Positions 1-51,111 of a stretch of DNA of 51,111 nucleotides are shown here, in pieces. Location of the stretch: contig JAEOTB010000115.1 in assembly GCA_016840065.1 (NCBI GenBank), positions 1-51,111 of the forward strand. Direction: 5' to 3'. A model generated the notes under the pieces. It ran no database searches, had not been told where the DNA came from, and saw only the letters and a program-made list of their open reading frames with translations. Each line of letters begins with the position of its first letter. Positions within the stretch are counted from its first letter, which is position 1. The position numbers were made by a program, and so were the translations under genes. The DNA comes from Candidatus Hermodarchaeota archaeon. Lineage in GTDB: Archaea > Asgardarchaeota > Hermodarchaeia > Hermodarchaeales > Hermodarchaeaceae.

Positions 1-1017
1 TACGGCATCGGACTCATAGGTATCGGCGCTCTAACCCACACCGGGAATAATGTTGCTATGGATAGTTTTGGCCCCATCGCGGATAATGCGGGTGGGATTG
101 GTGAGATGGCTGGCGCGTCTAAGGAGTCTCGTAAGGTGCTGGCTGACCTTGATGCAGTGGGTAACACGACGAAGGCAATTACGAAGAGCATTGCCATTTC
201 GTCTGCAGTGATTGCTGCGGTGACCTTGTTTGCCAGTTTCATTGTGGATGTGGGTCGCGTCGCTGACTCGCTGGGTATGACTAATCCGTTGGAGGCTGGT
301 ATCCGGATTGATTATCCGCTCGTGTTCACTGGACTTCTTGTTGGTGCTGCCTTGCCTTGGCTGTTTTCGGCGTTGACCATCCGGGCGGTCGGGCGTGCAG
401 CCGGACAAATCGTGACTGAGGTCCGGAGGCAACTGAAGCTTCCTGGTATCATGTCTGGTAAGAGGAAGCCGGATTACTCTCGGGCAGTTTCCATCAGTAC
501 CACTGCTGCCCAGAAGGAGCTGGTCTCGTTGACGGTGATTTCTGTGGCTCTGCCCTTGCTGATTGGGCTGATACTACCAATCGATTCTCTGGGCGGATTC
601 CTTGGCGGCATCATCCTGTCAGGGTTACTGCTGGCTGTTTACATGGCCATAACTGGCGGCGCGTGGGATAACGCCAAGAAGTACATCGAGGAAGAAGAAA
701 TCGACCTCGAGGCTGGTACTGGTAAGGGGTCTTTCAGGCATAAGTCGTCGGTTGTGGGTGATACGGTTGGTGATCCGTTGAAGGATACTGCGGGTCCGGC
801 GTTGAATCCGATGATCAAGATTGTGAATCTTATCAGCTTGTTGGCGGCGCCTATCCTTGTTCAGTACCGGTATCTGGCGTTTCAGCTGGGCGACCAGATT
901 GCCTTCATCGGGATTCTTGTTGCTTCTTTGGTGTTGTTGTTGGCGCTTGTTTGGTCCTATCGGACTAGTAAGCGTCCGGCTCCCAGCCTTGGAATTCCAT
1001 GGGAGTCAACAGATTAG
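1..1017 (+). CDS. hppA: Membrane-bound H+-translocating pyrophosphatase, K+-independent type (5' truncated)
   Basis: Frame is open from base 1 (YGIGLIGIGALTHTGNNVAM). Motifs DSFGPIADNAGGI, DAVGNTTKA, GGAWDNAKK and GDTVGDPLKDTAGP. GNTTKA (Lys) is the K+-independent signature. Confidence 0.95.
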   Translation, partial: YGIGLIGIGALTHTGNNVAMDSFGPIADNAGGIGEMAGASKESRKVLADLDAVGNTTKAITKSIAISSAVIAAVTLFASFIVDVGRVADSLGMTNPLEAGIRIDYPLVFTGLLVGAALPWLFSALTIRAVGRAAGQIVTEVRRQLKLPGIMSGKRKPDYSRAVSISTTAAQKELVSLTVISVALPLLIGLILPIDSLGGFLGGIILSGLLLAVYMAITGGAWDNAKKYIEEEEIDLEAGTGKGSFRHKSSVVGDTVGDPLKDTAGPALNPMIKIVNLISLLAAPILVQYRYLAFQLGDQIAFIGILVASLVLLLALVWSYRTSKRPAPSLGIPWESTD

Positions 1018-1111
1018 CCATCACCAAGAACTTCACGCTTAAGCCAGTGGAACAACAGAATCCCCGTAAGCCTTTTAGGAAGGTCTTATTATAGAGGGTT
1101 TTCTCCGAGGG

Positions 1112-1765
1112 ATGACTATGTCACCTGGAAAAGAATACATCGATTTTCAAGTCCATTCCCGAGTACCAAACGAATTAGGGTTCAACTTCCTACCAGGCAA
1201 GGATAATGATTTCCCCGTGGTAGTGACAAAGTTTCCGTCTACTTTGCTAGTACGGTTAAGAGTTGAGAACCCGAATGTCTGGAGCTGGTGGCACAAGAAC
1301 AAGATGGTAGAATGTACTTGGAGAGGTGCTGCTGGGGACGACCGCGGCTGGCTACCTATCCCACACGGTGCATTATTCATTGGTCTTTGGCCGTTGAGCC
1401 TGATACCCTTGCCAGACACCCTAGTGGAAATCACTAATCCAGTGGTAATCCATAACTCGATTCATTATACATCAAAGGTCGGGAAAGCCTTTGGAACGGG
1501 TGAGTGGGTGAAGCTTACCTTTCCCACAGAGACTGCTGATGGACGAAAGTTAGAGCCAAGTGTGCTGGTGTTCGGTATGAATGATGACTTTGGCACCTTT
1601 GGAGATAATTATGGTATTCTTCATCTTGATGTCAAGCTTGACTTTGAACCTGATCCAGAAGCTCTGAAGTTCCCATTTCCGCAGAACAACATCATCGATT
1701 TCCCCCTGTCGCTTCACTCAAAGATTGCCGCTCTTCGCAGCACCTTGATCAAGATTACAGACTAG
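1112..1765 (+). CDS. Hypothetical protein with possible PA-IL/LecA-like lectin domain
   Basis: HGALFIG and VFGMNDDFGTFGDNYGILHLDV resemble the LecA segments CGALVMKIG and [21 protein letters not shown] as I recall them. Confidence 0.5.
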   Translation: MTMSPGKEYIDFQVHSRVPNELGFNFLPGKDNDFPVVVTKFPSTLLVRLRVENPNVWSWWHKNKMVECTWRGAAGDDRGWLPIPHGALFIGLWPLSLIPLPDTLVEITNPVVIHNSIHYTSKVGKAFGTGEWVKLTFPTETADGRKLEPSVLVFGMNDDFGTFGDNYGILHLDVKLDFEPDPEALKFPFPQNNIIDFPLSLHSKIAALRSTLIKITD

Positions 1766-1887
1766 CATTCAACTAGCCTGTCAAGTCTAACTTGTTCCTT
1801 GGGAGTGGGATTAAGGCAGCCTCAGCACGAGCTACAGACTTTTAAGCGATTGAAGAGTTATTCGCTTTCGCTGAAGTGGTGGAAGCC

Positions 1888-3102
1888 ATGGTTGACTTTT
1901 CATTATCAAAACATGAAAAAGAACTCTTTGAGAAGGCAATGGAGTTCACACGTAAATACATAACACCTAATGCCCGAGAGCTAGAAGAAGCGAACGAGTT
2001 TCCCTGGGAAATCGCCCAGAAAGCCAAGGAGGCAGGGCTTATGCACCTCCATATTCCCAAGGATATTGGTGGTCAGGGTTATACCCTGTTTGAGGAGACC
2101 CTCATTGCCGAAGCGATTGGGTACGGTGATGCAGGTGTTGCCACAACCTTGTTGGCGGATAACCTAGCCTTTACACCAATCCTTATCGGTTCCACGCAGG
2201 AACAATTGGAGAAGTACATCAAGCCGCTAGCCAGCGACCCTAAGGTGAAGCTGGGTGCATTCTGTTTAACTGAACGCGTTGCAGGATCCGATGCCGCAGC
2301 CATAAAGACCGTGGCTGAAAAGGATGGGGATGAATGGGTTATTAATGGGCACAAATGCTTTGCCACCAGTGGTCACGTGGCATCGATTCTCTCAGTCTTT
2401 ACGACCACCGACCCCGAGCAAGGCTACAAGACGATGGCCTGCCACATGGTCCCTGCAGATGCCCCTGGTGTAAAAATCGGGTTCCTCGAGAACAAAATGG
2501 GACAAAGCGCGTCATTTCAGTGTGAAATTGAATTTAAGGATGTCAGAGTCCCCGCCGACTGCATTCTAGGTAAGGTAGGGGATGGCTTCAAGATTGCCAT
2601 GCAGACTCTCGACAAGACACGAGCCTCAATTGCAGCGATTGGAGTGGGCGTTGCCCAACGAGCCGTCCACGAGGCTGCCAAATTCGCCAACCACCGCAGA
2701 CAGTTCGGGCAGAAAATCGGTAAATTCCAGGGCATCGCTTTCCTTCTAGCCGACATGGAAGCTAGGGCAATGGCTGCCCGCTGGGCTACCCGCTACGCCG
2801 CATGGCTCGCAGACAAAGGAATGCGAAACAGCAAGGAGTCCTCGTTAGCTAAGGTCCTCGCCACCGACGCCGCAATGCTGAACGCCACAGACTGCGTCCA
2901 AATCATGGGAGGCTACGGATACCTTCGGGAATACCCTGCAGAACAAATGATGCGCGGAGCCAAACTCCTCCAAATCTACGAAGGCACAAATCAAATCCAG
3001 CGTGTTGTCGCCAGTGGTCTTATCCTAAAAGAATCCAAAGAAATCGATACAGGATTTCGTCTCAAGTATGACGGAAAAGATGCGCCAAATCCATGGGAGT
3101 AA
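1888..3102 (+). CDS. Acyl-CoA dehydrogenase
   Basis: FCLTERVAGSDAA, INGHKCF, RRQFGQKIG, QIMGGYGY and IYEGTNQIQR motifs. ATG at 1888; alternative GTG at 1876. Confidence 0.95.
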   Translation: MVDFSLSKHEKELFEKAMEFTRKYITPNARELEEANEFPWEIAQKAKEAGLMHLHIPKDIGGQGYTLFEETLIAEAIGYGDAGVATTLLADNLAFTPILIGSTQEQLEKYIKPLASDPKVKLGAFCLTERVAGSDAAAIKTVAEKDGDEWVINGHKCFATSGHVASILSVFTTTDPEQGYKTMACHMVPADAPGVKIGFLENKMGQSASFQCEIEFKDVRVPADCILGKVGDGFKIAMQTLDKTRASIAAIGVGVAQRAVHEAAKFANHRRQFGQKIGKFQGIAFLLADMEARAMAARWATRYAAWLADKGMRNSKESSLAKVLATDAAMLNATDCVQIMGGYGYLREYPAEQMMRGAKLLQIYEGTNQIQRVVASGLILKESKEIDTGFRLKYDGKDAPNPWE

Positions 3103-3134
3103 CAAAGAAGGAACATTGCCCTTAGTTCTGGGGT

Positions 3135-3494
3135 CTAGCTGATCATTGCCTGCACGATCAGTTTGGCTAGTTGTGCTGATTCGTGACCTGCTCCTACGAT
3201 AACGAGTTCCCATCGTTTGACGAGTTCACGGAAGTCTGTTTTACCTGTGAATAGGTCTAGGAGGGTTTGGGCAGGTGCCTTGTATATCACGTCAGGAGAG
3301 GGAGAAACTCCATTCTTAACGCGCATTAGTCCTTCTCTGTCTAGAATTATGTGGAATGTACCTTTGTCCGTTTCGAGTTGTAGAATCTTACCATAGTAGG
3401 GTCCCACCCAGTTACGGACGAATTCTCGAAGATTAGCGCTTTCATTCACTCTTGTGATTAGTCCCTCGATGAGTTGCTGAAGCGGATTAGACAC
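3135..3494 (-). CDS. SCP2 sterol/lipid-carrier-like domain protein
   Basis: 119 aa with the SCP2-like pattern ILQL..FHIIL..G.MRV..G...PDVIY......LLDLFTG.......L.IVG. Confidence 0.65.
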   Translation of the reverse strand: MSNPLQQLIEGLITRVNESANLREFVRNWVGPYYGKILQLETDKGTFHIILDREGLMRVKNGVSPSPDVIYKAPAQTLLDLFTGKTDFRELVKRWELVIVGAGHESAQLAKLIVQAMIS

Positions 3495-3519
3495 ATCTAT
3501 TATCTCCTATTGTTGCTTC

Positions 3520-3789
3520 CTATTCTTTCTGTATCCATTTCCTGAGCGCTTCTAGAGCTGCCTCGTTGACGTTTCGTGCACTGATATCTCCTTTGCGCGC
3601 TCGTACTTTCGTGAGAAAAGCCTGGTACAACTCACTTTCCAACTGAAGTACAACCCTTCCCATCCGATTCTTAACAAGGGATTCAGCGATGTACTTGTTG
3701 TGGCGGATTGATTTGGTTTCGATGTCTTCTAGTTCCAGATGGGGGTAGCCTGGCCACTCACCATCAGGTGCTTTTCTATACCGCGTCAT
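3520..3789 (-). CDS. Hypothetical protein with C-terminal ribbon-helix-helix-like domain
   Basis: VVLQLESELYQAF...NVNEAALEALRKWI has strand-helix-helix (RHH) patterning. Confidence 0.55.
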   Translation of the reverse strand: MTRYRKAPDGEWPGYPHLELEDIETKSIRHNKYIAESLVKNRMGRVVLQLESELYQAFLTKVRARKGDISARNVNEAALEALRKWIQKE

Positions 3790-3798
3790 CTCTAAACT

Positions 3799-4077
3799 TC
3801 ACCTTCCATTTTCAACGTCAATTGATTGGTCACCAGGGAGTTTTACCAAACCTGGTTGGAAAGGCCACTCGACGACATATCGCATGCCGCGTTTTCCGTC
3901 AACATTTCCTCTCCTCCAGGTGCCAACATATACCTGGGCTCCGTAACCTTTCACGAATTCGCTGAGAATGAGGCGAGCAGCATCCTGCGGGGAGATATTT
4001 GCTTCCCGGGCTTTTTCTGCTAGCGCCTTCTCAACATCTTTGGTTAGAATTATCTTCATCGTGTTCTTTCCTCCCAT
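3799..4077 (-). CDS. Ribbon-helix-helix (CopG-like) protein
   Basis: MKIILTKDVEKALAEKAREANISPQDAARLILSEFV. Starts 2 bp after the nitroreductase stop. Confidence 0.6.
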   Translation of the reverse strand: MGGKNTMKIILTKDVEKALAEKAREANISPQDAARLILSEFVKGYGAQVYVGTWRRGNVDGKRGMRYVVEWPFQPGLVKLPGDQSIDVENGR

Positions 4078-4079
4078 CT

Positions 4080-4850
4080 CTACTTGTCCTTGGAGCTCTT
4101 TCGTAATGCCTTACGCACATAAGGAATGCCCCACCGTTCCTCGTAGAAGCTGCTCTCAAGGGGGAACCTAGATGGACCCAGCATGCGGGGCTTCTCAGGA
4201 ATCCCGATACAAAAGGCTGCGAGTGGAGTCCAGGTTCGGGGGATTCCCAGTTTCTCGCAGATATATTCCACATGCCTTTTATCGGCAAAGGGTACGGCCT
4301 GATATGCGCAGGCGTAGCCCATGGAGTGAGCGACTAGCCACATGTTCAGGACACCCATCCCAACGACAACACTGCCACACAGCTCATTCGGATACATCGC
4401 TGTGCTGTCGTGCCAAGTTTCTGAAGCGCAACACACAATCACAGCATCCGCCTTCTCTGGGTACCGGAAGAGTGAGCCATCCCTCATCTCCTCATAGGTT
4501 CCTGGTCGACTGGTATCGGGCATATACCAGAGCCGCCCCTGTGTAGCCTCGTAAGGGAAATTACCGAAAACATAACGGGCGGCTTCTTGGCTGATATCAG
4601 CGATCAGGCGTTTCATCTTCTCATCCTCTCTAATGACCAAAAACCTCCATTGTTGCATATTCTCTGGAGATGGCGCGTATCTTGCTGCGTCGAGGATGAG
4701 TTCGAGATCATCATCTGGGATTCGTTCACCAGTCATATGTCGTATGCTTCGGCGCATTCGGATTAGCTCGACTATCTTGTTGGTAGCTTCGTTTTGACCG
4801 CGAGACGGTGATTCCGGCTCTGCCTTGGTATCCTCTTTTACCTCCGTCAT
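4080..4850 (-). CDS. Nitroreductase family protein
   Basis: RRSIR, AARYAPSPENMQQWRFLVI and NMWLVAHSMG motifs. Confidence 0.92.
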   Translation of the reverse strand: MTEVKEDTKAEPESPSRGQNEATNKIVELIRMRRSIRHMTGERIPDDDLELILDAARYAPSPENMQQWRFLVIREDEKMKRLIADISQEAARYVFGNFPYEATQGRLWYMPDTSRPGTYEEMRDGSLFRYPEKADAVIVCCASETWHDSTAMYPNELCGSVVVGMGVLNMWLVAHSMGYACAYQAVPFADKRHVEYICEKLGIPRTWTPLAAFCIGIPEKPRMLGPSRFPLESSFYEERWGIPYVRKALRKSSKDK

Positions 4851-4993
4851 GATAATCGACTCGTTGCTGGGTAAACTAGCTCACCCTTACACGGAGGCGT
4901 TATTTAATCATAGCCTAATAGTGAAAGAAACTACCTAAGAGTAGAGAAGCTAGGATCGCACTTCTAAGTGTGAAGCCTTATTGTTGAGGAGGT

Positions 4994-5746
4994 TTACTGG
5001 CTCTTACGTATGTGGAACACAAGCCCGTCAAGTTTCTCAAGAACTATGTCTACGGTTTGTTTTGGAATATCTATGGGGCTGGATTTAGTTAATGAGATGA
5101 TTTCCTTGAAAACGCTCGCAGCAACAGCTCTGTTGGACAGGTTATTCATAGTTATGTCCCGTGACTGTTCCAGTAGGTCTAACATGAACTCCTTTGGAAC
5201 CTTCTCACGTCTTCTCAGCTGAACAATTACATCCTGCAGTGTTTCAACAACACCAGCCACACGTTGGTCTGGAATATCTGATGGACGTCGAACAGAAGCA
5301 GAAGGTGTCGTAGTAGCCGGTGCAGGTTCGGCTGTAGCAGGGGCGAGAGTTGGGGCAGATGCAGCCGGAGCAGCTGACGCTGTTAATTCCGGAATAATCA
5401 TCTCAGCTACAATCTTTCTAACCCGACCATCTAGAGTTTCGATTAGATTCTGAAGCATTGGAACCATTGCGCCCTGAACCTGCTTCTCAGATATTCCACC
5501 ACCAACTTTAGAGATAGCATCTTGGAGTTGGTTAAGTCGTTGTTCCAAGGCGGCTATCTGTTGACCAAGTTGCTGAACAGCTTGAGTTGTCTGGGTATCG
5601 GAACCACTTGCGGTTTGAAGCGCCGCAATGGACTGGCTCAAAGCAGTAACCTGTTCACCCATCTTCTTCTGGGTTTGATAAACTTGGGCAAGGTATTGAA
5701 TTATACGTTTCAGTTCCTGTTCGCTTGAGGCGGGTGGCTCGGCCAT
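4994..5746 (-). CDS. Hypothetical protein: coiled coil, Ala/Pro linker, C-terminal helical domain
   Basis: Gln/Leu heptads, then ASAAPAASAPTLAPATAEPAPA, then amphipathic helices. ATG at 5746 preferred as start. Confidence 0.7.
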   Translation of the reverse strand: MAEPPASSEQELKRIIQYLAQVYQTQKKMGEQVTALSQSIAALQTASGSDTQTTQAVQQLGQQIAALEQRLNQLQDAISKVGGGISEKQVQGAMVPMLQNLIETLDGRVRKIVAEMIIPELTASAAPAASAPTLAPATAEPAPATTTPSASVRRPSDIPDQRVAGVVETLQDVIVQLRRREKVPKEFMLDLLEQSRDITMNNLSNRAVAASVFKEIISLTKSSPIDIPKQTVDIVLEKLDGLVFHIRKSQ

Positions 5747-5886
5747 AAAATCAATCTCCGAATAAACTGTAAAATAACATAGGGAAATATGCATAATAAC
5801 CTTATGTCACCCTATATATTCGGCGCGCAATTTAAAGGAATCAGCAATCAATAGAGCTTTGACATTACAAGACGGGTAGCCATTTT

Positions 5887-6336
5887 TCAGGTGTCAATGG
5901 TTTCCACAGTCACATCGACAGGGATGCCTTGACGAACAGACGCAGTTACGATGCAGTAGTTCTCAAAGATATCCATGCATCTTTTTAGCCGCTTCTCGTC
6001 TTGTTCCTCAGTCGCAACTAGGATCTGCACCTGAATATTGTTTATTCGCCAGCGGCCATCTTCGTTTCGAGCGATGTTTGTTGTTACCTCAGCTCGGATA
6101 CTCTTTACTTCTAGTTTGCTGCGCTGCAGGCAGAACATCAAGCTAGCCGATAGGCAGTTCCCGACGGCAGCCGACAGTATTCGGCTTGCGTTTGGCTCTG
6201 AATCATGACCTACTGGTTCTGGCTCATCAATCGTTAAGGGCGCGTAGTGCTCCTTATCAAACCGGGCTAGAAACTCGAAGTCCCTAACCCGTTCGATTAC
6301 GATTGAAAAGGAGTGCTGTTCACTTTCGGGTGTCAA
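5887..6336 (-). CDS. OsmC/Ohr family protein
   Basis: DEP..G....PN...LSAAVGNC and a second Cys in NYCIVTASV. Confidence 0.88.
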   Translation of the reverse strand: MTPESEQHSFSIVIERVRDFEFLARFDKEHYAPLTIDEPEPVGHDSEPNASRILSAAVGNCLSASLMFCLQRSKLEVKSIRAEVTTNIARNEDGRWRINNIQVQILVATEEQDEKRLKRCMDIFENYCIVTASVRQGIPVDVTVETIDT

Positions 6337-6794
6337 TCTTCAGCACCAAATGATTGGGTTGCAGGACTTTCAGCACTCTTTGCCTTGAATTGGGCGAAAA
6401 GTGCAAAGAAGCAGCCGAGGATTCCTGGGGCTGGAAGGATTAGCATCAGTATAGCAGTCACCCAAATATAGGAAGTAAAGATTCCATAATAATGAAAGAA
6501 CAAGCCAAGTATGCCCAATCCGGCACCAACGCTTATTATGAATTTTCCGATTTTCGCCCTATCGGTTAGTAAGAGAATGGAACCTAGGATGACAACGAAG
6601 CCACCGAATGCCCCGATAAAGTTCAACACCGTTAGAAAAACGGTTATCACTAGCAGAATTTCAGGTGATACCGTGACTATCGTCAATGCCCACCCAAGGA
6701 GCCAACCCCACAATCCTGCACCACCCGTCATTCCGGATAGAATCATGAGGAGGCCGGCAATTATTCCTACAAAGAAAGGCAATTTGTTTCTCAT
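6333..6794 (-). CDS. Hypothetical membrane protein (~4 TM)
   Basis: Gly-rich hydrophobic helices. Overlaps the OsmC start by 4 bp. Confidence 0.75.
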   Translation of the reverse strand: MRNKLPFFVGIIAGLLMILSGMTGGAGLWGWLLGWALTIVTVSPEILLVITVFLTVLNFIGAFGGFVVILGSILLLTDRAKIGKFIISVGAGLGILGLFFHYYGIFTSYIWVTAILMLILPAPGILGCFFALFAQFKAKSAESPATQSFGAED

Positions 6795-6894
6795 TGCATA
6801 CACCAATTACTCAGTATATTCCATTTAACCTGCTCTCACTAAATACTTCACGCTTCTCCAATAACTTCGTCCTAACAGGATAAGAATATAGTCT

Positions 6895-8553
6895 TCACGA
6901 ACTTCCCTGTTTCTCCAGATATTCCTCTCGCAACACCCGCCGGAGTGTTTTCCCGACCATGCTCTTCGGGAGTTCGGTTCGGAACTCGATGAATTCTGGG
7001 ACTTTATAGTAGGTGAGTCGTTCCTTGCAGAAAGCTTTGATTTCTTCTATTGTTGCGGTTTTGCCCTCCTTCAGGACAATGAAAGCCGCCACCGCTTCAC
7101 CACTTCTTTCTGAAGGAACACCAACCACTGATGCATCAGCTACTGCAGGATGCTCAAACAGAACCTCCTCCACTGTGCGTGGATAGATCTTGAAACCGGA
7201 TCGACTAATCATCTGCTTGAGCCGATCGACGATATAGAAGTAGCCGTCGTCGTCCATCCGTGCCATGTCACCTGTATGGAGCCAGCCATCTCGTAGCTGG
7301 TGGGCTGTCTCTTCGGGCTTGTTCCAGTACCCCTTCATTACCTGGGGTCCCTTGATGATGAGTTCGCCAATCTTGCCGACGGGGACATCCTTACCAGTCT
7401 GGGGATCGACAATCCTTGCTAACGTATTCGGAAAGGGCACTCCGATTGAGCCTTCCCGCTGTTTATCAAAGGGGGGCTTCTCCTGAATAGGATTGGCATG
7501 GGTTACTGGGCTAGCCTCTGTCAACCCGAAGCCTTCGACCAGGTTGGCGCCTGCAATCTCCTCAAACTTACGCGCGATAGCCATCGGAAGCGGCGCGGCA
7601 CCCGATAGACACGCTGTCAAGGAACTAAGGTCAAACTGCGCAAGGTCAGGATTGTTAATCAAAGAAGCATACAGAGTTGGGACACCAGGCATGAACCTCA
7701 CCTGGTATTTCGGAATATCCCGCAAGATTTGACCGATGTCAGGTCTGGGATGGAGGATAATTTTACCAGCTAGGAGGATAGTGTTTAACATGCAAACGGT
7801 CAAACCGAAGCTGTGGAAGAAGGGCAAGACTCCTAAGGTTGAATCACCTAAGCCGCGTTCTGCGAAGGATATCCACGCTCTGCACTGATAGGCGTTTGCC
7901 ACGAGATTCCGGTGGGTGAGCATAGCGCCCTTAGGAGTGCCTGTCGTGCCCCCAGTGTAAATTAGCACAGCGGGGGTTTCCTTTGTGTCGATTTGAATTT
8001 TGGGTGGTTTGGGCTCGGTTTTTTCTAGGAGTTCGCTCCAGAGATGATACCCTGGTACCTCAGGGAGTTCAAAGCTGACACGCATTCCCGGGAAGGCATC
8101 AGCCATGGTTGTTACGATTGTGTGTTTTACACTTGTTTCTTCACGGATTTTTGCGTAAGCATCATGCATGATGTCGATGACGACTAGGGCTTTGACGCCG
8201 GAGTCGTTGAGTTGGAACTTCATTTCTGGTGGTGTGTGGAGAGGGTTTATGAGCGTGGCAATTGCCCCTGCTTTGAGGATGCCGAAAAAGGCGATGGGGA
8301 ACTGGGGCATATTTCCTAGTATTATTCCAACGACATCGCCTGGTTTGACGCCCATTTTGACAAGGGCGGTGGCGAAGCGGTCGGCTTTTTCGTTAACTTC
8401 GCTATATTTAACCTCATTACCAAGGAATACACAACAAGTGTTGTCGGGGAAGTCACGTGCTGAATCTTCCAGGAGGGTCTGAAGAGGAAAACTGGGGATC
8501 TCAATTTCTGCTGGTACATCGGGCTCGTAGAACTTTAACCAAGGCTTTTCCAT
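6895..8553 (-). CDS. Long-chain-fatty-acid--CoA ligase
   Basis: YTGGTTGTPKG, EGFGLTE, TGD, DRLK and PKSMVGK adenylation motifs. Start at MEKPW (8553). Confidence 0.95.
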   Translation of the reverse strand: MEKPWLKFYEPDVPAEIEIPSFPLQTLLEDSARDFPDNTCCVFLGNEVKYSEVNEKADRFATALVKMGVKPGDVVGIILGNMPQFPIAFFGILKAGAIATLINPLHTPPEMKFQLNDSGVKALVVIDIMHDAYAKIREETSVKHTIVTTMADAFPGMRVSFELPEVPGYHLWSELLEKTEPKPPKIQIDTKETPAVLIYTGGTTGTPKGAMLTHRNLVANAYQCRAWISFAERGLGDSTLGVLPFFHSFGLTVCMLNTILLAGKIILHPRPDIGQILRDIPKYQVRFMPGVPTLYASLINNPDLAQFDLSSLTACLSGAAPLPMAIARKFEEIAGANLVEGFGLTEASPVTHANPIQEKPPFDKQREGSIGVPFPNTLARIVDPQTGKDVPVGKIGELIIKGPQVMKGYWNKPEETAHQLRDGWLHTGDMARMDDDGYFYIVDRLKQMISRSGFKIYPRTVEEVLFEHPAVADASVVGVPSERSGEAVAAFIVLKEGKTATIEEIKAFCKERLTYYKVPEFIEFRTELPKSMVGKTLRRVLREEYLEKQGSS

Positions 8554-8680
8554 TTTCTTCCACCTTTCAATAGAATACTCAACCTTGTGTGCTTGTAGAT
8601 AAAAAGGATTATTCTTGCCATGCATCTTTTCACCTAGGATAAAGAAGACCATTATAAGCAGAGGGTGATATGGTTGAGTT

Positions 8681-9694
8681 ATGGACCAAGACGTCGTTGT
8701 CAAGGCTTTGATGAAAACAGAAGCTTACGATGTGCCCCCGGAGAAACCAATCAAACTGATCGAGACCCATATATCCTATATTTTCTTGACCGGCAAGTAC
8801 GCATACAAGATTAAGAAAGCGGTGGTCTTTGACTTCCTAGATTTCTCGACTCTAAAGAGCCGAAAATATTACTGTGAACACGAACTGAAACTCAACCAGC
8901 GCATCGCACCAGATATGTATCTAGAGGTTCTACCAATTACGGAGCAGAACGGTGAAATCAAGATTGGAGGCTCAGGTGAAGTTGTGGAATATGTTCTGAA
9001 GATGATTCAGCTACCCCCTGATGGCCTGATGACAGATCAGCTTGAGCGAGGGGAGGTGACAAAGGATATAGTCGACCAGCTTGCTTCTAGCCTTGTGAAA
9101 TTCCATGAAAAGGCTGAAAGTAGCGAACAGATATCCTCCCACGCAATGCCAGACAAGCTAGCTGAGAGATGGAATGAACAATTCAGTCAAACCGAACAGT
9201 TTGTTGGCATAGTTATTGGTCGAAGAGACTTTGACTTTCTTAGGGAGAGCGTCGAGAAGTTCATCGAGAAAAATCAACCAATATTTCTTCAGCGAATCAA
9301 GGAGGGTCGAATTAGACGATGTCATGGCGACCTCCATTCTGGCAACATCTTTGTAATTGATGGACGTCCACAGATTTTTGATTGCCTCGAATTCAACGAG
9401 GCCTACGCCTCCATCGATACCATCGCAGAGGTAGCGTTCTTCGCAATGGATATGGATTACCACGGCAGAAACGATCTTGCAGAGTTTTTCATCGAAAAGT
9501 ACATCGAATACAGCGGTGACAAGGAAGGAAAGGCTCTCCTCAGCTTTTACAAGGCGCACTATGCTTCGGTTCGTGGTATGGTCACATCGCTCCGCCTGAA
9601 GGAGAAGATGGATGCCGACGAAAGAAACCCAATTCGTGAGAAAGCGAGACGGTACTTCAAACTAACACTAGAGTATACAAAGACGCTATCATAG
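8681..9694 (+). CDS. Aminoglycoside-phosphotransferase-like protein (COG2187-type)
   Basis: ETHIS, YKIKK.V.FDFLDFSTL, HGDLHSGNI and FDCLEFN motifs. Confidence 0.85.
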   Translation: MDQDVVVKALMKTEAYDVPPEKPIKLIETHISYIFLTGKYAYKIKKAVVFDFLDFSTLKSRKYYCEHELKLNQRIAPDMYLEVLPITEQNGEIKIGGSGEVVEYVLKMIQLPPDGLMTDQLERGEVTKDIVDQLASSLVKFHEKAESSEQISSHAMPDKLAERWNEQFSQTEQFVGIVIGRRDFDFLRESVEKFIEKNQPIFLQRIKEGRIRRCHGDLHSGNIFVIDGRPQIFDCLEFNEAYASIDTIAEVAFFAMDMDYHGRNDLAEFFIEKYIEYSGDKEGKALLSFYKAHYASVRGMVTSLRLKEKMDADERNPIREKARRYFKLTLEYTKTLS

Positions 9695-9827
9695 TAAATA
9701 ACAAGAAATCTGAATCTAGTTGAGATTCTCATCCCTGCCTCCTTTATGTTGCCTCCTTCGTAAAGGTTTTTTAGTTTACTTGGTTGGTTTCTTCCAAACG
9801 TGGACTACGCACCGAGGCTACTTGCTG

Positions 9828-12800
9828 ATGTCTGAACATGGCTTTGAAGATGGTGACACTCCCCCTCAGGCTCTAGAAGGTGCGATTTTTCAGGACCCTG
9901 GTTCACCAGGTATTAGAGGAAAGATAAGTTTCTCTTTATCATATGTTCTCCTAGGCCTTCGCCGCAGAAAAACACGTTCCATCAGCCTCCTCCTCGGCGT
10001 TTTAATTGGCGTAGCCCTAGTCTCGTCGGTTTTTGTGTGGACAGACACAGGTGCTCGTGTTTCCACTTATGATTATATTCACTCACAAAGTTTCCATTAT
10101 TCTTGTGTCCAGCAACCACAAATGCCAGTAGACCCTGAGGCAATCCTTCCAATTCAAGGGTTTGTGGATAGTCATCCTACTACTGAATCCTCCCATATCA
10201 TCTATTGGACTATTTGTGTCATCAACCCTGCAGGTGTAATCTCCACTGATATTTACCAGCCTTGGCCTTACCTTGACAATCCTGCTTATCCTCAAAGGGT
10301 CAACCGAAAGGATTGTAGTGCATTATTTGTCGATGACGCGTTTCTTTCAGCTGCAGAACAGTCATTCACGTTCACTGGAGCCTCCCAAATCGACCAGAAC
10401 TCAATACTAGTAAGCCAAGAAGTTGTTAACGATGCGCTATTCTATTTCGGTATGCCAATAGCAATCGGGGACACCATTGACATAGCTGTTGCTCGAAACT
10501 ACGACGGCCCGCAGATAGGAACCATGGAGGATCCTTTGCTTTATGGTGATTTAGATACATTTCTTCTTGAGAACCTAGAGGTTGTTGGCATCTATGACAT
10601 CGAGCCAAGAAATGATATCATGCAACAAGCTATCCCTCAATTGGCTCGTCAAAATTTTGGACCGTTCAGTGGAGTAGAGAATATCTTTGGTTGGAATGAT
10701 GGTATTATCCTCCACCAAGACCTCCTAACCCCAGACAATCGCAATGAGATTGTACGTGAGACACGCTTCCCACGTCTCTTAGTTAAATTATCCTATACTG
10801 GCATTTTTGTACAAGGACTGGATTTTGCGATGGAGATAATTGAATCTACCTTCGGTCAAATCGAGTCAAACTATCGGGTATCAATCAGGGGGCGTCTTGA
10901 GCTTATGGAGCTCGGGGAGTTCATTACAGCTTACAAATCAAGACAGAGCATGATTATCATCCTGTCTCCAATAACAATGCTAAGTGTTTTGTTCACCGCC
11001 TTCGCCTCAACATTGTTCTTAGGAGGTCGAAAATCGGAGTTAGCTCTCCTGCGGTCAAGGGGCGCTAGTTTTCAACAGCTGTATGGAACTCTCCTCCTGG
11101 AATTCGCTATCCTAGCTATTCTTGGACTAGTTCTAGGCAACATGCTAGGTATTGTTATTGGGTGCTTACTCCCATCGTCGACGAGTTTTCTCCAATTCGA
11201 CCTCGATATCTTTTTCCGATTCCTTGCCTTGGCTAATACATCGCCAATCGCCTGGGTAATAGCAAGCAGCATTTGTATAGCACCTTCACTCGCATTTACT
11301 ATTATCACTACAAGATCATTTCTTCACTCTGAATTGTATAGTGCAATTCGTGGAGTTACAGGCCGCGAGTGGTTTAGCTTTAGGACACAGGCCCTATACA
11401 TTCTTGGAACTTGTCTGTTGTTTCTCCCCCTCACTGTCTTTGTACAGTTACTCCGTGTCGAACACGAAGCCGCTGCAGCTTTCGCGTTAGGGGTTTTCGT
11501 TATGACAGTCATTCTTTGGGGCTTACTCTGTGATGTCAGTGCCCGACTGGTTCGCCCCGGTGTTTCAGGTCTTTCACGAATCTTTCGACCCCTTTTCGGT
11601 CAAAAGAGCACAATCTTTGCTAAGAGTGTACGAACACGAAGGCACCGGACTATTCCATTAATGATGATTATGACGCTTACCTTTTCAGTCACAATCTTTT
11701 CAGCCGTTGAAGCCCAATCCTATGACGGCTACATTACACAACAAGTGAAATACTTCATGGGTGGTGACATTCGCATTTATAGTGACCAAGTTCCTGCTTC
11801 TGCGGTGTGGCAGGTATTGAACATACCTGGAATTGATGCTGCCACTGCGGTAATAATGAGAGAGTCTTTCACAGCAACAGAGGATATACTGCTAATCGGT
11901 ATTGATCCAGTAGCTTATGCCCAAACAGGAAACTGGGACTCAACGAGTATGCCCGGATTAGACCCCTACAGTGTACTGCAAGCTCTTGAGACTATGCCAG
12001 ATGCCATAATATTCCCCCAGCACATCGCGAATGCAATAGACCGACATACTGGAGACCAAATAGCAGTCACAACCACTTATATGACAGGTTTTTACACACC
12101 AGCCAGTAACATCAAGACTTTCACTATTGTTGGCGAGGTATACTCAGCGCCTGGTTTTGGGTTTGCTGATGCTGATGACCCTGCTGTAACCCCGACGCCC
12201 TACCCTGGATACGGCTTCCAAGAGAGTAACACCTTTGCTTTCTGTCACATCAACTACTTCCTTTATGAGCTGCCATCTCAAGGAGCGATGGGTGAAATTG
12301 ATGACACGTTCCTTTTCTTCGCTAGTGTTGAGCCTGGAACTGACCGCGAGCAAGTCTTTGCAACCGTTCAAGCACTAGGGTTTACTAGAACAGCGTGGTC
12401 CTCACACTCCTTAGATATTGAGGCGATGTATCCTGGTGCTCACCTCTTCAGCGGCGGTGTGATTAGCCTCCTCTCAATGAGTTTTGTGGCCGCTCTTGCT
12501 CTGGGGCTACTATCCTTGACAGTTTTCGTCAACGTAATGGTTTCAGGCAGAAAGACAGAATATGCTATTATGCGAGCCATCGGAGGCACACGAGGTCAAG
12601 TGACTGCAATAGTTGTTGGCGAGTTTGCGGGTCTTATTCTCGCTACATTCTTTCTTGGTCTCTTGCTCAGCTTTGGATTCTCTTGGCTTCTAATGAACAC
12701 CTTGATCAAGCTCTTCCCACTACCAACGGTACTGCCGTTTGTAATCGTTTGGCCATTACTATTGTTACTGGGGTTAGTGCTCCTTGTTATAGTCGGAATG

Positions 12801-12872
12801 CTAATTGGTATCTGGTTGCCAGCTCGCCGTGCAGGTGCTGTTACAGTAAACAAGATACTGCGCGACCTCTAA
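9828..12872 (+). CDS. FtsX/MacB-like ABC transporter permease (two FtsX domains)
   Basis: RKSELALLRSRGAS and RKTEYAIMRAIGG repeats, C-terminal PARRAG, and two large extracytoplasmic domains. ATG at 9828. Confidence 0.9.
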   Translation: MSEHGFEDGDTPPQALEGAIFQDPGSPGIRGKISFSLSYVLLGLRRRKTRSISLLLGVLIGVALVSSVFVWTDTGARVSTYDYIHSQSFHYSCVQQPQMPVDPEAILPIQGFVDSHPTTESSHIIYWTICVINPAGVISTDIYQPWPYLDNPAYPQRVNRKDCSALFVDDAFLSAAEQSFTFTGASQIDQNSILVSQEVVNDALFYFGMPIAIGDTIDIAVARNYDGPQIGTMEDPLLYGDLDTFLLENLEVVGIYDIEPRNDIMQQAIPQLARQNFGPFSGVENIFGWNDGIILHQDLLTPDNRNEIVRETRFPRLLVKLSYTGIFVQGLDFAMEIIESTFGQIESNYRVSIRGRLELMELGEFITAYKSRQSMIIILSPITMLSVLFTAFASTLFLGGRKSELALLRSRGASFQQLYGTLLLEFAILAILGLVLGNMLGIVIGCLLPSSTSFLQFDLDIFFRFLALANTSPIAWVIASSICIAPSLAFTIITTRSFLHSELYSAIRGVTGREWFSFRTQALYILGTCLLFLPLTVFVQLLRVEHEAAAAFALGVFVMTVILWGLLCDVSARLVRPGVSGLSRIFRPLFGQKSTIFAKSVRTRRHRTIPLMMIMTLTFSVTIFSAVEAQSYDGYITQQVKYFMGGDIRIYSDQVPASAVWQVLNIPGIDAATAVIMRESFTATEDILLIGIDPVAYAQTGNWDSTSMPGLDPYSVLQALETMPDAIIFPQHIANAIDRHTGDQIAVTTTYMTGFYTPASNIKTFTIVGEVYSAPGFGFADADDPAVTPTPYPGYGFQESNTFAFCHINYFLYELPSQGAMGEIDDTFLFFASVEPGTDREQVFATVQALGFTRTAWSSHSLDIEAMYPGAHLFSGGVISLLSMSFVAALALGLLSLTVFVNVMVSGRKTEYAIMRAIGGTRGQVTAIVVGEFAGLILATFFLGLLLSFGFSWLLMNTLIKLFPLPTVLPFVIVWPLLLLLGLVLLVIVGMLIGIWLPARRAGAVTVNKILRDL

Positions 12873-12936
12873 ATTACCCTATAATATGACACCTGCAAGA
12901 AATTTTTAGGTAAAGAGAAACAAGGCTACACGATAG

Positions 12937-13530
12937 TTGCTAAAGGAGAAGATACCAATACCCGCCCCAAAAATCACTGATGATCACAGGAAGCTCATAT
13001 ACCTTGTCGGAATCTATGCAAACACGTTAGATAAGAGCGCAGACAAGGAGAATTGGTTCAAGGATGGCCCCCTATACGCTACAATCTACGAGTTAACAGC
13101 TGAAGGGATATTCGAGACCTACGATTATGCACCCGTGTCTGTCTTGGGACTGGACGGATTCCACCGGTTCATGAATATTTCCATAGAAGGCAAGGATGAC
13201 CTAGATGATCTGCGAGAACTGGGGCTACTAAACCATATGAAAATCTCCACCACGACATACGGTACTGTAACCGCATATCGGCTATCAAGCGAGGGAATGA
13301 AACATTACGACAAGACTCCAAAGAAGTTCAGAGACCAGATAGACAAACTCGTCCACTGTCCAAAACACAAGAGCAAACTAATGGAAATCGTGTGCATCGC
13401 CTTTGAGAAATATTATTTCCGCTGCCCATCCTGCAACTACGAACGGGAAATCCCGATATTCGAAATCGAAGATGTAAGCTACATCTCTACACCAAGATTC
13501 ATCCGACTACCCTACAGGAAACGCCGCTAA
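12937..13530 (+). CDS. Hypothetical protein, winged-helix-like with C-terminal Zn ribbon
   Basis: DDLDDLRELGLL...YRLSSEG (helix plus wing), then CPKH...CPSC. Confidence 0.7.
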   Translation: MLKEKIPIPAPKITDDHRKLIYLVGIYANTLDKSADKENWFKDGPLYATIYELTAEGIFETYDYAPVSVLGLDGFHRFMNISIEGKDDLDDLRELGLLNHMKISTTTYGTVTAYRLSSEGMKHYDKTPKKFRDQIDKLVHCPKHKSKLMEIVCIAFEKYYFRCPSCNYEREIPIFEIEDVSYISTPRFIRLPYRKRR

Positions 13531-13554
13531 ACTATGAGAGCACAAATGATGTGA

Positions 13555-15315
13555 ATGATAATGGCTGTACGCGATAAATTAGAAGAACTGATTTTCCTCA
13601 AGAAACCAACCGTAATAATCAGCGAATGGATGCCATGGGGAAATAACCAGATTGCAGCTCTCAACCAGAAACTTGGGTCGATGGAACGCCTAAAGAGCAC
13701 CCTAATGACTGCGCTAGTAGACGAGTTCCCAGAGCAGTCAATATTCGAAAGTGATCCCATTCACTCTGATGTTGTCGTTAAAGATTTTGAGCTCACCCAA
13801 TTTGTAGAGTTTCGTTGCAAGGTCGATTATCCTGAGGCAGCTGGTATCGAGCAAGTTGAAGAGTTTGCTGCGCACATCCATGAACAAGGTCTTGTAGTCT
13901 TTGCACTTGACTTGAATGAAGTTGAAGGGAGAAAAGGGAGAGTCTCCTTAGACCATCTGACGCGTGTAAACGCTGACCTTCTAATGGATTCAAGTCAGAT
14001 TATGGACACATTGCTCGCTCACTCGCAGCTTCGTATGATGGATGTGATGTTCCGAGGTAAATCAAGGAACCGCGGTAAATTCGTGCTTGTTGTGAGTGAG
14101 GGAATTACTCCTCGAAAGAACAAAGCAAGTTCGTATGCAGACGAAGAGGATTACCAGAATGAAATCGAACAAGTTGTAGGAACACTAGAGGCTACGGAGA
14201 CAGTTAGCGATGGTTCCTTTATCTTCATAGGCGATCTCGGCGCCATTGTAACTACAAAGAACTTCTCTAGCCACGAGGAAGTAATGGGACTCTATACTCT
14301 AGTTCGTTCCCTTGATATGTTCATGAACCAGTATTTCTCACGTCTATGGCTTGGCTGGGACGATTCGCTTAAAATCCGACAAATGTTTCTGCACAAAGCA
14401 GACCGGGATCCCACAATGGTCGCAAAGGCAAAAACTGCTCTTTCCAAAGTTGGTGCTGATGCTGTTGTTCTAGAAGCTTTGATGAGCTTTCTAGGAGAAT
14501 CGATAGAATATACTCGTGAACAGATTACCCGCATACTCAAGAAAGCTAAACCAAGGCAAAAGGAGTTTGCTGCTAAGCTTCACCTCCAGAAGTTCTTTGG
14601 CCGTGTTGAAACGCGCATTGATGACGCGGAGAAGGTGGTTGAGGGACTAAAGCGGGAAGTAGAAGGACTACAGGGGCTTGTCACAACACTTGGCGAGAAA
14701 CAGATGCAGAAGGTGTATAACACCTTACAGGACAGCTCCCGGGCAACGGAGGAAATGCTTGCTTCTAGCGAAAGGGGTGCAGTAGCTCTAAACATCATCG
14801 AGATTATCCTAGCAGGCACAATCGCCTTTGATGTCATAGAAACCATGAACACTATTGGTTTTCTAGATACAGTATTTGGCGGTCTGTACCCTCTGGGTAC
14901 ATACATCATTTTTGGTGCGACAATGGTTATCTGGCTAAGCGTTGCCATTGCACTCTATAAATTCATGGAGTATCTCACAAGTCGCCATGAGCCGCTTTTC
15001 TCCATGCAGCTGCGCCTTGAAGCGCCCTGCCATGTGGACCGCCTAGAGAAGTATCTAGCCACCAAGGACATCACAACACTGATTACCAAACAGGACGGCA
15101 TCACAGATGCTACTAAGGCATCCTGGGATGAAGAAGACAAGAGTAAGTGGCTAGGTGAGAAGCCAAAACTCTCTATAGTCTATGATGGCCTGAATGGATA
15201 CATCCTTACTGTCATTGCAGAATTCAAGAACCCGAACATTGACCGTGTAAAGCTCCGAGAGAAACTTCTACAAGAGATGAAGCCGCTCCTCCGAGGTCCA
15301 AACAACTTCACATGA
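13555..15315 (+). CDS. Hypothetical membrane protein with CorA-like architecture
   Basis: Alpha/beta N-domain, long coiled helices, two TM segments (LNIIEIILAGTIAF; YIIFGATMVIWLSVAIALY) and a C-terminal soluble domain. Confidence 0.65.
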   Translation: MIMAVRDKLEELIFLKKPTVIISEWMPWGNNQIAALNQKLGSMERLKSTLMTALVDEFPEQSIFESDPIHSDVVVKDFELTQFVEFRCKVDYPEAAGIEQVEEFAAHIHEQGLVVFALDLNEVEGRKGRVSLDHLTRVNADLLMDSSQIMDTLLAHSQLRMMDVMFRGKSRNRGKFVLVVSEGITPRKNKASSYADEEDYQNEIEQVVGTLEATETVSDGSFIFIGDLGAIVTTKNFSSHEEVMGLYTLVRSLDMFMNQYFSRLWLGWDDSLKIRQMFLHKADRDPTMVAKAKTALSKVGADAVVLEALMSFLGESIEYTREQITRILKKAKPRQKEFAAKLHLQKFFGRVETRIDDAEKVVEGLKREVEGLQGLVTTLGEKQMQKVYNTLQDSSRATEEMLASSERGAVALNIIEIILAGTIAFDVIETMNTIGFLDTVFGGLYPLGTYIIFGATMVIWLSVAIALYKFMEYLTSRHEPLFSMQLRLEAPCHVDRLEKYLATKDITTLITKQDGITDATKASWDEEDKSKWLGEKPKLSIVYDGLNGYILTVIAEFKNPNIDRVKLREKLLQEMKPLLRGPNNFT

Positions 15316-15360
15316 GCTACCCCCAAACAGTTTAATCAATAGACCTACTGAAGTTGGGGT

Positions 15361-16488
15361 ATGGGTTCTGCGTCGGGTTGGGTTGCTAGTCAGTTGCCAG
15401 AGGACGACCTTGAGCTAGGTGGCATCATTGATGTTGATGTGCCGCCTCAAACTGAACGCCATCGGGCAGAGGGTGGGGTTTGGTTTGCCACCAAGAAATC
15501 ACTTCTCCATCTTCACCAAAAGATGTGGAGGAGATGGTCACACGATGATGGTTTACCCGCGCCTTTGTCCGCAATCGCCTGTGGATTATCAGATGCAGTC
15601 TATCTCGGCACAGAAAAGGGAGAAATCTATTCGTGGAGTGGTCCAGAACACCACAAATTGCTAGAACAGATACCAGATACTGGCATTAGTTGCTTACGCC
15701 TTGGTTATCATCGCCAAACCCATCAGCCTCTTCTAGTCGCAGGCTGCGGCACCCCCTACACTCCATCGCATGACAATCTTTGCGTTACCCTTTACGGTGA
15801 TATACTTACATCTAGTGGAAGGGAAAGACGGGGACAAGCCTCTGCCCCTTCAATCGTTCATTCAGAACCCCTGTCAACAGGAACAAGGGGAAGCACCGTT
15901 GATATCACATTTAACGCTGCAGGGATTCCCCATCTGCTCTTTAGAGATAACAGGTATCCTGACAAACCCAGCTTCATCTTTCACCGCCTACGATTCCGAC
16001 GACGTACAAAAGGTGAAGCAAGCATACAATGGCATGCCTTTTCTATTATCAAGACACCTTGTACCACCATCGAGTACATGCGGACACAACGTTCCAGCGG
16101 ACTCTGGGTTGGAACCCCGGGTGGCCTCTACTATCTGAACCCCTCAAAGCATTCCAGCAATCTGGGCATCTTGCTAAACATCCCTTCCACGGGACCCGTA
16201 TACGACATCTTCCAAGACAGCCGCAACTGGCTCTGGGTTAGTGGCCACGAAGGGCTCTTCCTACATGCCAAGAGTAGATGGTGGCGCTTCATCGATCCTC
16301 CTGGTGATATCCTTTTCAAATTGGATAGAATTGTCGAAGACCAGATGGGGAATATCTATGTGGTACGGGGCGATCAGTATTTCTGGCTTAAGTGGTCGGA
16401 CCACTTTGGTAGAGGCGGTGTTTCATTAAATACTCTCAAGAAACTAACTGAGCCTGTTAAAACTACAGCTGCAAGCCTTTCGCTATGA
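15361..16488 (+). CDS. Beta-propeller protein (Reg_prop-like repeats)
   Basis: Repeats GLWVGTPGGLYY, IFQDSRNWLWV and IVEDQMGNIYV. Confidence 0.7.
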   Translation: MGSASGWVASQLPEDDLELGGIIDVDVPPQTERHRAEGGVWFATKKSLLHLHQKMWRRWSHDDGLPAPLSAIACGLSDAVYLGTEKGEIYSWSGPEHHKLLEQIPDTGISCLRLGYHRQTHQPLLVAGCGTPYTPSHDNLCVTLYGDILTSSGRERRGQASAPSIVHSEPLSTGTRGSTVDITFNAAGIPHLLFRDNRYPDKPSFIFHRLRFRRRTKGEASIQWHAFSIIKTPCTTIEYMRTQRSSGLWVGTPGGLYYLNPSKHSSNLGILLNIPSTGPVYDIFQDSRNWLWVSGHEGLFLHAKSRWWRFIDPPGDILFKLDRIVEDQMGNIYVVRGDQYFWLKWSDHFGRGGVSLNTLKKLTEPVKTTAASLSL

Positions 16489-16531
16489 AAGAAGCTGTGC
16501 CATGACTTTTTAGTTGATTCAAACGAGGGGC

Positions 16532-16945
16532 TTAACCCCATCCACCGTCATCATCTTCTTCTTCCTCGCCTGGGAATCCTGAAAACATAGCGCCGATTAT
16601 TTTTTCTACATATTCTTTGAGTTTGCCGCCAAAAAACATGTCCTTCAGGACCTCGTGCACTCTCTTCATTGATTTTTCATCCTCGAATTTCATTATTAGC
16701 AAACGTTCCTCCTGAATGACCTCTGTTTCAAACTCAACCGGCTCATCAAGAAGAATACCAACCATTCCTTTTAGCCGGTCTCCCTGTAGAAACTCTGAAG
16801 CCTGAGCAGCCTGAGAAGTATCTGCTCCCTCAGAGATTCCCTCTTTGGTGGTGATTCTAATCGTGTGAGTAGAGGAGTCTACTTCCATTTCCATATTTTC
16901 ATTGATTCGTTCTTGTATCTGATCCCAATCGACATCAAAAGACAA
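16532..16945 (-). CDS. Hypothetical acidic protein
   Basis: 137 aa ORF filling the gap, with a TTG start and an acidic C-terminus. Confidence 0.65.
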   Translation of the reverse strand: MSFDVDWDQIQERINENMEMEVDSSTHTIRITTKEGISEGADTSQAAQASEFLQGDRLKGMVGILLDEPVEFETEVIQEERLLIMKFEDEKSMKRVHEVLKDMFFGGKLKEYVEKIIGAMFSGFPGEEEEDDDGGWG

Positions 16946-17105
16946 CTGAATAACCTCTTGTTACGGATGAAAGGGTTCTGCTGAGGTGATAGGCATACAT
17001 ACTACCTTAATAATTCTAGTGCTGTCCATAATCCTGCCAATTTCTTTAAGTATCTGACGGAACTAGAATACTACAGCATACCCGACACTGATGAGGTAAG
17101 ATACT

Positions 17106-17444
17106 ATGGCAAAAGTACCAAAAGGCGCATCGCCACGAAAAGTAGCTGAGATACACTACGGTTCAGCGATGAAAGGCGACAAACCAACATGGGAGGCAAC
17201 TCTCACAAAACGAAACCAGACAGGACGCATGTACCGGCACTACTGGGAGGTCTGTGAGCAACGGGCTTCTATTGGATGTTACTACGAGTTTGGAAAAGAA
17301 GATCGAGTTACAGATGACCGGGCTAAGCTTTTCTTTAAACGTTTCAATGCTGATGGCTCTCCACGAGGTCGTCCTGTTCCCATCACACTCAAAAGGGATA
17401 AGGATCAGGGGGGCGAGTGGCGCGTTCATACACCCAGCTATTGA
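17106..17444 (+). CDS. Hypothetical protein, possible NTF2-like fold
   Basis: SPRKVAEIHY...ITLKR...GEWRV pattern. GAGGT lies upstream. Confidence 0.6.
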   Translation: MAKVPKGASPRKVAEIHYGSAMKGDKPTWEATLTKRNQTGRMYRHYWEVCEQRASIGCYYEFGKEDRVTDDRAKLFFKRFNADGSPRGRPVPITLKRDKDQGGEWRVHTPSY

Positions 17445-17548
17445 ACAATCAAACAAGATTTGTTGACAGGGGTTAAGAGGCCTCTGAAATTCACTCTCTG
17501 ACTCAGAAAATCATTCAGGCAATTCAGGTTTCTTTGTGGTGAAAAGTA

Positions 17549-18529
17549 GTGAAGCGTCTTCCTACACTAGTTCTTTATCATCCAGCGATGGCTGAAGAGG
17601 GCTACCCTGTCCTAGCTGGTCGTGTACAGCAAGCTTTTGACTACTTGGAAGAGACCGGGACTTTGCAGGCGTCTCAGGTGATTCATGAGGAGGCGCGGCA
17701 GGTAGACAGTTCACTACTGAACCGAGTGCATACTGAACGCCATATAGCAGGCGTTGGGCGTACCAGTTATGATTTTGCGTCTCGACTCTCAGCAGGTGCA
17801 GCGGTTAGGGCGGGTGAAGCGGTGTGGACTGGTGAAGCGGCTAACGCTTTTGTGTTCACAGGTTGTGCTGGACACCATGCCAGCCGCGACTCAGCCTGGG
17901 GCTTCTGCTACTACAATAACACAGCGTTGCTGGTTCGCCATCTCCAAAAGGCTCATGGCGTTGAGCGTTTCTTCGTTGTAGACACCGATCCACACACGGG
18001 TGACGGCACTCGAGATACTCTTGGCGAGGATTTGGGTGTGTACCATCTTAATTTCTATGCGGCATTCGGGGAGGGTGAAGAGCCCGAGTCAACTCGCCAA
18101 GTTGATGTTCCCTTTCCAAGCAATTGTGGTGACGCGTCGTTTGTTGAGGCGTTACGTAGGTTAGCAACACCCCTCGCAAAAGAGAGTAGAGCTCAGATGA
18201 TTCTTTGGAACATGGGACATGACGCCCATGCCATCGATTATGGTGGCTTCCAGCTTTCGCTTCACGCTTTCCCAGAAATGACAAAACTTCTTCTAGCATT
18301 GGCCGAGGAAGTGTGTCAAGGGCGTTTTATTGTGCTGCTTTCTGGTGGGTCTGAGGAGTACGTCGCCCGTCACACTATCTCGAGTATTATTCGACACCTA
18401 GCAGGGCTTTCCCCCCTCCCTGCTGATACTGGTGAGGAGCCAGCACCTGACACTCCTGAAACTGAGCGGACTGCCCGGAAGCTTGTTGAGAAAATCATCA
18501 CAGAATTAGGTTTCGACACCGAAGAATGA
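17549..18529 (+). CDS. Histone deacetylase family (Zn-dependent deacylase)
   Basis: GHHA....GFCYYNN, DTDPHTGDGT and GHDAH..D motifs. Confidence 0.9.
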   Translation: MKRLPTLVLYHPAMAEEGYPVLAGRVQQAFDYLEETGTLQASQVIHEEARQVDSSLLNRVHTERHIAGVGRTSYDFASRLSAGAAVRAGEAVWTGEAANAFVFTGCAGHHASRDSAWGFCYYNNTALLVRHLQKAHGVERFFVVDTDPHTGDGTRDTLGEDLGVYHLNFYAAFGEGEEPESTRQVDVPFPSNCGDASFVEALRRLATPLAKESRAQMILWNMGHDAHAIDYGGFQLSLHAFPEMTKLLLALAEEVCQGRFIVLLSGGSEEYVARHTISSIIRHLAGLSPLPADTGEEPAPDTPETERTARKLVEKIITELGFDTEE

Positions 18530-18532
18530 AGG

Positions 18533-18994
18533 CTAGGATGTGGTGCCGACTTTCTCCCAGGCTTGGAATTTTCCTCGGGCGCGCTGAACAAGGACGAGTC
18601 CATATCGTTTCCAGATTTCTTCACGAGTTAAGGATTCCTCCTCAGAGGGCGTACTGCTTGAAGGTGGAGTGTGTTCCTCGGGTCTGATGGACTGGCTATA
18701 GAATATAGAATCAATTAGGTTACCAACGAGCCCTTGCTGGTACTGATCCTTGACGAAGATGAGTATCTGTTCCGTGGGAACATCCACTGGCTGCAGAGGG
18801 TGACGAGTAACGCCCTGGCTGAATGAGGGGCAGACGCCACTCATCGTTTCTTTGACAATCTCGATACAGTTTGGGTCGATGAAGAACTGGCATGTCAGGC
18901 ATTGTCGCCATCCTGCGTGGATAGCTTCTTCAAGGTTGATTTTCTTACCACAAGCAACGCAAGATATGCCGACGGTGCTCAAGTCTATTTTCAT
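18533..18994 (-). CDS. RING-variant zinc-finger protein (Nse1-RING-like), last gene of SMC operon
   Basis: C12-x2-C15-x16-C32-x2-C35-x4-D40-x2-C43-x11-C55-P-x8-H65. ATGA overlap with the KITE gene. Confidence 0.6.
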   Translation of the reverse strand: MKIDLSTVGISCVACGKKINLEEAIHAGWRQCLTCQFFIDPNCIEIVKETMSGVCPSFSQGVTRHPLQPVDVPTEQILIFVKDQYQQGLVGNLIDSIFYSQSIRPEEHTPPSSSTPSEEESLTREEIWKRYGLVLVQRARGKFQAWEKVGTTS

Positions 18995-19650
18995 CGGCTC
19001 TCACCGTCTTCTGAACCCTTTGATGAAGTTGTGCCTACTAGGTAAGTGGCGGCTGTACTGGCGATAGCCTTTCGTCGTTCTGCGTCAAACTCGAGTTCAG
19101 TCCTGGGCCCGTAGGCTATTCGGTTTGTGCTACGTTCAATGTAACCAAGATCCGCGAGGCGCCGGAGTATTCTATCCAGTTGATAACGAGAAAGGCGACC
19201 ACGCGTTACCAATGCTGCATCTAGTTCCTTCGGAGTTGTCTTTCTTGCCCGTCTCCGAGCTCCAGCATTTTCTATAGCCGCGATAATCACTCCTAGCACA
19301 GCATATTCGGGATCGGTTAGTTCGCTAGGAACTCCGTATAGTGTGCGCAGACAGTAACGAGTCTCCCGACCAAGCCGATATTCTACGAGTTCCAACCCTA
19401 GTGGAGTGATATGCTGCCGAAGTAGGCTGAAGAGCTGATTGAGCCCATCACGGTTCGTGTGCAGGGCTTCTAGTAAATCCTGTTGCTTAACACCGATGTT
19501 GAGCTGACTTTCACCGTCACGCCAACGGGCGGTGAGGGCTGCGAAGAGCTGACCAAGTAGATGCTGTTGAGCGCGTTCCTCACTTTCATCGACACCCCGG
19601 TCGGCAGTATCAACTGAGGACTCGTCTCTAGGAGTAGGTTCTTCTGTCAC
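18991..19650 (-). CDS. KITE (tandem winged-helix) protein, Nse1/Nse3-MAGE-like
   Basis: LRQHITPLGLELVE, LGVIIAAIE, LDRILRRLADLGYI and YGPRTELEF (cf. MAGE/Nse3 WGPR..E). Lies in the SMC operon. Confidence 0.75.
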   Translation of the reverse strand: MTEEPTPRDESSVDTADRGVDESEERAQQHLLGQLFAALTARWRDGESQLNIGVKQQDLLEALHTNRDGLNQLFSLLRQHITPLGLELVEYRLGRETRYCLRTLYGVPSELTDPEYAVLGVIIAAIENAGARRRARKTTPKELDAALVTRGRLSRYQLDRILRRLADLGYIERSTNRIAYGPRTELEFDAERRKAIASTAATYLVGTTSSKGSEDGESR

Positions 19651-19655
19651 TTCTA

Positions 19656-20510
19656 CTATTGAACCTCCTGACGGCGCCTAGACTCTACTGCCACAGCAGC
19701 AAAAGAGACTTCATCTGTTTTCCGCTTTGAGGGGCGAAAGGCGATGATGGATTTTCCAAGGAAGGAGGCGGATATTCCTCCATCCCTTATCATCTGACTA
19801 AGAATATCAAGTTCCCAATTCGTTAACAGCTCTGCCAGCTCGTCTATCGAATACCGCTTACCCTCAAGCTGGGCTGTGAGTTTTTCCCGGAGACCTTTCA
19901 GCTCTTCTTGGAGGAGCTGGTCGTAGGCTACCTTATGCCGAGCTAGATCCGCTCGGTCCTCAGGAGTCGACACTACACTGCTTGCCAAGGGGTTATCCCC
20001 GTCAGGCATTGTGAATTCAGGTGCAATGATTTCTCGACTCGGTAAGAATACCAAGGGCGTTGCCCGGCGTTTAACTTCTGTGGCGAAGCGGCTAATCCAG
20101 ACCTCTGGTGTTACATCAATCGCTGCAAGGACCGCGTCTCTCTGTAATTGCATCTTGGCCATATTGAGATAGCAGCGTCCGTCCAGCACATGTTCCCAAG
20201 GTGTTTCGACGAAACGATAGGCTTCAGATACTTCTTCTCGGTCACGCTCTGACTCTCTAATCTCGAAAACCTCTTGGTCCTTTAGAGCCTTCTCATACTT
20301 CTTCGATAGATTCCAAAGAGCCATCACGATACCCTTTACAACTTGCTCTTGTTTATCTGGGCTAAGCGGACCTGTTCTGTTTTGAAGCCTGTAAGATGAT
20401 AAGCTCTCAAGGGGGCAGCTTCTAGAGCAGGGCTCGTCTGCGCCGCATCTTCGGCGACACATCTCCTCCAAACTTTCCTCTGATTTCTTGGAGAGTTTCT
20501 TGTTGCGCAT
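19656..20510 (-). CDS. Putative kleisin (Nse4/ScpA-like)
   Basis: Lies between SMC and KITE, with a TAATG overlap with the SMC stop. N-terminal helices, a linker and a C-terminal winged-helix-like segment (YSIDELAELL...ILSQMIRDGGISAS). Assignment rests mainly on context. Confidence 0.55.
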   Translation of the reverse strand: MRNKKLSKKSEESLEEMCRRRCGADEPCSRSCPLESLSSYRLQNRTGPLSPDKQEQVVKGIVMALWNLSKKYEKALKDQEVFEIRESERDREEVSEAYRFVETPWEHVLDGRCYLNMAKMQLQRDAVLAAIDVTPEVWISRFATEVKRRATPLVFLPSREIIAPEFTMPDGDNPLASSVVSTPEDRADLARHKVAYDQLLQEELKGLREKLTAQLEGKRYSIDELAELLTNWELDILSQMIRDGGISASFLGKSIIAFRPSKRKTDEVSFAAVAVESRRRQEVQ

Positions 20511-23434
20511 TAGCGCTCCACTTCCCCTTTGATAAGCACGATATGGTTCATACTAGCTGGAATTTCTAAACCAACTGTCGAGGGCGCCATGAGAATGAAT
20601 TGTGGGTCTACGGTTAGATTCATTCGACTTAGCTCTAATGCCCGCTGAACAATACTGAGTACAGCAGCACGACTTGCCTCATCGAGACGCTGAGTGAACT
20701 CGTCGATGACATGTAGAGGGCTTTTTGCAAGCGTATGGAGTGCAAGGATGAATGTTTGTGTACCGAGAATCCTCTCTCCACCACTCATGTTTTCATAGGT
20801 TCGCCAAGCATCTTCCTTATTGATAGCTATTTGGATGAACAGCTCAGCACGACTTGGCTCATTCGGGTATCTTACCGTTAGGCGTACCTGTTTTAGGAAA
20901 TGGCTGAGGAGTTTGTTCATTCGCTGGTTTAGACGCTCTAGGGTTTCTTCTAGACGGCGACGCCATTCGATTATTCTTCTTTGGACATCCCCCATCAGAT
21001 TGTCAAGGTGGCGTTTGCGTTCTGCAAGATATTCTTGGAGTTGGCGTACTAATTTTTCCTGCTTTTCATAAGCCTGTCTGTCCTCTGCGGTGGCACGAAT
21101 CGTTTCAATCATCGCTTGAACTTGGATTTGTTCTTCTCGCACTTGGTTAGGAAGCCTTACCATGTCGGGTCTTGGACCTTGGGCTTCAGCTGCCTGTTGC
21201 TGTTCTTTAACTTGATTGCTTAGGTGGTTGTGTTCCTCCTCTCTGTCTCGAAGGTCTCGTGTGAGTCGTTCAATCTCGGATTCGAGTCTGTATCTTCGGT
21301 TATCCAGATTTCTTAGTTGTTCCTCAACTCTGTTGAGACGTGGGATGACCTTTGATAGTGAGTTGTCACACCGGCGATATTCCTCATCTATCCCATCAAG
21401 ACTACTACCCAATTCTGCAATTTGTTGTTCTACATCATCAATGTGCCGCTGCAAATCTGCTACCAAGATATCTCGGTCATCACCGGTTGAGCGGGCTGTT
21501 TCCGGGTGACGAAGCTCTTGAAGACGAATCTTGATCTGACTAATGTCTGAATTAACCTTCATACGATCTAAGCCGAGTACTTGTTCCTGACGCCGTAGCG
21601 CCGCTAACTTGCTTATCACACTACTTGTATCATCACCGAGACGAATTTCACGGAGCTCCCTACCCAGAGAGACTGTCACAGGCGGAGGTGGTCTGGTGAA
21701 CGCACCGATACGCAGGTAGTGACTAGCGCCATCGCTTGTGATGATATTTCCACGTAATCTTTGAGCTGCATCCGCGAGCAGATTAGGGTCTGATGCTTCG
21801 GCAACAGCGGTGTTGATAACGCGGTTTAGAAACATAACCACTCTAGGCTCTCCCTGAATGAGGTCGGCTGCCCAGCCAATGACGGGGGGAGAGATTGTGG
21901 GTCTGCGGCGGGGTTCAGACTCTTCTGAGTGGGCTCTAGCAACAAGTAGGTTTGGTTTCCGGTCTGACCAAAGACGGTCAAAAATCTCCTTAGCGCTACT
22001 AAACGCTTCACGATTGAGAGCAAGGAAAGCGTAAGCATAACGTCCTAGAGCTAGTTTCACGGCGAGTTCATATCTCTCCTGTCCTCTCTTCATCCTTATT
22101 AGAGAGAATAGGGGGCCAAGCACCTTTCGTCCAAGAGCAGCTTCGTCAAGTCCATGGCGAAATTGCTTGCAAGCGCGTAAAATCTCCGCTTCACGGCGTG
22201 AATGCCTCTGGGGCTCAACCGTAAGTTCCTCTTCTGTTGAAGCGATTTGCTGCCTAAGTGAAAGCTGCCTTTTATCCAGTTTGTCTCGCTCAGCGATGAG
22301 TTCTGCTAGTTCGGATCGGAGTGTGTCCTCCTGAAGGGAGGGTGTTTGGGTAATATCTGGTTGAGATGAGCGATAACGGGTTATCCTTGAAATAGCTTCC
22401 TTGAGTTCACTGTCGAGGGCACTTCTCTTGCCGCGCGCTTCCATTTGCTGGTCCCGAAGCACAGTCATGGTGTCTCGCAGTTTCGTCCGCTGAGAGAACA
22501 GGTCACGACGCTTCTCACTGAGTTCTTCCCGACGAGTGTCTAGCTTCTCCATCTTGGACCGCTCAGTTTCCAGACCAGTCTTCGTTTCATTAATGGAGGT
22601 TTCGAGCTGACTGATGAGCTGCTCACGGTGTACGACCTCAGCCCAAGCAGCCTCAACTGTCAATGCTTGAAACCGTTCTTGTAACTTCTGCTTCTGCTCA
22701 TAGGCCTCGAAAGCAGTTTTGAGAATCTGAAGACGTTGTTCCTCTCCACGGATTCGCTGCTGAAGTGGCGTAACATTGGATCGTGCCTGGACCACAAGCA
22801 ACCGCGCCTCTTCTAATTTCTCCATCCAATCATTAAGCCCTGTCTCGTTCAAGAGGGTCTCAAACTTCCTACGAGGTGTCTGGGATGCGAATTGGTCCAG
22901 TGTTTCCGCCTCTGTAACTGCAAGAGGTGAATCACCAAACACTCCCGCTGCCTGGAAGAGTTGACGAATATCCTGTCGACTTATTCGGCGCCCCTTGATT
23001 GTTCGCTGATTATTAACCCAGAGAGAAATCGTGTTGCTGGGGAGGATGCGCAGGCGGATTGATACCGTGTCTTGGTCGAGGAGCTTATTCATCTCCTTCT
23101 CGGGACTTCGCAAGAGACGACGTTCAGCGATGACTGGGTTGTTGAGTTCTAGAATAACCTCAGCGTACTTGTCGAAGGGACCGATGAATTTGATGTTACG
23201 TTGACGCTGAACACGTTTTGATTCTAAACCAATGATTAGTAGCAACGCATCAAGAATCAGGGTTTTACCACTGCCATTAGACCCTGTTATCAGAGTAATT
23301 GGTGAACGGTCTAGATGAACCGTTGTATCTCGATGAATGACAAAATTGACCAGCCTAATACTTCGAAAAACCATGCGAGTGGCGGGTGGGGATTCAGCTG
23401 CCGGAGAGGACGCCACCGCTTCTTTACTGGTCAT
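20510..23434 (-). CDS. SMC-family ATPase, Smc5/6-like
   Basis: IRLVNFVIH, Walker A GSNGSGKT, two long coiled coils, hinge VLGPLFSLI...AVKLALG, signature MSGGER, Walker B SPLHVIDEFTQRLD and QFILMAP (no His, as in Smc5/6). Confidence 0.88.
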   Translation of the reverse strand: MTSKEAVASSPAAESPPATRMVFRSIRLVNFVIHRDTTVHLDRSPITLITGSNGSGKTLILDALLLIIGLESKRVQRQRNIKFIGPFDKYAEVILELNNPVIAERRLLRSPEKEMNKLLDQDTVSIRLRILPSNTISLWVNNQRTIKGRRISRQDIRQLFQAAGVFGDSPLAVTEAETLDQFASQTPRRKFETLLNETGLNDWMEKLEEARLLVVQARSNVTPLQQRIRGEEQRLQILKTAFEAYEQKQKLQERFQALTVEAAWAEVVHREQLISQLETSINETKTGLETERSKMEKLDTRREELSEKRRDLFSQRTKLRDTMTVLRDQQMEARGKRSALDSELKEAISRITRYRSSQPDITQTPSLQEDTLRSELAELIAERDKLDKRQLSLRQQIASTEEELTVEPQRHSRREAEILRACKQFRHGLDEAALGRKVLGPLFSLIRMKRGQERYELAVKLALGRYAYAFLALNREAFSSAKEIFDRLWSDRKPNLLVARAHSEESEPRRRPTISPPVIGWAADLIQGEPRVVMFLNRVINTAVAEASDPNLLADAAQRLRGNIITSDGASHYLRIGAFTRPPPPVTVSLGRELREIRLGDDTSSVISKLAALRRQEQVLGLDRMKVNSDISQIKIRLQELRHPETARSTGDDRDILVADLQRHIDDVEQQIAELGSSLDGIDEEYRRCDNSLSKVIPRLNRVEEQLRNLDNRRYRLESEIERLTRDLRDREEEHNHLSNQVKEQQQAAEAQGPRPDMVRLPNQVREEQIQVQAMIETIRATAEDRQAYEKQEKLVRQLQEYLAERKRHLDNLMGDVQRRIIEWRRRLEETLERLNQRMNKLLSHFLKQVRLTVRYPNEPSRAELFIQIAINKEDAWRTYENMSGGERILGTQTFILALHTLAKSPLHVIDEFTQRLDEASRAAVLSIVQRALELSRMNLTVDPQFILMAPSTVGLEIPASMNHIVLIKGEVER

Positions 23435-23750
23435 TTTGACTTGAAAACCCCTTCTGCCTTTTCAACCCGCTAATAAGTATTTAAGTCGACTTCTTTAACT
23501 TTCTCGTTTTACCTCTGGAACAACAGCTAGCAGGGTTTCCAGCGATTTCCTATTTTTATAAGCCTTTCCGAGGCGTACCTAAACCCAAAAGAACGGTACG
23601 AACCAGAGAACACTGATTGCGAGCGAAAGTGCGCCAACAGATTAGCAAACTGCTGATTAGACACGCTTGTCCAACGGTGTAACAGTTATCTGGACCCGTA
23701 AGATAAACTTAAAGTGGATAAAGCAACGCCAACCTTCTAGGTGATTACAC
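23435..23750. promoter_or_regulatory. Divergent promoter region for the SMC and Ubl operons
   Basis: TTAAATA on the minus strand (23478-23484) abutting the palindrome AAGTCGACTT (23483-23492). AGATAAACTTAAAG (23701-23714) and GGTGA (23740-23744) lie upstream of the Ubl ATG. Confidence 0.45.
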
Positions 23751-24074
23751 ATGACAAGCGATGAAGGCTTTTGGAGATCAATCATAGTTGACGTAGAACC
23801 CCGTCAGAAGGAGTTCCGCATCGGCATAGACGAAGACACCAGCATCGGAGAAGTCATCCGAACCCTAGTCACCCAAGCCCGTGATGAGGGTATTAGTGTG
23901 GATGAGTGGGCAAAGGCGAAAATCGGTGACCAACGAGCAGAGTTTGTGCTCATCCGGAAAGCACCTGAACCCACACGGCTCAGCCCCACCGCCACCTTTG
24001 GTGACTTGGAACCCAAAGTTGTCGATGATGAATTCTTCCTCATGGACGTGATCCCAGAAGTTGGAATTAAATAG
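23751..24074 (+). CDS. Ubiquitin-like (beta-grasp) protein with C-terminal VG-IK
   Basis: Beta-beta-alpha pattern (SIIVDV, EFRIGI, TSIGEVIRTL), FVLIRK, LSPTATFGDL (cf. Ub LEDGRTLSDY) and a terminal strand ending EVG-IK. Directly upstream of the E2. Confidence 0.75.
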   Translation: MTSDEGFWRSIIVDVEPRQKEFRIGIDEDTSIGEVIRTLVTQARDEGISVDEWAKAKIGDQRAEFVLIRKAPEPTRLSPTATFGDLEPKVVDDEFFLMDVIPEVGIK

Positions 24075-24104
24075 GCTCTATCATGATTTGGATACGGGAA
24101 GCAC

Positions 24105-24854
24105 ATGACTCGAGCAGTTTTTTCTACGGAATTATTCAACGCGCGTGTGGAAACACAGATACAAACCTTCTTCGACACTATGGCCAATCTCTACGGGCAG
24201 CGAGGTTGGTCACCTGAACAGCCTAGGCGCCGAGATTTGAAGTGGGAAACCGAAGACTTCACAGTAGAGATTAATGGTCGTTACCGGGATGGTGCCTACA
24301 AGCAGTTTCACTTCACTATGCGGAACCTCCCAGGATACTTCCGTTGCCCTGGATCTCTCACCGACCCGAATGCTATCCGATGGGAACACCGCTTTTCCTT
24401 CGACTTACCCCGTGAGTATCCACAGAATATTGGGTCTATCCGTCCTTCAGCTGAAACCCCCCTTTATCATCCACGGCTATCCGCAGGCGGGAAAGGACTT
24501 GCCTGCTACTCGGTTAGAGGAGAGCTAGACCGCATCCTTGAAGACCTACCCTTCTTTGTATTACTCAAACCTGATCGTGTTGAGCCGCCATCCCGTTTTT
24601 CCTCTGACCATGGGTTGAATACCCAGGCTATGCATTGGTACGAGCGAAACGCCGATGGGATTGTGGCAACCCTCGAACGTCTTTGGAGAGAGCGCCATAA
24701 AGATCCAGACACATCAGAAGGTGAAAGGCGTAGTGGGCGCGTACAAATCATTACCTCTCCACGGGAAGCTCAACCCGGTCGTCGGAGCCCACGTATCCTT
24801 GATGAAAAGGAGCATCAAACTGGGCGAATCAGAATTTTAGATGATGAAGATTAG
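24105..24854 (+). CDS. E2/UBC-fold ubiquitin-conjugating-like enzyme
   Basis: FSFDLPREYP, TPLYHPRL (HPN variant), GLAC with Cys134, and LNTQAMHWY. Disordered C-tail. Confidence 0.8.
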   Translation: MTRAVFSTELFNARVETQIQTFFDTMANLYGQRGWSPEQPRRRDLKWETEDFTVEINGRYRDGAYKQFHFTMRNLPGYFRCPGSLTDPNAIRWEHRFSFDLPREYPQNIGSIRPSAETPLYHPRLSAGGKGLACYSVRGELDRILEDLPFFVLLKPDRVEPPSRFSSDHGLNTQAMHWYERNADGIVATLERLWRERHKDPDTSEGERRSGRVQIITSPREAQPGRRSPRILDEKEHQTGRIRILDDED

Positions 24855-24870
24855 AGGTGCCTCAAGCATC

Positions 24871-25143
24871 ATGCCAAGTCGGTCTCCAAAGGACGAAGAA
24901 GAAGCTGAAGAAACAAGAACTGAACAGCCAGCGTCTGAACAAGATAGTGCTGAAGATACAGAGGAAGAGCAACTCGTCTTAGAGGAGGAAGACACGTCAC
25001 AGGCCCATCGTAGTCGGATTGTCATATTGGGAGAGAGGGACATCCCCTTCGAAGAGGAGCGACCTCCGAACCTCTTGCCAAACTTTCAAGTGAAGGTTCA
25101 TCGAGTGAGCAGACCAGAGAAGCCAAGGGAGGTTGGACTTTGA
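24871..25143 (+). CDS. Small acidic disordered protein
   Basis: Glu-rich ORF filling the gap between E2 and RING, with a TTGA overlap with the next gene. Alternative start at 24841. Confidence 0.6.
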   Translation: MPSRSPKDEEEAEETRTEQPASEQDSAEDTEEEQLVLEEEDTSQAHRSRIVILGERDIPFEEERPPNLLPNFQVKVHRVSRPEKPREVGL

Positions 25144-25535
25144 GTGTCCATGGTGCAGCACAGGTTAAGTGCGCGATTTGCGATGACGCCGTTTCACTAG
25201 AAAATGCACGGTTGGACTGGTGGATTTGCACCAGTTGCGGAAGCTATTTGTGTCCGCGATGCCACACACTGTTTACTAGGAGTGGTGATGAACTCTGCCC
25301 TGGAACTATAGTTCGAGGAGCTGAGCCGCACCAACCCCATCTCACGCGATTCCTTTCGCCTCGACCTAATCCAGAACCGCCAGCACAACATGGTAGCCCC
25401 TCTGTTCGTATCTTGGAAGATGTTCCTCGTCGACCAAGCCCAAAGCCTGGAGGCAGGGTAATCTTTCTTGATGACAGAGAGCCTGGAGAAGAGGAGCGAG
25501 AGACTAAAACACAAGATGATGAAGATGCCGGCTAA
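25140..25535 (+). CDS. RING-variant zinc-finger protein (candidate E3)
   Basis: C11-x2-C14-x15-C30-x2-C33-x4-C38-x2-C41-x11-C53-P-x9-H64, followed by a Pro-rich/acidic tail. Confidence 0.68.
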   Translation: MSVHGAAQVKCAICDDAVSLENARLDWWICTSCGSYLCPRCHTLFTRSGDELCPGTIVRGAEPHQPHLTRFLSPRPNPEPPAQHGSPSVRILEDVPRRPSPKPGGRVIFLDDREPGEEERETKTQDDEDAG

Positions 25536-27120
25536 CTTACCTGTCCAAATGGAGATTTCCGCCCCTTCCCGAGCCAAGGGTTTACCTCTTGTGAAGCCGA
25601 AAGAAAGTGTAAAAATTGTCCTAACGCGCTCCTTTACTGGTCAAACAGGCGAGTATGCTAATGGTGTTATATTCGTTCGCGACCCATTCGGAACCAATAT
25701 CGCTAGGATACCTTTCAAATTCGGTGAATTTACTAAAGGGACTTTTACTGTTCAGATAAAAGAGGAACTTCTTTCAGGAATCTACACGGCTGCAGTAGCT
25801 TTCGAAGGGGAAAAGGACCTCACCAGCGCTAGAGGAGGATCTGGCGAAGCGCTATTTGGCTGCTTCCGAGTAGAAAAAGGCCTCCCACCAATCATCTCGC
25901 ACAAGGTTACCTACAAGGCTAAAATAACGAATGAGGGAGGCAGGCAGGATGACTACGGGAAAGGCACTTCGGGTGGTATCGACCTCTTCGATGTATCGGT
26001 GTTTCTTGCTACACCAATTTCGATTCCTTTTCGCCAAGAAGTTATCAAACTTAGACCTAACCCTTCAACAGGCGCAGAATCCAATGACTTGGTCGGTAAT
26101 AATTGGGTTCGTTATAGTTTGAAACATTTAGCCTTTGGTAAGAGCTTTACATGTGGCTATACTGCTCTAGTCCGGAATCACTCTGTAAGATATGCGCTTC
26201 CTCCAGTGAGTAATGCTGCAATCCCTCATGAGATCAGGGATTACACTAAGCCAGAGAAGCATATCGAGTCTGATCACCGTCGCATAAAGGAGATGGCTAA
26301 CCAATTAGCAAAGACCTATCGAAATCATAGCTCCTTTGTTGCTGCTGCCATGCGAACTGTCTTTAGAACCTTGAAATATAAGCCTCAACGTTCAGAGCTG
26401 GGAGCCGCTTATGCAATAGCGAATAAGATAGGCGATTGCACGGAATATGCCGCGCTTACCGCTGCCCTTTGTCGGGCAAATGGTATTCCAGCAAGACTTC
26501 AAGCGGGTTTCGGATTTGGTGGAGCCACGTGGGAACGCCACGCGTGGGCTGAGGTTTGGCTCCAAGGCTTCTGGGTCCCTGTAGACTCCACTTGGTATGG
26601 TCGTGACGGAACTCTGGGCATAACAAGCCGTCACATCCCTTTGATTGTTGGAAATTGGATGAGCAGCCGTATCCGCCAAGAATTCAACATTCGCTGGAAG
26701 ACCAAAGGAGGGAGAGCTAGTCCGCCAACTTTAGATGCGAAATGGAAGGTTGAGCGACTGAGTTCTACCCGCGCCGCACCTGGACCTCGCCTGAGGCCTT
26801 CACCTATTCGGCTTAGGGTCAAAGCACCAGATGCTGTACCTCGTGGCACTCTTCTGAAACTTGGCATCAAGATCAGCCCGGTCCCAAAGGTTTCCGCAGC
26901 TCTGACTATGATGGCGATATCTGCTACAATTTCCGATAGCGAGATGGACCGCATCGTTGCGCTGAAACCGATTCCAATAAGCATTTCTAAGCCAATGGAT
27001 ACAACCATGGAGTTACAGATGCCCCGTTGCATTCCCAAAGCAAAGCTCTCCCTTAGAGTTTGGCTCGACGGAAAACCCACAGAAGCAACGTGGGAAAAAG
27101 CTATTGGATTAATCCAATAG
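25516..27120 (+). CDS. Transglutaminase-like (Cys-His-Asp) protein with flanking beta-sandwich domains
   Basis: GDCTEYA.L..ALCRANGIPARL, HAWAEVW and WVPVDST. No obvious signal peptide. Confidence 0.9.
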   Translation: MMKMPANLPVQMEISAPSRAKGLPLVKPKESVKIVLTRSFTGQTGEYANGVIFVRDPFGTNIARIPFKFGEFTKGTFTVQIKEELLSGIYTAAVAFEGEKDLTSARGGSGEALFGCFRVEKGLPPIISHKVTYKAKITNEGGRQDDYGKGTSGGIDLFDVSVFLATPISIPFRQEVIKLRPNPSTGAESNDLVGNNWVRYSLKHLAFGKSFTCGYTALVRNHSVRYALPPVSNAAIPHEIRDYTKPEKHIESDHRRIKEMANQLAKTYRNHSSFVAAAMRTVFRTLKYKPQRSELGAAYAIANKIGDCTEYAALTAALCRANGIPARLQAGFGFGGATWERHAWAEVWLQGFWVPVDSTWYGRDGTLGITSRHIPLIVGNWMSSRIRQEFNIRWKTKGGRASPPTLDAKWKVERLSSTRAAPGPRLRPSPIRLRVKAPDAVPRGTLLKLGIKISPVPKVSAALTMMAISATISDSEMDRIVALKPIPISISKPMDTTMELQMPRCIPKAKLSLRVWLDGKPTEATWEKAIGLIQ

Positions 27121-27126
27121 GGAGTA

Positions 27127-27987
27127 TTACTTACGTTTGCTTCGACAAAACGCTTCGCTGCACCGTGGATTCCGCATTATAGGCCCACTAGTAGATTGAT
27201 GGTGGCGAAGATCGTACTTGATGAATCGCCCAAATGCAGGTTCAAGTCCTTCTCGCCAGTGATTGGTCTGCCTCCACTCCTCTAATCCAACAACAACCTT
27301 GGTTGCCTCCCAAGCCATTATCGCGCCAACAACTGAGGTTATGAAGCTTATCATGGGGAACTTGGGTAATGTGTCGACAAAGAAAGGGTCACAACTAGCG
27401 CGCACCTGCTCTGCCACAAGTCTATCAACGAATTCTTTACTCCAAGAACAAACCATACAAGCAGTGTCTGGAGGTGTGAGGACCTCCACAGAAACGAAGT
27501 CTAGACCCATTGCTCCATTGATGACTGGGCGGGGTGGCTGAAGACTGAGGTTCTTGGCATTAAGCAGATACCTGGCGTAGTGGTTATCGACACCCACCAG
27601 AACAAGGTCAACATCCCACACCTTCTCTTTCGCTTCCTGAATGGGTACAGGATAGGGTTCTACAATAGTATCTGTTGCTAGTTCCCCGAGTCGTTCTGCA
27701 ACCGCATCTACCTTAAACTTCACATCATGGTCCCCAGGCCGGAAGAAAACGCACCGGTTTAGGTTTGAAGCAGCTACTTTATCTGGGTCGACGAGTAATA
27801 TTTTCCCGATGCCTAGCAGACCGAGATTCTTGCAGACCTCATTCCCCACGGCGCCAGCCCCGACCATGAGCACAGTTGCATTTTGTATTCTCACCAGGTT
27901 ATCGGTGCCTAGCCAGCGGCGTGTTCTGTCATGACGGTCACGTTCGAAGAATCCTAGGTCTACGCGTGTCGGAGGTTCCTCAGGCAC
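27127..27987 (-). CDS. E1-like (ThiF/UBA) activating enzyme
   Basis: GAGAVGNEVCKNL, SNLNR, GVDN..AR, Zn site CMVC...C..C, and candidate catalytic Cys199 (RASCD). Confidence 0.9.
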   Translation of the reverse strand: MPEEPPTRVDLGFFERDRHDRTRRWLGTDNLVRIQNATVLMVGAGAVGNEVCKNLGLLGIGKILLVDPDKVAASNLNRCVFFRPGDHDVKFKVDAVAERLGELATDTIVEPYPVPIQEAKEKVWDVDLVLVGVDNHYARYLLNAKNLSLQPPRPVINGAMGLDFVSVEVLTPPDTACMVCSWSKEFVDRLVAEQVRASCDPFFVDTLPKFPMISFITSVVGAIMAWEATKVVVGLEEWRQTNHWREGLEPAFGRFIKYDLRHHQSTSGPIMRNPRCSEAFCRSKRK

Positions 27988-27990
27988 GGT

Positions 27991-28629
27991 CTATACACCC
28001 CCTTCCAAGGAGCCCTCGAGCTCGTCAGATGGTACAGTGCCAACGGGGACCTTGGGGAGATATGTGCACCATTCTACGCGTTCTAGCTGTAATGCATCAC
28101 TTTCGTTTGAGCGGCGCAGCATGTAGACCTTGAAGAAACGGCTGAGAGGATCTATGAGGAAGAAAACATTACCTTCCGCACAAAAAGGGGTTTTAAAAAA
28201 TGTGTTAAGGTCGGTGGAGGAGAACTGAGGATTGCCGCCGAATGGATGAGAATGCCATAGACCAATGACTCGAGGCGTATGTGGATTTGACCCGTACCTA
28301 TCATGTAAGGCTAACCTGTATTCCAGGATTCCCTCCGGGGTGAACCTGGCATAGGTCATGCTCGATTCCACTTGTCCTGTTGCCCAATCTGTCACCCTGA
28401 CATATTTTGTGCCTTGCCATTGACGACGAAAACCGAGAATCACCCCAAGTGCCTCATGCGGGGGTTTGCGTTGCGCCTCTCGTAGACAATAGTCGAAGAT
28501 GTCCTGACAAGTCCGTTCGTAAATATAGACTGGGTAGACCGTGTCCTCTGATAGCGCATCCTTTTCTTTTGTCTGTGTTTCTGGAGGTGGTTGAGATGGG
28601 GCTCGGTCTGGCAAATTCCTCTTCTCCAT
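27991..28629 (-). CDS. JAB/MPN+ (JAMM) metallopeptidase
   Basis: E59 (HEALG) and WHSHP-x-SSTD (H126, H128, S137, D140). Confidence 0.9.
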   Translation of the reverse strand: MEKRNLPDRAPSQPPPETQTKEKDALSEDTVYPVYIYERTCQDIFDYCLREAQRKPPHEALGVILGFRRQWQGTKYVRVTDWATGQVESSMTYARFTPEGILEYRLALHDRYGSNPHTPRVIGLWHSHPFGGNPQFSSTDLNTFFKTPFCAEGNVFFLIDPLSRFFKVYMLRRSNESDALQLERVEWCTYLPKVPVGTVPSDELEGSLEGGV

Positions 28630-30095
28630 CAGTTCTCTTTGTTCCCTAATCTAGTGCTCCAAGGGTAACGTTGCATTATGTTATCTATTAGCCGGTTCAC
28701 TTTCTCCTCTTCTGATGTTTCAGAATAAGCCAAGAATATTACTTGACCGCCACGGCTTCGCTTCATCTTCTGATATATCGTCTTGGTGGTGTTCACTACA
28801 TCGCAGATTATTAGGAGGTCGGTTTCTGGGAGGTCGAGGTCGCGTTCGCCGACAGGAGAGAGGATGATTGCCGCTGGGGGTTGGGCTGCTTTGAACTCCG
28901 CTAGTACTGCTTGTTTATCTCTGGTTCGTCCAGTAAGGGTAAAGGACTGTACTCCAGCCCTGCTGAGGAGACGGTTGACCTCAGAAACAACATGGAGATA
29001 TGAGCTGATGATAACGGTTTTACCACTCATATTTACGAGCTGGCAGACCTTGAGGGCCTTTGGTGTGACCTTTGGCCATTCACTCTGAATTCGCTCGACA
29101 TCAATCTGAGGTGCGAGAGCTGGGTGGTGAAGAAACCTACGGAAGCTGCTAACCGCCATGCCGTAGAGATACTTACGAATCATTAGCAGACCCGAATAGC
29201 GTTGAGCCAGCTCTTCAGAGATTGGCAGCTCGTCAAGGACAAGGTGGAGAAGACGGACTGACTCGGGTAAAGCGTCAGATTCGATGTCTCTTTCCTCTCT
29301 CACTATCTGATATATTTCATCCCTAGTTGACTTGATTAAGGCGTCCAATACAAGGGAAATCGCCTTGATGAGGTTGTCCTGAACCGCTACGACATTGATT
29401 ACTGTTGGCTCAATGTAGTCCTCCACATCGGAGCCGCTCAGCTCATCCATGGAGATTACTTCCGCCCTAGGGATGAACTGACTAAGCGTTTTCAGCTCCT
29501 CTCGTATCTGAAGTTGAGCATTATCAAGGACCACATGATCATCACGGAGCGTACCCGACATCCCTATTATCCAGCGATCCTTGAAGAACTCAAGTAGATA
29601 GCTCCAAGGTTGTACTAGAACGTTCTGCCGCCCCACACGACGAAGAATAGTGTCAACCTCGTTTATTACAAGGGCATCAAATTGCTGGGGCGTGAATTCT
29701 CCTCTTTTCAGTATGTTAGTGAGTACCCTCGCAGTACACAATACCACCCTCGATTTTTCCAGCATCCACCGCCGTTGCCGACCCTGCACTCGTTGGGTCA
29801 TTGCCCCCAGCCCTGAAACCCCTCCATACTCCTTCTCTAAATATTGAGCTGTTTCTTGCAGCGAGGAAGTGGAATTCACTGTCAAGATGAAGCGCGTTTC
29901 AGGAAACAGCTCCGAGACGAGTTTGTAGGTAAGAACACGTTTCCCTAACCCGCAATCCAATTCAATGAGTATGTTCTTGTCTCGATTTTCCTTGATGCGC
30001 CGAAGAATGTATTCTTGGTATCCCCGTAAGTCTAGTTTGCTAGTTCCTGGTGAAGCAGGTTTTGAGGGAGACCTTCGGGGTTGTGGCATCATCAT
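28629..30095 (-). CDS. SF2 Hef/FANCM-like helicase with degenerate ATPase motifs
   Basis: LRGYQ, DCGLGKR, INEVD, GMSGT, SPVGERDLDLPETDLLI and YQKMKRSR. One-base overlap with the JAB start. Confidence 0.75.
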   Translation of the reverse strand: MMMPQPRRSPSKPASPGTSKLDLRGYQEYILRRIKENRDKNILIELDCGLGKRVLTYKLVSELFPETRFILTVNSTSSLQETAQYLEKEYGGVSGLGAMTQRVQGRQRRWMLEKSRVVLCTARVLTNILKRGEFTPQQFDALVINEVDTILRRVGRQNVLVQPWSYLLEFFKDRWIIGMSGTLRDDHVVLDNAQLQIREELKTLSQFIPRAEVISMDELSGSDVEDYIEPTVINVVAVQDNLIKAISLVLDALIKSTRDEIYQIVREERDIESDALPESVRLLHLVLDELPISEELAQRYSGLLMIRKYLYGMAVSSFRRFLHHPALAPQIDVERIQSEWPKVTPKALKVCQLVNMSGKTVIISSYLHVVSEVNRLLSRAGVQSFTLTGRTRDKQAVLAEFKAAQPPAAIILSPVGERDLDLPETDLLIICDVVNTTKTIYQKMKRSRGGQVIFLAYSETSEEEKVNRLIDNIMQRYPWSTRLGNKEN

Positions 30096-30113
30096 ATACC
30101 TAGTTCGATTTTA

Positions 30114-30788
30114 CTAGAAAAGGGAACCGATTTCGGCTATGGAGTTTAAGATGTGGTGGGCAAAGGGTTCTAGGTCTTCTCTTCCAGCAAAGCCCGTTAA
30201 AACTCCTATCGTTGTGAAGCCCAGATCCTTTGCTGCTTTCAATTCACCAGGAGTATCGCCTGCTACCCAAACATCGCCTTGATGGTCTAGACCCTGGAGT
30301 GCCAAATGTATAAGGCGGCGGCGATGTGGTACAAAGGGGAGTAGAGGAATTTTGTCAACTCCTTCAGCGCGAGCAAGGTCACCCCGGGTAAAAACGGATT
30401 CAAAGAGCCGGTCAAGACCCAACCGACGAACCTCCTTCTGAGTTGTGTCTATGTGTCGCCGGGAGGTGATTAGGCGCATTGTTTTTGTCATAGTGCGTAG
30501 TTTCTCAAGAGCTTCAAGGGTACCAGGAAAAAGCTCTGAATGCCTCCAATCGCTATAGAAGTAATCAGATATCATCTTGTTATACTTACTGAACTCGACA
30601 GATGAAAGGCTAATATTCAGGCTGGTCAATAGCTGCTTTGTACGCAACATAGCTAAGGATAAGGAGCGAAGCCGTTCCAAGCTAATTTCATGACCAAAAT
30701 GATGGAGTGCTGTTTGGTGAGCGTGAACTAGACGTTCTCTGATGTCAATCAATGTTCCGTCTAGATCCGAAAGGAAAACACGCATCAT
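30114..30788 (-). CDS. HAD-superfamily hydrolase
   Basis: DLDGT, ITSR and GDT..E..AA..G..TIGV.TG motifs. Confidence 0.9.
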   Translation of the reverse strand: MMRVFLSDLDGTLIDIRERLVHAHQTALHHFGHEISLERLRSLSLAMLRTKQLLTSLNISLSSVEFSKYNKMISDYFYSDWRHSELFPGTLEALEKLRTMTKTMRLITSRRHIDTTQKEVRRLGLDRLFESVFTRGDLARAEGVDKIPLLPFVPHRRRLIHLALQGLDHQGDVWVAGDTPGELKAAKDLGFTTIGVLTGFAGREDLEPFAHHILNSIAEIGSLF

Positions 30789-30937
30789 CTATCAATCTCT
30801 TCTATGACTCTTGATGTACTGCATGACAGCAAGTCATCGCTGTTAAAGTTTTCTTGCCAAACTAGGCTTTCTCAGCAATTCCTAGATAGATATAAATTAT
30901 TTAAAATCCCAAGGTCAAGAGGGAAGTAAAGAACAGG

Positions 30938-31177
30938 ATGGAATATGATTTGCTGTCAATGGATCTAGTTCCAGCTAAAATTGAAATCTGCCAGTATCTT
31001 AAGGGTCGAGAACGTGCAACCTTGACTGAAATTCGTGGAGGCATTAAGACCCGACATCCCCTGATATTTGTGCTCGCGCTTTCTGAGCTAGAGCGAGAGG
31101 GTGCAGTTCTGAACACAGAAGGAGGGTCCTTCTGGACGATAAACTCTCCCTTCGCAGATAAGTATCTTCAACAATAA
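30938..31177 (+). CDS. Small winged-helix protein
   Basis: ICQYLK...ATLTEI...LALSELEREGAV...FWTI. Confidence 0.55.
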   Translation: MEYDLLSMDLVPAKIEICQYLKGRERATLTEIRGGIKTRHPLIFVLALSELEREGAVLNTEGGSFWTINSPFADKYLQQ

Positions 31178-31199
31178 CAGTTGAATGTGATACTATGTT

Positions 31200-31874
31200 T
31201 TAGTCGATTACCTGTTCTAGGTCAGCTGCAGAATCTAGAATGTGGTCCGCGAAAGGTTCTATATCCTTCCTTTTTGCAAAGCCTGAAAGGACTCCGATAG
31301 TTTTGAATCCTAGAGTTTTTCCTGCCTCTAGCTCCCTAGGAGTGTCACCGAGAATCCACACTTTTTTATATTTCTTTAGATCGCTCAAGGCCAGTTTGAT
31401 TAAGCGCTGGCGGTGAGCCAAAAAAGGATAGAGGGGAATTTCCTCAACGCCTTCAGCTATAGCTAGATCGCCACGTGTGAAAAACTTGTCAAAGATATGC
31501 TCTATTCCAAAGTATCGGACTTCGAGGCGTGTTTCCCTGATTCGACGCCGGCTTGTGATGAGCCGCATTGCCTTGAGCTTCGGACGAACCGCTTCAAGTG
31601 CATCTACAACTCCAGGAATCATACGAGATTGTCTCCAATTCGAAAAGAATTCGTCATCGATCCGCTGTGCGTAGTGCTGAAGGTCTTGGGGAGAGAGTTC
31701 TATCCCAAGAACTTTTGTCAAATCCTCCACGTTAAGGCTGACGTTATAGTGGGCCATTAGCTGGTCAAAGTTAACATCAATACCTAGACTGCGAAGGGTC
31801 GTGACTAGAGCTTTGGTGAATCGTTTACGGACATCAAGGAGAGTTCCATCAAAGTCCGAAACAAGCACCGACAA
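31200..31874 (-). CDS. HAD-superfamily hydrolase (paralogue of 30114-30788)
   Basis: DFDGT, MRLITSRR, FTRGDLA.AEGV and GDTP.EL motifs. Confidence 0.9.
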   Translation of the reverse strand: MSVLVSDFDGTLLDVRKRFTKALVTTLRSLGIDVNFDQLMAHYNVSLNVEDLTKVLGIELSPQDLQHYAQRIDDEFFSNWRQSRMIPGVVDALEAVRPKLKAMRLITSRRRIRETRLEVRYFGIEHIFDKFFTRGDLAIAEGVEEIPLYPFLAHRQRLIKLALSDLKKYKKVWILGDTPRELEAGKTLGFKTIGVLSGFAKRKDIEPFADHILDSAADLEQVID

Positions 31875-31891
31875 TTCAAGAATCCTCCCAG

Positions 31892-33274
31892 CTAGATTGG
31901 GGGCTTTGGAATGAAGCCCTTCTCCATGAGCAGCTGAGTCTGGTCGATGGAGGCTTTTATGATGCGGCGGGCATTCTCCAGCAACTCCTTCTCATCCCGC
32001 TCAACACGAGCTACTCCAGTCTCGATAGCTTTCATTGCGACTGCTACCGCCTCCCGTGGAAAGAGTTCCCATTCGTCCATTTTCGGAATGATGTAGTCTT
32101 TTCGTAGCCCTTTCTCCTCAGCGAAATCTGCTAGTGATTGGGCCGCTGCGATACACATCTGGTCGGAAATAGTTCTTGCCTGCACGTCCAGTGCTCCCCG
32201 GAAAATAGCGGGGAATCCAAGACTGTTGTTTACCTGATTGGGGAAGTCGCTGCGTCCTGTACCAACAATACGAGCACCAGCCTCCTTAGCCTCCCATGGC
32301 CAGATTTCAGGTAAGGGATTTGCTAGTGTGAACACGATGGAGTCAGAGGCCATAGAAGAGACCCACTCCTTTCTGATGATGCCAGGCTCAGGCTTGGACG
32401 CACTAATACAGACATCAGCGCCGCGCATCGCCTCACCGAATTCACCAGACTGCCCCTCCTTGTTAGTCATCATCGCCAAGTTATACTTATCATGCTCCTT
32501 TAACTTGACAGCGTCCATGTCATAACGGTCCTTATAGAGAAGCCCCAAGCGGTCACACATAATGATGTTCCCAGGGGGAACACCAGCAGCAATCAGAATA
32601 TGGGCTGTAGCAACATTAGCCGCACCCACCCCTAACATAGCAATCTGAACCTGATCTAACGCCTTCCCAACAAACTTCAAGGCACCCATCAAACCTGCTA
32701 GTGTGATTGCTGCAGTGCCCTGCGCATCGTCGTGCCAGCATGGTATATCCAATTCCGCACGTAACCTGCGGAGAATGCCGAAGCATTTTGGTTTGGCAAT
32801 ATCCTCAAGGTTAATTCCGCCGAAGCTAGGACGTAAGAATTTGACCGTCTTGATGATTTCCTCAGGATCTTGGGTGTCAAGAACAACAGGAACCGCGTCT
32901 ACGCCGCCAAAATACTTGAAAATCAAAGCCTTTCCCTCCATGACTGGGAGTGCTGCCTCTGGACCGATGTTTCCAAGACCTAGTACTCGACTGCCATCAG
33001 AGACGACGGCGATTAAGTTACCACGGTTGGTGTGTTTCCAGACCTTATCGTGATCAGTTCGTATGTCGAGGCAGGGCTTGGCTACGCCTGGTGTGTACCA
33101 AATCGAAAAATCTTGGTATCCGCGGATGGCGCATTTGGGAACTGTCTGGATTTTTCCGCGGTAGAAGGGGTGTAGGATCATGGCGTCCTTTCCTGGCTGT
33201 TTAGCCTTTTCGAGTAGTTCTTCCTTTGTTGGTGGGCGTGTAGCTTTTGTTTTTGGGCGTGTAGATTTAGCCAA
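31892..33274 (-). CDS. NAD(P)-dependent malic enzyme
   Basis: YTPGVA, DGSRVLGLGNIG, PVMEGKA, INLEDI, HDDAQGT and TGRSDFPNQVNN. Confidence 0.96.
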   Translation of the reverse strand: MAKSTRPKTKATRPPTKEELLEKAKQPGKDAMILHPFYRGKIQTVPKCAIRGYQDFSIWYTPGVAKPCLDIRTDHDKVWKHTNRGNLIAVVSDGSRVLGLGNIGPEAALPVMEGKALIFKYFGGVDAVPVVLDTQDPEEIIKTVKFLRPSFGGINLEDIAKPKCFGILRRLRAELDIPCWHDDAQGTAAITLAGLMGALKFVGKALDQVQIAMLGVGAANVATAHILIAAGVPPGNIIMCDRLGLLYKDRYDMDAVKLKEHDKYNLAMMTNKEGQSGEFGEAMRGADVCISASKPEPGIIRKEWVSSMASDSIVFTLANPLPEIWPWEAKEAGARIVGTGRSDFPNQVNNSLGFPAIFRGALDVQARTISDQMCIAAAQSLADFAEEKGLRKDYIIPKMDEWELFPREAVAVAMKAIETGVARVERDEKELLENARRIIKASIDQTQLLMEKGFIPKPPI

Positions 33275-33381
33275 TACATTGACCTCAAGAGTGGTGCTAT
33301 TCCCTCTTTCGGGGATTTTCGGGTTACTAGAAACCAGTTAAGGGTCTTTCTGTCCTTCAAGCTTTCATTGAATGCAATTCT

Positions 33382-34035
33382 TTAGAAGAAGGAGAATCTT
33401 TCTTGGGCTTTTGATGTGGTGTCGCATTTTGTTCGTTTTTCTGTGATTTTATTCCACATTGCCCGTGTGATGAGTTGGAAGATTTCGGTGATTCCTATAT
33501 CATCTTTAGCGCTGGAGGCATTGTAGCTTACAAGGTTGTGTTTGTTGACGAGTTCTTTTGCGAGTTCGTCGTCGAAACATGCGATGTCGCATTTCGTCCC
33601 GACCAATATAACTGGGATGTCGTTTGTGTGTTTGCGTACGAGTTCAAGCCACTCCTCTAGGTTGAAGAATGTTCTAGGTCTGGCAGAGTCGAAGGCGAGA
33701 ATGCAGCCATGAGATCCTTCACAGAATCTTGGAACGAGGAACCGGAAACGCTCCTCGCCAGCGAAATCCCAAATAGAGAGTGTGATTCTTTCACCATCTA
33801 GTGCCACATCTTTAATTGCAAACCCAGTTCCAATGGTCATTTGACTTGGTATGTAGGATCCACATACGAACCGGTTGATCATTGTTGTTTTACCGACACC
33901 ACCATCCCCTAGTAGCATCAGCTTGAAAATCGCTTTTCGTTCTTTTGCTGATTCAGTCTTGGATTCCGAACCTCCATTCAAACCGGTCACCAAGGAGTGT
34001 ACAGATAACTCCATCTGTTCTAACGATTGCGGCAT
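33382..34035 (-). CDS. Rab-like small GTPase
   Basis: G1 GDGGVGKT, G2 TIG, G3 WDFAGEERFR, G4 TKCD and G5 SAK. Confidence 0.92.
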   Translation of the reverse strand: MPQSLEQMELSVHSLVTGLNGGSESKTESAKERKAIFKLMLLGDGGVGKTTMINRFVCGSYIPSQMTIGTGFAIKDVALDGERITLSIWDFAGEERFRFLVPRFCEGSHGCILAFDSARPRTFFNLEEWLELVRKHTNDIPVILVGTKCDIACFDDELAKELVNKHNLVSYNASSAKDDIGITEIFQLITRAMWNKITEKRTKCDTTSKAQERFSFF

Positions 34036-34087
34036 CGTAAAAAGTTAACTAATACGCTTTGTGTGTTGGTGAGCAAACGTTGGTGTG

Positions 34088-34864
34088 CTACTTTCGGGTT
34101 GCGCGGTTTGCGATCAGCGCTGCCAAGGCTCCTGCACCTACACCGTTGTCGATGTTCACGACAGCCAATCCTAGGGAGCAGGATTGGAGCATGGAAATCA
34201 GGGCACCTAGCCCCTCAGCACCGAGTCCGTAGCCTGTGCTGACTGGAAGTCCGATTACAGGGATATCCACCAACCCTGTTACTAGAGAGGGGAGTGCTCC
34301 TTCCATTCCTGCTGCTACGATTAATACTTCGATTCCTTTGCCTATCATTTCAGTGAGTTCAGGGAATAGACGGTGAACCCCTGCGATTCCTACATCATGT
34401 GCTGTGTAGACTTTGCAACCCATCTGCTCTGCCATGACCCGAGCTTGTTCAGCTACACGACGGTCTGAGGTGCCTGCAGCCACGATGCCCACTTTTCCTC
34501 CAGTTTGGGGAGGTTTGTAACCTTTGTGGCTCACTACTGCGATGGAGCCGTCGCCGAAAACTTCTAGGGTAGCGTCCTTGCTAAGTTTTGACCGGAGCGC
34601 GTTCTCCTGCTCAGGCGATAAGTGGCTGATTAAGAGACACGACTTCTCCTTTAAGGCGTGGGTAATGATCTGGATTATGTCCTCCTTGGTTTTGTGTCTA
34701 GCCCATACAACCTCTGGAATACCCTTTCGGGTTTCTCTGTGGGCGTCGAGTTTTGCCAAGCGCCCGATTTCGATGATGTTAAAGAGGCGAAGCTTCTCCT
34801 CAGCCTCGTCCACAGTAAATTTGCCTTGGGCGAGCTGCTCCAGTACATCCCGTAACTCAGTCAT
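34088..34864 (-). CDS. larB: Nickel-pincer cofactor biosynthesis protein LarB
   Basis: R..RKGIPEVV, AGTSD, DVGIAGVHRL, AGMEGALPS, PVSTGYG and VVNIDNG. Confidence 0.92.
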   Translation of the reverse strand: MTELRDVLEQLAQGKFTVDEAEEKLRLFNIIEIGRLAKLDAHRETRKGIPEVVWARHKTKEDIIQIITHALKEKSCLLISHLSPEQENALRSKLSKDATLEVFGDGSIAVVSHKGYKPPQTGGKVGIVAAGTSDRRVAEQARVMAEQMGCKVYTAHDVGIAGVHRLFPELTEMIGKGIEVLIVAAGMEGALPSLVTGLVDIPVIGLPVSTGYGLGAEGLGALISMLQSCSLGLAVVNIDNGVGAGALAALIANRATRK

Positions 34865-34923
34865 GGCATAAATCACTGCTCTCCCTAGAAGAAGCATCAC
34901 ATTAAATATTCAATGGTGCCTAG

Positions 34924-36246
34924 GTGAAGCTGTCGATTTGGGTGAGAACTGTGGATTCGCGAGTCTTGGTCATTGACGCTCAGATGGCGGGTATCGCGGG
35001 AGACATGTTCGTTGCATCGATGATTGATTTAGGGGCTGAAGCTGATGCAGTTGTTGCGGCGATGGAGGCATCAACCCGTTATGTGCCAGATGTGAAGAGT
35101 GTCCGTGTAACCCCAAAACCTGTTGAGCGTAGTCACATTGGTGGGTTGTACCTTGATATGCAGATAGAAGAGTCCTACAAGACACGTTCTGGTAGCGTTC
35201 TCCTTGAAGCGGTACAAGCTATGACTAAGGATTTGAAGCTCTCTTCGGAGGCTTCCGCTTATGCTCACAGAGCAATTGACATTCTTGTTCAGGCTGAGGC
35301 ATCAGTTCATCGCCACACTCCTGAAAGTGTACATCTACACGCAGCAGGGTCCGTAGATACTGTAGCAGATATTATCGGTGCTGCGACGGCTCTAGACTCA
35401 CTCAAACTAGCTGTTTCTAAAACCACTTCTTATTATTCGCTTCCAATTGCTGTTGGTGGAGGAACATTTCCCAGTAGCCATGGGCGTCTTGCAGCTCCAG
35501 GTCCTGCTGTGACGAGGATTTGTAAGGAAGCTAGGCTATTGTTAAGGGGAGGTCCCTTGGAACGAGAACTGGCTACACCAACAGGTGTTTCCCTTGTTGC
35601 TGCCTTGATTCCCGAGTCGACTCCAGTGTATCCTGCGCTCCGCCCTATCTCAATAGGGTATGGCGCTGGTACAGCCGAATTGAAGAATGTACCAAACTTG
35701 CTCAAAATGGTAGTTGGTGAACCACTTACACCGCGTCGGCTACTCCAAGATCGGGTTGTCGTGATAGAAACCAATGTTGACGATATCTCAGGAGAGACAC
35801 TGGGTTTTGTGATTGAACAGCTAATGGCAGCTGGGGCCAAAGATGTTACAGTACTACCAACAGTGACGAAGAAGAGTCGCCCCGGCCACTTGATATCAGT
35901 AATTGTCTCCCCTGAGGATGAGGTGCGGCTTGCCCAGCTACTCATCAAAGAGACTGGGAGCCTTGGCGTCCGTATTACCTCCTGTGATCGACATCTCCTC
36001 GCCCGTGAATTACTACATGTTCAGATTTCACTTGGAGAAAGGGAAGAGAGTATCCGAGTCAAGGTTGCTACTGACAGGACAGGAGCAATCCTCCAAGTAA
36101 AAGCGGAGTATGATGATGTTAGGCGTGCCGCCCTTGCCACGGGTAAATCTTTGACGGTGATTTCAAGACTTGCAGAATCTGCTGCTAGACAAAAGATTGC
36201 TGAAAAGGAAGGTAAGACACAACGCAGAAGGAGAAGAAAGGCATGA
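34924..36246 (+). CDS. larC: Nickel insertion protein LarC
   Basis: GIAGDM, EA.VH...VHLH..G..D, HG....P.PA, TPTG, ETNVDD, KK.RPG, ETGSLGVR and EYDD. Confidence 0.92.
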   Translation: MKLSIWVRTVDSRVLVIDAQMAGIAGDMFVASMIDLGAEADAVVAAMEASTRYVPDVKSVRVTPKPVERSHIGGLYLDMQIEESYKTRSGSVLLEAVQAMTKDLKLSSEASAYAHRAIDILVQAEASVHRHTPESVHLHAAGSVDTVADIIGAATALDSLKLAVSKTTSYYSLPIAVGGGTFPSSHGRLAAPGPAVTRICKEARLLLRGGPLERELATPTGVSLVAALIPESTPVYPALRPISIGYGAGTAELKNVPNLLKMVVGEPLTPRRLLQDRVVVIETNVDDISGETLGFVIEQLMAAGAKDVTVLPTVTKKSRPGHLISVIVSPEDEVRLAQLLIKETGSLGVRITSCDRHLLARELLHVQISLGEREESIRVKVATDRTGAILQVKAEYDDVRRAALATGKSLTVISRLAESAARQKIAEKEGKTQRRRRRKA

Positions 36247-37064
36247 GCAGTAACACCTTGAGTGAAAAACTCAGTGAGAAACGAGCAGCTGTTATCCAGC
36301 GCCTCAAAAAGCTGGGTAGTGTCTTGGTTGCCCTTTCGGGTGGCGTGGACAGCGCGGTGGTAGCAGCCCTTGCTTTTGAAGCTCTAGGTGACAAGGCGAT
36401 CGCTGCAACCTTTGAATCACCCCTCACACCACCTGGTGAGCTAGAGGATGCTATTGCCTGTGTTCGTGTTATAGGCATCCGTCATCGGGTCGAGAAAAGC
36501 GACGAGGTCTCTATAGCATCCATTGCAGATAACCCCAGAGACCGTTGCTTCTATTGTAAACAGTATCGTTTCCAACAAGCGCTAGACTTGGCTAAAGAAT
36601 TAGGTTTAGCAGCAGTGGTTGATGGTACCACTCTTAGTGATATGGGTGAGCACCGTCCAGGTCTTCGCGCCATGGAAACTCTTGGCATCATAAGTCCACT
36701 TCTCGAAGCCCAGATTACGAAAAAAGAAGCCAGGCAGTTGGCTCGTCAGTTGGGTCTTCCAGTTGCCGACAAACCATCCAACAGCTGCCTTGCCACACGA
36801 ATTCCCTACGGAGAACCACTAACACACAAACGGCTCCAACGTATAGCAGCCGCAGAACAGGCAGTGCGTCAACTGGTCGGTGTTAAAGCACTTCGCGTCA
36901 GAGACCATGGAGAACTCGCTCGCATCGAAGTAGCTCCTGTAGACCGTTCTCGCTTTGTCGACACCAAGATAGCAGAGCTTTTAGTAAAGGAGCTGCAGGC
37001 TATCGGCTTCAAATATGTGACACTAGATCTCAAAGGATACCGCTTTGGAAGTTTTGACGAATAA
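36243..37064 (+). CDS. larE: ATP-dependent sulfur transferase LarE
   Basis: SGGVDS PP-loop, RCFYCK, RPG, CLATRIPYG and RVRDHG. Confidence 0.92.
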   Translation: MSSNTLSEKLSEKRAAVIQRLKKLGSVLVALSGGVDSAVVAALAFEALGDKAIAATFESPLTPPGELEDAIACVRVIGIRHRVEKSDEVSIASIADNPRDRCFYCKQYRFQQALDLAKELGLAAVVDGTTLSDMGEHRPGLRAMETLGIISPLLEAQITKKEARQLARQLGLPVADKPSNSCLATRIPYGEPLTHKRLQRIAAAEQAVRQLVGVKALRVRDHGELARIEVAPVDRSRFVDTKIAELLVKELQAIGFKYVTLDLKGYRFGSFDE

Positions 37065-37082
37065 CCATCACTGCGAGTGCGG

Positions 37083-38411
37083 CTAGGTAATTATTGGTTC
37101 AATTCCTAGGATTTCACAGAAGTCGAAAAGCTCGCTAACGACATTGCCGTAGATCATATGTAAATGGTTCGAGCGGGTGTGCTGCAGGAAGAAATGGGGG
37201 TCTCCGTCTAGTTGTATGAATGCGTGGGGCCATCGGTCACGGGCTTCTTTGAATGTCTCCTTAGGTTGTTCGAAGGCTTTGCCTGTGGCAATGTGCAGAA
37301 CATAATTTCCTGCGACCCGACTAAGCCGAGCGATTGTGACTGGACCCTCTTTGCAGCAGAATGTGGGACAGGCACCAGATTTCTCACCCATGTAGTCATA
37401 CTGGGGGTTCCATTCTACGTCCTTGGGCGAGGATGCCATTGTTGATGCGATTGTGCCACAATTCACGATACGAAGAATACCGGTGTTCATGTCTAGATCA
37501 TTAACATCGCCGAAGAGGACTGGTCCGTCTGAGAGTAGATGGAGGATACGCATGGTGAGAGCGGCGTTCATATCGGCTTCACACCCAAACATGAATCCAT
37601 CATCTATTAGGAGGGAGATCGGCATGCATCCACTCACGTAGTTGCCGATGAATTCTGGTTGGCATTTGAAGCCCCCAAAGGCGTAGCCTTCTTTCTCCAT
37701 CATCTCCTTTAACGCGATGTATAGGCGGATGCTCCTTTCCAGTACTTCATCGGAGACATTTACTGCACCATAGGTTTTCTTCACCCAAGCCATCTTGGAC
37801 TTGACCTTTTGAGCAGATACCTTCTGAGCCTCTAAATACGGGCGGAGCATATCTACGTGTTCCATCTCGGTACCAAAAAGGTCCTTGACCTGACTGAAGT
37901 CCACATGGGCTGTGATCATGCCCATAGTTTTGCCGCCGATTACTACGGCTTTGCTGCGGCTCAGGTTATCTATTACCATGGCAGCCCTGCAGTAGCTCAT
38001 GATTGCGCCAAGTACCTCGGGATCCTCAGGTTCACCGAAGACGAAACTGTGCTCAAGACCTAACTCGTCAAGGCTTCCGTGGGTTATGGCAGCACCTACT
38101 AAGCTGAAGGAGGCGGGGCTTCGATACCCATAAACGATGCTTGGGAGACCAGTGGCTTGCACGGAGGAAACCACCATTGGTGCATATATCCACGTTGCGA
38201 CGTTGTAGATTATGCATTGGAGGCGCTGGTGTAGCATGTCCTCGGAAACACGTACGGCATCTTCCATGGTGAGGACGAGGTCCTGATGCGCAGTAACTTC
38301 GAGGTCCTGCTTCTGGAGGGCACTCAGTAGCTCTTTGTGTGCCTTTTCGGCGATGTCGATTCTTTCTCTTGCAAGGGAGAGGGTGATGAGTCCGACTTTT
38401 GGTTTTGGCAA
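37083..38411 (-). CDS. L-fucose/L-arabinose isomerase-related protein
   Basis: KCQPE, CEADMN, NCG and C-terminal SNHLHM.YG metal-ligand pattern. Confidence 0.82.
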   Translation of the reverse strand: MPKPKVGLITLSLARERIDIAEKAHKELLSALQKQDLEVTAHQDLVLTMEDAVRVSEDMLHQRLQCIIYNVATWIYAPMVVSSVQATGLPSIVYGYRSPASFSLVGAAITHGSLDELGLEHSFVFGEPEDPEVLGAIMSYCRAAMVIDNLSRSKAVVIGGKTMGMITAHVDFSQVKDLFGTEMEHVDMLRPYLEAQKVSAQKVKSKMAWVKKTYGAVNVSDEVLERSIRLYIALKEMMEKEGYAFGGFKCQPEFIGNYVSGCMPISLLIDDGFMFGCEADMNAALTMRILHLLSDGPVLFGDVNDLDMNTGILRIVNCGTIASTMASSPKDVEWNPQYDYMGEKSGACPTFCCKEGPVTIARLSRVAGNYVLHIATGKAFEQPKETFKEARDRWPHAFIQLDGDPHFFLQHTRSNHLHMIYGNVVSELFDFCEILGIEPIIT

Positions 38412-38523
38412 TAAGATTCCTCAGGTTTTGATTCTAAATGGGGTTTTCTGATTGCATATTTATTTTTGCCGATTCCTTTTTGAGGATAGTTACTGATTGA
38501 ATAGAGCTTGAGGTGTTAGGCAG

Positions 38524-38898
38524 TTGGACGTTGAAAACGGTGAATTTGCAGATATGCCACGTGGTGATCGGATTAGAACAGCAATGTCTGTATTAAGGAC
38601 GTTGGAATCTAAGCGGCGAAGCCGTCTTTCTGTAATGCGAACAGGAATCGGAATAATCACCATTGCTATCTCAGTTTTGATGGTGCTGATCACAACTTCC
38701 CAGCTCTATGTTCTTCAGGATGTTCTCTATCTTGTGACAGCCCTTGTGATTATAGATGCGGCTCTGGTAGTAATTGGTAGCTACCTTGTTATTAAGGCCT
38801 TGAGGGAAATTCGTAGAATCGAACGCAGAGAACAAGCTATTGATTTTGACCTAGATGATTTGGCTACACTTTTTGGTAGGCTCTTTGACGATGACTAA
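38524..38898 (+). CDS. Small 2-TM membrane protein (DUF202-like)
   Basis: RSRLS.MRTGIGI followed by two TM helices. Confidence 0.65.
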   Translation: MDVENGEFADMPRGDRIRTAMSVLRTLESKRRSRLSVMRTGIGIITIAISVLMVLITTSQLYVLQDVLYLVTALVIIDAALVVIGSYLVIKALREIRRIERREQAIDFDLDDLATLFGRLFDDD

Positions 38899-39024
38899 TC
38901 TAGTTTCTAGCGCGCTATGGACTTAAACGGCTAGAGATTAGAGGAAGCTCAATGAGCCGCAAATACTAGAGGGTGCAAACTTCTTAAGAAGAACAAGTTT
39001 GATGAAAGACCCGTCAGGTGCAAT

Positions 39025-39423
39025 TTGTTGGATTTGAGTAGCCTAGAGGTGGAATCCCAGGAAGATGGCGACCAGACACGGACAACGATGGCGCGGATTC
39101 GGACAGCAATGGCTGTCTTGCGAACATTGCAGTCGTTGAGACGCAGCCATCTTTCAGAGATGCGAACTGGCATAGGTATAATCACAATCGCCCTTTCCAT
39201 ACTGACCATACTTATTACAACTTCAAACCTTTACAGTATTCCAGATGTTTTCCTACTATTATCAGCTCTTATTACCATTGATGCAATCCTAGTTGTTTTC
39301 GGAAGCCATCTCGTTATCAAGGCTCTAAAAGAGATTCGTCGAATCGAGCGGAGAGAGAAAGCAATAGATTTCGGCCTTGACGATATTAGCACCGTGTTTC
39401 GTATGCTCTTCAAAAAACACTAG
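39025..39423 (+). CDS. Small 2-TM membrane protein, tandem paralogue
   Basis: Shares RIRTAM.VLRTL, MRTGIGIITIA and VIKAL.EIRRIERRE.AIDF with the previous gene. Confidence 0.65.
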   Translation: MLDLSSLEVESQEDGDQTRTTMARIRTAMAVLRTLQSLRRSHLSEMRTGIGIITIALSILTILITTSNLYSIPDVFLLLSALITIDAILVVFGSHLVIKALKEIRRIERREKAIDFGLDDISTVFRMLFKKH

Positions 39424-39431
39424 AAACTGAA

Positions 39432-40724
39432 TCATACTAGTTTCTCTGCATTGAAGGCTAGAAAGGGAACATAGAGTTCGTCGGAGGACAATGATCCATG
39501 GTGTCCAACGAGCTTCCGTCTGGGAAGGAGGCCCTCATGCCCTGGTCTATGATATTCTCGTTCAATTTCGGTATCAACCCCATCGCGGCATATTAGGAGA
39601 AGATCACCGAGTCTTCCAATTATGCGTCTAGTGATTTTTCCAGGAAGGAGCCGCGCCTTGGCTATCTCTTTTGTATCTAGGATGAGGGCGCGGTCTTCTA
39701 CATGTGCCTTAAGCCATTCCTTGAGTTTTTTCCGCTTCCCTGAACTAGCACAGTAAAAATGGGTGACACGCCCCGAATGTCCAGGGGGACCTATTAGAGT
39801 TCCCTTGACTTCTTCTAGATCTTCCTTTGAGAAAAGTATCTTCCTCTCCTCGTGGAGTGGAGTTTGACCATGATCGGAACATATGATGATGGTGGTTTCT
39901 TTGGCCTCGGATGGTGTGAGGCGTTCGATGAAGGCGCGTAATTGGCGTAGAAACAAGTTACAGCTTTCGCGATATTCTTGAGAGTAGGGACCAAACTTGT
40001 GGGCTATGTAATCAATGATTCCGAAGTATAATGTAGCGAATATGGGTTGAGTTGGATAATGGTCAATTAGACGGCGGGTCATACCAAATGCATCGATGTA
40101 ATCAGTGTAAGGTAGGATGTTCGGTTTATCTGTGAAGAAATGTCCAAGTCCAGTTCCAGCGATGTGGTTTGGAAGTCCGTCTGCGTGTACCACTGGGGCT
40201 TCATGTTGCTGACTCAGAAGGTCAACGACTGGTTTACTCCAGAGAAGTAAGCGTACATCGATGCCAGCAGTCACTATCGCATCTCTAAAACGAACTCCCT
40301 GTCCTGCCATACGCAAAGTGTCTATCACGTTCCCGTATTCTGGGAAGAATATTCGATGCCCCAGGATGCCGTGCTCTGTGGGAGGAACTCCCATATGGAT
40401 ACTTGTTACAGCACTTGATGTGATTGAAGGAAACGTACTAGATAATGTGATGCCATCTATATCGTCGAAAAGTTGACCTAGCTTACTACTCTGTATGTTA
40501 CTTACACCTAGGCTGTCTACTAGGCAAACAATAACGCGTCGAGCGTCCATGGCATTGTTTTTCTTAAGATGAGTGCGTACTTCAGGAACTGAGAACAGGT
40601 CATCCCTTGGAACCTTTCTTCCCATACAGCGAAGCGCTGTGGGGAATACCTTGTAGATGTTCCTTTTGTAATCAGGGAGGTACAAATCATCAGTATCCAT
40701 CAGTAAGTTTCTCGAAACAGTCAC
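39432..40724 (-). CDS. Alkaline-phosphatase superfamily / type I phosphodiesterase
   Basis: VDSLG, STFPSIT, D..AH..GP, SDHG and HHGS motifs. Confidence 0.88.
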   Translation of the reverse strand: MTVSRNLLMDTDDLYLPDYKRNIYKVFPTALRCMGRKVPRDDLFSVPEVRTHLKKNNAMDARRVIVCLVDSLGVSNIQSSKLGQLFDDIDGITLSSTFPSITSSAVTSIHMGVPPTEHGILGHRIFFPEYGNVIDTLRMAGQGVRFRDAIVTAGIDVRLLLWSKPVVDLLSQQHEAPVVHADGLPNHIAGTGLGHFFTDKPNILPYTDYIDAFGMTRRLIDHYPTQPIFATLYFGIIDYIAHKFGPYSQEYRESCNLFLRQLRAFIERLTPSEAKETTIIICSDHGQTPLHEERKILFSKEDLEEVKGTLIGPPGHSGRVTHFYCASSGKRKKLKEWLKAHVEDRALILDTKEIAKARLLPGKITRRIIGRLGDLLLICRDGVDTEIEREYHRPGHEGLLPRRKLVGHHGSLSSDELYVPFLAFNAEKLV

Positions 40725-40904
40725 TCGTTTTCCCTACTAGTTGTTCGATTTATATGCGCTTTTAGTTAATTCAGACGACTTATGTATATTCGCTTTCTTT
40801 TAAACAAAATCTCACGAAAATAAGGGTGGAGACTTCAGCGAAAGACTCTTTTGGAGACCTCTTGAACATTCTAGGAGTAGAATCCATTTTAATTAAGGGA
40901 TTAC

Positions 40905-41804
40905 GTGATGGTGGTCCTTGGACTTGCCGTGTTTGAGTTTGACCCTAAACTGGGACCCAAAGAGGTGTACAGGACTAGTGAAGTTGAGGAGATAACCATT
41001 GAAGAAGCTGTGGCCATCTTTGCAACACACAGCGTTTTTTCTGGAGGGTTTCGTGGCGTTCACATCGGAAAACGAACTTGGGCGTCTTATATCAAGAAAC
41101 CTTGGGTTATTGCCCTCCTCCTCTCCCCCGACGAACCAATCGGCCCATTAGAAACTGCCGTTCACACTATCATGAAACAGGTCGAACTGGGGGAAAGTCC
41201 TACAGAGAGACAATGGGAGAATATTCTTCACAAAATCATTCGAGAGATACAGAAATCCCCAGCATCAGACCTGCTCACCTCCAAATACACAGCTGATTTT
41301 CTGAAGAGACTCTTAAAGGAAGGAATAACAGCCTTTGAACCTCAGTTTAACTTTGAGATTGGCGTCATTTATCCAGAAGCAGATCGAATAACTGGATTGA
41401 ACTCGTATGACACGAGGCTCTTCTTGGAAAAGTTAGCGCTTGCAGGCATCTTTGTAAGCGAGCCTGCGGGTGGTGCTCTTATATGTCCCAACTGTCAGGG
41501 CTTCAAAATAGCTGTACGCTTCACATGCCCACAGTGCCAAGCCACAGCCCTTGAAAAGATTCGAATCGAAATGCCCATGGCTTCACAACCAGATAATCCT
41601 GGCACTGGCAAAAATAATCCGCATTTTTCTTGTCCTAATTGTATGAATCTCACTCAGAAACCCACTATCACCCTCGAGTGCACCGATTGTGAGAAGCAGT
41701 TTCACACTTCTGATGCTGAGTACCGCCAACTCTTCCGTATCATCTTAGAAAAAAGTTCAGCAAAAGCACTAATTCAACGAATCAAAAAGAAGTACCTAGG
41801 TTAA
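40905..41804 (+). CDS. Longin/uDENN-like N-domain fused to a winged-helix plus Zn-ribbon (TackOD1-like) domain
   Basis: N-terminal AVFEFDPKLGP. C-terminal G..YP...LEKLA..GI followed by four CxxC pairs (CPNC, CPQC, CPNC, CTDC). Confidence 0.65.
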   Translation: MMVVLGLAVFEFDPKLGPKEVYRTSEVEEITIEEAVAIFATHSVFSGGFRGVHIGKRTWASYIKKPWVIALLLSPDEPIGPLETAVHTIMKQVELGESPTERQWENILHKIIREIQKSPASDLLTSKYTADFLKRLLKEGITAFEPQFNFEIGVIYPEADRITGLNSYDTRLFLEKLALAGIFVSEPAGGALICPNCQGFKIAVRFTCPQCQATALEKIRIEMPMASQPDNPGTGKNNPHFSCPNCMNLTQKPTITLECTDCEKQFHTSDAEYRQLFRIILEKSSAKALIQRIKKKYLG

Positions 41805-41812
41805 AACGCTAC

Positions 41813-42355
41813 TCAGTCCCTAGATGAAGCCACCTTCTCATATTTCTCCCAAATTCTCTCAGATAATCTCTGGAATATATCAGTTACGTGAATGCTTTCT
41901 TTTGAGCTACTTTCAATGAAATTCATCTTGTCTTGCTTCGCTCGCTTTTCGCCCTCTTTTGTGGTAACTGCGCGTTGATCCTCTAAATCCAATTTGGTAG
42001 CGACAAGCTCGATGGGAATTCCCTTGCAATGCTGGTAAACCTGCTGAATCCAGTAACCAACTCGTTCGAAACTCTGTCTATTAGTGATATCGTAGGCCAC
42101 CACTGCTCCAGCGGCACCTTCAAAGTAGAGACCCCTGATGAAATCGAATTTCTCCTGTCCAGCAGTATCGTATATCACTATTTTAATGGAGGAATCTTTC
42201 ACTTCAATTACCTTGCTGAAGAAATCGACGCCCAGAGTAAACATGTAGGATTCGTCAAATTGATCTATTGTGAAGCGTCTTGCGAGAGCGGTTTTTCCTA
42301 CCTCGGCATCCCCGACTACGATTATCTTGTATACAATATCAGCGATATCCGCCAT
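41813..42355 (-). CDS. Rab-like small GTPase
   Basis: GDAEVGKT, TLGVDFF, YDTAGQEKF, YFEGAAG, TKLD and ESSSK. Confidence 0.93.
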   Translation of the reverse strand: MADIADIVYKIIVVGDAEVGKTALARRFTIDQFDESYMFTLGVDFFSKVIEVKDSSIKIVIYDTAGQEKFDFIRGLYFEGAAGAVVAYDITNRQSFERVGYWIQQVYQHCKGIPIELVATKLDLEDQRAVTTKEGEKRAKQDKMNFIESSSKESIHVTDIFQRLSERIWEKYEKVASSRD

Positions 42356-42536
42356 ACTAGACTTCACATTCCTAGAGTGTTACTATCCTAGATTTCTTGT
42401 CTGATTCACCTTTAAATTTGCTGATTCGTGGGAAAGTTGGGTCAGCTTGCTATTCTATTATTTCAAGGTAGGCGAAAATATATGAGGCGACGAGTAACTG
42501 GGTATGACTAACTGGGTTTCAATTGGGACGACAATA

Positions 42537-43850
42537 ATGCCTGACACCAATAACCAATTCAACTTACCTGTCGACGAGTTGCCAAGGAAATGGTACAATA
42601 TAGCTTCTGATTTACCTGAGCCACTTCCTCCTCCTAAGGATCCATCAGAGGGACCTTCCCGGGTCGAGATGCTACCGAAGTTCATTCTGAAGACTTGTCT
42701 CGGACAAGAAATGTCTTCAGACAGCTGGATAGACATCCCAAAGGGCATCCGGGAGCTTTTCATTCAAGCTGGGCGACCTCGCCCCTTAATGCGAGCCTCC
42801 AGACTGGAAAAAGCGCTAAAATTACCGAAGACAATTCGACTCTATTATAAACGAGAGGATCTCAGCCCCACAGGTTCACACAAAGTCAATACCGCATTGG
42901 CACAGACCTACTATGCTGTGAAAGAAGGGTACTCTGAGGTAGTCACGGAGACAGGAGCTGGACAATGGGGGTCAGCTCTTTCATATGCAGCTGCATTGAA
43001 TGACTTGAAGTGCCGTGTTTTCTGGACGCGAGCCGCGTATCGGTGGAAGCCAGGTCGTCGTACACTCATGAATCTATATGGCTCCGATGTGTTTGCTTCA
43101 CCAAGTAAAGAGACCAAGTTTGGCCGTAAACTCCTAAAACAGAATCCACAACATGTTGGCAGCCTCGGCATAGCCATCAGTGAAGGTATTGAGGACGCGT
43201 TAAACCGAGATGGCAGCATCTATTGTCTCGGAAGTGTCCTCAACCATGTACTTACACACCAGACCATTATCGGATTAGAAGCGATTGAGCAGTTCAAACT
43301 AGCAGACGATGAACCTACCCTCCTAACTGGTTGTTTTGGTGGAGGAAGCAATCTAGGCGGTTTTGTAATACCCTTTGCAGGTGAAGTACTCAGGAAGAAA
43401 CGAGAGTGCACATTCCTTGCATCGCAAAGTGAAGCCGCTCCCAACCTGGTAAAAGGGAAGTACATGTACGATCATGGTGACCATGCAGGACTAACCCCCC
43501 TCCTCAAAATGTACTCTTTGGGTCACGATGCGGAACTCCCAGAAATCTGGGCTGAGGGCATTCGGTATTCCAGCGCTGCTCCTCTGATGAGCGCTCTTCG
43601 ACACCATGGGCTTTTAGATGCGGTCGCATACCCAGTTGATGAGGTTCATGTGTTCACTCAGACCCGACGCTTCATTAGGACAGAAGGGTTCATCCCTGCT
43701 CCTGAGAGCTCTTACGGCGTGTGTGCTGCTATAGACAAAGCTCTGGAATTCAAGCAAAAGGGCGAAGAAGCAGTCATCGGCTTTAACGTGAGCGGACACG
43801 GATTCCTAGACATGCAAGGTTTTGCAAAACCATTAGGACTCGAATTTTAA
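42537..43850 (+). CDS. trpB2: Tryptophan synthase beta chain type 2
   Basis: WYNI, GSHKVNTA, TETGAGQWG, GSLGIAISE, LGSVLNHV, PAPES and SGHG. Confidence 0.93.
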   Translation: MPDTNNQFNLPVDELPRKWYNIASDLPEPLPPPKDPSEGPSRVEMLPKFILKTCLGQEMSSDSWIDIPKGIRELFIQAGRPRPLMRASRLEKALKLPKTIRLYYKREDLSPTGSHKVNTALAQTYYAVKEGYSEVVTETGAGQWGSALSYAAALNDLKCRVFWTRAAYRWKPGRRTLMNLYGSDVFASPSKETKFGRKLLKQNPQHVGSLGIAISEGIEDALNRDGSIYCLGSVLNHVLTHQTIIGLEAIEQFKLADDEPTLLTGCFGGGSNLGGFVIPFAGEVLRKKRECTFLASQSEAAPNLVKGKYMYDHGDHAGLTPLLKMYSLGHDAELPEIWAEGIRYSSAAPLMSALRHHGLLDAVAYPVDEVHVFTQTRRFIRTEGFIPAPESSYGVCAAIDKALEFKQKGEEAVIGFNVSGHGFLDMQGFAKPLGLEF

Positions 43851-43864
43851 ACATTGGAAACGAA

Positions 43865-44572
43865 TCAGCTTGGCTTTCGTAGTGTGAACCAGTGCCAGGT
43901 TGGATGACCTAGTCCTTGCTCAGAGCTGATGATATCAAAGCCGTGGGTTTCAGCTAATTCATCAACTTCTTCTTTAGAAAGGAAGTAGCGATCAAGAAGG
44001 CTAACATTTCTTCGTTCAATGTCACGACGAGTCTGAAAACGGAAGAAGCCACCAGGCCGCAAAACACGGTGTGCCTCACGGAAGTAGCCAGATATCGTGT
44101 TCAGGTTCATGTGCTGGAAGGCTATTACCGAGTACACAAAATCAACCGTAGCGGTTGGTAGAGGTATAGTACTCCCATTGTTTTGAATCACTTCCACATT
44201 TGAGTAGCTACGAAGTCGATACCGAGCGTATTGCACCATATCGGCACTGAAATCAATGCCTATAACCTGACGAAACCGAGACGCCATTGGAGCTAGAATT
44301 CGGCCTGGACCACAGCCAATTTCAAGGACATGCCATGAAGGCTTCTGGTGGGATGCGAGAGCAGGTAGAATCCAAGACTCTACCCACTGATGACCAGTTT
44401 GGGCCCAAGCCTTCTCGTCTGTTGATGAACGGCTGTAAGTGATTCTCCGCAACCAGCTTCTATCACCTTGCCATACCTCGGGGTTTTCAGAGCCGCCCCT
44501 CATCCAAAGGAAGATGTTTCGCAGTAATCGAAGCGGAGGACATCGCTGAATCAAAGTTTTGATGTTCACCAA
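43865..44572 (-). CDS. Class I SAM-dependent methyltransferase
   Basis: VLEIGCGPGR, IDFS and RVLRPGG. Confidence 0.9.
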   Translation of the reverse strand: MVNIKTLIQRCPPLRLLRNIFLWMRGGSENPEVWQGDRSWLRRITYSRSSTDEKAWAQTGHQWVESWILPALASHQKPSWHVLEIGCGPGRILAPMASRFRQVIGIDFSADMVQYARYRLRSYSNVEVIQNNGSTIPLPTATVDFVYSVIAFQHMNLNTISGYFREAHRVLRPGGFFRFQTRRDIERRNVSLLDRYFLSKEEVDELAETHGFDIISSEQGLGHPTWHWFTLRKPS

Positions 44573-44597
44573 CAGCTATTCGCTCCTCGTAGTCAAC

Positions 44598-45338
44598 CTA
44601 GAACCCGATAAGTGGTGCAAAATAGATAACCACTATTGCTATTATGTTATTTGTAGCATGAGCAGCCCAGGGCACATAAAGACTCCATTTCCTCAGCTGG
44701 AACATATAGCCCCAATTCAAAGACATAAAGAAGAGAGGGAGAAACCTCCAAGGGTCAAGGTGAATCAGGGCAAAGAGCCCAGCACCGAGGACCAAACCTC
44801 CCCTTGCGCCGTAGTGATTCTCTGCTCCCTGCTGAATAACCCCCCGAGCGAATACTTCCTCGCAAAAACCCACAAGTACAATCATCATAATGATCCATAA
44901 AATAAACTCAATGGGGGATGTGGGTGTAAGTGTTTCACTCATGATATCGAAGTAAATTTGTGGTGGGGGTAGAAGCCATCTCCATAGAATGGTAATAGGA
45001 ATTGTTGCCACTAATGTGAAGAGTCCAATAGCCACGCCTACAAAGATGTCAGTGACAATGCTCTGGAGACCCTTGTGGGGACGAAGACCAATTTCGTCTA
45101 TGATTCTTGCTATCCATTGAGTGTTTTGGGGCTGGGGGATATCTCCTGTTTCGGTGGGTTTCTTTGATGTCCACCAAATCACAGGGAGTAGCGCAGCCAT
45201 TAGTAAGGAGAGCTCGGTTAACGCCAACCCAAAAAGTACATGAAATTGTAGAGTCAGAATCCCAACTGTAATCAAGAAAACGAGTCCAATGGCAACCACG
45301 GCTCCAGATATTCCGATCGGCCAAGTCGCTCTGGGCAT
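44598..45338 (-). CDS. CPBP/CAAX (Abi) intramembrane metalloprotease
   Basis: EEVFARG, FALIH and AHATNN motifs. Start moved to ATG 45338 to avoid overlap with the PLD gene. Confidence 0.88.
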   Translation of the reverse strand: MPRATWPIGISGAVVAIGLVFLITVGILTLQFHVLFGLALTELSLLMAALLPVIWWTSKKPTETGDIPQPQNTQWIARIIDEIGLRPHKGLQSIVTDIFVGVAIGLFTLVATIPITILWRWLLPPPQIYFDIMSETLTPTSPIEFILWIIMMIVLVGFCEEVFARGVIQQGAENHYGARGGLVLGAGLFALIHLDPWRFLPLFFMSLNWGYMFQLRKWSLYVPWAAHATNNIIAIVVIYFAPLIGF

Positions 45339-45396
45339 AGCATTCACCGGTTCTAGCAGAGCATCAGGAACTCTTAGTATGATAAAACGTTTCGCT

Positions 45397-45960
45397 TCAG
45401 GTTCCTGAATGGATACCTTGGCATTTGTTCCCTCTATGATAATAACAGCCTTGACACTGACTACCCGACCACACCCGATCGATAGCTTCTCGAATCCTCG
45501 TGATAGCAACAGGATTATTAGTCGTGAAGCCGACCTCGAAGTTGCGACGAGCTTTGCTTCGCATTCCCAGACCAGCTCCTGTGAGGTTTGCAGAGCCAGC
45601 ATACGCAAACCTATCGTCGACAACAACTAGCTTCATATGTTGCCGACCACAAAAGGCGAAATGAATATCGTCTCTGCTACTAAGCTCTTTGAAGACAAAG
45701 GATTTCTGGGCACCATCATGAGCGAGGAAATAGAACTCGACACCTTGCTTTCCTTTTTCTTTCACGATGTCTGAAAACCTCATTTTCATGCCACGGTATT
45801 CAAGATAAGGGTTCTTCAGGTTAGCCGTCGCTACTAAGACAAGGCGTTGGGCTTTTAGCAGCCCATCCCGCATAACCTTCTGATAGATGTCCCAGTCAAA
45901 ATGTAACTTGAAGGTTTCACCAATCATTTCAGAATCGCCATAACCGAATCTTGAATTCAT
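45397..45960 (-). CDS. Single-domain phospholipase D-like (HKD) protein, possible nuclease
   Basis: HMKLVVVD...GSANLT...NFEVG, with a C-terminal CQGC.....C. Start at 45960 or 45927. Confidence 0.85.
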   Translation of the reverse strand: MNSRFGYGDSEMIGETFKLHFDWDIYQKVMRDGLLKAQRLVLVATANLKNPYLEYRGMKMRFSDIVKEKGKQGVEFYFLAHDGAQKSFVFKELSSRDDIHFAFCGRQHMKLVVVDDRFAYAGSANLTGAGLGMRSKARRNFEVGFTTNNPVAITRIREAIDRVWSGSQCQGCYYHRGNKCQGIHSGT

Positions 45961-46021
45961 TATCCTATGGTTTCTAGGCGAAATTTCGTGCTTAAGAATG
46001 ATGGCAATCGGAATTACCTGA

Positions 46022-47203
46022 CTAGGCAACTGAGCGCTCAGTGAATGGTATCCGATAATAGGGTTGGTAATTTCGTAGGCGACGAAATGCGTGTAGCTTT
46101 TCTGGACGCCCGACCTTTGCCTTGTCTATTGCCCCCTCAAGGAAGGTAATTGCCTCGTCATAGGCCTTGCGATCAACTGGATAGGGGACACCGTCTTTAC
46201 CGCCAAACGCATAGGTCATGCGAACAGGATCCGCCCAAGAAGGTGCTTCGCCATATACAATTTCGCTGAGAAGTGCTAGTCCGCGTATAGTACTTGCACC
46301 CATTCCTTGGATGGCAAGAAGTTCTTCGAAGTTTGCAGGTTGTGCATCAAATACTTGGTTAACTGCGCGCCAATTCATCCTTTCAGGGAAGACCTCATGG
46401 TAGGGTATTATAGAAGGTTCAGCCAATGTGGTTTGTGGCCCCTCAACCCACAACATCAAAGTTGTTTTCTGATAGGAAAACTGGGTCTTGTAGGCATCGA
46501 ATTGCCTTTGCAGTGCCTCTGGCTTCGTTTCGCAAGCAATTGCTGTGCTGGCTATACGACAGTCTCTGCTTTCCCTTGCTGTCATATCTAATACTAGTTG
46601 TTGTCTTTTCCTAGAGAAGAGACCAGAGTGGGGCTCATCGACGAAAGACTTGAGATCCTTAGAAATCCAGTGGTAGCGTCGAGATGTACGGGTTTCCTCA
46701 TTCATCCCCTGTTGGACAACTGTCCAGTTTCCCTCCTCTGTGTCCAAGAAGAAAGAATGATGATACAGCTGGTAGCCATCCTGTAATGCGGCAGAGTCTA
46801 CCTTTGCCACCATTCGACTTGCACGGATCAGCTTATGAGCGGTATCCTCGCCTAGGCGGAGTTCATCTGCGATGGCTAGTAACTCATGAGGAGTTCGACG
46901 GCTCCTTGCTCCCTTTCCTCCCGCAACGGCTATTCCATGTTTATCTGGTGTCAACACCGTGCGAAGTACACCACAGAGCACCGTGGTGGTTCCGGATGAA
47001 TCCCAATCATATCCTAGTACATTGCTTAGGGCTTGGAACCATAAGGGATCTCCCAACCGAGTTAGACACTCTGCAATGCCATGTTCATCAACCATCACTT
47101 GGAAGAGAGCGTCTGCCATCGGCATCATTCTCTTCACTAGCCAATGCGGTGCTCGCCCAGGGTGCAGCCGCATCTCAGCTATTCCTGCCCGTTTCATTGT
47201 CAT
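46022..47203 (-). CDS. DUF763 domain protein
   Basis: LH.GRAP.WL, DP.WFQA...G.DWDSSGTTT, VVQQGMN..RRYHW and GGKDGVPYPV. Confidence 0.88.
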   Translation of the reverse strand: MTMKRAGIAEMRLHPGRAPHWLVKRMMPMADALFQVMVDEHGIAECLTRLGDPLWFQALSNVLGYDWDSSGTTTVLCGVLRTVLTPDKHGIAVAGGKGARSRRTPHELLAIADELRLGEDTAHKLIRASRMVAKVDSAALQDGYQLYHHSFFLDTEEGNWTVVQQGMNEETRTSRRYHWISKDLKSFVDEPHSGLFSRKRQQLVLDMTARESRDCRIASTAIACETKPEALQRQFDAYKTQFSYQKTTLMLWVEGPQTTLAEPSIIPYHEVFPERMNWRAVNQVFDAQPANFEELLAIQGMGASTIRGLALLSEIVYGEAPSWADPVRMTYAFGGKDGVPYPVDRKAYDEAITFLEGAIDKAKVGRPEKLHAFRRLRNYQPYYRIPFTERSVA

Positions 47204-47284
47204 CTAGTTCCACTCGCGCCCACAAATAGCTCTCAGGGTGTTGAAAAAGGGAGAGACGCCATGGGAAAAGTGAACGAGATTTGG

Positions 47285-48193
47285 TTACACTAGCGAGACA
47301 GCGATTGCTGTGAGCATTATCCCTAGAACGCAGGCAATGATGCCAGCTAGTGTACGCCACCCTACTTTTTCTTGTAAGCCCCGCCAACCAATTATTGCAG
47401 CAAAGAGTGGTGTTAACGATGATAGAATAGTTGCTGGAGTAGTACCTGCTAGCAGAAGGCCTACTGTGAAGGCGATGTATCCTGCAGCGAGTGCGATTAT
47501 TCCACCAGCGCCTAGAATCCACCAAGCCCGTCTTGATATACGAAAACCATCCCGTCCCTTTTTAGTACCTAAGGCTAGTGGTGTCAACACAACAAGGGCG
47601 ATGACAAGTCGAAGTATTGCTACTAGAATTAAGTGAGCAGTTTCAAGTACCTCAGACAACATGATAATACTGATGCTCCAAGAGATTGCAGTAGCTAATG
47701 CCGCCGCTGCACCTAACCATAATGCGCGCTGAGCTACTTTTGAATCGACAGATATCGAGGAGTCTAGCTGGCTTCCCAACAGAATTACTCCAATAACAGC
47801 ACTGAAGGCTGCCAGGATCATTAGAGCGTGTACAACTTCATGGAGGAAGACAAACTGGAGAACCACCACGAATATTGGGTAGATTGCTGTAAGTGGGGTG
47901 GCTCGACTGATTCCAATACGCTGTAAGGAGATGAAGTATAGTACGTCGCCAATGACAAAGGCGAACAGGCTACTCCCTAATATTAACCACATATCCGATA
48001 GGGTGAGAAGGTACGTAAGAGGATAGACGTTTAGGAATAGCCCGATGACGGCTAGTGTAGCGAGGGCTGGTGTTGATCTTAAGACATTCGCTGTAATCGG
48101 CGATACATTTGCAGCACCCTTCTTGTAGAGGGCTGCACTCACTGCCCAACAGAATGCGGCAATAACAGCAGCTGTCAAGCCTAGAAGCATCAT
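47285..48193 (-). CDS. EamA/DMT family transporter
   Basis: About 10 TM helices in two EamA repeats. Confidence 0.88.
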   Translation of the reverse strand: MMLLGLTAAVIAAFCWAVSAALYKKGAANVSPITANVLRSTPALATLAVIGLFLNVYPLTYLLTLSDMWLILGSSLFAFVIGDVLYFISLQRIGISRATPLTAIYPIFVVVLQFVFLHEVVHALMILAAFSAVIGVILLGSQLDSSISVDSKVAQRALWLGAAAALATAISWSISIIMLSEVLETAHLILVAILRLVIALVVLTPLALGTKKGRDGFRISRRAWWILGAGGIIALAAGYIAFTVGLLLAGTTPATILSSLTPLFAAIIGWRGLQEKVGWRTLAGIIACVLGIMLTAIAVSLV

Positions 48194-48247
48194 AATAGCT
48201 CATCCCCTTATATCGGTCACTCCTTTATTCTTTGGTTTGTGGATGTG

Positions 48248-49819
48248 TTATTGGTGTTTGGATTTCAACAAGGGGAATAGGCGGCTGAGTTCGGGTGATA
48301 GGAGCCGGGGTATCTTGCTTTGTACTGGATCCTTTCCTTGCTTTAACAGCACAGCTTCAAAGCCGCCAAGCTCGACAGGAGTAATGACTGGTTTGGATAA
48401 TACACCGACTTCACGTTGATATTCATAATAGATAGTCGCTTGATGGAGGAGTTCATCAACAACAGCTGTAAACTCTTCAAGGTCGCTTGGAGGTTGGGTG
48501 AATTCGATGAACAGATGGTGTCGCGTGTATTTTTCGGTGATTTCGGGTAACAATGCAAAATCTACAAAGCTAGTACTAAACTTCTCACAAGCACTATCTA
48601 GAGCCCGGAGAAATAGTTCCTCACTCATTCGTTCTCCAACGATATTCACAAGTGCTGTTTTTCGGCTTATTTCACCAAAGATTGGCGGGTCCAGTTCGCT
48701 AAAGGTTACAAGATCCCCAAGATCATATCTATAGAAGCCACCATTGTTGGTAAGAAGAATGCGGTAGGGTTTTCCCTGCTTCACTTCGCTGAGCGGAATC
48801 GGTTGAGCAGCCTCTTCTTCGTCTGGTATGAATTCGAAGAAGGTTCGGTTAATCCTTGGAAAAAGCCCTTTCTCTGGGTAAATCTGGACACCAAGCGACC
48901 CTTCATTGGCCCCATAAGTTTGCCAAATGTCAATGTCGTCCCCAAGTAAATCGTATATGATTCTCTTATGGTGTGTGACTGACATTCCTCCTGAAATGAA
49001 TACACGAAAGTCAGGCCAGAGTTCCTTGAGGTCGATTATTCCGTCTTGTGAGACTTGGCGGAGGCGGTTCTTTGTTTTATTATCCAGTTCTGGGTCAGCA
49101 AGAAATCGGTCTAGATATTGATTTCTAAGCTTACTAAGTAATGATACAACATTGGCGGTTACACCAATTGTTGTTCTGACATCAGCTTCAGCCGCGTATC
49201 TTGCGGTTAGATAGGCTTTCTTTTCGTAATCACGGATTGCGCTTACTTCCCTAGGTGGTACACCTCTTGGGTTCCCCCCCAAGAGTTGTAAATTGGTTGG
49301 TAGTGGGATATCTGTTATCGCCCCTGAGAAATAGGCAATATCATATGGACCAATCCTTCTACCAGTATTGGGCGGGGAGATTAGAGATAGAGCCGTTCCA
49401 TCCATTACATCGTAGTTTCCAGTGTGGACCATGTAGAAGATGCTTCTCTGTAAGAAATCCTGGGTTAGCTCCTGAACCCTGTGTTCGCCCAATGGGAATT
49501 GTTTGGGGATTCCTGAGGTGCCAGCTGTTTCTAGAAAAATCAGGATTTTATCAGGAAATAGAACGTTCTGTTCTCCCTGACCGCATCTTTCGATATAGGG
49601 CTTCATACTATCAAAGCTGCCGATGGGCACCCTTTCTTGGAAGTCCTTGATAGATTTTATCTCTGCGAAACCGTGCTGCTTTCCAAAAACTGTATTCTTG
49701 CAGCGTTTCAGTATCCTTCGAAGGCAATTCTCCTGAGCAGCAGCTGGGTCCTCTAGTTGTTTCAGCAGTGGCAGGCACAATCTCTTGTAAGCTAGCCCAA
49801 CAAGAGGCTCTCGGGACAT
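48248..49819 (-). CDS. GH3 family acyl-acid amido synthetase-like protein
   Basis: T.FGK.HGF, TAGTSG, YGANEG, FFEFIP and GG.YRYDLGD. Confidence 0.88.
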   Translation of the reverse strand: MSREPLVGLAYKRLCLPLLKQLEDPAAAQENCLRRILKRCKNTVFGKQHGFAEIKSIKDFQERVPIGSFDSMKPYIERCGQGEQNVLFPDKILIFLETAGTSGIPKQFPLGEHRVQELTQDFLQRSIFYMVHTGNYDVMDGTALSLISPPNTGRRIGPYDIAYFSGAITDIPLPTNLQLLGGNPRGVPPREVSAIRDYEKKAYLTARYAAEADVRTTIGVTANVVSLLSKLRNQYLDRFLADPELDNKTKNRLRQVSQDGIIDLKELWPDFRVFISGGMSVTHHKRIIYDLLGDDIDIWQTYGANEGSLGVQIYPEKGLFPRINRTFFEFIPDEEEAAQPIPLSEVKQGKPYRILLTNNGGFYRYDLGDLVTFSELDPPIFGEISRKTALVNIVGERMSEELFLRALDSACEKFSTSFVDFALLPEITEKYTRHHLFIEFTQPPSDLEEFTAVVDELLHQATIYYEYQREVGVLSKPVITPVELGGFEAVLLKQGKDPVQSKIPRLLSPELSRLFPLLKSKHQ

Positions 49820-49943
49820 AAGAAGATTACACCCTTAACTCAACAAAAATGCTGCCTATTCTACACCACTAATTACGGGCGCTGATCGAACCCCGAATTT
49901 TTAAAGTTCAGAATCAATAATTGCCTTGTTGGTGAATAGTAAA

Positions 49944-50363
49944 ATGGTAACTTACTCAGGAAGAATCAGTCTGAAAACAAAGGGTGAACCTGAAATCGTT
50001 GATATAACGGGTGAGGTTGAAGGGCATGTGAAATCTAGTGGGATTAAGTCAGGGCTGATCACCGTCTTTGTCACTGGATCTACTGGAGCTATTACAACCC
50101 TTGAATACGAACCGGGATTGCTCAAAGACCTTCCAGCAGCCTTTGAACGCTTCGCTCCGAAGGAGGCGGTTTATGAGCATCATCTTCGTTGGCAAGACGG
50201 CAACGGACACAGTCATGTTCGGGCAGCAATCATCGGTCCTAGCATCACAGTACCAATCATTGATAGTCGTATGCCCCTTGGCACATGGCAGCAAATCGTA
50301 TTCCTTGAGCTGGATAATCGTCCACGTCAGCGTACGCTAATAGTGCAAGCCATGGGAGAGTGA
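49944..50363 (+). CDS. yjbQ: YjbQ/UPF0047 family protein
   Basis: E.EPGL..D, NGHSHVRA and LGTWQ.I...E.D..PR.R. Confidence 0.92.
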   Translation: MVTYSGRISLKTKGEPEIVDITGEVEGHVKSSGIKSGLITVFVTGSTGAITTLEYEPGLLKDLPAAFERFAPKEAVYEHHLRWQDGNGHSHVRAAIIGPSITVPIIDSRMPLGTWQQIVFLELDNRPRQRTLIVQAMGE

Positions 50364-50450
50364 CAAGAGCTATCACAACCAGAAAGGTATTGCCGCAATC
50401 CAGCCTCTTAAAAGAAATGATATACAAATTCTGTATTCGAGGTTAATCTA

Positions 50451-51111
50451 TTGAGAAGGCGGCTTAATCCAATACTAGCATTGTCGTTTATCCTTCTTTT
50501 TTCTCTCCTTGTCGGAGTACAACCCGCCAGCTTCACCAGCTCTGGTGTTTCTAGTACCTCTTGGAGCTATGCTTACGGCGGAACCGACTACGATAACGGC
50601 TATTCAATCACAACAGTAAGCAGCGGGGGATTCATAACAGCAGGGAATACGCAATCTTATAGTCGAGGCTACTCTGACCTCTGGGTCGTTCGCATCACAG
50701 AAGCAGGGCAGGTAATGTGGCACCAGAGTTATGGTGGCCGAGAATGGGATGAGGAGACTTGGAGTCCGTGGACGCAAGGAGCCATAGGCTTGTTCTCAAT
50801 CATTCAATGTCAAGCGGGAGGTTTTGCCATCACAGGTCAGACTCCATACGAGCCAGGACACTGGGAGTATGGAGGACCTCGCAATGACGTATGGCTCGTC
50901 CGACTAGATGAAACTGGGACCATGTTATGGAACCAAACGTATGGAGGAGAAGGCGAGGATTGGGGAACCGACGTCATTGAATGCAGTGATGGCGGATTCT
51001 TGGTTGCTGGCATGACGCGGAGTTGGGAGTTCATTGAAGGAGAGCTCTTATTGATTCGTTACGATCAGAACGGACAAGAGATGTGGCACCGATATTACGG
51101 TGGACCCCACA
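50451..51111 (+). CDS. Secreted beta-propeller repeat protein (3' truncated; not in the ORF track)
   Basis: My translation from TTG 50451 gives the signal peptide MRRRLNPILALSFILLFSLLVGV, then repeats W...YGG...D.G..I....GGF..AG.T......D.W.VR....G...W. Confidence 0.85.
   Translation, partial: MRRRLNPILALSFILLFSLLVGVQPASFTSSGVSSTSWSYAYGGTDYDNGYSITTVSSGGFITAGNTQSYSRGYSDLWVVRITEAGQVMWHQSYGGREWDEETWSPWTQGAIGLFSIIQCQAGGFAITGQTPYEPGHWEYGGPRNDVWLVRLDETGTMLWNQTYGGEGEDWGTDVIECSDGGFLVAGMTRSWEFIEGELLLIRYDQNGQEMWHRYYGGPH

Follow-up and report, generated by a model that had tools for sequence, protein, structure and literature searches.

Organization of the locus

In a genome of the Hermodarchaeota, the genes of an SMC complex lie next to the genes of a ubiquitin-like (Ubl) conjugation cascade, which raises the question whether the two modules form one functional unit and, if so, what it might do. 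The twelve open reading frames that a preliminary description had arranged in three tight runs were all present in the window, i.e. the whole stretch of 51,111 nt that was analyzed, and have the following positions and assignments:

18533-18994, minus strand: RING-like two-zinc finger protein znf153, 153 aa, encoded fourth in the SMC operon (AF2 fold)
18991-19650, minus strand: KITE subunit with tandem winged helix, 219 aa (AF2 model and Foldseek)
19656-20510, minus strand: kleisin-position protein, 284 aa, orphan family (position only)
20510-23434, minus strand: non-canonical SMC ATPase with hinge, 974 aa (Pfam)
23435-23750, no strand: intergenic region between divergent runs, promoter-like elements towards each (conserved box)
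23751-24074, plus strand: Ubl, 107 aa, with V-G and then I-K at the end (superfold neighbours, invariant V-G)
24105-24854, plus strand: divergent E2, 249 aa (family profile versus PDB)
24841-25143, plus strand: small acidic protein, 100 aa (no family match)
25140-25535, plus strand: second RING-like finger protein RING131, 131 aa (paralogue of znf153)
25468-27120, plus strand: accessory transglutaminase-fold protein, 550 aa (Transglut_core)
27127-27987, minus strand: minimal ThiF/MoeB-type E1, 286 aa (ThiF)
27991-28629, minus strand: JAMM/JAB metallopeptidase, 212 aa (Prok-JAB)
28629-30095, minus strand: peripheral SF2 helicase-like protein, 488 aa (ResIII and Helicase_C)

The first run is encoded on the minus strand, and its genes overlap by 4 nt (znf153/KITE) and 1 nt (kleisin-like/SMC). 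A gap of 316 nt separates it from the divergent second run on the plus strand (Ubl, E2, acidic protein, RING131, transglutaminase), which converges with the third run on the minus strand (E1, JAB, helicase), leaving 6 nt between the stop codons. A BRE/TATA-like box of the GAAAGTTTAAG type is found upstream of both the SMC and the Ubl gene and is conserved across the Hermodarchaeota loci; the intergenic region looks like ordinary archaeal promoter architecture. Domain or fold evidence was obtained for ten of the previously proposed identities, namely the SMC protein, the KITE, the two RING-like fingers, the Ubl, the E2, the ThiF-type E1, the JAMM peptidase, the transglutaminase and the SF2 helicase, whereas the designation "kleisin" rests on gene position.

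The SMC module

The SMC protein matches the Pfam models SMC_N (72.9 bits) and SMC_hinge (22.5 bits) and stays well short of the cut-offs set for the equivalog models of canonical SMC. A canonical SMC is encoded on another contig of the same genome (C61, 811 bits), and sister genomes contain canonical operons in which scpA and scpB adjoin the SMC gene. Since canonical E2 enzymes matching UQ_con are also encoded elsewhere in the genome (contig C69), both the SMC complex and the private Ubl cascade of the locus are second systems in this genome. When the family profile of the locus SMC was compared with eukaryotic SMC proteins, Smc6 scored highest (94 and 76 bits) and all others reached at most 54 bits; the canonical SMC of the genome prefers Smc1-4.

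The AF2 model of the KITE (pLDDT 82) retrieved ScpB (6juv, E 3e-5) and Nse1 (7dg2_A, E 3.6e-5, TM 0.48) with Foldseek, and further matches were MAGE-G1/Nse1, JetB and MukE. The gene for the 284-aa protein is always located between the SMC and KITE genes. No match to this protein was found in Pfam or the PDB, its family comprises 84 clusters among 1.84 billion representatives, none of 66 scanned members matched a kleisin family of Pfam, and its alignment with Hermodarchaeota ScpA gave an hhalign probability below 1%. Its kleisin identity is thus positional only.

The znf153 gene follows the KITE gene in every lineage, including those that lack the Ubl cascade, so that the RING-like protein is part of the SMC core. 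The two-zinc, RING-like part of znf153 (residues 1-88) was modelled with a pLDDT of 87-97 and is followed by a conserved C-terminal beta domain. Nearly all of its top structural matches are RING, U-box or SP-RING domains, although the similarity is weak (Z 4.2-5.5; Foldseek E-values of 0.2 or higher). One zinc ligand is replaced by Asp40 in the Hermodarchaeota proteins. Cross-matching and alignment identified RING131 as a paralogue that is specific for the Hermodarchaeota and lacks the C-terminal domain; it has kept all cysteine ligands, including the one at the position of Asp40 in znf153, and weakly matches zf-UDP, a RING-finger family of Pfam.

The Ubl cascade

The catalytic motifs of the E1, the E2 and the JAB protein are intact. 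The E1 matches ThiF with 123 bits, its best NCBIfam scores are with ThiF/MoeB models, and features conserved from Asgard archaea to Planctomycetota are GAGAVG, the zinc cysteines of CxxC and C-x4-C, and an additional invariant cysteine. The E2 matches no Pfam family and does not reach the UQ_con model; a PDB search with its family profile yielded 32 sequences, all of them UBC E2 enzymes (best E 0.0028), and HPN...Cys was aligned. The protein contains H122-P-R...C134, and R-I/V-x-I/V-I/L motifs recur in its tail. In the JAB protein (Prok-JAB, 40 bits), the Glu of EAxG and HSHPFG...FS..D are invariant.

The terminal V-G of the Ubl is likewise invariant. The Heimdall orthologues end with it, whereas 1-3 residues follow in the Hermodarchaeota. 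The nearest Atlas clusters all belong to ubiquitin-like superfold families (score 0.91), Pfam yielded a weak match to YukD and nothing else, and no match to PDB sequences was found; superfold neighbours and the invariant V-G together provide a lead to its identity. The acidic protein matches no family, but its gene is kept directly 3' of the E2 gene in the Hermodarchaeota and in the Heimdall fused operon. The E2, the acidic protein and RING131 have SIM-like tails, which suggest chain building or multivalent binding.

Conservation of the linkage

Wherever the contig allows, all twelve genes are syntenic in the Hermodarchaeota family (17 of 18 genomes), and the divergent layout is kept. This synteny runs on into the flanking genes and by itself therefore shows inheritance only. 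In one Heimdall clade (loci L059, L097) the order is different: a single co-directional operon contains SMC, kleisin, KITE, znf, JAB, E1, Ubl, E2 and acidic protein genes. A planctomycetal locus (L098) has the same fused order as far as the E2 gene, and another one (L086) shares six gene families with an Asgardarchaeum locus (L057; SMC-kleisin-KITE-znf-JAB-E1). The JAB gene lies directly 3' of the znf gene in the fused operons. The linkage, whose absence from related genomes would have spoken against the preliminary description, is thus retained through three gene orders, in Asgard archaea as well as Planctomycetota.

The two modules also co-occur, in counts that include related genomes and are thus not independent samples. 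Of 400 Asgard genomes, 32 have the E2 family, and all but one of these (31) encode the SMC family as well; among 301 genomes of Planctomycetota, the E2 was found in 13, the SMC in 14 and both in 13. Five genomes of Planctomycetota have single-copy SMC, KITE, znf and Ubl-E2 genes spread over four contigs, so that the parts are retained together without an operon. The Planctomycetota SMCs form one clade, and the bacterial co-occurrence therefore amounts to about one acquisition rather than many independent events. Dependence is one-sided: the E2 is hardly ever seen where the SMC is lacking, while the SMC core does occur without the E2 (SMC-kleisin-KITE-znf in 28 of 31 genomes of family f4 and 3 of 3 of family f18), and thus the cascade looks accessory to the SMC complex. 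By comparative genomics, the kept linkage, the co-occurrence and the co-retention of scattered parts support the previous proposal that both modules are one functional unit, and the linkage looks functional from these genomic patterns.

This does not extend to two further genes. The helicase has ResIII and Helicase_C domains with degenerate motifs I and II, and GLGKR and NEVD/NEID are kept at 33% identity. It had been proposed as a core partner resembling Mph1/FANCM, but this role was not borne out: Heimdall orthologues are on contigs other than that of the SMC locus, two opposite-strand genes separate helicase and JAB genes in a sister genus (g2), and no orthologue was found in two Planctomycetota genomes. 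The transglutaminase (Transglut_core, 72.8 bits) is encoded inside the operon in Hermodarchaeota, adjoins the SMC gene in one genome (G027), is 5-8 kb away beyond unrelated transport genes in the Heimdall f4 clade, and is absent from the fused operons. Both proteins are peripheral.

Possible functions

On balance, we favour the view that the locus encodes one machine with two modules, a second Smc5/6-type SMC complex and a private Ubl cascade. From gene content, identities, linkage and co-retention we infer the assembly of such a machine, its E3 activity, its dependence on DNA and its targets as follows. The SMC protein, presumably a homodimer, would form a complex with the kleisin-position protein, the KITE and the dedicated RING-like fourth subunit. 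The JAMM peptidase would trim the Ubl precursor (…V-G|I-K) and probably also reverse conjugation, the ThiF-type E1 would activate the terminal Gly, and the divergent E2 would carry the Ubl via Cys134. Docking of E2~Ubl onto the SMC complex, when this is loaded on DNA, might be the task of the RING-like subunit and, in Hermodarchaeota, also of RING131; the tags would land on proteins at sites held by the complex or on its own subunits.

Alternatively, the system might act against plasmids or viruses. The SMC complex would recognize DNA that is foreign or extrachromosomal, in the manner of Wadjet and eukaryotic Smc5/6, and the Ubl cascade would be the effector or the regulatory arm, comparable to Bil or CBASS Cap2/Cap3. 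The patchy distribution in Planctomycetota (14 of 301 genomes) would fit this, and also one inter-domain transfer, and the SMC gene of L098 is immediately preceded by a gene with a NYN nuclease domain, which ends at the SMC start codon and hints at a role in conflict in bacteria. The best PADLOC matches of the E1 and JAB proteins are CBASS-type E1-E2 and JAB models, and the SMC protein matches LmuB and JetC; however, these matches are partial and generic, there was no system-level match, and PADLOC gave none for the Ubl, E2, KITE, kleisin or znf proteins. The Asgard loci lack a nuclease or other effector gene, the GC content agrees with that of the surroundings, and the flanking genes are housekeeping ones (HDAC, HAD hydrolases, malic enzyme, Ras GTPase) without mobile-element genes. 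Near-universal conservation in three Asgard families (f1, 17/18; f21, 11/12; f4, 28/31) is also unlike typical defence systems. The vertical conservation and the housekeeping flanks make a defence function less likely in Asgard archaea, where the system has the behaviour of a genome-maintenance function passed on vertically and not of a mobile defence island; overall we regard the antiviral explanation as unlikely.

Rather improbable, in our estimation, is that the cascade tags the SMC complex alone, e.g. the kleisin or the SMC protein for unloading or turnover, and no other chromatin proteins. Such a restricted switch would accord with the dependence of the E2 family on the SMC family, which is not reciprocal, with the JAB-znf adjacency in fused operons and with the modification of cohesin and Smc5/6 subunits by SUMO and ubiquitin in eukaryotes, but the SIM-like tails fit it and the favoured machine alike. 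That two unrelated systems are neighbours, or that E1 and Ubl form a sulfur-carrier pathway of the MoaD/ThiS type, is very improbable: the ThiF/MoeB scores of the E1, the synteny into the Hermodarchaeota flanks and the lack of a PDB sequence match for the Ubl would be compatible with it, but linkage through three gene orders in two domains of life, co-occurrence (31/32 in Asgard, 13/13 in Planctomycetota) and co-retention of scattered parts are not expected, and a sulfur-carrier pathway has no role for a UBC-like E2 with HPx...Cys, RING-like proteins or a JAMM peptidase.

Comparison with known systems

In the literature, no paper was found that describes a linkage of an SMC complex with a Ubl cascade, and to our knowledge no known defence system pairs the two. 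The locus has E1, E2, JAB and Ubl components in common with Bil, CBASS Cap2/Cap3 and 6A-MBL, and the SMC-kleisin-KITE architecture in common with Wadjet JetABCD and Lamassu, and like bacterial defence systems it occurs in bacteria via horizontal transfer. In contrast to these systems, it gives only partial, generic model matches, has no cyclase, JetD/Toprim or Lamassu effector, and is vertically conserved in Asgard families.

The ubiquitin operons of Caldiarchaeum and Asgard archaea encode Ub, E1, a UQ_con E2, a small RING protein and Rpn11 (Nunoura et al. 2011, PMC3082918). The locus resembles them in combining a prokaryotic Ubl, E1, E2, RING-type protein and JAMM peptidase. It differs in that its E2 is below UQ_con, its Ubl has no sequence match to ubiquitin, its E1 is of the minimal 286-aa ThiF type, and its cascade is tied to an SMC complex, while the canonical UQ_con E2s are encoded separately.

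A three-gene second SMC-kleisin-kite operon beside the condensin/cohesin-type one has been reported for Asgard archaea, and the Nse1 RING was described as absent in archaeal kites and as a eukaryotic innovation (van Hooff et al., bioRxiv 10.1101/2024.01.07.573240). Operon content shows that the locus is also a second SMC-kleisin-kite operon of Asgard archaea, but it adds a RING-like fourth gene and the Ubl cascade.

Eukaryotic Smc5/6 consists of Smc5-Smc6, the kleisin Nse4, the KITEs Nse1 and Nse3, with a RING in Nse1, and the SP-RING SUMO ligase Nse2/Mms21. The locus differs from it in several respects: it has one SMC and one KITE gene, presumably for homodimers, its RING-like protein is separate and not fused to the KITE, no Nse2, Nse5 or Nse6 was found for the system, and its cascade of E1, E2, Ubl and JAMM peptidase is its own, whereas eukaryotes rely on their general machinery for Ub and SUMO. 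Nevertheless, both are KITE-type SMC complexes with a RING-type subunit and a tie to Ub/Ubl conjugation. In addition, Smc6 obtained the top score in the profile comparison, the KITE model matches Nse1 and Nse3, and the RING-like gene after the KITE gene mirrors the domain order of Nse1. The tie of Smc5/6 to protein-tagging ligases may thus predate the eukaryotes.

Organization of the locus

All twelve genes that the preliminary description had assigned to three runs were present in the ORF listing at 18533–30095. The minus-strand run consists of znf153 (18533–18994, encoding a RING-like finger protein of 153 aa), the KITE gene, a gene in the position of a kleisin gene, and SMC, with overlaps of 1–4 nt. 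After a gap of 316 nt, the plus-strand run contains Ubl, E2, the gene for an acidic protein of 100 aa, a second RING-like gene (RING131, 25140–25535, a paralogue of 131 aa), and a transglutaminase-fold gene. The third run, helicase, JAB, and E1, is convergent, and its stop codon lies 6 nt from the end of the plus-strand run. The following Pfam domains were assigned:

Minus strand: SMC, SMC_N (72.9 bits, residues 24–932) and SMC_hinge (22.5 bits, at the cut-off)
Plus strand: transglutaminase, Transglut_core (72.8 bits)
Minus strand: E1, ThiF (123.4 bits), with the ThiF/MoeB-fold adenylation domain
Minus strand: JAB, Prok-JAB (40 bits), with the JAMM motif E...HxH...S..D
28629–30095, minus strand: helicase, ResIII and Helicase_C

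The Pfam scan of the E2, Ubl, kleisin-position, and acidic proteins gave no clear call. In the divergent intergenic region, ordinary BRE/TATA-like boxes were found on both sides, and no special shared operator was detected there. The region was present in three marine-sediment DNA runs from one study, and no RNA run was among those listed.

The Asgard loci are flanked by housekeeping genes. In the window, a histone-deacetylase-domain gene (17549–18529, plus strand) is convergent with znf153, with 3 nt between the ends. In the sister genus, the znf gene has an ORF of equal length (326 aa) on that side as well, past one inserted ORF of 143 aa. The window also contains a Ras/Roc-family small GTPase gene (33382–34035, minus strand); such genes are typical of Asgard genomes.

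Linkage and co-occurrence of the SMC and Ubl genes

Wherever the contig allowed, all twelve genes were syntenic in 17 of the 18 genomes of the window's family. The flanks are syntenic as well, and therefore synteny within the family by itself shows only vertical descent. Gene order was surveyed more widely by scanning species-representative genomes with an SMC alignment and then with iterated HMMs for all twelve families. Two Heimdall loci (L059 and L097) form one co-directional operon, SMC-kleisin-KITE-znf-JAB-E1-Ubl-E2-acidic, and the same order, up to E2, was found in the Planctomycetota locus L098. The Asgardarchaeum locus L057 reads SMC-kleisin-KITE-znf-JAB-E1, and matches to the same six gene families were found downstream of SMC in a second Planctomycetota locus (L086). 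The proposed linkage of the SMC and Ubl genes is thus kept across differing gene orders in related genomes, in both Asgard and Planctomycetota.

The E2 family occurs in 32 of 400 Asgard genomes, 31 of which also have the SMC family. Among 301 Planctomycetota genomes, E2 was found in 13, SMC in 14, and both in 13; related genomes in these counts are not independent samples. In five Planctomycetota genomes, SMC, KITE, znf, and Ubl-E2 are located on separate contigs, with one copy each, and the set has been retained after the operon fell apart. The SMCs of Planctomycetota cluster in one clade, which is sister to the fused-operon Heimdall clade (89% SH-aLRT), and the bacterial data therefore represent one transfer, followed by retention.

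The SMC-kleisin-KITE-znf core occurs without this E2 in Asgard family f4 (28/31 genomes) and family f18 (3/3 genomes), whereas E2 without SMC is found almost never. Because of this asymmetry, the RING-like protein is counted as a component of the SMC complex, on which the E1/E2/Ubl/JAB kit is taken to depend as an accessory.

The helicase had been proposed to be a core Mph1/FANCM-like partner, a role that its distribution does not support. Its translational coupling to JAB is limited to the window's genus, the Heimdall orthologues (41–44% identity) are on contigs other than that of the SMC locus, and in two Planctomycetota genomes no orthologue was found. The helicase is therefore treated as peripheral to the system. 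Its Walker A sequence GLGKR and motif II NEVD are kept down to 33% identity, with NEID in the Asgardarchaeum orthologue, and the helicase is probably an ATPase-impaired scaffold under purifying selection. The transglutaminase gene is inside the operon only in Hermodarchaeota and adjoins SMC in one other family; it is treated as accessory. An apparent transglutaminase-SMC linkage in the Heimdall f4 clade was not counted, as transport and phosphodiesterase genes intervene.

The SMC complex

The translated SMC contains GSNGSGKT, MSGGER, and HVIDEF, and it has the split ABC head, the long coiled coil, and the hinge of SMC proteins. As a single sequence, it does not discriminate between Smc5/6 and Smc1–4. 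When the profile of its family was compared with PDB sequences, Smc6 was the top eukaryotic SMC (94 and 76 bits), ahead of Smc3 (54), Smc5 (53), Smc4 (45), and Smc2 (41), and an archaeal Smc (97 bits) scored above Smc6. The canonical SMC paralogue, in contrast, prefers Smc2, Smc3, Smc4, and Smc1, with no Smc5/6 among the 60 matches listed. These preferences fit the SMC5/6-related archaeal clade of van Hooff et al. (bioRxiv 10.1101/2024.01.07.573240), to which the window's SMC may provisionally be assigned.

The canonical SMC of the same genome is encoded on another contig (811 bits, above the curated cut-off), and sister genomes contain a canonical SMC-ScpA-ScpB operon. Two canonical UQ_con E2 genes, 2 kb apart, are located on a further contig of the window's own genome (C69, 43618–43983, minus strand, and 45552–45848, plus strand); this pair probably marks a eukaryote-like Asgard ubiquitin cluster that is distinct from the window's cascade. 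Together, the canonical SMC, the UQ_con E2s, and the operon of the sister genomes show that both the SMC complex and the Ubl system of the window are the second of their kind in the genome.

In all lineages examined, SMC and KITE are each encoded once per locus. The AF2 model of the 219-aa KITE subunit (pLDDT 82) resembles ScpB, Nse1, MAGE/Nse3, JetB, and MukE, in agreement with a tandem winged-helix architecture. The modeled structure identifies the subunit as a KITE protein and does not separate the Nse1/3-like from the ScpB-like type. A comparison of the KITE profile with PDB sequences retrieved only a generic MarR-type winged helix.

The gene between SMC and KITE is conserved in all loci and encodes 230–290 aa. 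Searches with Pfam, PADLOC, NCBIfam, and PDB profiles yielded no match for its product, and no link to kleisins was found via its ESM-Atlas features. A word-indexed homologue search retrieved 17 unnamed proteins, all of them devoid of Pfam domains, and an exhaustive HMMER search with the family yielded 84 clusters; none of the 66 members scanned contained a kleisin Pfam family. An hhalign comparison of the family with the Hermodarchaeota ScpA did not reach significance. It is solely the invariant position between SMC and KITE that designates the protein a putative kleisin.

Directly upstream of SMC, the Heimdall f4 clade has a further gene on the same strand (L065, 6781–9876, plus strand; L031, 6434–9538, minus strand). 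Its product, of about 1030 aa, has no clear Pfam family and may be a lineage-specific extra subunit.

The RING-like fingers

Pfam returned only weak zinc-finger matches for znf153 and RING131. The AF2 model of znf153 is very confident over residues 1–88. Nearly all of the structures closest to it are RING, U-box, and SP-RING domains (Z 4.2–5.5), with TRIM37, Prp19, APC11, RBX1, Ring1B, and Mms21 among them; the fold is cross-brace-like, with two zinc sites. The modest Z scores are expected for a domain of 70 residues. Mms21 is among the fold matches at Z 4.6–4.7 and is not singled out. By its fold, the RING-like protein is a putative E3, and, judged from gene content, it would be part of the SMC complex. 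A complex prediction for two copies of KITE with znf153 yielded 0.44, compared with 0.29 for the control; this value is not specific and argues neither for nor against binding.

A conserved C-terminal three-stranded unit of znf153 (residues 122–150) is missing in RING131, which keeps every Cys ligand, has an acidic tail, and is encoded in the Ubl operon. The finger was thus duplicated in Hermodarchaeota, and the differences suggest that labour may be split between anchoring and docking of E2. In the Hermodarchaeota znf153, Asp replaces the fifth Cys ligand (F-I-D-P-N-C), whereas F-I-C-P-x-C is found in RING131 and in all other lineages; the replacement may reflect subfunctionalisation after the duplication.

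The Ubl conjugation cascade

The nucleotide-binding and zinc motifs of E1 are conserved in the Asgard and Planctomycetota orthologues, and the JAMM motif of JAB is invariant in six orthologues from both groups. Each of the 32 PDB sequences that a profile of the E2 orthologues matched belongs to a UBC E2 enzyme; the scores are weak (best E value 0.0028). The active-site stretch HP[RN]...C aligns with that of UBC enzymes, and H122, P123, R124, and C134 are invariant, so that the HPN-type motif and the Cys of a UBC enzyme are present. An in-frame TGA in the Heimdall E2 matches proved to be the gene's own stop codon, which the match slightly overruns.

The nearest ESM-Atlas clusters of the Ubl protein are all ubiquitin-like superfold families (0.91), a lead to membership in that superfold and not a fold determination; the Ubl profile had no meaningful match among PDB sequences. 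The terminal V-G is invariant. The Heimdall orthologues truly end there; those of Hermodarchaeota continue for 1–3 residues (IK in the window).

E2, the acidic protein, and RING131 (window 24730–25535, plus strand) have tails in which a motif resembling a SIM, R/K-I/V-x-I/V-I/L with acidic flanks, is repeated. Hermodarchaeota and Heimdall orthologues of E2 alike have three copies of it in the tail.

In Planctomycetota, the open reading frame of Ubl does not stop after ...V-V-G. It extends by about 45 residues, which correspond to the N-terminal helix of the E2 family, and the remainder of E2 is encoded in the -1 frame. This Ubl/E2 frame switch was found at the following sites:

L098, 15890–16857, plus strand
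L120, 4065–4999, minus strand
L121, 1862–2799, plus strand
L122, 9386–10335, plus strand
L123, 7391–8362, plus strand

In four loci the switch occurs on a run of A9–A10, and in the high-GC locus on C_CCT_TTC followed by TAG. The switch has the appearance of conserved programmed -1 frameshifting or of slippage during transcription, either of which would generate a Ubl-E2 fusion.

Genome maintenance or conflict

The best-supported reading is that of a genome-maintenance SMC complex with its own Ubl ligase activity, which the complex would bring to the DNA that it holds. Candidate targets of the tagging are the complex itself and neighbouring chromatin proteins. A housekeeping role in Asgard is favoured by the near-universal conservation within families and by the housekeeping flanks, and Pfam and flank inspection revealed no effector gene within the window's locus. 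PADLOC, run on ten of the twelve proteins (all but the transglutaminase and the acidic one), did not match a system: SMC, E1, and JAB had only partial, generic matches, and the other seven had none. Cyclase, JetD, and LmuA are the signature effectors of known defence systems, and the component sets of Bil, CBASS type II, Wadjet, and Lamassu differ from that of the locus.

In Asgard, the same observations weigh against the antiviral alternative, a possible role in conflict, which is more plausible in bacteria. In favour of it are the patchy Planctomycetota distribution and, in L098, a gene with a NYN nuclease domain (9402–9992, plus strand), which ends at the start codon of SMC and has no counterpart in the Asgard loci.

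Comparison with eukaryotic Smc5/6

Full-text literature searches retrieved no description of the SMC-Ubl linkage. To our knowledge, no eukaryotic SMC complex is less well understood than Smc5/6, which is also the sole one with built-in ligases; this raises the question of what it needs them for. A prokaryotic version whose subunits are each encoded by one gene, which has a minimal cascade of its own, and which can be compared between lineages that have and lineages that lack this cascade, would open the question to reconstitution. The whole set, although scattered, is kept in Planctomycetota, which may also offer bacteria amenable to genetics.

In the preprint of van Hooff et al. (bioRxiv 10.1101/2024.01.07.573240), archaeal SMC5/6-related operons have three genes, and the RING of Nse1 is regarded as a eukaryotic innovation. 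In contrast, a RING-like subunit is encoded after the KITE gene in several Asgard families, which bears on eukaryogenesis. A tentative and, in our view, rather doubtful extension is that the partnership of an Smc5/6-type complex with RING-mediated Ub/SUMO-like tagging already existed in Asgard, as an SMC-kleisin-KITE-RING core with a dedicated E1/E2/Ubl/JAMM kit. On this reading, eukaryotes would have inherited both Nse1 (KITE and RING) and the dependence of Smc5/6 on Ub/SUMO ligation from a system of this kind, and would not have invented them.

The architectures differ in several respects. The eukaryotic complex carries the SP-RING protein Nse2 on the Smc5 arm, and inspection of the window's locus revealed no separate gene of the Nse2 type. 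It is built on an Smc5/Smc6 heterodimer and an Nse1/Nse3 KITE heterodimer, whereas the window's system has a single SMC gene and a single KITE gene. In eukaryotes the RING is located inside a KITE subunit, Nse1, whereas the RING-like protein of the window is encoded by a separate gene that follows the KITE gene.

Follow-up and report, generated by a model that had tools for sequence, protein, structure and literature searches.

A four-gene operon in the window (the whole stretch of 51,111 nucleotides that was analysed) encodes an SMC ATPase, a kleisin-position protein, a predicted KITE and a separate RING-like finger protein, in an order that is conserved in part of the Asgard archaea. We consider it fairly probable that this operon specifies a second Asgard SMC complex related to eukaryotic Smc5/6, in which the finger would serve as an E3-like adaptor. 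The presence of a separate RING-like gene after the kite is a hint that SMC5/6 became linked to protein tagging before eukaryotes arose; the origin of Nse1 by fusion is unproven.

Gene order and conservation of the operon

The four genes lie packed and co-directional on the minus strand at 18533-23434, where a preliminary description had placed them, and the ORF listing confirms the coordinates:

23434..20510 (-): 974-aa SMC ATPase of the second (SMC5/6-like) complex; Pfam SMC_N 3.4e-20
23261..23284 (-): Walker A GSNGSGKT, residues 51-58
20681..20785 (-): signature motif SGGE (884-887) and Walker B/D-loop HVIDEFTQRLD (908-918)
20510..19656 (-): kleisin-position protein, 284 aa, named by position
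19650..18991 (-): KITE subunit of 219 aa; WH-A and WH-B follow a disordered acidic N-terminus
18991..18994 (-): ATGA in which the stop codon of the kite gene and the start codon of the RING gene overlap, read directly
18994..18533 (-): fourth subunit, 153 aa, Cys-rich; N-terminal two-zinc RING-like finger and conserved C-terminal domain
18797..18970 (-): RING-like finger, residues 9-66; candidate ligands C12, C15, C32, C35, D40, C43, C55 and H65
18545..18787 (-): C-terminal domain of the fourth subunit, with the motif REExW..G.VLV.R..GKF..WE conserved across families

The SMC and kleisin-position frames overlap by 1 nt, a 5-nt gap precedes the KITE gene, and the ATGA overlap of the KITE with a separate downstream Cys-rich gene, also reported earlier, is seen in the junction sequence (...AGC CGA TGA / ATG AAA ATA). 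The fourth (ZnF) gene is present in 66 of 400 Asgard genomes. In the about 50 genomes with both matches listed on one contig, it lies on the strand of the SMC gene, 1.3-1.7 kb beyond the SMC 3′ end (2.6 kb in one case). The four genes keep their order across six to eight Asgard families (f1, f2, f6, f7, f8 and f12 by name) and in two MAGs labelled 'Heimdallarchaeota' by NCBI, with the RING gene directly 3′ of the kite in every locus examined. The ZnF and SMC families are found in the same Asgard families, and within these the system is near-universal (17/18 in f1, 28/31 in f7, 10/12 in f12 and 3/3 in f8, as counted in incomplete MAGs). The four-gene arrangement is not a matter of chance.

Since the two frames share only 4 nt, one might suspect that a fused Nse1-like gene was split by a frameshift error of assembly or sequencing, but the likelihood of this is negligible. 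KITE and RING are encoded separately in each of the 66 matching genomes, and likewise on independent metagenome contigs. The junction, which in relatives is mostly the same 4-nt overlap, is in other lineages a 13-nt overlap or a gap of 0, 20, 23 or 38 nt, and the ZnF open frame starts just two codons ahead of the ATG (a 155-aa frame against a 153-aa protein). Because the junction types vary by lineage and all 66 genomic ZnF matches stand in open frames of at most 203 aa, the split is no assembly frameshift; KITE and RING are truly separate genes.

The SMC, kleisin-position and KITE subunits

The evidence supports the operon SMC as the second, non-canonical SMC of the genome; the canonical one (1188 aa) is encoded on contig C61, followed by ScpA and ScpB, both with clear Pfam matches and on another contig than the operon. 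An SMC_hinge match at the Pfam cut-off was obtained in addition to SMC_N, and relatives are often called from M21, which gives 954 aa. In the family alignment A6, the Walker A residues G51, N53, G54, G56 and K57 are invariant, as are S884, G886, E887, I910, D911, E912, Q915, L917 and D918 of the signature and Walker B/D-loop region. The motif strings quoted in the preliminary description (HVIDEFTQRLD, DPQFILMAP and VLGP) are all present.

Against solved structures, the A6 profile scored human SMC6 best (134.7 bits) and yeast Smc6 at about 119, compared with 75 for Smc4, 68 for SMC3 and 66 for SMC5, Smc1-4 all being at or below 75 bits. In maximum-likelihood trees, which followed the genome families, it grouped with other Asgard paralogues and fungal Smc6 (SH-aLRT 94-96) and stood apart from canonical SMC. 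The Smc5/6 grouping proposed earlier is thus favoured by profile and tree, but in a test on a tree with no Smc1-5 rows the rival topology was not rejected against the Smc6-containing clade (p-AU 0.074).

The second gene always lies between SMC and kite, and in a published analysis the in-between genes of Asgard SMC5/6-related clusters were kleisins. The designation of its product as a kleisin holds by position but not by sequence, as matches were found neither in Pfam, PDB, Atlas or PADLOC nor, by hhalign, with the genome's own ScpA.

The assignment of the third gene as a KITE is supported by its predicted fold. The AF2 model is a tandem winged helix (pLDDT 89.8, pTM 0.80), for which Foldseek placed Nse1 7dg2_A (7e-5) and NSE1 5hvq_C on top, followed by ScpB, MAGE, JetB and MukE, while VIA gave Nse1 a Z of 10.8 over 162 residues versus 9.5 for ScpB. 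The string YGPRTELEF, with which the protein was said to end, does occur, but 35 residues ahead of the C-terminal end.

The RING-like finger and the neighbouring ubiquitin-like genes

The fourth-subunit family shows 60-90% identity within the closest relatives. Across families (mean identity about 31%) C12, W29, C32, C35, C43, C55 and H65 are invariant and C15 nearly so; eight columns are invariant in all, six of them Cys or His. The finger, C12-x2-C15-x16-C32-x2-C35-x4-D40-x2-C43-x11-C55-P...H65, has eight conserved ligand positions with C4HC3-like spacing, the first seven in register with a C4HC3 finger. The fifth ligand is D40 in the source genome and Cys in other families; the eighth is a His 8-10 residues past C55, with no Cys at +3 after C55-P. 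Compared with the Nse1 spacing given earlier, the finger reads C35-x4-D40-x2-C43, with 'x4-D-x2-C' in place of the 'x4-H-x2-C' of Nse1, and its last ligand is a displaced His.

Modelling supports a RING/U-box-like finger. The AF2 model of the finger has pLDDT 71-86 (below 50 in the C-terminal domain), and RING/U-box domains account for about 45 of its 50 top VIA matches, at modest Z of 3.8-5.5, a range that the tool calls common. A helix predicted at 41-50 begins at the fifth and sixth ligand positions (D40 and C43), where the central helix of a RING also starts. By sequence, no curated RING family was matched above threshold, nor was any Pfam or PDB RING match significant; weak IBR matches in 7 of 13 family members would also allow a sequential rather than cross-brace zinc topology.

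The preliminary description took kite followed by RING as the unfused arrangement from which Nse1 could have arisen by fusion. The separate genes and the Nse1-like KITE agree with this, and as the finger is N-terminal in the downstream protein, read-through would give WH-A/WH-B/RING, the order of Nse1. The register of the first seven ligands with Nse1, which is C4HC3 (PMC8750328), the Nse1 chains among the best structural matches of the KITE and the occurrence in the 'Heimdallarchaeota' MAGs point in the same direction. Nevertheless, fused KITE-RING homologues were found neither among the 66 genomic matches nor with the kite profile, which gave 61 matches in 1.84 billion representatives, all of at most 243 aa save one 1808-aa repeat protein, and reached no protein of Nse1 or Nse3 length. 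The Nse1 RING (2ct0, Z 3.8, rank 48) is not the preferred structural match of the finger, and the eighth ligand differs. Moreover, only some of the Asgard archaea have the RING gene, which more distant Asgard operons of the SMC5/6-like type lack, a distribution equally compatible with lineage-specific gain, and a published kite phylogeny could not resolve the relation of archaeal kites to Nse1 and Nse3. Direct ancestry of Nse1 in this gene pair is therefore distinctly unlikely in our judgement, and descent from such a pair would compete with independent recruitment.

Beside the operon lies a cluster of genes related to ubiquitin-like conjugation:

23751..24074 (+): small beta-grasp/Ubl candidate that heads the divergent neighbouring cluster; weak YukD match, E 0.047
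24105..24854 (+): divergent E2-like protein (Atlas feature search)
25140..25535 (+): P0076, paralogous RING-like finger of 131 aa inside the Ubl cluster, with the same ligand pattern
25468..27120 (+): transglutaminase-core protein after P0076; Pfam Transglut_core 3.3e-20
27127..28629 (-): E1-like (ThiF, 1.1e-35) and JAB peptidase (Prok-JAB, 4.2e-10) genes

Homologues of the Ubl candidate adjoin the SMC operon in genus g2 and family f12. For the E2-like protein, 27 of 30 Atlas matches were clusters named ubiquitin-conjugating enzyme E2 (score 0.93), and an HP(R)...C motif is visible by eye; its f12 orthologue has a weak UQ_con match (E 0.008), the window's own copy no Pfam match. P0076 is matched by the A2 profile (6.6e-22) and weakly by the Pfam zf-UDP RING (7.9e-5) and lacks the C-terminal domain of the fourth subunit; the finger-transglutaminase pair is kept in f12. 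In that family SMC, kleisin, kite, RING, JAB, E1, Ubl and E2 form a single string on one strand, while the cluster is divergent in f1. The E2-like gene was found only in RING-operon families (f1 18/18, f2, f11 and f12 10/12). In f6, f7 (0/31) and f8 the RING gene is kept with no detectable copy of it, so that coupling to that Ubl system is not universal. Separate canonical UQ_con E2 genes lie on contig C69 of the source genome and elsewhere in three f7 genomes (G015, G016 and G033).

From these data we propose that the SMC, presumably a homodimer, would be bridged by the second-gene product, on which the single KITE, presumably also a homodimer, would sit. Translational coupling with the KITE would yield the fourth protein as a stoichiometric accessory subunit, most likely docked on the KITE/kleisin module by its C-terminal domain. 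Its finger may then bring a charged E2, either the neighbouring divergent E2-like enzyme or a canonical E2 of the genome, to the complex, the small ubiquitin-like protein being attached to complex subunits or chromatin-bound targets and the modification reversed by JAB.

A serious possibility, if an unlikely one, is that the fourth protein has no ligase role and serves the SMC complex purely as a structural or DNA/protein-binding zinc module, the Ubl neighbourhood reflecting co-regulation or the complex being a target. It would account for a finger outside every RING family by sequence, for the non-canonical last knuckle and for retention of the gene in f6, f7 and f8 where the neighbouring E2-like gene is not detected, and in the Nse1/3/4 trimer even the Nse1 RING plays a structural part (PMC8750328). 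The paralogue with the same finger inside the Ubl/E2-like cluster, the unbroken f12 string and the canonical E2s of the f7 genomes, which could serve the finger, speak instead for the adaptor role.

The SMC operon and the Ubl/E1/E2/JAB genes might also form a Wadjet-, Lamassu- or Bil-like defence island directed at foreign DNA rather than serve chromosome maintenance. Partial PADLOC matches of the SMC to LmuB (75 bits) and JetC (43 bits), those of E1 and JAB to CBASS/Bil-type models and the restriction of episomal DNA by eukaryotic Smc5/6 would fit such an island. A role of Smc5/6 in antiviral immunity is also stated in PMC10586767. We consider this explanation highly unlikely, as PADLOC gave no JetA, JetB, JetD or Lamassu partner matches, the operon is without a nuclease, the system is near-universal in its families despite incomplete MAGs, and an SMC tree that tracks genome families fits a core gene set passed on vertically and not a patchy island.

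Comparison with known SMC and ubiquitin systems

SMC-kleisin-kite operons in Asgard archaea are already published. SMC5/6-related clusters of three genes (SMC, kleisin and kite) were described in TACK and Asgard archaea (bioRxiv 10.1101/2024.01.07.573240; PMC8665677), and Hermodarchaeia and Thorarchaeia genomes were tabulated with SMC5/6-related SMCs and an Nse1/3-related kite (bioRxiv 10.1101/2024.01.07.573240). The RING of Nse1 was found absent from archaeal kites and called a eukaryotic innovation (van Hooff et al., bioRxiv 10.1101/2024.01.07.573240; Yoshinaga and Inagaki, PMC8665677). The present operon resembles these clusters as a second SMC operon of the same order beside canonical Smc-ScpA-ScpB; it differs in its conserved fourth gene, which provides a RING-like finger in trans, and in its link to Ubl, E1, E2-like and JAB genes, neither of which appears in the literature that could be searched.

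With prokaryotic Smc-ScpA-ScpB, whose SMC is homodimeric, the operon shares the architecture of SMC, kleisin and tandem-WH KITE. Its proteins, however, have no profile similarity to the genome's ScpA and ScpB, its SMC is about 200 residues shorter, and ScpAB has no fourth zinc-finger subunit. Wadjet (JetABCD) and MksBEF are likewise operons of an SMC-like ATPase, kleisin and KITE, and the kite has JetB and MukE among its structural matches; but the JetC matches do not exceed the 43 bits above, PADLOC gave no match to JetA, JetB or JetD, and the 60 best of 82 PDB matches to the SMC profile include no chain of MukB or JetC.

The eukaryote-like ubiquitin operons of Caldiarchaeum subterraneum and of Asgard archaea include a gene for a small RING finger protein. 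Here too, genes for a small Ubl, an E2-type enzyme and an E1 (ThiF) occur together with those for a small RING-type finger and a JAB/Rpn11-like peptidase. In contrast to those operons, the Ubl and E2-like proteins are below every Pfam threshold, this genome has its canonical E2 genes on a separate contig, and of the two fingers one belongs to an SMC operon.

The SUMO ligase Nse2/Mms21 binds the Smc5 arm via an N-terminal helical domain and carries a one-zinc SP-RING at its C-terminus. It is, as is proposed for the Asgard finger protein, a separate RING-type subunit attached to an SMC complex, and the structural matches of the finger include the SP-RINGs of 7qcd_C (Z 4.5) and 2yu4 (Z 4.3); the Asgard finger, with two predicted sites, stands at the N-terminus of a protein whose gene follows the kite.

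Eukaryotic Smc5/6 with its Nse1-Nse3-Nse4 module is matched by a Smc6-like SMC, a kleisin-position gene, an Nse1-like KITE with an associated two-zinc finger and a link to ubiquitin-like conjugation machinery. The Asgard system has one SMC and one KITE in place of the Smc5/Smc6 and Nse1/Nse3 pairs, and no counterparts of Nse2, Nse5 or Nse6 were identified. KITE and finger are two proteins, whereas Nse1 is one; the fifth ligand is Cys or Asp instead of His, the eighth a distal His instead of the Cys of the C-P-x-C knuckle, and the finger protein has its extra C-terminal domain. The vRING of Nse1 adjoins WH-B; it stabilises the Nse1/3/4 trimer and ubiquitinates Nse4, the kleisin (PMC8750328). 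The role proposed for the Asgard finger would in outline be that of Nse1 (RING) and Nse2 (SP-RING) in eukaryotic Smc5/6.

The operon and its conservation in Asgard genomes

The window is contig C122 of an Asgard MAG of 2.59 Mb that is 84% complete. Four open reading frames run head to tail on its minus strand:

23434..20510, minus strand: SMC protein, 974 aa
20510..19656, minus strand: protein at the kleisin position, 284 aa
19650..18991, minus strand: KITE protein (the kite), 219 aa
18994..18533, minus strand: cysteine-rich fourth protein, 153 aa

Successive genes overlap by 1 nt, are separated by 5 nt and overlap again in ATGA; this third junction was read directly. The preliminary description of this DNA regarded the last two genes as resembling a split Nse1, with KITE and RING encoded separately. 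Every string quoted in it was found in the operon proteins, and the separation was borne out: the kite has a stop codon and the finger, the N-terminal RING-like part of the fourth protein, lies in its own ORF. The string YGPRTELEF is indeed present in the third protein, but 35 residues before the end and not at the terminus as had been stated. The first 20 SMC codons (23375-23434) may be untranslated, as several database homologues start at a Met matching M21 (954 aa). The NCBI labels of close homologues conflict, and include Promethearchaeota, Hodarchaeota, Thorarchaeota and Heimdallarchaeota.

The finger gene was detected in 66 out of 400 species genomes of Asgard archaea. By genome family, it is present in f1 (17/18), f7 (28/31), f8 (3/3), f11 (2/2) and f12 (10/12), and also in f2, f6 and f29. 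The large families f20 (2/135) and f31 essentially lack it; of the two f20 matches one was examined, and it proved to be a canonical RING protein encoded at a different place in the genome. The SMC family is distributed in the same way. In the approximately 50 genomes where both genes were listed on one contig, the two share a strand and the finger gene follows the SMC gene at a distance of 1.3-1.7 kb, and all loci examined have the order SMC, kleisin, kite, finger. The kite and finger genes mostly share a 4-nt overlap; elsewhere they overlap by 13 nt or lie 0-38 nt apart. Fused kite-finger homologues, which the preliminary description had suggested looking for, were found neither in the 66 genomes nor among the 61 proteins matched by the kite profile. 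All open frames in the genomes were at most 203 aa, therefore the split is real, with no fusion in this sample of 66. None of the 61 profile matches has the length of Nse1 or Nse3, and none is fused, bar one 1808-aa repeat protein.

The operons of three more distant Asgard SMC paralogues (L099, L101 and L105) contain a kite and no Cys-rich gene. In two of them, L099 (G249:C11) and L101 (G134:C1), an AAA+ ATPase gene lies upstream, followed by the SMC, a 289-322-aa multi-winged-helix protein, a 289-313-aa protein and a 176-190-aa kite; of these two kites, the kite profile matches that of L099 only.

The SMC, kleisin-position and KITE proteins

The first protein is a true SMC with both head halves, coiled coils and a hinge. 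Pfam SMC_N matches at 3.4e-20 across residues 24-932 and SMC_hinge at 22.5 bits, which is at the cut-off. The Walker A, signature and Walker B motifs are invariant in the family alignment A6, whose profile was made from 11 members of different lineages. A canonical SMC of 1188 aa is also encoded in the genome, on contig C61, followed by genes matching ScpA (6e-9) and ScpB (9e-30); therefore, the window SMC represents a second complex. Close relatives of the latter, with 55-87% identity, were found in Asgard MAGs only, and the sole eukaryotic protein obtained from a word-indexed search was a fungal Smc6. Against solved structures, the A6 profile scored human SMC6 at 134.7 bits and yeast Smc6 at ~119 bits, followed by a truncated Pyrococcus Smc construct at 98.6 bits, Smc4 at 75, SMC3 at 68, SMC5 at 66 and Smc2 at 57 bits, with Rad50 lower still; no score for Smc1-4 exceeded 75 bits. 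MukB and JetC were not among the best 60 of the 82 matches.

Maximum-likelihood trees were rooted on the Rad50-like protein of the genome and calculated with 40 rows under LG+C20 PMSF and with 25 rows under LG+G4, without rows for eukaryotic Smc1-5, MukB, JetC and ClsN. Both datasets gave the same topology. One clade contains the canonical SMC, thaumarchaeal SMCs and a 1189-aa relative, P0041 (SH-aLRT 99), and the other contains the operon SMC family, other Asgard SMC paralogues and the fungal Smc6 (SH-aLRT 94 and 96), with unresolved internal order. The Smc5/6-type assignment of the preliminary description is favored by a clade shared with fungal Smc6 and apart from the canonical SMC, but placing the operon family with canonical SMCs costs 14 log-likelihood units and is not rejected by the AU test (p-AU 0.074, 25 rows, LG+G4). 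Taken together, the profile scores and trees lean towards a Smc5/6 affinity of the operon SMC family but do not decide the matter by themselves; published phylogenetic work on the second archaeal SMC points the same way (bioRxiv 10.1101/2024.01.07.573240; PMC8665677).

Two other occurrences of the SMC family were observed. A 7-kb contig labelled Planctomycetota (L056, JBFWQT010000391.1) encodes a 1070-aa family member (427 bits) and ends before the downstream genes; it is probably mis-binned. Separate 223-aa open frames at G015:C1:1354659-1355279, G017:C6 and G042:C75 match only the N-terminal head of the SMC (positions 1-224, 195-308 bits). The frame in G015 lies ~2 kb upstream of the full-length SMC gene; duplication of the head or splitting of a gene could account for it.

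In kleisins, a helical domain at the N-terminus binds the neck of the SMC, and a winged helix at the C-terminus binds its cap. The alignment of the second protein has a conserved N-terminal helix-like motif and a conserved C-terminal motif, and its gene is kept between SMC and kite in every locus examined. No match to it was obtained in Pfam, NCBIfam or PDB, with single sequence or profile, in the Atlas feature search or in PADLOC, nor did hhalign align it with the genome's own ScpA. It is called a kleisin by position only, in line with the published assignment of the intervening genes of Asgard SMC5/6-related clusters (bioRxiv 10.1101/2024.01.07.573240).

The AF2 model of the third protein, from a 41-sequence alignment, has two consecutive winged-helix units in the KITE arrangement (pLDDT 89.8, pTM 0.80). 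The top Foldseek hits of this model were all KITE proteins, in the order Nse1 (7dg2_A, 7e-5; 5hvq_C), ScpB, MAGE/Nse3, JetB and MukE. VIA structure comparison gave Z 10.8 over 162 residues for Nse1, 9.5 for ScpB, 8.4 for JetB and 8.7-9.6 for chains of the yeast complex that are Nse1 judging by length. The two-domain alignments span 140-163 residues with Z 8.3-10.8, while MAGE chains align on WH-B only. The predicted structure and its matches together show a KITE fold, and the preference of the model for Nse1 is about one Z unit. In sequence the family is narrow: its profile found the 61 proteins among 1.84 billion representatives. Neither kite nor finger belongs by sequence to the Nse1 families of Pfam (SMC_Nse1 and zf-RING-like); SMC_Nse1 matched one of 11 kites below threshold (E 0.0021). 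Single-sequence searches with the kite in Pfam, NCBIfam and PDB gave nothing significant, its profile gave only sub-threshold MarR-type matches in the PDB, and hhalign gave nothing against the genome's own ScpB.

The fourth protein and the neighboring Ubl-type genes

Relatives of the fourth protein are 60-90% identical in the nearest lineages and 20-40% identical across families. M1, C12, W29, C32, C35, C43, C55 and H65 are invariant across families and C15 nearly so, while position 40 is Asp in the window's family and Cys in all others. The resulting pattern is C-x2-C-x16-C-x2-C-x4-(C/D)-x2-C-x(9-11)-C-(P)-x(7-9)-H. Seven of its eight candidate ligands are in register with C4HC3, but the last pair is C-x(7-9)-H and not a C-x2-C knuckle. 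The Nse1-type spacing attributed to this protein in the preliminary description therefore holds in part: Asp replaces the expected His, and there is no Cys three residues past C55-P. The C-terminal half (REExW..G.VLV.R..GKF..WE) matches the finger in conservation. Short forms of 101-103 aa in metagenome protein sets, which are without the first 50 finger residues, were considered as RING-less variants. For P0069 this was rejected: gene calling had cut the protein short, as the finger-coding sequence continues upstream in the same frame but has no canonical start codon.

The AF2 model of the fourth protein is confident at residues 5-75 only (pLDDT 71-86; shallow alignment), and Foldseek with the finger model against the PDB gave no match at E ≤ 0.001. 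In an exhaustive VIA comparison, ~45 of the best 50 chains were RING or U-box domains, with modest Z values of 3.8-5.5 over 50-65 residues and matches covering model residues 1-77. These include Prp19, TRAF6, RNF4, Ring1b/Bmi1, APC11, CHIP, Slx1 and Rad18, as well as the Nse2 SP-RING of the Smc5/6 holocomplex and the Nse1 RING (2ct0, Z 3.8). The weight for a RING-like shape of the modeled finger lies in the uniformity of this list and not in the Z values. The proposed comparison with the Nse1 RING did not favor it over other RINGs. The Atlas fold search returned small viral zinc proteins, IFT zinc fingers, zf-RING_2, Rad5 and TRIM71 (TM 0.3-0.6), which is weakly consistent with a RING-like finger and not decisive.

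Single-sequence searches with the finger in Pfam, NCBIfam and PDB gave nothing significant, with no Pfam or PDB RING among significant matches; the best PDB match of its profile was RNF4 at a non-significant E of 0.067. The Nse1 RING family was not among the 25 Pfam families most often matched by the fingers, out of 45 matched. Weak IBR matches in seven of 13 finger members make a sequential zinc topology possible, in place of the cross-brace of RING domains. A finger search also picked up a canonical C4HC3 RING protein of another Asgard genome (E 8e-4 per genome), and hhalign of the finger family against the kite family gave nothing. That the kite-RING pair is the unfused source of Nse1 is possible but unproven: no fusion was found, the finger does not resemble the Nse1 RING in particular, and its gene has a restricted phyletic spread.

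Upstream of the SMC gene lie five genes on the other strand:

first gene, opposite strand to SMC: small beta-grasp candidate, weak YukD match
upstream of SMC, opposite strand: 249-aa E2-like protein, motif F.F.LP.EYP...YHPR...C
third gene, opposite strand: acidic protein
upstream of SMC, opposite strand: P0076, a 131-aa finger paralogue without the C-terminal domain
25468-27120, fifth gene, opposite strand: transglutaminase-core protein

Convergent on them are ThiF (E1; 27127-27987, 1e-35), Prok-JAB (4e-10) and a helicase-like gene. This last gene (28629-30095, minus strand) encodes a ResIII/Helicase_C protein with a weak XPB/Rad25 C-terminal match and leads the JAB-E1 string beside the Ubl cluster; no homologue of it was seen beside JAB-E1 in the f12 arrangement. 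On the other side of the operon, a histone-deacetylase-family gene (17549-18529, plus strand; Pfam 2e-46) faces the RING gene in convergent orientation. This neighbor is likewise found 3′ of the operon in genus g2 and on a JGI metagenome contig; on the latter, an acetyltransferase gene stands after it.

In the Atlas feature search, 27 of 30 hits of the E2-like protein were in clusters named E2, and its f12 orthologue has a weak UQ_con match. The E2-like gene is restricted to families with the RING operon (f1, 18/18; f12, 10/12; f2 and f11) and was not found in f6, f7 and f8. In f1 it is always the divergent neighbor of the SMC gene, while in f12 the order on one strand is SMC-kleisin-kite-RING-JAB-E1-Ubl-E2-like, with a finger-transglutaminase pair a few kb further on. 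That these genes stay together in two unlike arrangements is good evidence for a functional link between the RING operon and the Ubl-type genes. Canonical UQ_con E2 genes were found in three f7 genomes searched. In the window's own genome, two such genes (C69:43618-45848; 117 and 58 bits) lie ~37 kb from a Mre11/Rad50-like pair (C69:3158-6691), so that this genome has a conventional E2 set besides the divergent E2-like one. In two f7 genomes without the E2-like gene (L109 and L110, in G016 and G033), a homologue of the transglutaminase-core gene still lies 6-9 kb from the RING gene.

Read most economically, the operon would encode a homodimeric complex of SMC5/6 type that has a RING-like protein as its fourth subunit. 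This subunit would be produced in coordination with the kite, its C-terminal domain being the probable docking part, and in some lineages would serve, or be served by, a dedicated Ubl conjugation system. We infer E3 activity, binding partners and targets for the finger protein; a RING E3 would bind an E2 and stimulate ubiquitin or Ubl transfer, and the evidence bearing on this predicted role is contextual, namely the presence of P0076 inside the Ubl/E2-like/E1/JAB cluster and the direct adjacency in f12. A purely structural role of the fourth protein is a serious rival, because f7 retains the finger gene without a neighboring E2-like gene. A further-reaching scenario, rather unlikely to us as a whole, is that a RING-type ligase subunit with a dedicated Ubl system was already mounted on an SMC5/6-type complex in Asgard archaea; Nse1 would then have originated by kite-RING fusion, and SMC5/6-linked ubiquitylation would be inherited from archaea.

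Comparison with known SMC systems

To our knowledge, no other eukaryotic SMC complex is as poorly understood as Smc5/6, and no other contains ubiquitin and SUMO ligases among its own subunits. Among prokaryotic systems, Wadjet and Lamassu have JetA, JetB and JetD or LmuA partners beside the ATPase. The operon differs from both: PADLOC matched the ATPase only (LmuB, 75 bits; JetC, ≤ 43 bits), and the other three proteins gave no match. An SMC gene set standing next to E1, E2-like and JAB genes might be taken for a defence island. Its near-universal distribution by vertical inheritance and the missing Wadjet or Lamassu partners make this reading unlikely.

An SMC-kleisin-kite operon related to SMC5/6 was published for TACK and Asgard archaea (bioRxiv 10.1101/2024.01.07.573240; PMC8665677). 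In Heimdallarchaeota LC_3 the published SMC, kleisin and kite genes are MDVS01000027.1_69 to _67, with gene _66 as their neighbor. Current reconstructions derive the SMC, kleisin and kite of Smc5/6 from Asgard/TACK archaea and regard the RING as added later in eukaryotes. The archaeal kites were described as lacking the Nse1 RING, which was called a eukaryotic innovation (bioRxiv 10.1101/2024.01.07.573240). Full-text literature searches gave no paper naming a RING gene in such operons or their link with Ubl genes. The SMC-kleisin-kite operon is already known; judging by these searches, the conserved RING-like fourth gene and the Ubl linkage are new. The study adds this gene to the archaeal operon and the physical joining of the operon to Ubl, E1, E2-like and JAB genes in two lineages.

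Nse1 combines a KITE and a C-terminal C4HC3 variant RING in one polypeptide, whereas kite and finger of the operon are two proteins, and the ligand set of the finger is C4-(C/D)-C2-H in place of C4HC3. In Nse1 the vRING adjoins WH-B and is fully active only with Nse3 and Nse4; it modifies the kleisin and stabilizes the Nse1/3/4 trimer (PMC8750328). The proposed RING-like subunit on the kite-kleisin module would parallel this arrangement. The operon proteins offer a simpler homodimeric model for mounting a RING subunit on such a module. How SMC5/6 and protein modification came to be partners becomes directly testable with a few expressible, reconstitutable archaeal proteins.

Follow-up and report, generated by a model that had tools for sequence, protein, structure and literature searches.

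A capped Val-Gly ubiquitin-like protein encoded with a putative conjugation cascade beside an SMC operon in Asgard archaea

No known organisms are more closely related to eukaryotes than the Asgard archaea, whose ubiquitin machinery serves to reconstruct the origin of eukaryotic protein tagging. The contig analysed here, a window of 51,111 nucleotides from a Hermodarchaeota archaeon, raises the question of whether a small protein that ends in a single glycine followed by two further residues is the precursor of a conjugated modifier and, if so, which enzyme would uncap it. The open reading frame (positions 23751-24074, plus strand) encodes 107 amino acids with the C-terminus IPEVG-IK, and its last codons read GTT GGA ATT AAA TAG, with Gly105 at 24063-24065, followed by the two-residue tail (24066-24071) and the stop (24072-24074). 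This gene, here called Ubl, is real and constrained: dN/dS between same-genus orthologues is 0.03-0.05, which signifies strong purifying selection. A Shine-Dalgarno-like AGGTGA, read off the sequence at 23739-23744 (plus strand), lies 6 nt 5' of the ATG, and 19 close homologues were found. An initial annotation of this DNA had described the product as acidic and lacking di-glycine, and so it is, with a pI of 4.47, 23 Asp/Glu against 14 Lys/Arg, and an end that reads PEVG-IK. We consider it probable that Ubl is the precursor of a conjugated modifier of a previously unnamed family, confined to a few Asgard lineages and served by a dedicated cascade of an E1, an E2-like protein (E2L), a RING-like protein and a JAB protein.

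Searched as a single sequence against Pfam, NCBIfam, PADLOC and the PDB, Ubl returned nothing significant, and its fold was approached through alignments. With a diverse alignment of 30 sequences (A2), AlphaFold2 gave a beta-grasp model of topology bb-a-a-bb-b (pLDDT 85.7, pTM 0.76); a shallower alignment of 20 sequences (A1) gave an unusable one (pLDDT 51). An extra helix, residues 50-58, sits between helix 32-45 and strand 63-69 of the model, which agrees with the insertion after the first helix that had been read from the sequence. Foldseek matched the model to EccD/YukD Ubl domains, TINCR, UBX, ubiquitin, SUMO1, ISG15 and Hub1, with a probability of 1.00 for ubiquitin, SUMO, ISG15 and UBX. 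VIA placed it at Z 10-11 against SUMO1 (Z 10.4, rmsd 1.9 over 76 residues), ISG15, the bacterial Bil Ubl (8tyx) and Caldiarchaeum ubiquitin, CsUb (6fno; Z 10.1); the beta-grasp matches are all tied within one Z unit. All of the structural neighbours are ubiquitin-like domains. The fold that the initial annotation presumed is supported, and ubiquitin, SUMO and the bacterial Bil protein, with which it had proposed a comparison, all match at Z 10-11.

The same fold also serves proteins that are not conjugated, and two kinds of these, EccD/YukD Ubl domains and the toluene monooxygenase small subunit (TmoB-like), are among the top structural neighbours. The weak sequence matches of the family point only to beta-grasp families: its profile matches PDB entry 5zmb, an 'ubiquitin-like protein', at E 0.012, and the best Pfam signal is YukD (PF08817), to which 11 of the 30 family members match at E 0.01-1. 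Ubl could on this evidence be an adaptor of the YukD/EccD or monooxygenase-subunit type that binds non-covalently, for which the SIM-like tails of neighbouring proteins are possible partners, and whose C-terminus has no chemistry. Membership of YukD/EccD itself is not indicated, PF08817 scoring at best 14.9 bits where its cut-off is 27 and the gene neighbours being E1, E2 and JAB, with secretion genes absent.

The C-terminus speaks more directly to this point. Val104 is invariant in the 30-member alignment and position 105 is the last conserved one, occupied by Gly in 23 of the 30 aligned members and by Ala in the seven others, all distant; in the Asgard genome copies it is Gly in 30 of 30, and the exact VG end recurs in 9 further metagenomic cluster representatives. 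What follows the glycine is hypervariable, from zero to three residues: a stop comes directly after it in 13 of 30 Asgard genomes, and 17 have 1-3 extra residues in ten different versions. In place of the present IK, orthologues have either no tail or D, L, Q, F, K, I, VLP, FSS or QKQ. At the DNA level the VPEVG codons vary only synonymously, and divergence begins immediately past the Gly codon. The tail-less proteins include those of lineage f12, of genome L058 in lineage f2 and of one genome, L023, in lineage f1, the lineage of the present contig. Two metagenomic relatives, P0026 and P0034, are fusions of Ubl to E2L with the junction at VGG, and these can work only once cleaved at the glycine. 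The expectation that Gly105 is conserved is thereby borne out, and its role as the reactive end of a mature modifier (residues 1-105, positions 23751-24065, plus strand, ending Val104-Gly105), with Ile106-Lys107 as a removable, unconserved cap (24066-24074 with the TAG stop, plus strand), appears well supported by the orthologue comparison.

This pattern weighs on the adaptor alternative. An invariant Val-Gly, a drifting tail and stops placed at the glycine argue against a non-reactive C-terminus, as do the Ubl-E2L fusions and the finding, described below, that the gene strictly co-occurs with, and lies next to, genes for an E1 and for an E2-like protein that bears a Cys. In favour of the adaptor are relatives that end in Ala or carry long extensions, one of the Ala-ending relatives lying on a phage-like contig without an E1 or E2, so the fold family is not everywhere bound to conjugation; for the Asgard protein itself we regard an unconjugated adaptor as improbable.

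If Ubl is a modifier, its enzymes should be nearby, and the genes next to it fit that expectation. Directly 3' of Ubl (24105-24854, plus strand) is the gene for E2L, a 249-residue protein that we regard as a putative divergent E2, an assignment that rests on weak profile matches and conserved motifs. H122-P-R124 and A133-C134 are invariant; a profile built from its alignment (A3) matches E2 enzymes in 27 of 34 PDB hits, over the HPN...Cys active site, with a weak best E of 0.019; Pfam UQ_con matches 3 of 13 members below threshold; and atlas feature neighbours read 'putative E2' with a score of 0.93. Single-sequence searches of E2L (Pfam, NCBIfam, PADLOC, PDB) again gave nothing significant. 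The operon continues on the plus strand with a small acidic protein of 100 residues and pI 4.6 that is kept in the operon (24841-25143), a RING-like zinc-finger protein that is a candidate E3 (25140-25535; sub-threshold Pfam zf-UDP, a RING finger, and zf_RING-like; syntenic in f1), and a protein with a transglutaminase core of papain-like fold (25468-27120; PF01841, E 3e-20), whose start codon is uncertain and which occurs in long and short forms in f1; it is an alternative candidate for trimming the tail or for deconjugation. E2L ends in a predicted disordered tail that carries RVxIL/RILD motifs. SIM-like hydrophobic/acidic motifs were seen in alignment A3 in proteins neighbouring Ubl.

Opposite these genes, on the minus strand, lies a small E1 of 286 residues with a ThiF fold (27127-27987; PF00899, E 1e-35). 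Its nucleotide-binding Gly motif, R78, D134 and crossover-loop C199 are invariant in 10 orthologues, and it has a zinc site, C177xxC180...C276x4C281. A small, ThiF/MoeB-like E1 with a zinc site, paired with a beta-grasp protein, is also what a sulfur carrier of the ThiS/MoaD/Urm1 type would have, thiocarboxylated by the E1 and never attached to protein, and such E1/beta-grasp pairs are ancestral sulfur-transfer systems (PMC1779556). The closest PDB matches of this E1, however, are the adenylation domains of UBA6/UBA1/UBA7 (E 7e-18, for UBA6/UBA1), ahead of ThiF (8e-11) and MoeB (3e-8). The protein has no rhodanese domain, biosynthetic genes are absent nearby, the genome holds three other ThiF genes among its four, and the E1 is kept together with genes for E2-like, RING-like and JAB proteins. 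Ubl for its part has a single Gly in place of GG and gives no ThiS/MoaD Pfam signal. A sulfur carrier is therefore very improbable, and we rejected it on the missing ThiS/MoaD signal, the single glycine and the lack of rhodanese or biosynthetic neighbours.

The association of these genes is consistent across genomes. The E1, E2-like, RING-like and JAB genes form a set with intact catalytic motifs that is syntenic in 20 genomes. The E1 was syntenic at 18 of the 20 loci; at the remainder a contig end interrupts the locus or there is no E1. Ubl and E2L are adjacent in f1, f12, f2, L001, L004 and L006; the contigs of relatives L002, L007, L008, L063-L065 and L071 are too short for their context to be informative, and in L070 the 333-residue neighbour of a VA-ending relative is no E2L. 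Ubl occurs in 31 and E2L in 32 of 400 Asgard genomes, in the same four families, and neither was found in any of 366 genomes of other Asgard families. The same genome encodes on another contig a canonical RING-Ub-E2-E1 operon, whose ubiquitin (PF00240) ends in EGG; Ubl is, as had been claimed, distinct from the GG-ending Asgard ubiquitin.

Which enzyme would remove the cap? The initial annotation named a neighbouring JAB, but the JAB gene adjoins the E1 and lies about 4 kb downstream of Ubl on the opposite strand (27991-28629, minus strand). It encodes a JAB/JAMM metalloprotease of 212 residues (PF14464, E 4e-10), a candidate deconjugase and precursor trimmer whose motif E59...H126-S-H128...S137..D140 is complete and invariant in 9 orthologues; in NCBIfam and PADLOC both it and the E1 have generic matches only. 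That the JAB removes Ile-Lys is plausible, and all tested trimming of archaeal and bacterial Ubl precursors is by JAB/JAMM enzymes (PMC6043591, PMC11601596): CsRpn11 strips nine residues past GG from the Caldiarchaeum pro-ubiquitin (PMC6043591), and the JAB domain of BubCD cuts the BubAB Ubl-E2 fusion just past its conserved Gly (PMC11601596).

The JAB gene, however, adjoins the E1 in f12 as it does in f1, and is equally conserved there although the f12 Ubl already ends at Gly. Since it persists in tail-less lineages, the gene cannot owe its conservation to tail removal; deconjugation is the likelier conserved function. The same modifier might then be trimmed by the transglutaminase-core protein (papain fold, Cys-His-Asp) or by a general carboxypeptidase, with the JAB acting only as deconjugase. 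The transglutaminase-like gene belongs to the Ubl operon in tail-bearing f1, whereas in tail-less f12 it either lies some 7 kb off or is missing. Among eukaryotic single-Gly modifiers, ATG8 is trimmed by cysteine proteases, and so is UFM1 (PMC9638016). Against a trimmer other than the JAB stand the biochemical precedents above, the tail-less f2 genome L058, which carries the transglutaminase-like gene in its operon, and the tail-less f1 genome L023. Correlation with the tail does not separate the two enzymes, the JAB being present in all lineages and the transglutaminase-like gene being adjacent in f1 and in tail-less f2; overall we think trimming by an enzyme other than the JAB unlikely.

The transglutaminase-like gene invites one further thought, that the tail itself is functional and its Gln or Lys a substrate for ATP-independent ligation. 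The gene is in the operon with its fold signature intact, Q or QKQ is the end of some orthologues and K that of the present Ubl, but the other f1 genomes have D, L, F, I, VLP or FSS and 13 of 30 genomes have no tail. With no Gln or Lys conserved past the glycine, that is, with unconserved tails, this reading is hardly credible and was rejected.

We return to the conjugated modifier. From the computed fold, C-terminal conservation, partner motifs, synteny and co-occurrence we infer the enzymatic steps, the trimmer and the targets as follows. Ubl would fold as a beta-grasp; the Ile-Lys cap, which masks Gly105 and has to be removed before the glycine carboxylate can be adenylated, would be cleaved to expose that carboxylate; the small E1 would adenylate Gly105, probably forming a thioester on crossover-loop Cys199; and the modifier would pass to Cys134 of E2L. 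The RING-like protein may then help its attachment to target lysines, among which may be those of the adjoining SMC5/6-like complex, and the JAB would reverse conjugation and, in this lineage, probably strip the cap as well.

These parts are those of the archaeal ubiquitin operons of Caldiarchaeum and Asgard archaea: a beta-grasp modifier, a single-domain E1, a Cys-bearing E2, a RING-type finger and a JAB, which in Caldiarchaeum (CsRpn11) both trims the precursor and deconjugates (PMC6043591, PMC5654768). The differences are a single Gly after Val where ubiquitin ends LRGG-like, a divergent E2L of 249 residues with HPR and no above-threshold Pfam match, and linkage to an SMC-kleisin-KITE operon; none of the 30 family members matches PF00240 at E<=1. 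SAMPs terminate in GG, are conjugated without an E2 or E3 and also act as sulfur carriers. The present system shares with SAMPs, Urm1 and ThiS/MoaD and their JAMM desampylases an archaeal beta-grasp protein, a ThiF-type E1 and a JAMM protease, but has a single Gly with E2-like and RING-like proteins; the absence of a ThiS/MoaD Pfam match and of sulfur-transfer neighbours upholds the earlier distinction from SAMPs.

The Val-Gly end had also been called non-canonical. This is right relative to archaeal ubiquitin and SAMPs but not overall, since a capped Val-Gly end has a precedent in UFM1, which matures to Val-Gly by losing Ser-Cys, a two-residue cap like the Ile-Lys of Ubl (PMC9638016). The likeness is one of mechanism, not descent. 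Pfam and PDB profile searches gave no match between the Ubl family and Ufm1: PF03671 matches none of the 30 family members at E<=1 and is silent in the genome and in 400 Asgard genomes, and, searched against the PDB at E<=10, the family profile matches no chain of UFM1. 'Ufm1 homologues' have been reported from nine Asgard clades (PMC12962969), and the Ubl family may be among them. As in the UFM1 system, the E1 is small and has a zinc site, with the crossover-loop Cys about 20 residues past CxxC. This layout resembles that of UBA5. The location of Cys250 in UBA5 has been described (PMC11601596). By contrast, UBA6/UBA1 (7e-18) match the E1 better than UBA5 does (2e-9), E2L keeps an HPN-like HPR motif, and UFM1 is trimmed by cysteine proteases with no JAB involved.

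The bacterial Type I Bub modifiers likewise have a single C-terminal Gly, and P0026 and P0034 are joined right past the conserved Gly as BubAB is (PMC11601596). Bub E1 and E2 lack the catalytic Cys and work through oxyester intermediates, whereas C199 of the E1 and C134 of E2L are invariant here, and Bub is sporadic whereas the present archaeal system is single-copy and kept across whole families. PADLOC gave no Bil, Bub or CBASS match for Ubl or E2L, and no DUF6527/BubE was seen.

The initial annotation had further proposed that di-Gly proteomics would be blind to the conjugates, and the sequence agrees: the last lysine before Gly105 is K89, so trypsin would leave a 16-residue remnant and K-GG methods would miss it, as they miss UFM1 conjugates (PMC9638016). 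Glu-C should leave a Val-Gly remnant of +156.09 Da. Given the invariant Val-Gly, the disposable tail and the Ubl-E2L fusions, maturation and activation are testable with four small recombinant proteins.

Upstream of Ubl and divergently transcribed lies an SMC-kleisin-KITE-RING operon (18533-23434, minus strand), syntenic with the Ubl genes. Its place beside the cascade is conserved in f1, and in f12 the genes are collinear in the order SMC-kleisin-KITE-RING-JAB-E1-Ubl-E2L. The SMC-kleisin-KITE complex is a possible target or partner of Ubl. Eukaryotic Smc5/6, with its SUMO ligase Nse2 and the RING protein Nse1, offers a functional analogy only, a modifier cascade tied to an SMC5/6-related operon with a RING of its own. 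SUMO ends in GG, and we found no evidence of specific sequence kinship with SUMO, UBC9 or Nse2. That the Val-Gly modifier with its E1, E2, RING and JAB is dedicated to tagging an SMC5/6-like complex of Asgard archaea is a tentative proposal, conceivable but short of probable. If true, the locus would be a prokaryotic counterpart of eukaryotic Smc5/6 and the SUMO and ubiquitin ligases paired with it. The capped precursor and the JAB would then time modification of the SMC complex or of its DNA-bound clients, and the coupling of chromosome-maintenance SMC complexes to Ubl conjugation would be older than eukaryotes.

The modifier and the putative E2 of this locus escape Pfam, NCBIfam and PADLOC, the modifier's Val-Gly end is capped as in UFM1, and the position of the cascade beside an SMC5/6-related operon is conserved. 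The locus suggests that some Asgard lineages run, in addition to canonical ubiquitin, another Ubl cascade that is complete.

The ubiquitin-like protein (Ubl) is encoded by an ORF of 107 residues on the plus strand (23751-24074), with AGGTGA 6 nt upstream of its ATG. Read from the sequence, it ends ...MDVIPEVG-IK, with the codon for G105 at 24063-24065, ATT AAA for the tail at 24066-24071 and the stop codon TAG at 24072-24074, and the product is acidic (pI 4.47; D/E 23 vs K/R 14), both as the initial annotation had described. Its 19 close homologues, all annotated "hypothetical protein", come from Asgard MAGs that bear the labels Hermod-, Odin- or Promethearchaeota; these homologues and a low dN/dS (0.03-0.05 against same-genus orthologues, with synonymous sites near saturation) indicate that the ORF is a real gene.

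Sequence signals for the fold are weak and point only to β-grasp families: in Pfam, 11 of the 30 family members match YukD weakly, one or two each match PI3K_rbd, UBXL, RA and UBAC1-UBL weakly, and none matches ubiquitin, Ufm1 or ThiS/MoaD, while the family profile matches a single PDB "ubiquitin-like protein" (E 0.012). AlphaFold gave a pLDDT of 51 on a shallow alignment and, with the 30 sequences taken from profile-search clusters, a confident model (pLDDT 85.7, pTM 0.76). This model has strands at 8-15, 20-27, 63-69, 75-77 and 94-102 and helices at 32-45 and 50-58, a predicted order that is that of a β-grasp, and the insertion that had been claimed after the first helix appears in it as the extra helix 50-58. 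Foldseek matches are all ubiquitin-like (EccD/YukD domains, TINCR, UBX, ubiquitin variants, SUMO1, ISG15, Hub1 and NEDD8), as are the ESM Atlas neighbours; alignment of the model with VIA-align gave Z 10-11 for Caldiarchaeum ubiquitin (6fno), SUMO1, the bacterial Bil Ubl (8tyx), ISG15, EccD and a toluene monooxygenase small subunit, these top matches being tied within 1 Z unit.

The C-terminus joins a conserved Val-Gly to a variable tail. Throughout the alignment of 30 sequences residue 104 is Val; residue 105 is Gly in 23 of them, the 7 others, all distant members, having Ala, and nothing is alignable beyond it. When the ends were compared across 30 genomes, the stop codon directly follows VG in 13 (ten of GTDB family f12, one of f2, one of the two of f11 and one of f1, the family of tail-bearing loci with the layout of the window), and 17 genomes, the other f1, carry IK, D, L, Q, F, K, I, VLP, FSS or QKQ after it. 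At the DNA level the five codons V-P-E-V-G show synonymous changes only, and beyond the Gly codon similarity is gone from the very first base, as it is in intergenic DNA; same-genus relatives with 93-95% protein identity have D in place of IK. Nine further metagenomic cluster representatives have the exact VG end and two a VA end. Two family proteins, P0026 (301 aa; L003:2940-3845) and P0034 (297 aa; L062:8-901), combine the Ubl and the E2-like protein (E2L) in one chain, fused at ...VVGG. A conserved Gly end, disposable tails and a few fusions that would need cutting at Gly together mark a Ubl that reacts through the carboxylate of its Gly. The gene after P0026 encodes a Rep_1 (rolling-circle replication protein) domain, and this copy may therefore be located on a plasmid or virus.

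E2L (249 aa; 24105-24854, plus strand), the product of the gene that follows, is matched by no Pfam, NCBIfam or PADLOC model. In its family (56 homologues) H122-P-R124 and A133-C134 are invariant, and PDB E2 enzymes make up 27 of the 34 matches of its profile, weakly (best E 0.019), with an alignment that spans exactly PxxYP...HPN...C. UQ_con gives sub-threshold matches in three family members, and the clusters nearest to E2L by protein language model carry the name "putative ubiquitin-conjugating enzyme E2" (score 0.93). E2L is present in 32 of 400 genomes, all in the four families that have the Ubl, and also directly follows it at distant metagenomic loci (L001, L004, L006), E2L at distant loci giving hhalign E values of 1e-43 and 1e-46. 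In six genomes (G081, G084, G090, G079, G080, G001) the profile match continues across a single in-frame stop close to the C-terminal tail, which probably reflects a shorter E2L with the acidic-protein gene immediately after. The tails of the E2L, acidic and RING proteins (24700-24854, 25000-25143 and 25400-25535) carry conserved hydrophobic/acidic motifs, GRVxIL and RILDDED-like in the E2L alignment, that resemble SUMO-interacting motifs.

The plus-strand operon also encodes an acidic 100-aa protein, a RING-like finger (25140-25535) and a transglutaminase-core protein (25468-27120); compared with loci L045, L046, L049, L050 and L051, the last exists among close f1 genomes in long (~540-550 aa, as in the window) and short (~295 aa) forms. 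On the minus strand lie an E1 of ThiF fold (27127-27987; 286 aa, E 1e-35) and a JAB protein (27991-28629) with a full JAMM motif (E59, H126-S-H128, S137, D140). In the PDB the E1 is most closely related to the active adenylation domains of UBA6, UBA1 and UBA7 (7e-18 to 1e-13), with weaker matches to ThiF (8e-11), UBA5 (2e-9) and MoeB (3e-8); its nucleotide-binding Gly motif, R78, D134, crossover-loop C199 and zinc site C177xxC180...C276x4C281 are invariant over 10 orthologues. We infer all enzymatic steps of the cascade.

The whole block is kept in eleven f1 genomes, where RING-KITE-kleisin-SMC is divergent from Ubl-E2L-acidic-RING-TGase and the latter convergent with E1-JAB-helicase. In f12 (L053, L054, L056, L057, L061) the genes run in one direction as SMC-kleisin-KITE-RING-JAB-E1-Ubl-E2L-acidic; because the order differs yet the genes stay together, the Ubl cascade and the SMC5/6-like operon are linked through rearrangement. 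Asgard SMC5/6-related operons have been described in the literature that could be searched; one of these papers regards the Nse1 RING as a eukaryotic innovation and says nothing of a linked Ubl cascade (bioRxiv 10.1101/2024.01.07.573240).

JAB had been proposed to remove IK and expose G105. It adjoins E1 in f12, though the Ubl there has no tail, and therefore tail removal is not what maintains it; its conserved role is presumably deconjugation, with precursor trimming an extra task in f1. The transglutaminase-like gene adjoins the Ubl genes both in f1 and in f2, which lacks the tail, forms a pair with a RING gene ~7 kb downstream at L054 and was not found within the examined stretches of the other f12 loci, a distribution that does not decide the trimming enzyme. 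JAB is still, by precedent, the best candidate for trimming, since CsRpn11 cuts nine residues after GG off Caldiarchaeum pro-ubiquitin and also deconjugates (PMC6043591), and the BubCD JAB domain cleaves the BubAB Ubl-E2 fusion right after a conserved Gly (PMC11601596).

The Ubl family is small, since an exhaustive profile search at E≤1e-3 found only 33 representative clusters. Among 400 genomes of the phylum it is present in 31, as a single copy, all within four GTDB families (f1 17/18, f2 1/1, f11 2/2, f12 10/12), and in 0/366 genomes outside them. In a distant branch (P0044, P0039, P0041, P0043, P0046) ...NAKVA(S/A) replaces VG, often with fusion to long Cys-rich extensions. P0044 (L009:5798-7285), fused to a long Zn-ribbon protein, lies on a phage-like contig that looks viral (Thy1, NDK, NT5C, phage zinc-binding domain), with no E1 or E2 near it; because such Ala-ending relatives exist, the fold family is not a conjugation substrate everywhere. 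At L070:8001-9422 a 365-aa ThiF gene comes after a relative with the exact Val-Ala end; the 333-aa protein before that relative is not E2L and lies downstream of a 2675-aa STT3-domain protein.

The window genome (G000; 83.9% complete) has a canonical ubiquitin operon on another contig (C69; L010:831-1980, minus strand, also L067), comprising an 81-aa RING protein, a 78-aa PF00240 ubiquitin ending ...TRTEGG without a tail, a 153-aa E2 with HPN...C and an adjacent ThiF-type E1; in total the genome holds four ThiF-type and four JAB-type genes. The claim that the Ubl is distinct from GG-ending Asgard ubiquitin thus stands, and its cascade is a second system, not this organism's ubiquitin. Contig C84 (8533-10678) carries a further ThiF-type gene, with a frame of 293 aa, and ~1 kb away a JAB-domain gene, with a frame of 380 aa, possibly a third, SAMP-like E1/JAB pair.

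The cascade has the same parts list as the Caldiarchaeum/Asgard ubiquitin operon, but its Ubl and E2 belong to other families; with Type I Bub it shares Ubl-E2 fusions (P0026, P0034), but it has catalytic cysteines. Its C-terminus is mechanistically closest to that of UFM1, which loses two residues in maturation to end in Val-Gly and leaves Val-Gly on lysines (PMC9638016), although the enzymes are not the same and the Pfam Ufm1 model, the family profile against PDB and the window genome gave no sequence evidence for UFM1-family membership. In 2026 structure-detected "Ufm1 homologues" were reported for nine clades of Asgard archaea (PMC12962969); across 400 Asgard genomes the Pfam model for Ufm1 has no match, and the confinement of the Ubl to four families speaks for its being no more than a subset of that set. 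K89 is the last Lys of the mature Ubl, so the remnant of trypsin digestion on target lysines would be 16 residues long (V90 to G105) and K-GG enrichment would miss conjugates, as had been foreseen for di-Gly proteomics. With Glu-C, which would cut behind E103, the remnant expected on these lysines is Val-Gly (+156.09 Da).

What the first reader, a model, noticed from the sequence alone, without database searches (positions are those of the whole stretch)
24730..25485. Repeated SIM-like motifs in disordered tails of three consecutive Ubl-operon proteins
Seen: the E2 tail has GRVQIITS, PRILDEKE and GRIRILDDED*. The acidic protein has SRIVILGERD. The RING tail has SVRILEDV and GRVIFLDDRE. All six follow an approximate R-[IV]-x-[IF]-[LI]-[DE] pattern in low-complexity sequence. 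Established: SUMO-interacting motifs are [VI]-x-[VI]-[VI] cores flanked by acidic residues, and RING plus multiple SIMs defines SUMO-targeted ligases such as RNF4. Inference: these are non-covalent Ubl-binding motifs, giving an archaeal SIM-like reader system possibly suited to chain building or condensate formation.
Basis: partly seen in the sequence, partly recalled or inferred. Interest (0 to 1): 0.82.

Follow-up and report, generated by a model that had tools for sequence, protein, structure and literature searches.

The report
Shared docking motif, Asgard Ubl operon
Three neighbouring proteins of a rare ubiquitin-like tagging system in an Asgard (Hermodarchaeota) archaeon carry six copies of one short, conserved, strand-forming motif in their floppy tails; it looks like the motifs that read SUMO in eukaryotes and probably docks the proteins on a shared partner, most likely the ubiquitin-like tag, but binding has not been shown.

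Summary
All six peptides lie where stated, in the C-terminal tails of an E2-fold protein, a small acidic protein and a RING-like zinc-finger protein. The core [VI]-x-[IVF]-[LI] occurs 5 times in the three tails against 0.16 expected (0 of 20,000 shuffles). Hydrophobic positions are 94-100% conserved in 18 Hermodarchaeota loci, while linkers vary.

The motif reaches well beyond this family. About 19 of the 25 closest representatives of this rare E2 family end in basic-psi-x-psi-L-(D/E). The small protein keeps its copy even where the E2 has no tail, and orphan E2 genes keep theirs.

In this genome the motif in disordered context is confined to the operon's own enzymes, so there is no proteome-wide reader network. 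E1, JAMM and the Ubl never carry it.

Best reading: a shared docking motif that works like a SIM, LIR or UFM1-interacting motif. The partner is probably the Ubl (about 0.45), then E1 or the E2 core.

The RNF4-type, chain-building and condensate ideas have no support. The scan has reported this same motif on four other genomes.

The parts
23751..24074 (+). Ubl (107 aa, ends ...PEVG-IK): the candidate partner of the motifs
   Evidence: Its best Pfam match is a weak one to YukD, E 0.047. The language-model look-alikes are all ubiquitin-superfold domains. It ends in VG plus 0-3 residues in 18 orthologues and is 90% identical across the family. Net charge is -9.
24105..24854 (+). E2-fold protein (249 aa): core residues 1-201, disordered tail 202-249
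   Evidence: No Pfam family matches. The AF2 core exceeds pLDDT 90. The 50 best-ranked Foldseek PDB hits listed are all UBC/E2 enzymes, E from 2e-4, TM about 0.5 by target. The H122-P-R and C134 positions are invariant.
24735..24758 (+). E2 tail motif 1, GRVQIITS
   Evidence: G-R-V-x-I-[LI] is 88-100% conserved in the family.
24789..24812 (+). E2 tail motif 2 (half-motif), PRILDEKE
   Evidence: P-[RQK]-[IV]-L is conserved, with P, I and L at 100%. It is lost in some distant relatives such as P0030.
24822..24851 (+). E2 tail motif 3, GRIRILDDED, at the C-terminus
   Evidence: [VI]-[RK]-I-[LI]-[DE] is 94-100% conserved. A C-terminal copy is present in about 19 of the 25 closest representatives of the E2 family.
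24841..25143 (+). Small acidic protein (100 aa as the longest ORF; orthologues suggest the start may be Met11 at 24871)
   Evidence: It is conserved between the E2 gene and the next gene in every locus examined. The family alignment is A5. No Pfam family matches.
25012..25041 (+). Small-protein motif SRIVILGERD, the first element of a roughly 32-residue conserved module
   Evidence: The module runs through ...PPN[FLY]... and a second strand ending in His, to about 25107. It is conserved down to 20-30% identical relatives. It is present even where the E2 is tail-less, in L025 and L026.
25140..25535 (+). RING-like binuclear zinc-finger protein (131 aa): finger about residues 11-67, disordered tail 75-131
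   Evidence: C11, C14, C30, C33, C38, C41, C53 and H64 are invariant. Pfam gives only sub-threshold RING-type hits: zf-UDP E 7.7e-5 and zf_RING-like E 0.016.
25401..25424 (+). RING tail motif 1, SVRILEDV
   Evidence: S-x-V-x-[ILF]-L-x-[DN]-V is conserved, with V, I and L at 100%.
25452..25481 (+). RING tail motif 2, GRVIFLDDRE
   Evidence: G-[RK]-V-[IV]-[IVF]-[LF]-x-[DE] is 100% conserved at its core. Its spacing to motif 1 is fixed to within one residue in 18 orthologues. It is the only copy kept in the distant RING-like ORF of L029.
25516..27120 (+). Transglutaminase-like protein (context; carries no tail motif here)
   Evidence: Pfam Transglut_core, E 3e-20. There is no conserved motif in the family alignment. 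Net charge is +31.
27127..27987 (-). E1 (ThiF-type, 286 aa; context and rival partner)
   Evidence: Pfam ThiF, E 1e-35. It has no tail motif here or in the distant loci.
27991..28629 (-). JAMM/Prok-JAB protease (context)
   Evidence: Pfam Prok-JAB, E 4e-10. It has no tail motif.

Best explanation
The six peptides are copies of one short linear docking motif with the consensus (G/S)-(R/K)-[VI]-x-[IVF]-[LI]-(D/E)-(D/E). It is displayed in the disordered C-terminal tails of three enzymes or cofactors of an Asgard ubiquitin-like conjugation system: three copies on the E2, one on the small protein and two on the RING-like protein. On binding, the motif most likely folds into a beta-strand that adds to an exposed edge strand of one common partner. 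That partner is most probably the system's own Ubl, free, E2-linked or already conjugated. The E2, its small cofactor and the RING-like ligase would thus each hold a Ubl non-covalently. This is how SIMs work on SAE2, PIAS, ZNF451 and yeast Nse2, AIM/LIR motifs on ATG3/4/7, and the UFM1-interacting sequence on UBA5. Shown: the motif is real, non-random, disordered, conserved deep into the E2 family, and restricted to these client proteins. Inferred: strand addition, and the identity of the partner.
For: The motif is real and non-random: 5 core matches against 0.16 expected, 0 of 20,000 shuffles. It forms conserved islands in variable linkers in 18 family loci. In an exhaustive profile search the E2 family has only 56 representatives among 1.84 billion proteins. 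By my reading, about 19 of the 25 closest representatives carry 1-3 copies of basic-psi-x-psi-L-(D/E) at or near the C-terminus. Examples are endings such as KKVVILED, KVLILD, GKVKILE and GGIRII; P0056, at 40% identity, has three copies. The small protein keeps its copy in every system seen, including two whose E2 has no tail (L025 and L026; A5). RING-like ORFs of two other lineages keep one or two copies (L029 and L060). Orphan E2 genes with no system neighbour keep the motif (L061 and L030). The partner is therefore something every E2 of this family meets, namely the Ubl or E1, rather than the transglutaminase, the RING-like protein or the SMC complex. The motif persists in loci lacking the transglutaminase, RING or SMC genes (L025, L026, L059). 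The Ubl, E1 and JAMM never carry it. The tail is disordered and does not fold back on the E2 core in the AF2 model. The form matches the SIM definition, with acidic residues after the core as in parallel SIMs (PMC12751080). Yeast Nse2 uses a C-terminal SIM after its SP-RING to hold the backside SUMO (PMC8636563). A RING-type E3 and a cofactor have a known reason to bind the modifier but none to bind E1.
Against: No direct test of binding was possible. A read-through Ubl-E2 fusion (P0057), modelled with a block alignment, left the tail at pLDDT 31-37 with no strand. The Ubl part itself reached only pLDDT 38-66 in that model, so this is uninformative rather than negative. The Ubl shows no sequence relation to SUMO, ATG8 or UFM1, and whether it has a groove was not examined. 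The conserved basic residue before the core is not a SIM feature. The Ubl varies too little (90% identity within the family) for a covariation test. E1 and the E2 core are not excluded.
Confidence: 0.45

Rival explanations
1. The motif docks its carriers on the E1, or on the E1-Ubl adenylate complex. The E1 here is a minimal ThiF-type enzyme without a ubiquitin-fold domain. A tail motif on the E2 could replace that domain's E2-recruiting role, as flexible regions do in the ATG7-ATG3 and UBA5-UFC1 pairs.
For: E1 is 252-286 aa and matches the ThiF domain only. Orphan E2 genes keep the motif, and every E2 must meet E1. E1 itself never carries the motif.
Against: This does not explain why the RING-like protein and the small protein carry the same motif, in conserved copy number and spacing. 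Tail-less E2s exist next to an E1 of the same type (L025 and L026), so the tail is not needed for E1-E2 transfer in those systems. Not tested structurally.
Confidence: 0.15
2. The motif is an E2-binding peptide. The RING-like protein and the small protein use it to hold the E2 core, for example on its backside sheet edge. The E2's own tail copies then act in cis or in trans as auto-inhibitors, competitors or oligomerisation elements.
For: An E3 and a cofactor must bind the E2. Backside-binding peptides on E3s or cofactors are known in eukaryotes (G2BR of gp78, U7BR of Cue1; from my own knowledge, although structures with them appear among the hits). The small protein is universal next to this E2 family.
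Against: With an 18-sequence alignment, AF2 did not dock the E2's own three copies on its core: tail pLDDT 30-38 and no strand. The known E2-backside peptides are helices, not strands. Not tested in trans.
Confidence: 0.12
3. The motif docks the enzymes on a hub outside the core cascade, so as to localise conjugation. Candidates are the neighbouring Smc5/6-like complex, the strongly basic transglutaminase-like protein, or DNA or chromatin.
For: The operon is divergently coupled to an SMC-kleisin-KITE-RING operon in all ten extended family loci and in L059. The transglutaminase-like protein has net charge +31. The motif flanks are rich in Arg and Lys.
Against: The motif persists on E2s and small proteins in loci without an adjacent SMC, transglutaminase or RING gene (L025, L026, L021/L022 and the orphans L061 and L030). 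Both short and long transglutaminase forms coexist with unchanged tails.
Confidence: 0.1
4. The motifs bind each other. The amphipathic strands of the three tails zip into an intermolecular beta-sheet that assembles an E2-small protein-RING complex or a condensate.
For: The motifs are multivalent (3 + 1 + 2 copies), sit in disordered charged tails, and have beta-prone cores.
Against: AF2 formed no hairpin among the three copies in the E2 tail. Many family members have a single terminal copy, which cannot build a network. The strictly conserved basic-before, acidic-after polarity suggests a defined binding site.
Confidence: 0.06
5. The similarity is a by-product of low-complexity composition and has no function.
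For: The tails are compositionally biased, and SIM-like patterns are short.
Against: 0 of 20,000 shuffles reach the observed count. Hydrophobic positions are 94-100% conserved while linkers drift. The motif recurs in relatives at 40% identity or less.
Confidence: 0.01

Closest known systems
SUMO-interacting motifs (SIMs) on SUMO-pathway enzymes and ligases (SAE2, PIAS/Siz, RanBP2, ZNF451)
   Same: Both have a four-residue aliphatic core with at least three of V/I/L, flanked by an acidic stretch. Both lie in regions that are disordered when unbound, and both occur on the pathway's own enzymes, often in several copies (PMC12751080). Acidic residues after the core correspond to the parallel-SIM arrangement.
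   Different: The modifier here is not detectably related to SUMO. A conserved Arg or Lys directly precedes the core, and the x position is often Arg or Lys. Binding is not shown. In this genome the motif is confined to the operon's enzymes, whereas SIMs are spread over hundreds of effectors.
Yeast Nse2/Mms21, the SP-RING SUMO ligase of Smc5/6, with its C-terminal SIM2 and loop SIM1 (PMC8636563)
   Same: Both are zinc-finger ligases associated with an Smc5/6-type complex and carry SIM-type motifs, one at the extreme C-terminal tail. In Nse2 these clamp the donor and the E2-backside SUMO and are needed for activity. The RING-like protein here has two tail motifs at fixed spacing and is encoded next to an Smc5/6-like operon.
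   Different: The Nse2 SIM2 is restricted to the S. cerevisiae clade (PMC8636563), so this is analogy, not descent. The finger here is not an SP-RING. No binding or activity data exist.
ZNF451 tandem SIMs
   Same: Both have two closely spaced motifs with a spacer of constrained length. In ZNF451 an eight-residue spacer is critical, and the two SIMs hold the donor and the backside SUMO (PMC12751080).
   Different: The spacer here is 13-14 residues, and only D-V-x-R and G-G in it are conserved. The PRRP of this window is not conserved. No function has been shown.
RNF4-type SUMO-targeted ubiquitin ligases
   Same: Both combine a zinc finger of RING type with more than one SIM-like motif in one polypeptide.
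   Different: RNF4 reads one modifier (poly-SUMO) and writes another (ubiquitin), with SIMs N-terminal to a canonical RING (from my own knowledge). Here there is one modifier in the operon, the motifs are C-terminal, the finger is non-canonical, and the same motif sits on the E2 and a cofactor.
ATG8-interacting motifs (AIM/LIR) and the UFM1-interacting sequence of UBA5
   Same: They share the principle: a short strand-forming motif in a flexible region of E1, E2 or protease recruits the pathway's own Ubl by beta-strand addition. Minimal E1s without a ubiquitin-fold domain depend on such motifs (from my own knowledge).
   Different: AIM/LIR motifs need an aromatic residue at position 1, which is absent here. 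The carriers differ (E2, cofactor and E3 rather than E1).

Membership tests
SUMO-interacting motif (SIM) | Four-residue hydrophobic core with at least three V/I/L | tested here: met
   Five of the six copies match [VI]x[IVF][LI]; the sixth (PRIL) has only two aliphatic residues, I and L.
SUMO-interacting motif (SIM) | Acidic or phosphorylatable stretch next to the core | tested here: met
   D or E follows the core in five of the six copies; GRVQIITS is the exception, although many orthologues have Glu or Asp there. This is conserved in orthologues.
SUMO-interacting motif (SIM) | Lies in a region that is disordered when unbound | tested here: met
   The E2 tail has pLDDT 30-38 and no secondary structure. 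All three tails have few hydrophobic residues outside the motifs.
SUMO-interacting motif (SIM) | Binds the beta2/alpha1 groove of the modifier by beta-strand addition | not testable with these tools
The read-through Ubl-E2 fusion model showed no docking but modelled the Ubl poorly.
SUMO-interacting motif (SIM) | The partner is a SUMO-family protein | tested here: not met
   The Ubl gives only a weak YukD match, E 0.047. A PDB profile search gives no hit at E up to 10. Look-alikes are generic ubiquitin-fold domains.
SUMO-targeted ubiquitin ligase (RNF4 type) | Canonical RING domain | tested here: inconclusive
   Eight invariant Cys/His ligands are present, but all Pfam RING-type hits fall below their cut-offs. 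No structure was modelled.
SUMO-targeted ubiquitin ligase (RNF4 type) | Reads one modifier and conjugates a different one | not tested
   The operon encodes a single Ubl. A separate ubiquitin/ESCRT cluster exists on contig C69, but nothing links the two.
AIM/LIR (ATG8-interacting motif) | Aromatic residue at position 1 of [WFY]-x-x-[LIV] | tested here: not met
   Position 1 is V or I in all copies and in the orthologues.
UBC/E2 fold (for the protein carrying three motifs) | UBC fold with an HPN-type motif and a catalytic Cys | tested here: met
   The 50 best-ranked Foldseek PDB hits listed are all E2 enzymes. H122-P-R and C134 are invariant. No Pfam UQ_con match was found, so this is a divergent E2-like family.

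The most novel reading that the evidence does not exclude
The motifs are true functional counterparts of SIMs. They bind a groove on this Asgard Ubl by strand addition. The two fixed-spacing copies on the RING-like protein, together with the E2's own copies, clamp donor and backside Ubl on the E2, as in Nse2 and ZNF451. The Smc5/6-linked cascade of Hermodarchaeota and other Asgard archaea would then already work mechanistically like a SUMO pathway, with modifier-motif recognition predating eukaryotes.
Probability: 0.3. Interest if true: 0.85.

Novelty: new variant of a known kind. Interest (0 to 1): 0.6.

Why it matters
Short modifier-binding motifs (SIM, LIR, UFIM) give eukaryotic Ubl pathways their wiring, and they are regarded as a eukaryotic layer on top of the E1-E2-E3 chemistry. 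My searches of the held library found no paper describing such a motif in an archaeal system. Here a motif of the same form is a conserved hallmark of a rare Asgard E2 family and its partners, in an operon tied to an Smc5/6-like complex. If it binds the Ubl, non-covalent modifier reading on pathway enzymes was present in the archaeal relatives of eukaryotes. The proteins are small and should be easy to express, so the idea can be tested directly. If it binds E1 or the E2 instead, it still defines how a minimal cascade without a ubiquitin-fold domain assembles.

Tried and rejected

2. Substitute test. The Ubl and E2 genes are in the same frame, so I read through the two stops (TAG=Q, TGA=G; P0057). 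I modelled the 367-residue fusion with a block alignment (A3). The tail stayed at pLDDT 31-37 with no strand, but the Ubl part was itself poorly modelled (pLDDT 38-66). This gives no verdict.

3. Rosetta-stone search for longer proteins containing the small-protein module (A5, 'longer'): none found, which is weak evidence.

4. Proteome-wide enrichment. A strict regular expression gives 27 hits against 5-12 in shuffles. The excess is Walker B and GTPase G1 strands, not disordered motifs, so it was rejected as evidence of a reader network.

5. A seventh motif in the transglutaminase-like protein (SPIRLRVKA). It aligns to the first strand of a C-terminal domain and is not conserved as a motif. 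Only the distant L029 transglutaminase has motif-like stretches in a linker.

6. Resemblance of PRRP between the two RING motifs to an inter-SIM spacer element: it is not conserved.

7. Charge covariation between the Ubl and the motif flanks, a lead from earlier finding e1-4689077. The Ubls I looked at are acidic, but net charge was computed only for this window's Ubl (-9). Flanks are basic before the core in every lineage seen. There was no variation to exploit.

8. PDB sequence search with the Ubl profile: no hit.
Full report
WHAT IS THERE

The window comes from an Asgard archaeon. Close homologues carry NCBI names such as Promethearchaeota and Candidatus Hermodarchaeota/Hermodarchaeum.

The finding lies in a plus-strand run of overlapping or closely spaced genes:
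- Ubl, 23751-24074
- an E2-fold protein, 24105-24854
- a small acidic protein, 24841-25143
- a RING-like zinc-finger protein, 25140-25535
- a transglutaminase-like protein, to 27120

This run converges on helicase-JAMM-E1 on the minus strand (27127-30095). It diverges from an SMC-kleisin-KITE-RING operon (18533-23434).

Pfam recognises the ThiF E1, the Prok-JAB protease and the transglutaminase core. It gives only sub-threshold RING-type hits for the finger, a weak YukD hit for the Ubl, and nothing for the E2 or the small protein.

The E2 identity rests on structure. The AF2 core exceeds pLDDT 90. The 50 best-ranked Foldseek PDB matches listed are all UBC enzymes. An H-P-R motif and a Cys are invariant.

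THE OBSERVATION

All six peptides are present at the stated places. They are not a composition artefact:
- The core [VI]x[IVF][LI] occurs five times in the three tails. Shuffles give a mean of 0.16 and a maximum of 3, with 0 of 20,000 reaching the observed count.
- All 8 hydrophobic residues of the E2 tail, and 7 of the 8 in the RING tail, lie inside the motifs.
- The E2 tail is disordered in the model: pLDDT 30-38, no secondary structure, no fold-back onto the core.

CONSERVATION

In 18 orthologous loci of the same family, at 65-83% E2 identity, the motifs are islands in drifting linkers.
- Residue-class conservation is 0.84-0.89 in motif columns against 0.52-0.53 elsewhere in the tails. Hydrophobic positions score 94-100%.
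- Copy number (3, 1, 2) is kept.
- The spacing of the two RING copies is fixed to within one residue.

An exhaustive profile search of 1.84 billion representatives finds only 56 members of this E2 family.
- By my reading of their C-termini, about 19 of the 25 closest members end in one to three copies of basic-psi-x-psi-L-(D/E), often as the very last residues (see also P0056 and P0030).

THE SMALL PROTEIN

It is not just acidic filler. It belongs to a conserved family with a module of about 32 residues. The module begins with the motif, continues through an invariant P-P-N-type turn, and ends with a second strand-like stretch and a His. The part N-terminal of the module varies from 0 to about 130 residues (A5).

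This protein sits next to the E2 in all but three of the distant loci I fetched:
- L021 and L022: Ubl-E2-small-transglutaminase
- L025: E1-Ubl-E2-small
- L026: E1-small-Ubl-E2
- L027: a Ubl-E2 fusion followed by the small protein
- L029: JAMM-E1-Ubl-E2-small-RING-transglutaminase
- L059: SMC operon-JAMM-E1-Ubl-E2-small
- L060: E2-small-RING-transglutaminase

The exceptions are the two orphan E2 loci (L030, L061) and the fusion locus L028. L024 and L062 are too short to tell.

WHO CARRIES THE MOTIF AND WHO DOES NOT

Carriers:
- the E2 (0-3 copies)
- the small protein (always one copy)
- the RING-like protein (1-2 copies, in three lineages)
- the transglutaminase-like protein, in one distant lineage only (L029) and not in this family

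Never carriers: the Ubl, E1 and JAMM.

Three further facts narrow the partner:
- Two E2s lacking a tail still have a motif-bearing small protein beside them.
- Two orphan E2 genes with no system neighbour keep the terminal motif.
- The motif persists in loci without an adjacent transglutaminase, RING or SMC gene.

Together these facts argue that the partner is a component every E2 of the family meets, namely the Ubl or E1. They argue against the transglutaminase, the RING-like protein and the SMC complex.

I used a crude gene set of 2,671 ORFs from the 84%-complete genome.
- A seven-residue motif pattern gives 63 hits. The four with the most disordered context are all in this operon. The rest are Walker B strands and GTPase G1 strands.
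- Of 3,887 bare-core matches, only nine have flanks with at most 10% hydrophobic residues, and three of these are in the operon.

The motif therefore marks the system's own enzymes, not a wider set of readers.

MECHANISM

The form matches the published SIM description: an aliphatic core, an acidic stretch after it, and disorder before binding. That arrangement corresponds to parallel SIMs (PMC12751080).

Eukaryotic precedents for such motifs on pathway enzymes are many:
- SAE2, PIAS and RanBP2.
- ZNF451, whose two SIMs with a critical spacer hold the donor and the backside SUMO (PMC12751080).
- Yeast Nse2, the Smc5/6 ligase, whose extreme C-terminal SIM holds the backside SUMO and is needed for activity (PMC8636563).
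- The ATG8 and UFM1 pathways use analogous motifs on E1, E2 and proteases (my own knowledge).

A RING-type ligase and an E2 cofactor have an established reason to hold the modifier and none to hold E1. I therefore rank the Ubl first (about 0.45), then E1 (0.15), the E2 core (0.12), an outside hub (0.10) and self-association (0.06).

BINDING WAS NOT TESTED

- As a substitute I used the fact that the Ubl and E2 genes share a frame. I modelled the read-through fusion with a block alignment. The tail did not dock, but the Ubl part was poorly modelled, so the result carries no weight either way.

WHAT IS NOT SUPPORTED

- The RNF4/STUbL reading needs two modifiers and a canonical RING. The operon has one Ubl, and the finger is non-canonical.
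- Chain building and condensates are conjecture.
- The Ubl has no detectable sequence relation to SUMO. Its look-alikes are generic ubiquitin-fold domains. 'SIM' is therefore a statement about how the motif may work, not about family membership.
- The motif also differs from SIMs in having a conserved Arg or Lys just before the core.

PRIOR WORK

Full-text searches found no paper describing such a motif in an archaeal Ubl system. A preprint on SMC evolution treats the Nse1 RING and Nse2 as eukaryotic additions (10.1101/2024.01.07.573240).

Within this scan the same motif was reported on four other genomes, with the same conclusion that binding is unproven.
- the family-wide census of E2 C-termini
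- the tail-less and orphan E2 cases, which narrow the partner to the Ubl or E1
- the definition of the small-protein module
- the proteome scan
- the failed fusion test

VERDICT

This is a real, conserved docking motif of SIM-like form, and a new variant of a known kind. The partner is unproven and is most likely the Ubl.

Noticed in passing
window 23751-24854: The Ubl and E2 genes lie in the same reading frame, separated only by TAG, three codons, TGA and six codons. Distant relatives P0071 and P0079 are natural Ubl-E2 fusions joined at a VVGG junction, so the Ubl must be cut out by a protease there.
   Followed up: partly
window 24841-25143; alignment A5: The 'acidic protein' belongs to a conserved, Pfam-less family. 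Its module of about 32 residues is the motif, then a P-P-N turn, then a second strand ending in His. It may be a bipartite adaptor, like the detached tail of a minimal E1.
   Followed up: partly
window 25516-27120; loci L031-L040: The transglutaminase-like protein is strongly basic (net +31). Within one family it occurs in a long form (about 535 aa, with extra N- and C-terminal domains) and a short form (about 295 aa).
   Followed up: partly
loci L021, L022, L025, L026, L059: The conserved core of systems built on this E2 family is Ubl + E2 + small protein, with E1 nearby or elsewhere. The RING-like protein, the transglutaminase, JAMM and the SMC operon are variable additions.
   Followed up: partly
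G000 contig C69, about 44000-51500: A separate ubiquitin/zinc-finger/ESCRT-type cluster with a Vps4-like ATPase lies here. Its 245-aa protein (C69:48042-48776, minus strand) has two motif-like stretches (YIQVLE, AVLVLP) in an acidic N-terminal tail.
   Followed up: no
G000 contig C126:22897-23202 (minus strand): A 102-aa hyper-charged protein has GIIDIL in a disordered context, followed by Glu/Lys repeats and a Lys/Arg/Gly-rich end.
   Followed up: no
G000 contigs C29:2617-23943 and C9:9089-15325: Two giant proteins (7,109 and 2,079 aa) share an RVWFL(D/E)D stretch about 230 and 85 residues from the C-terminus. It is probably part of a folded domain.
   Followed up: no
window 18533-18994 (minus strand): The second RING-like protein, in the SMC operon, has no tail motif. 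A RING2-like ORF also lies just upstream of the JAMM gene in two distant lineages, L029 and L059.
   Followed up: partly
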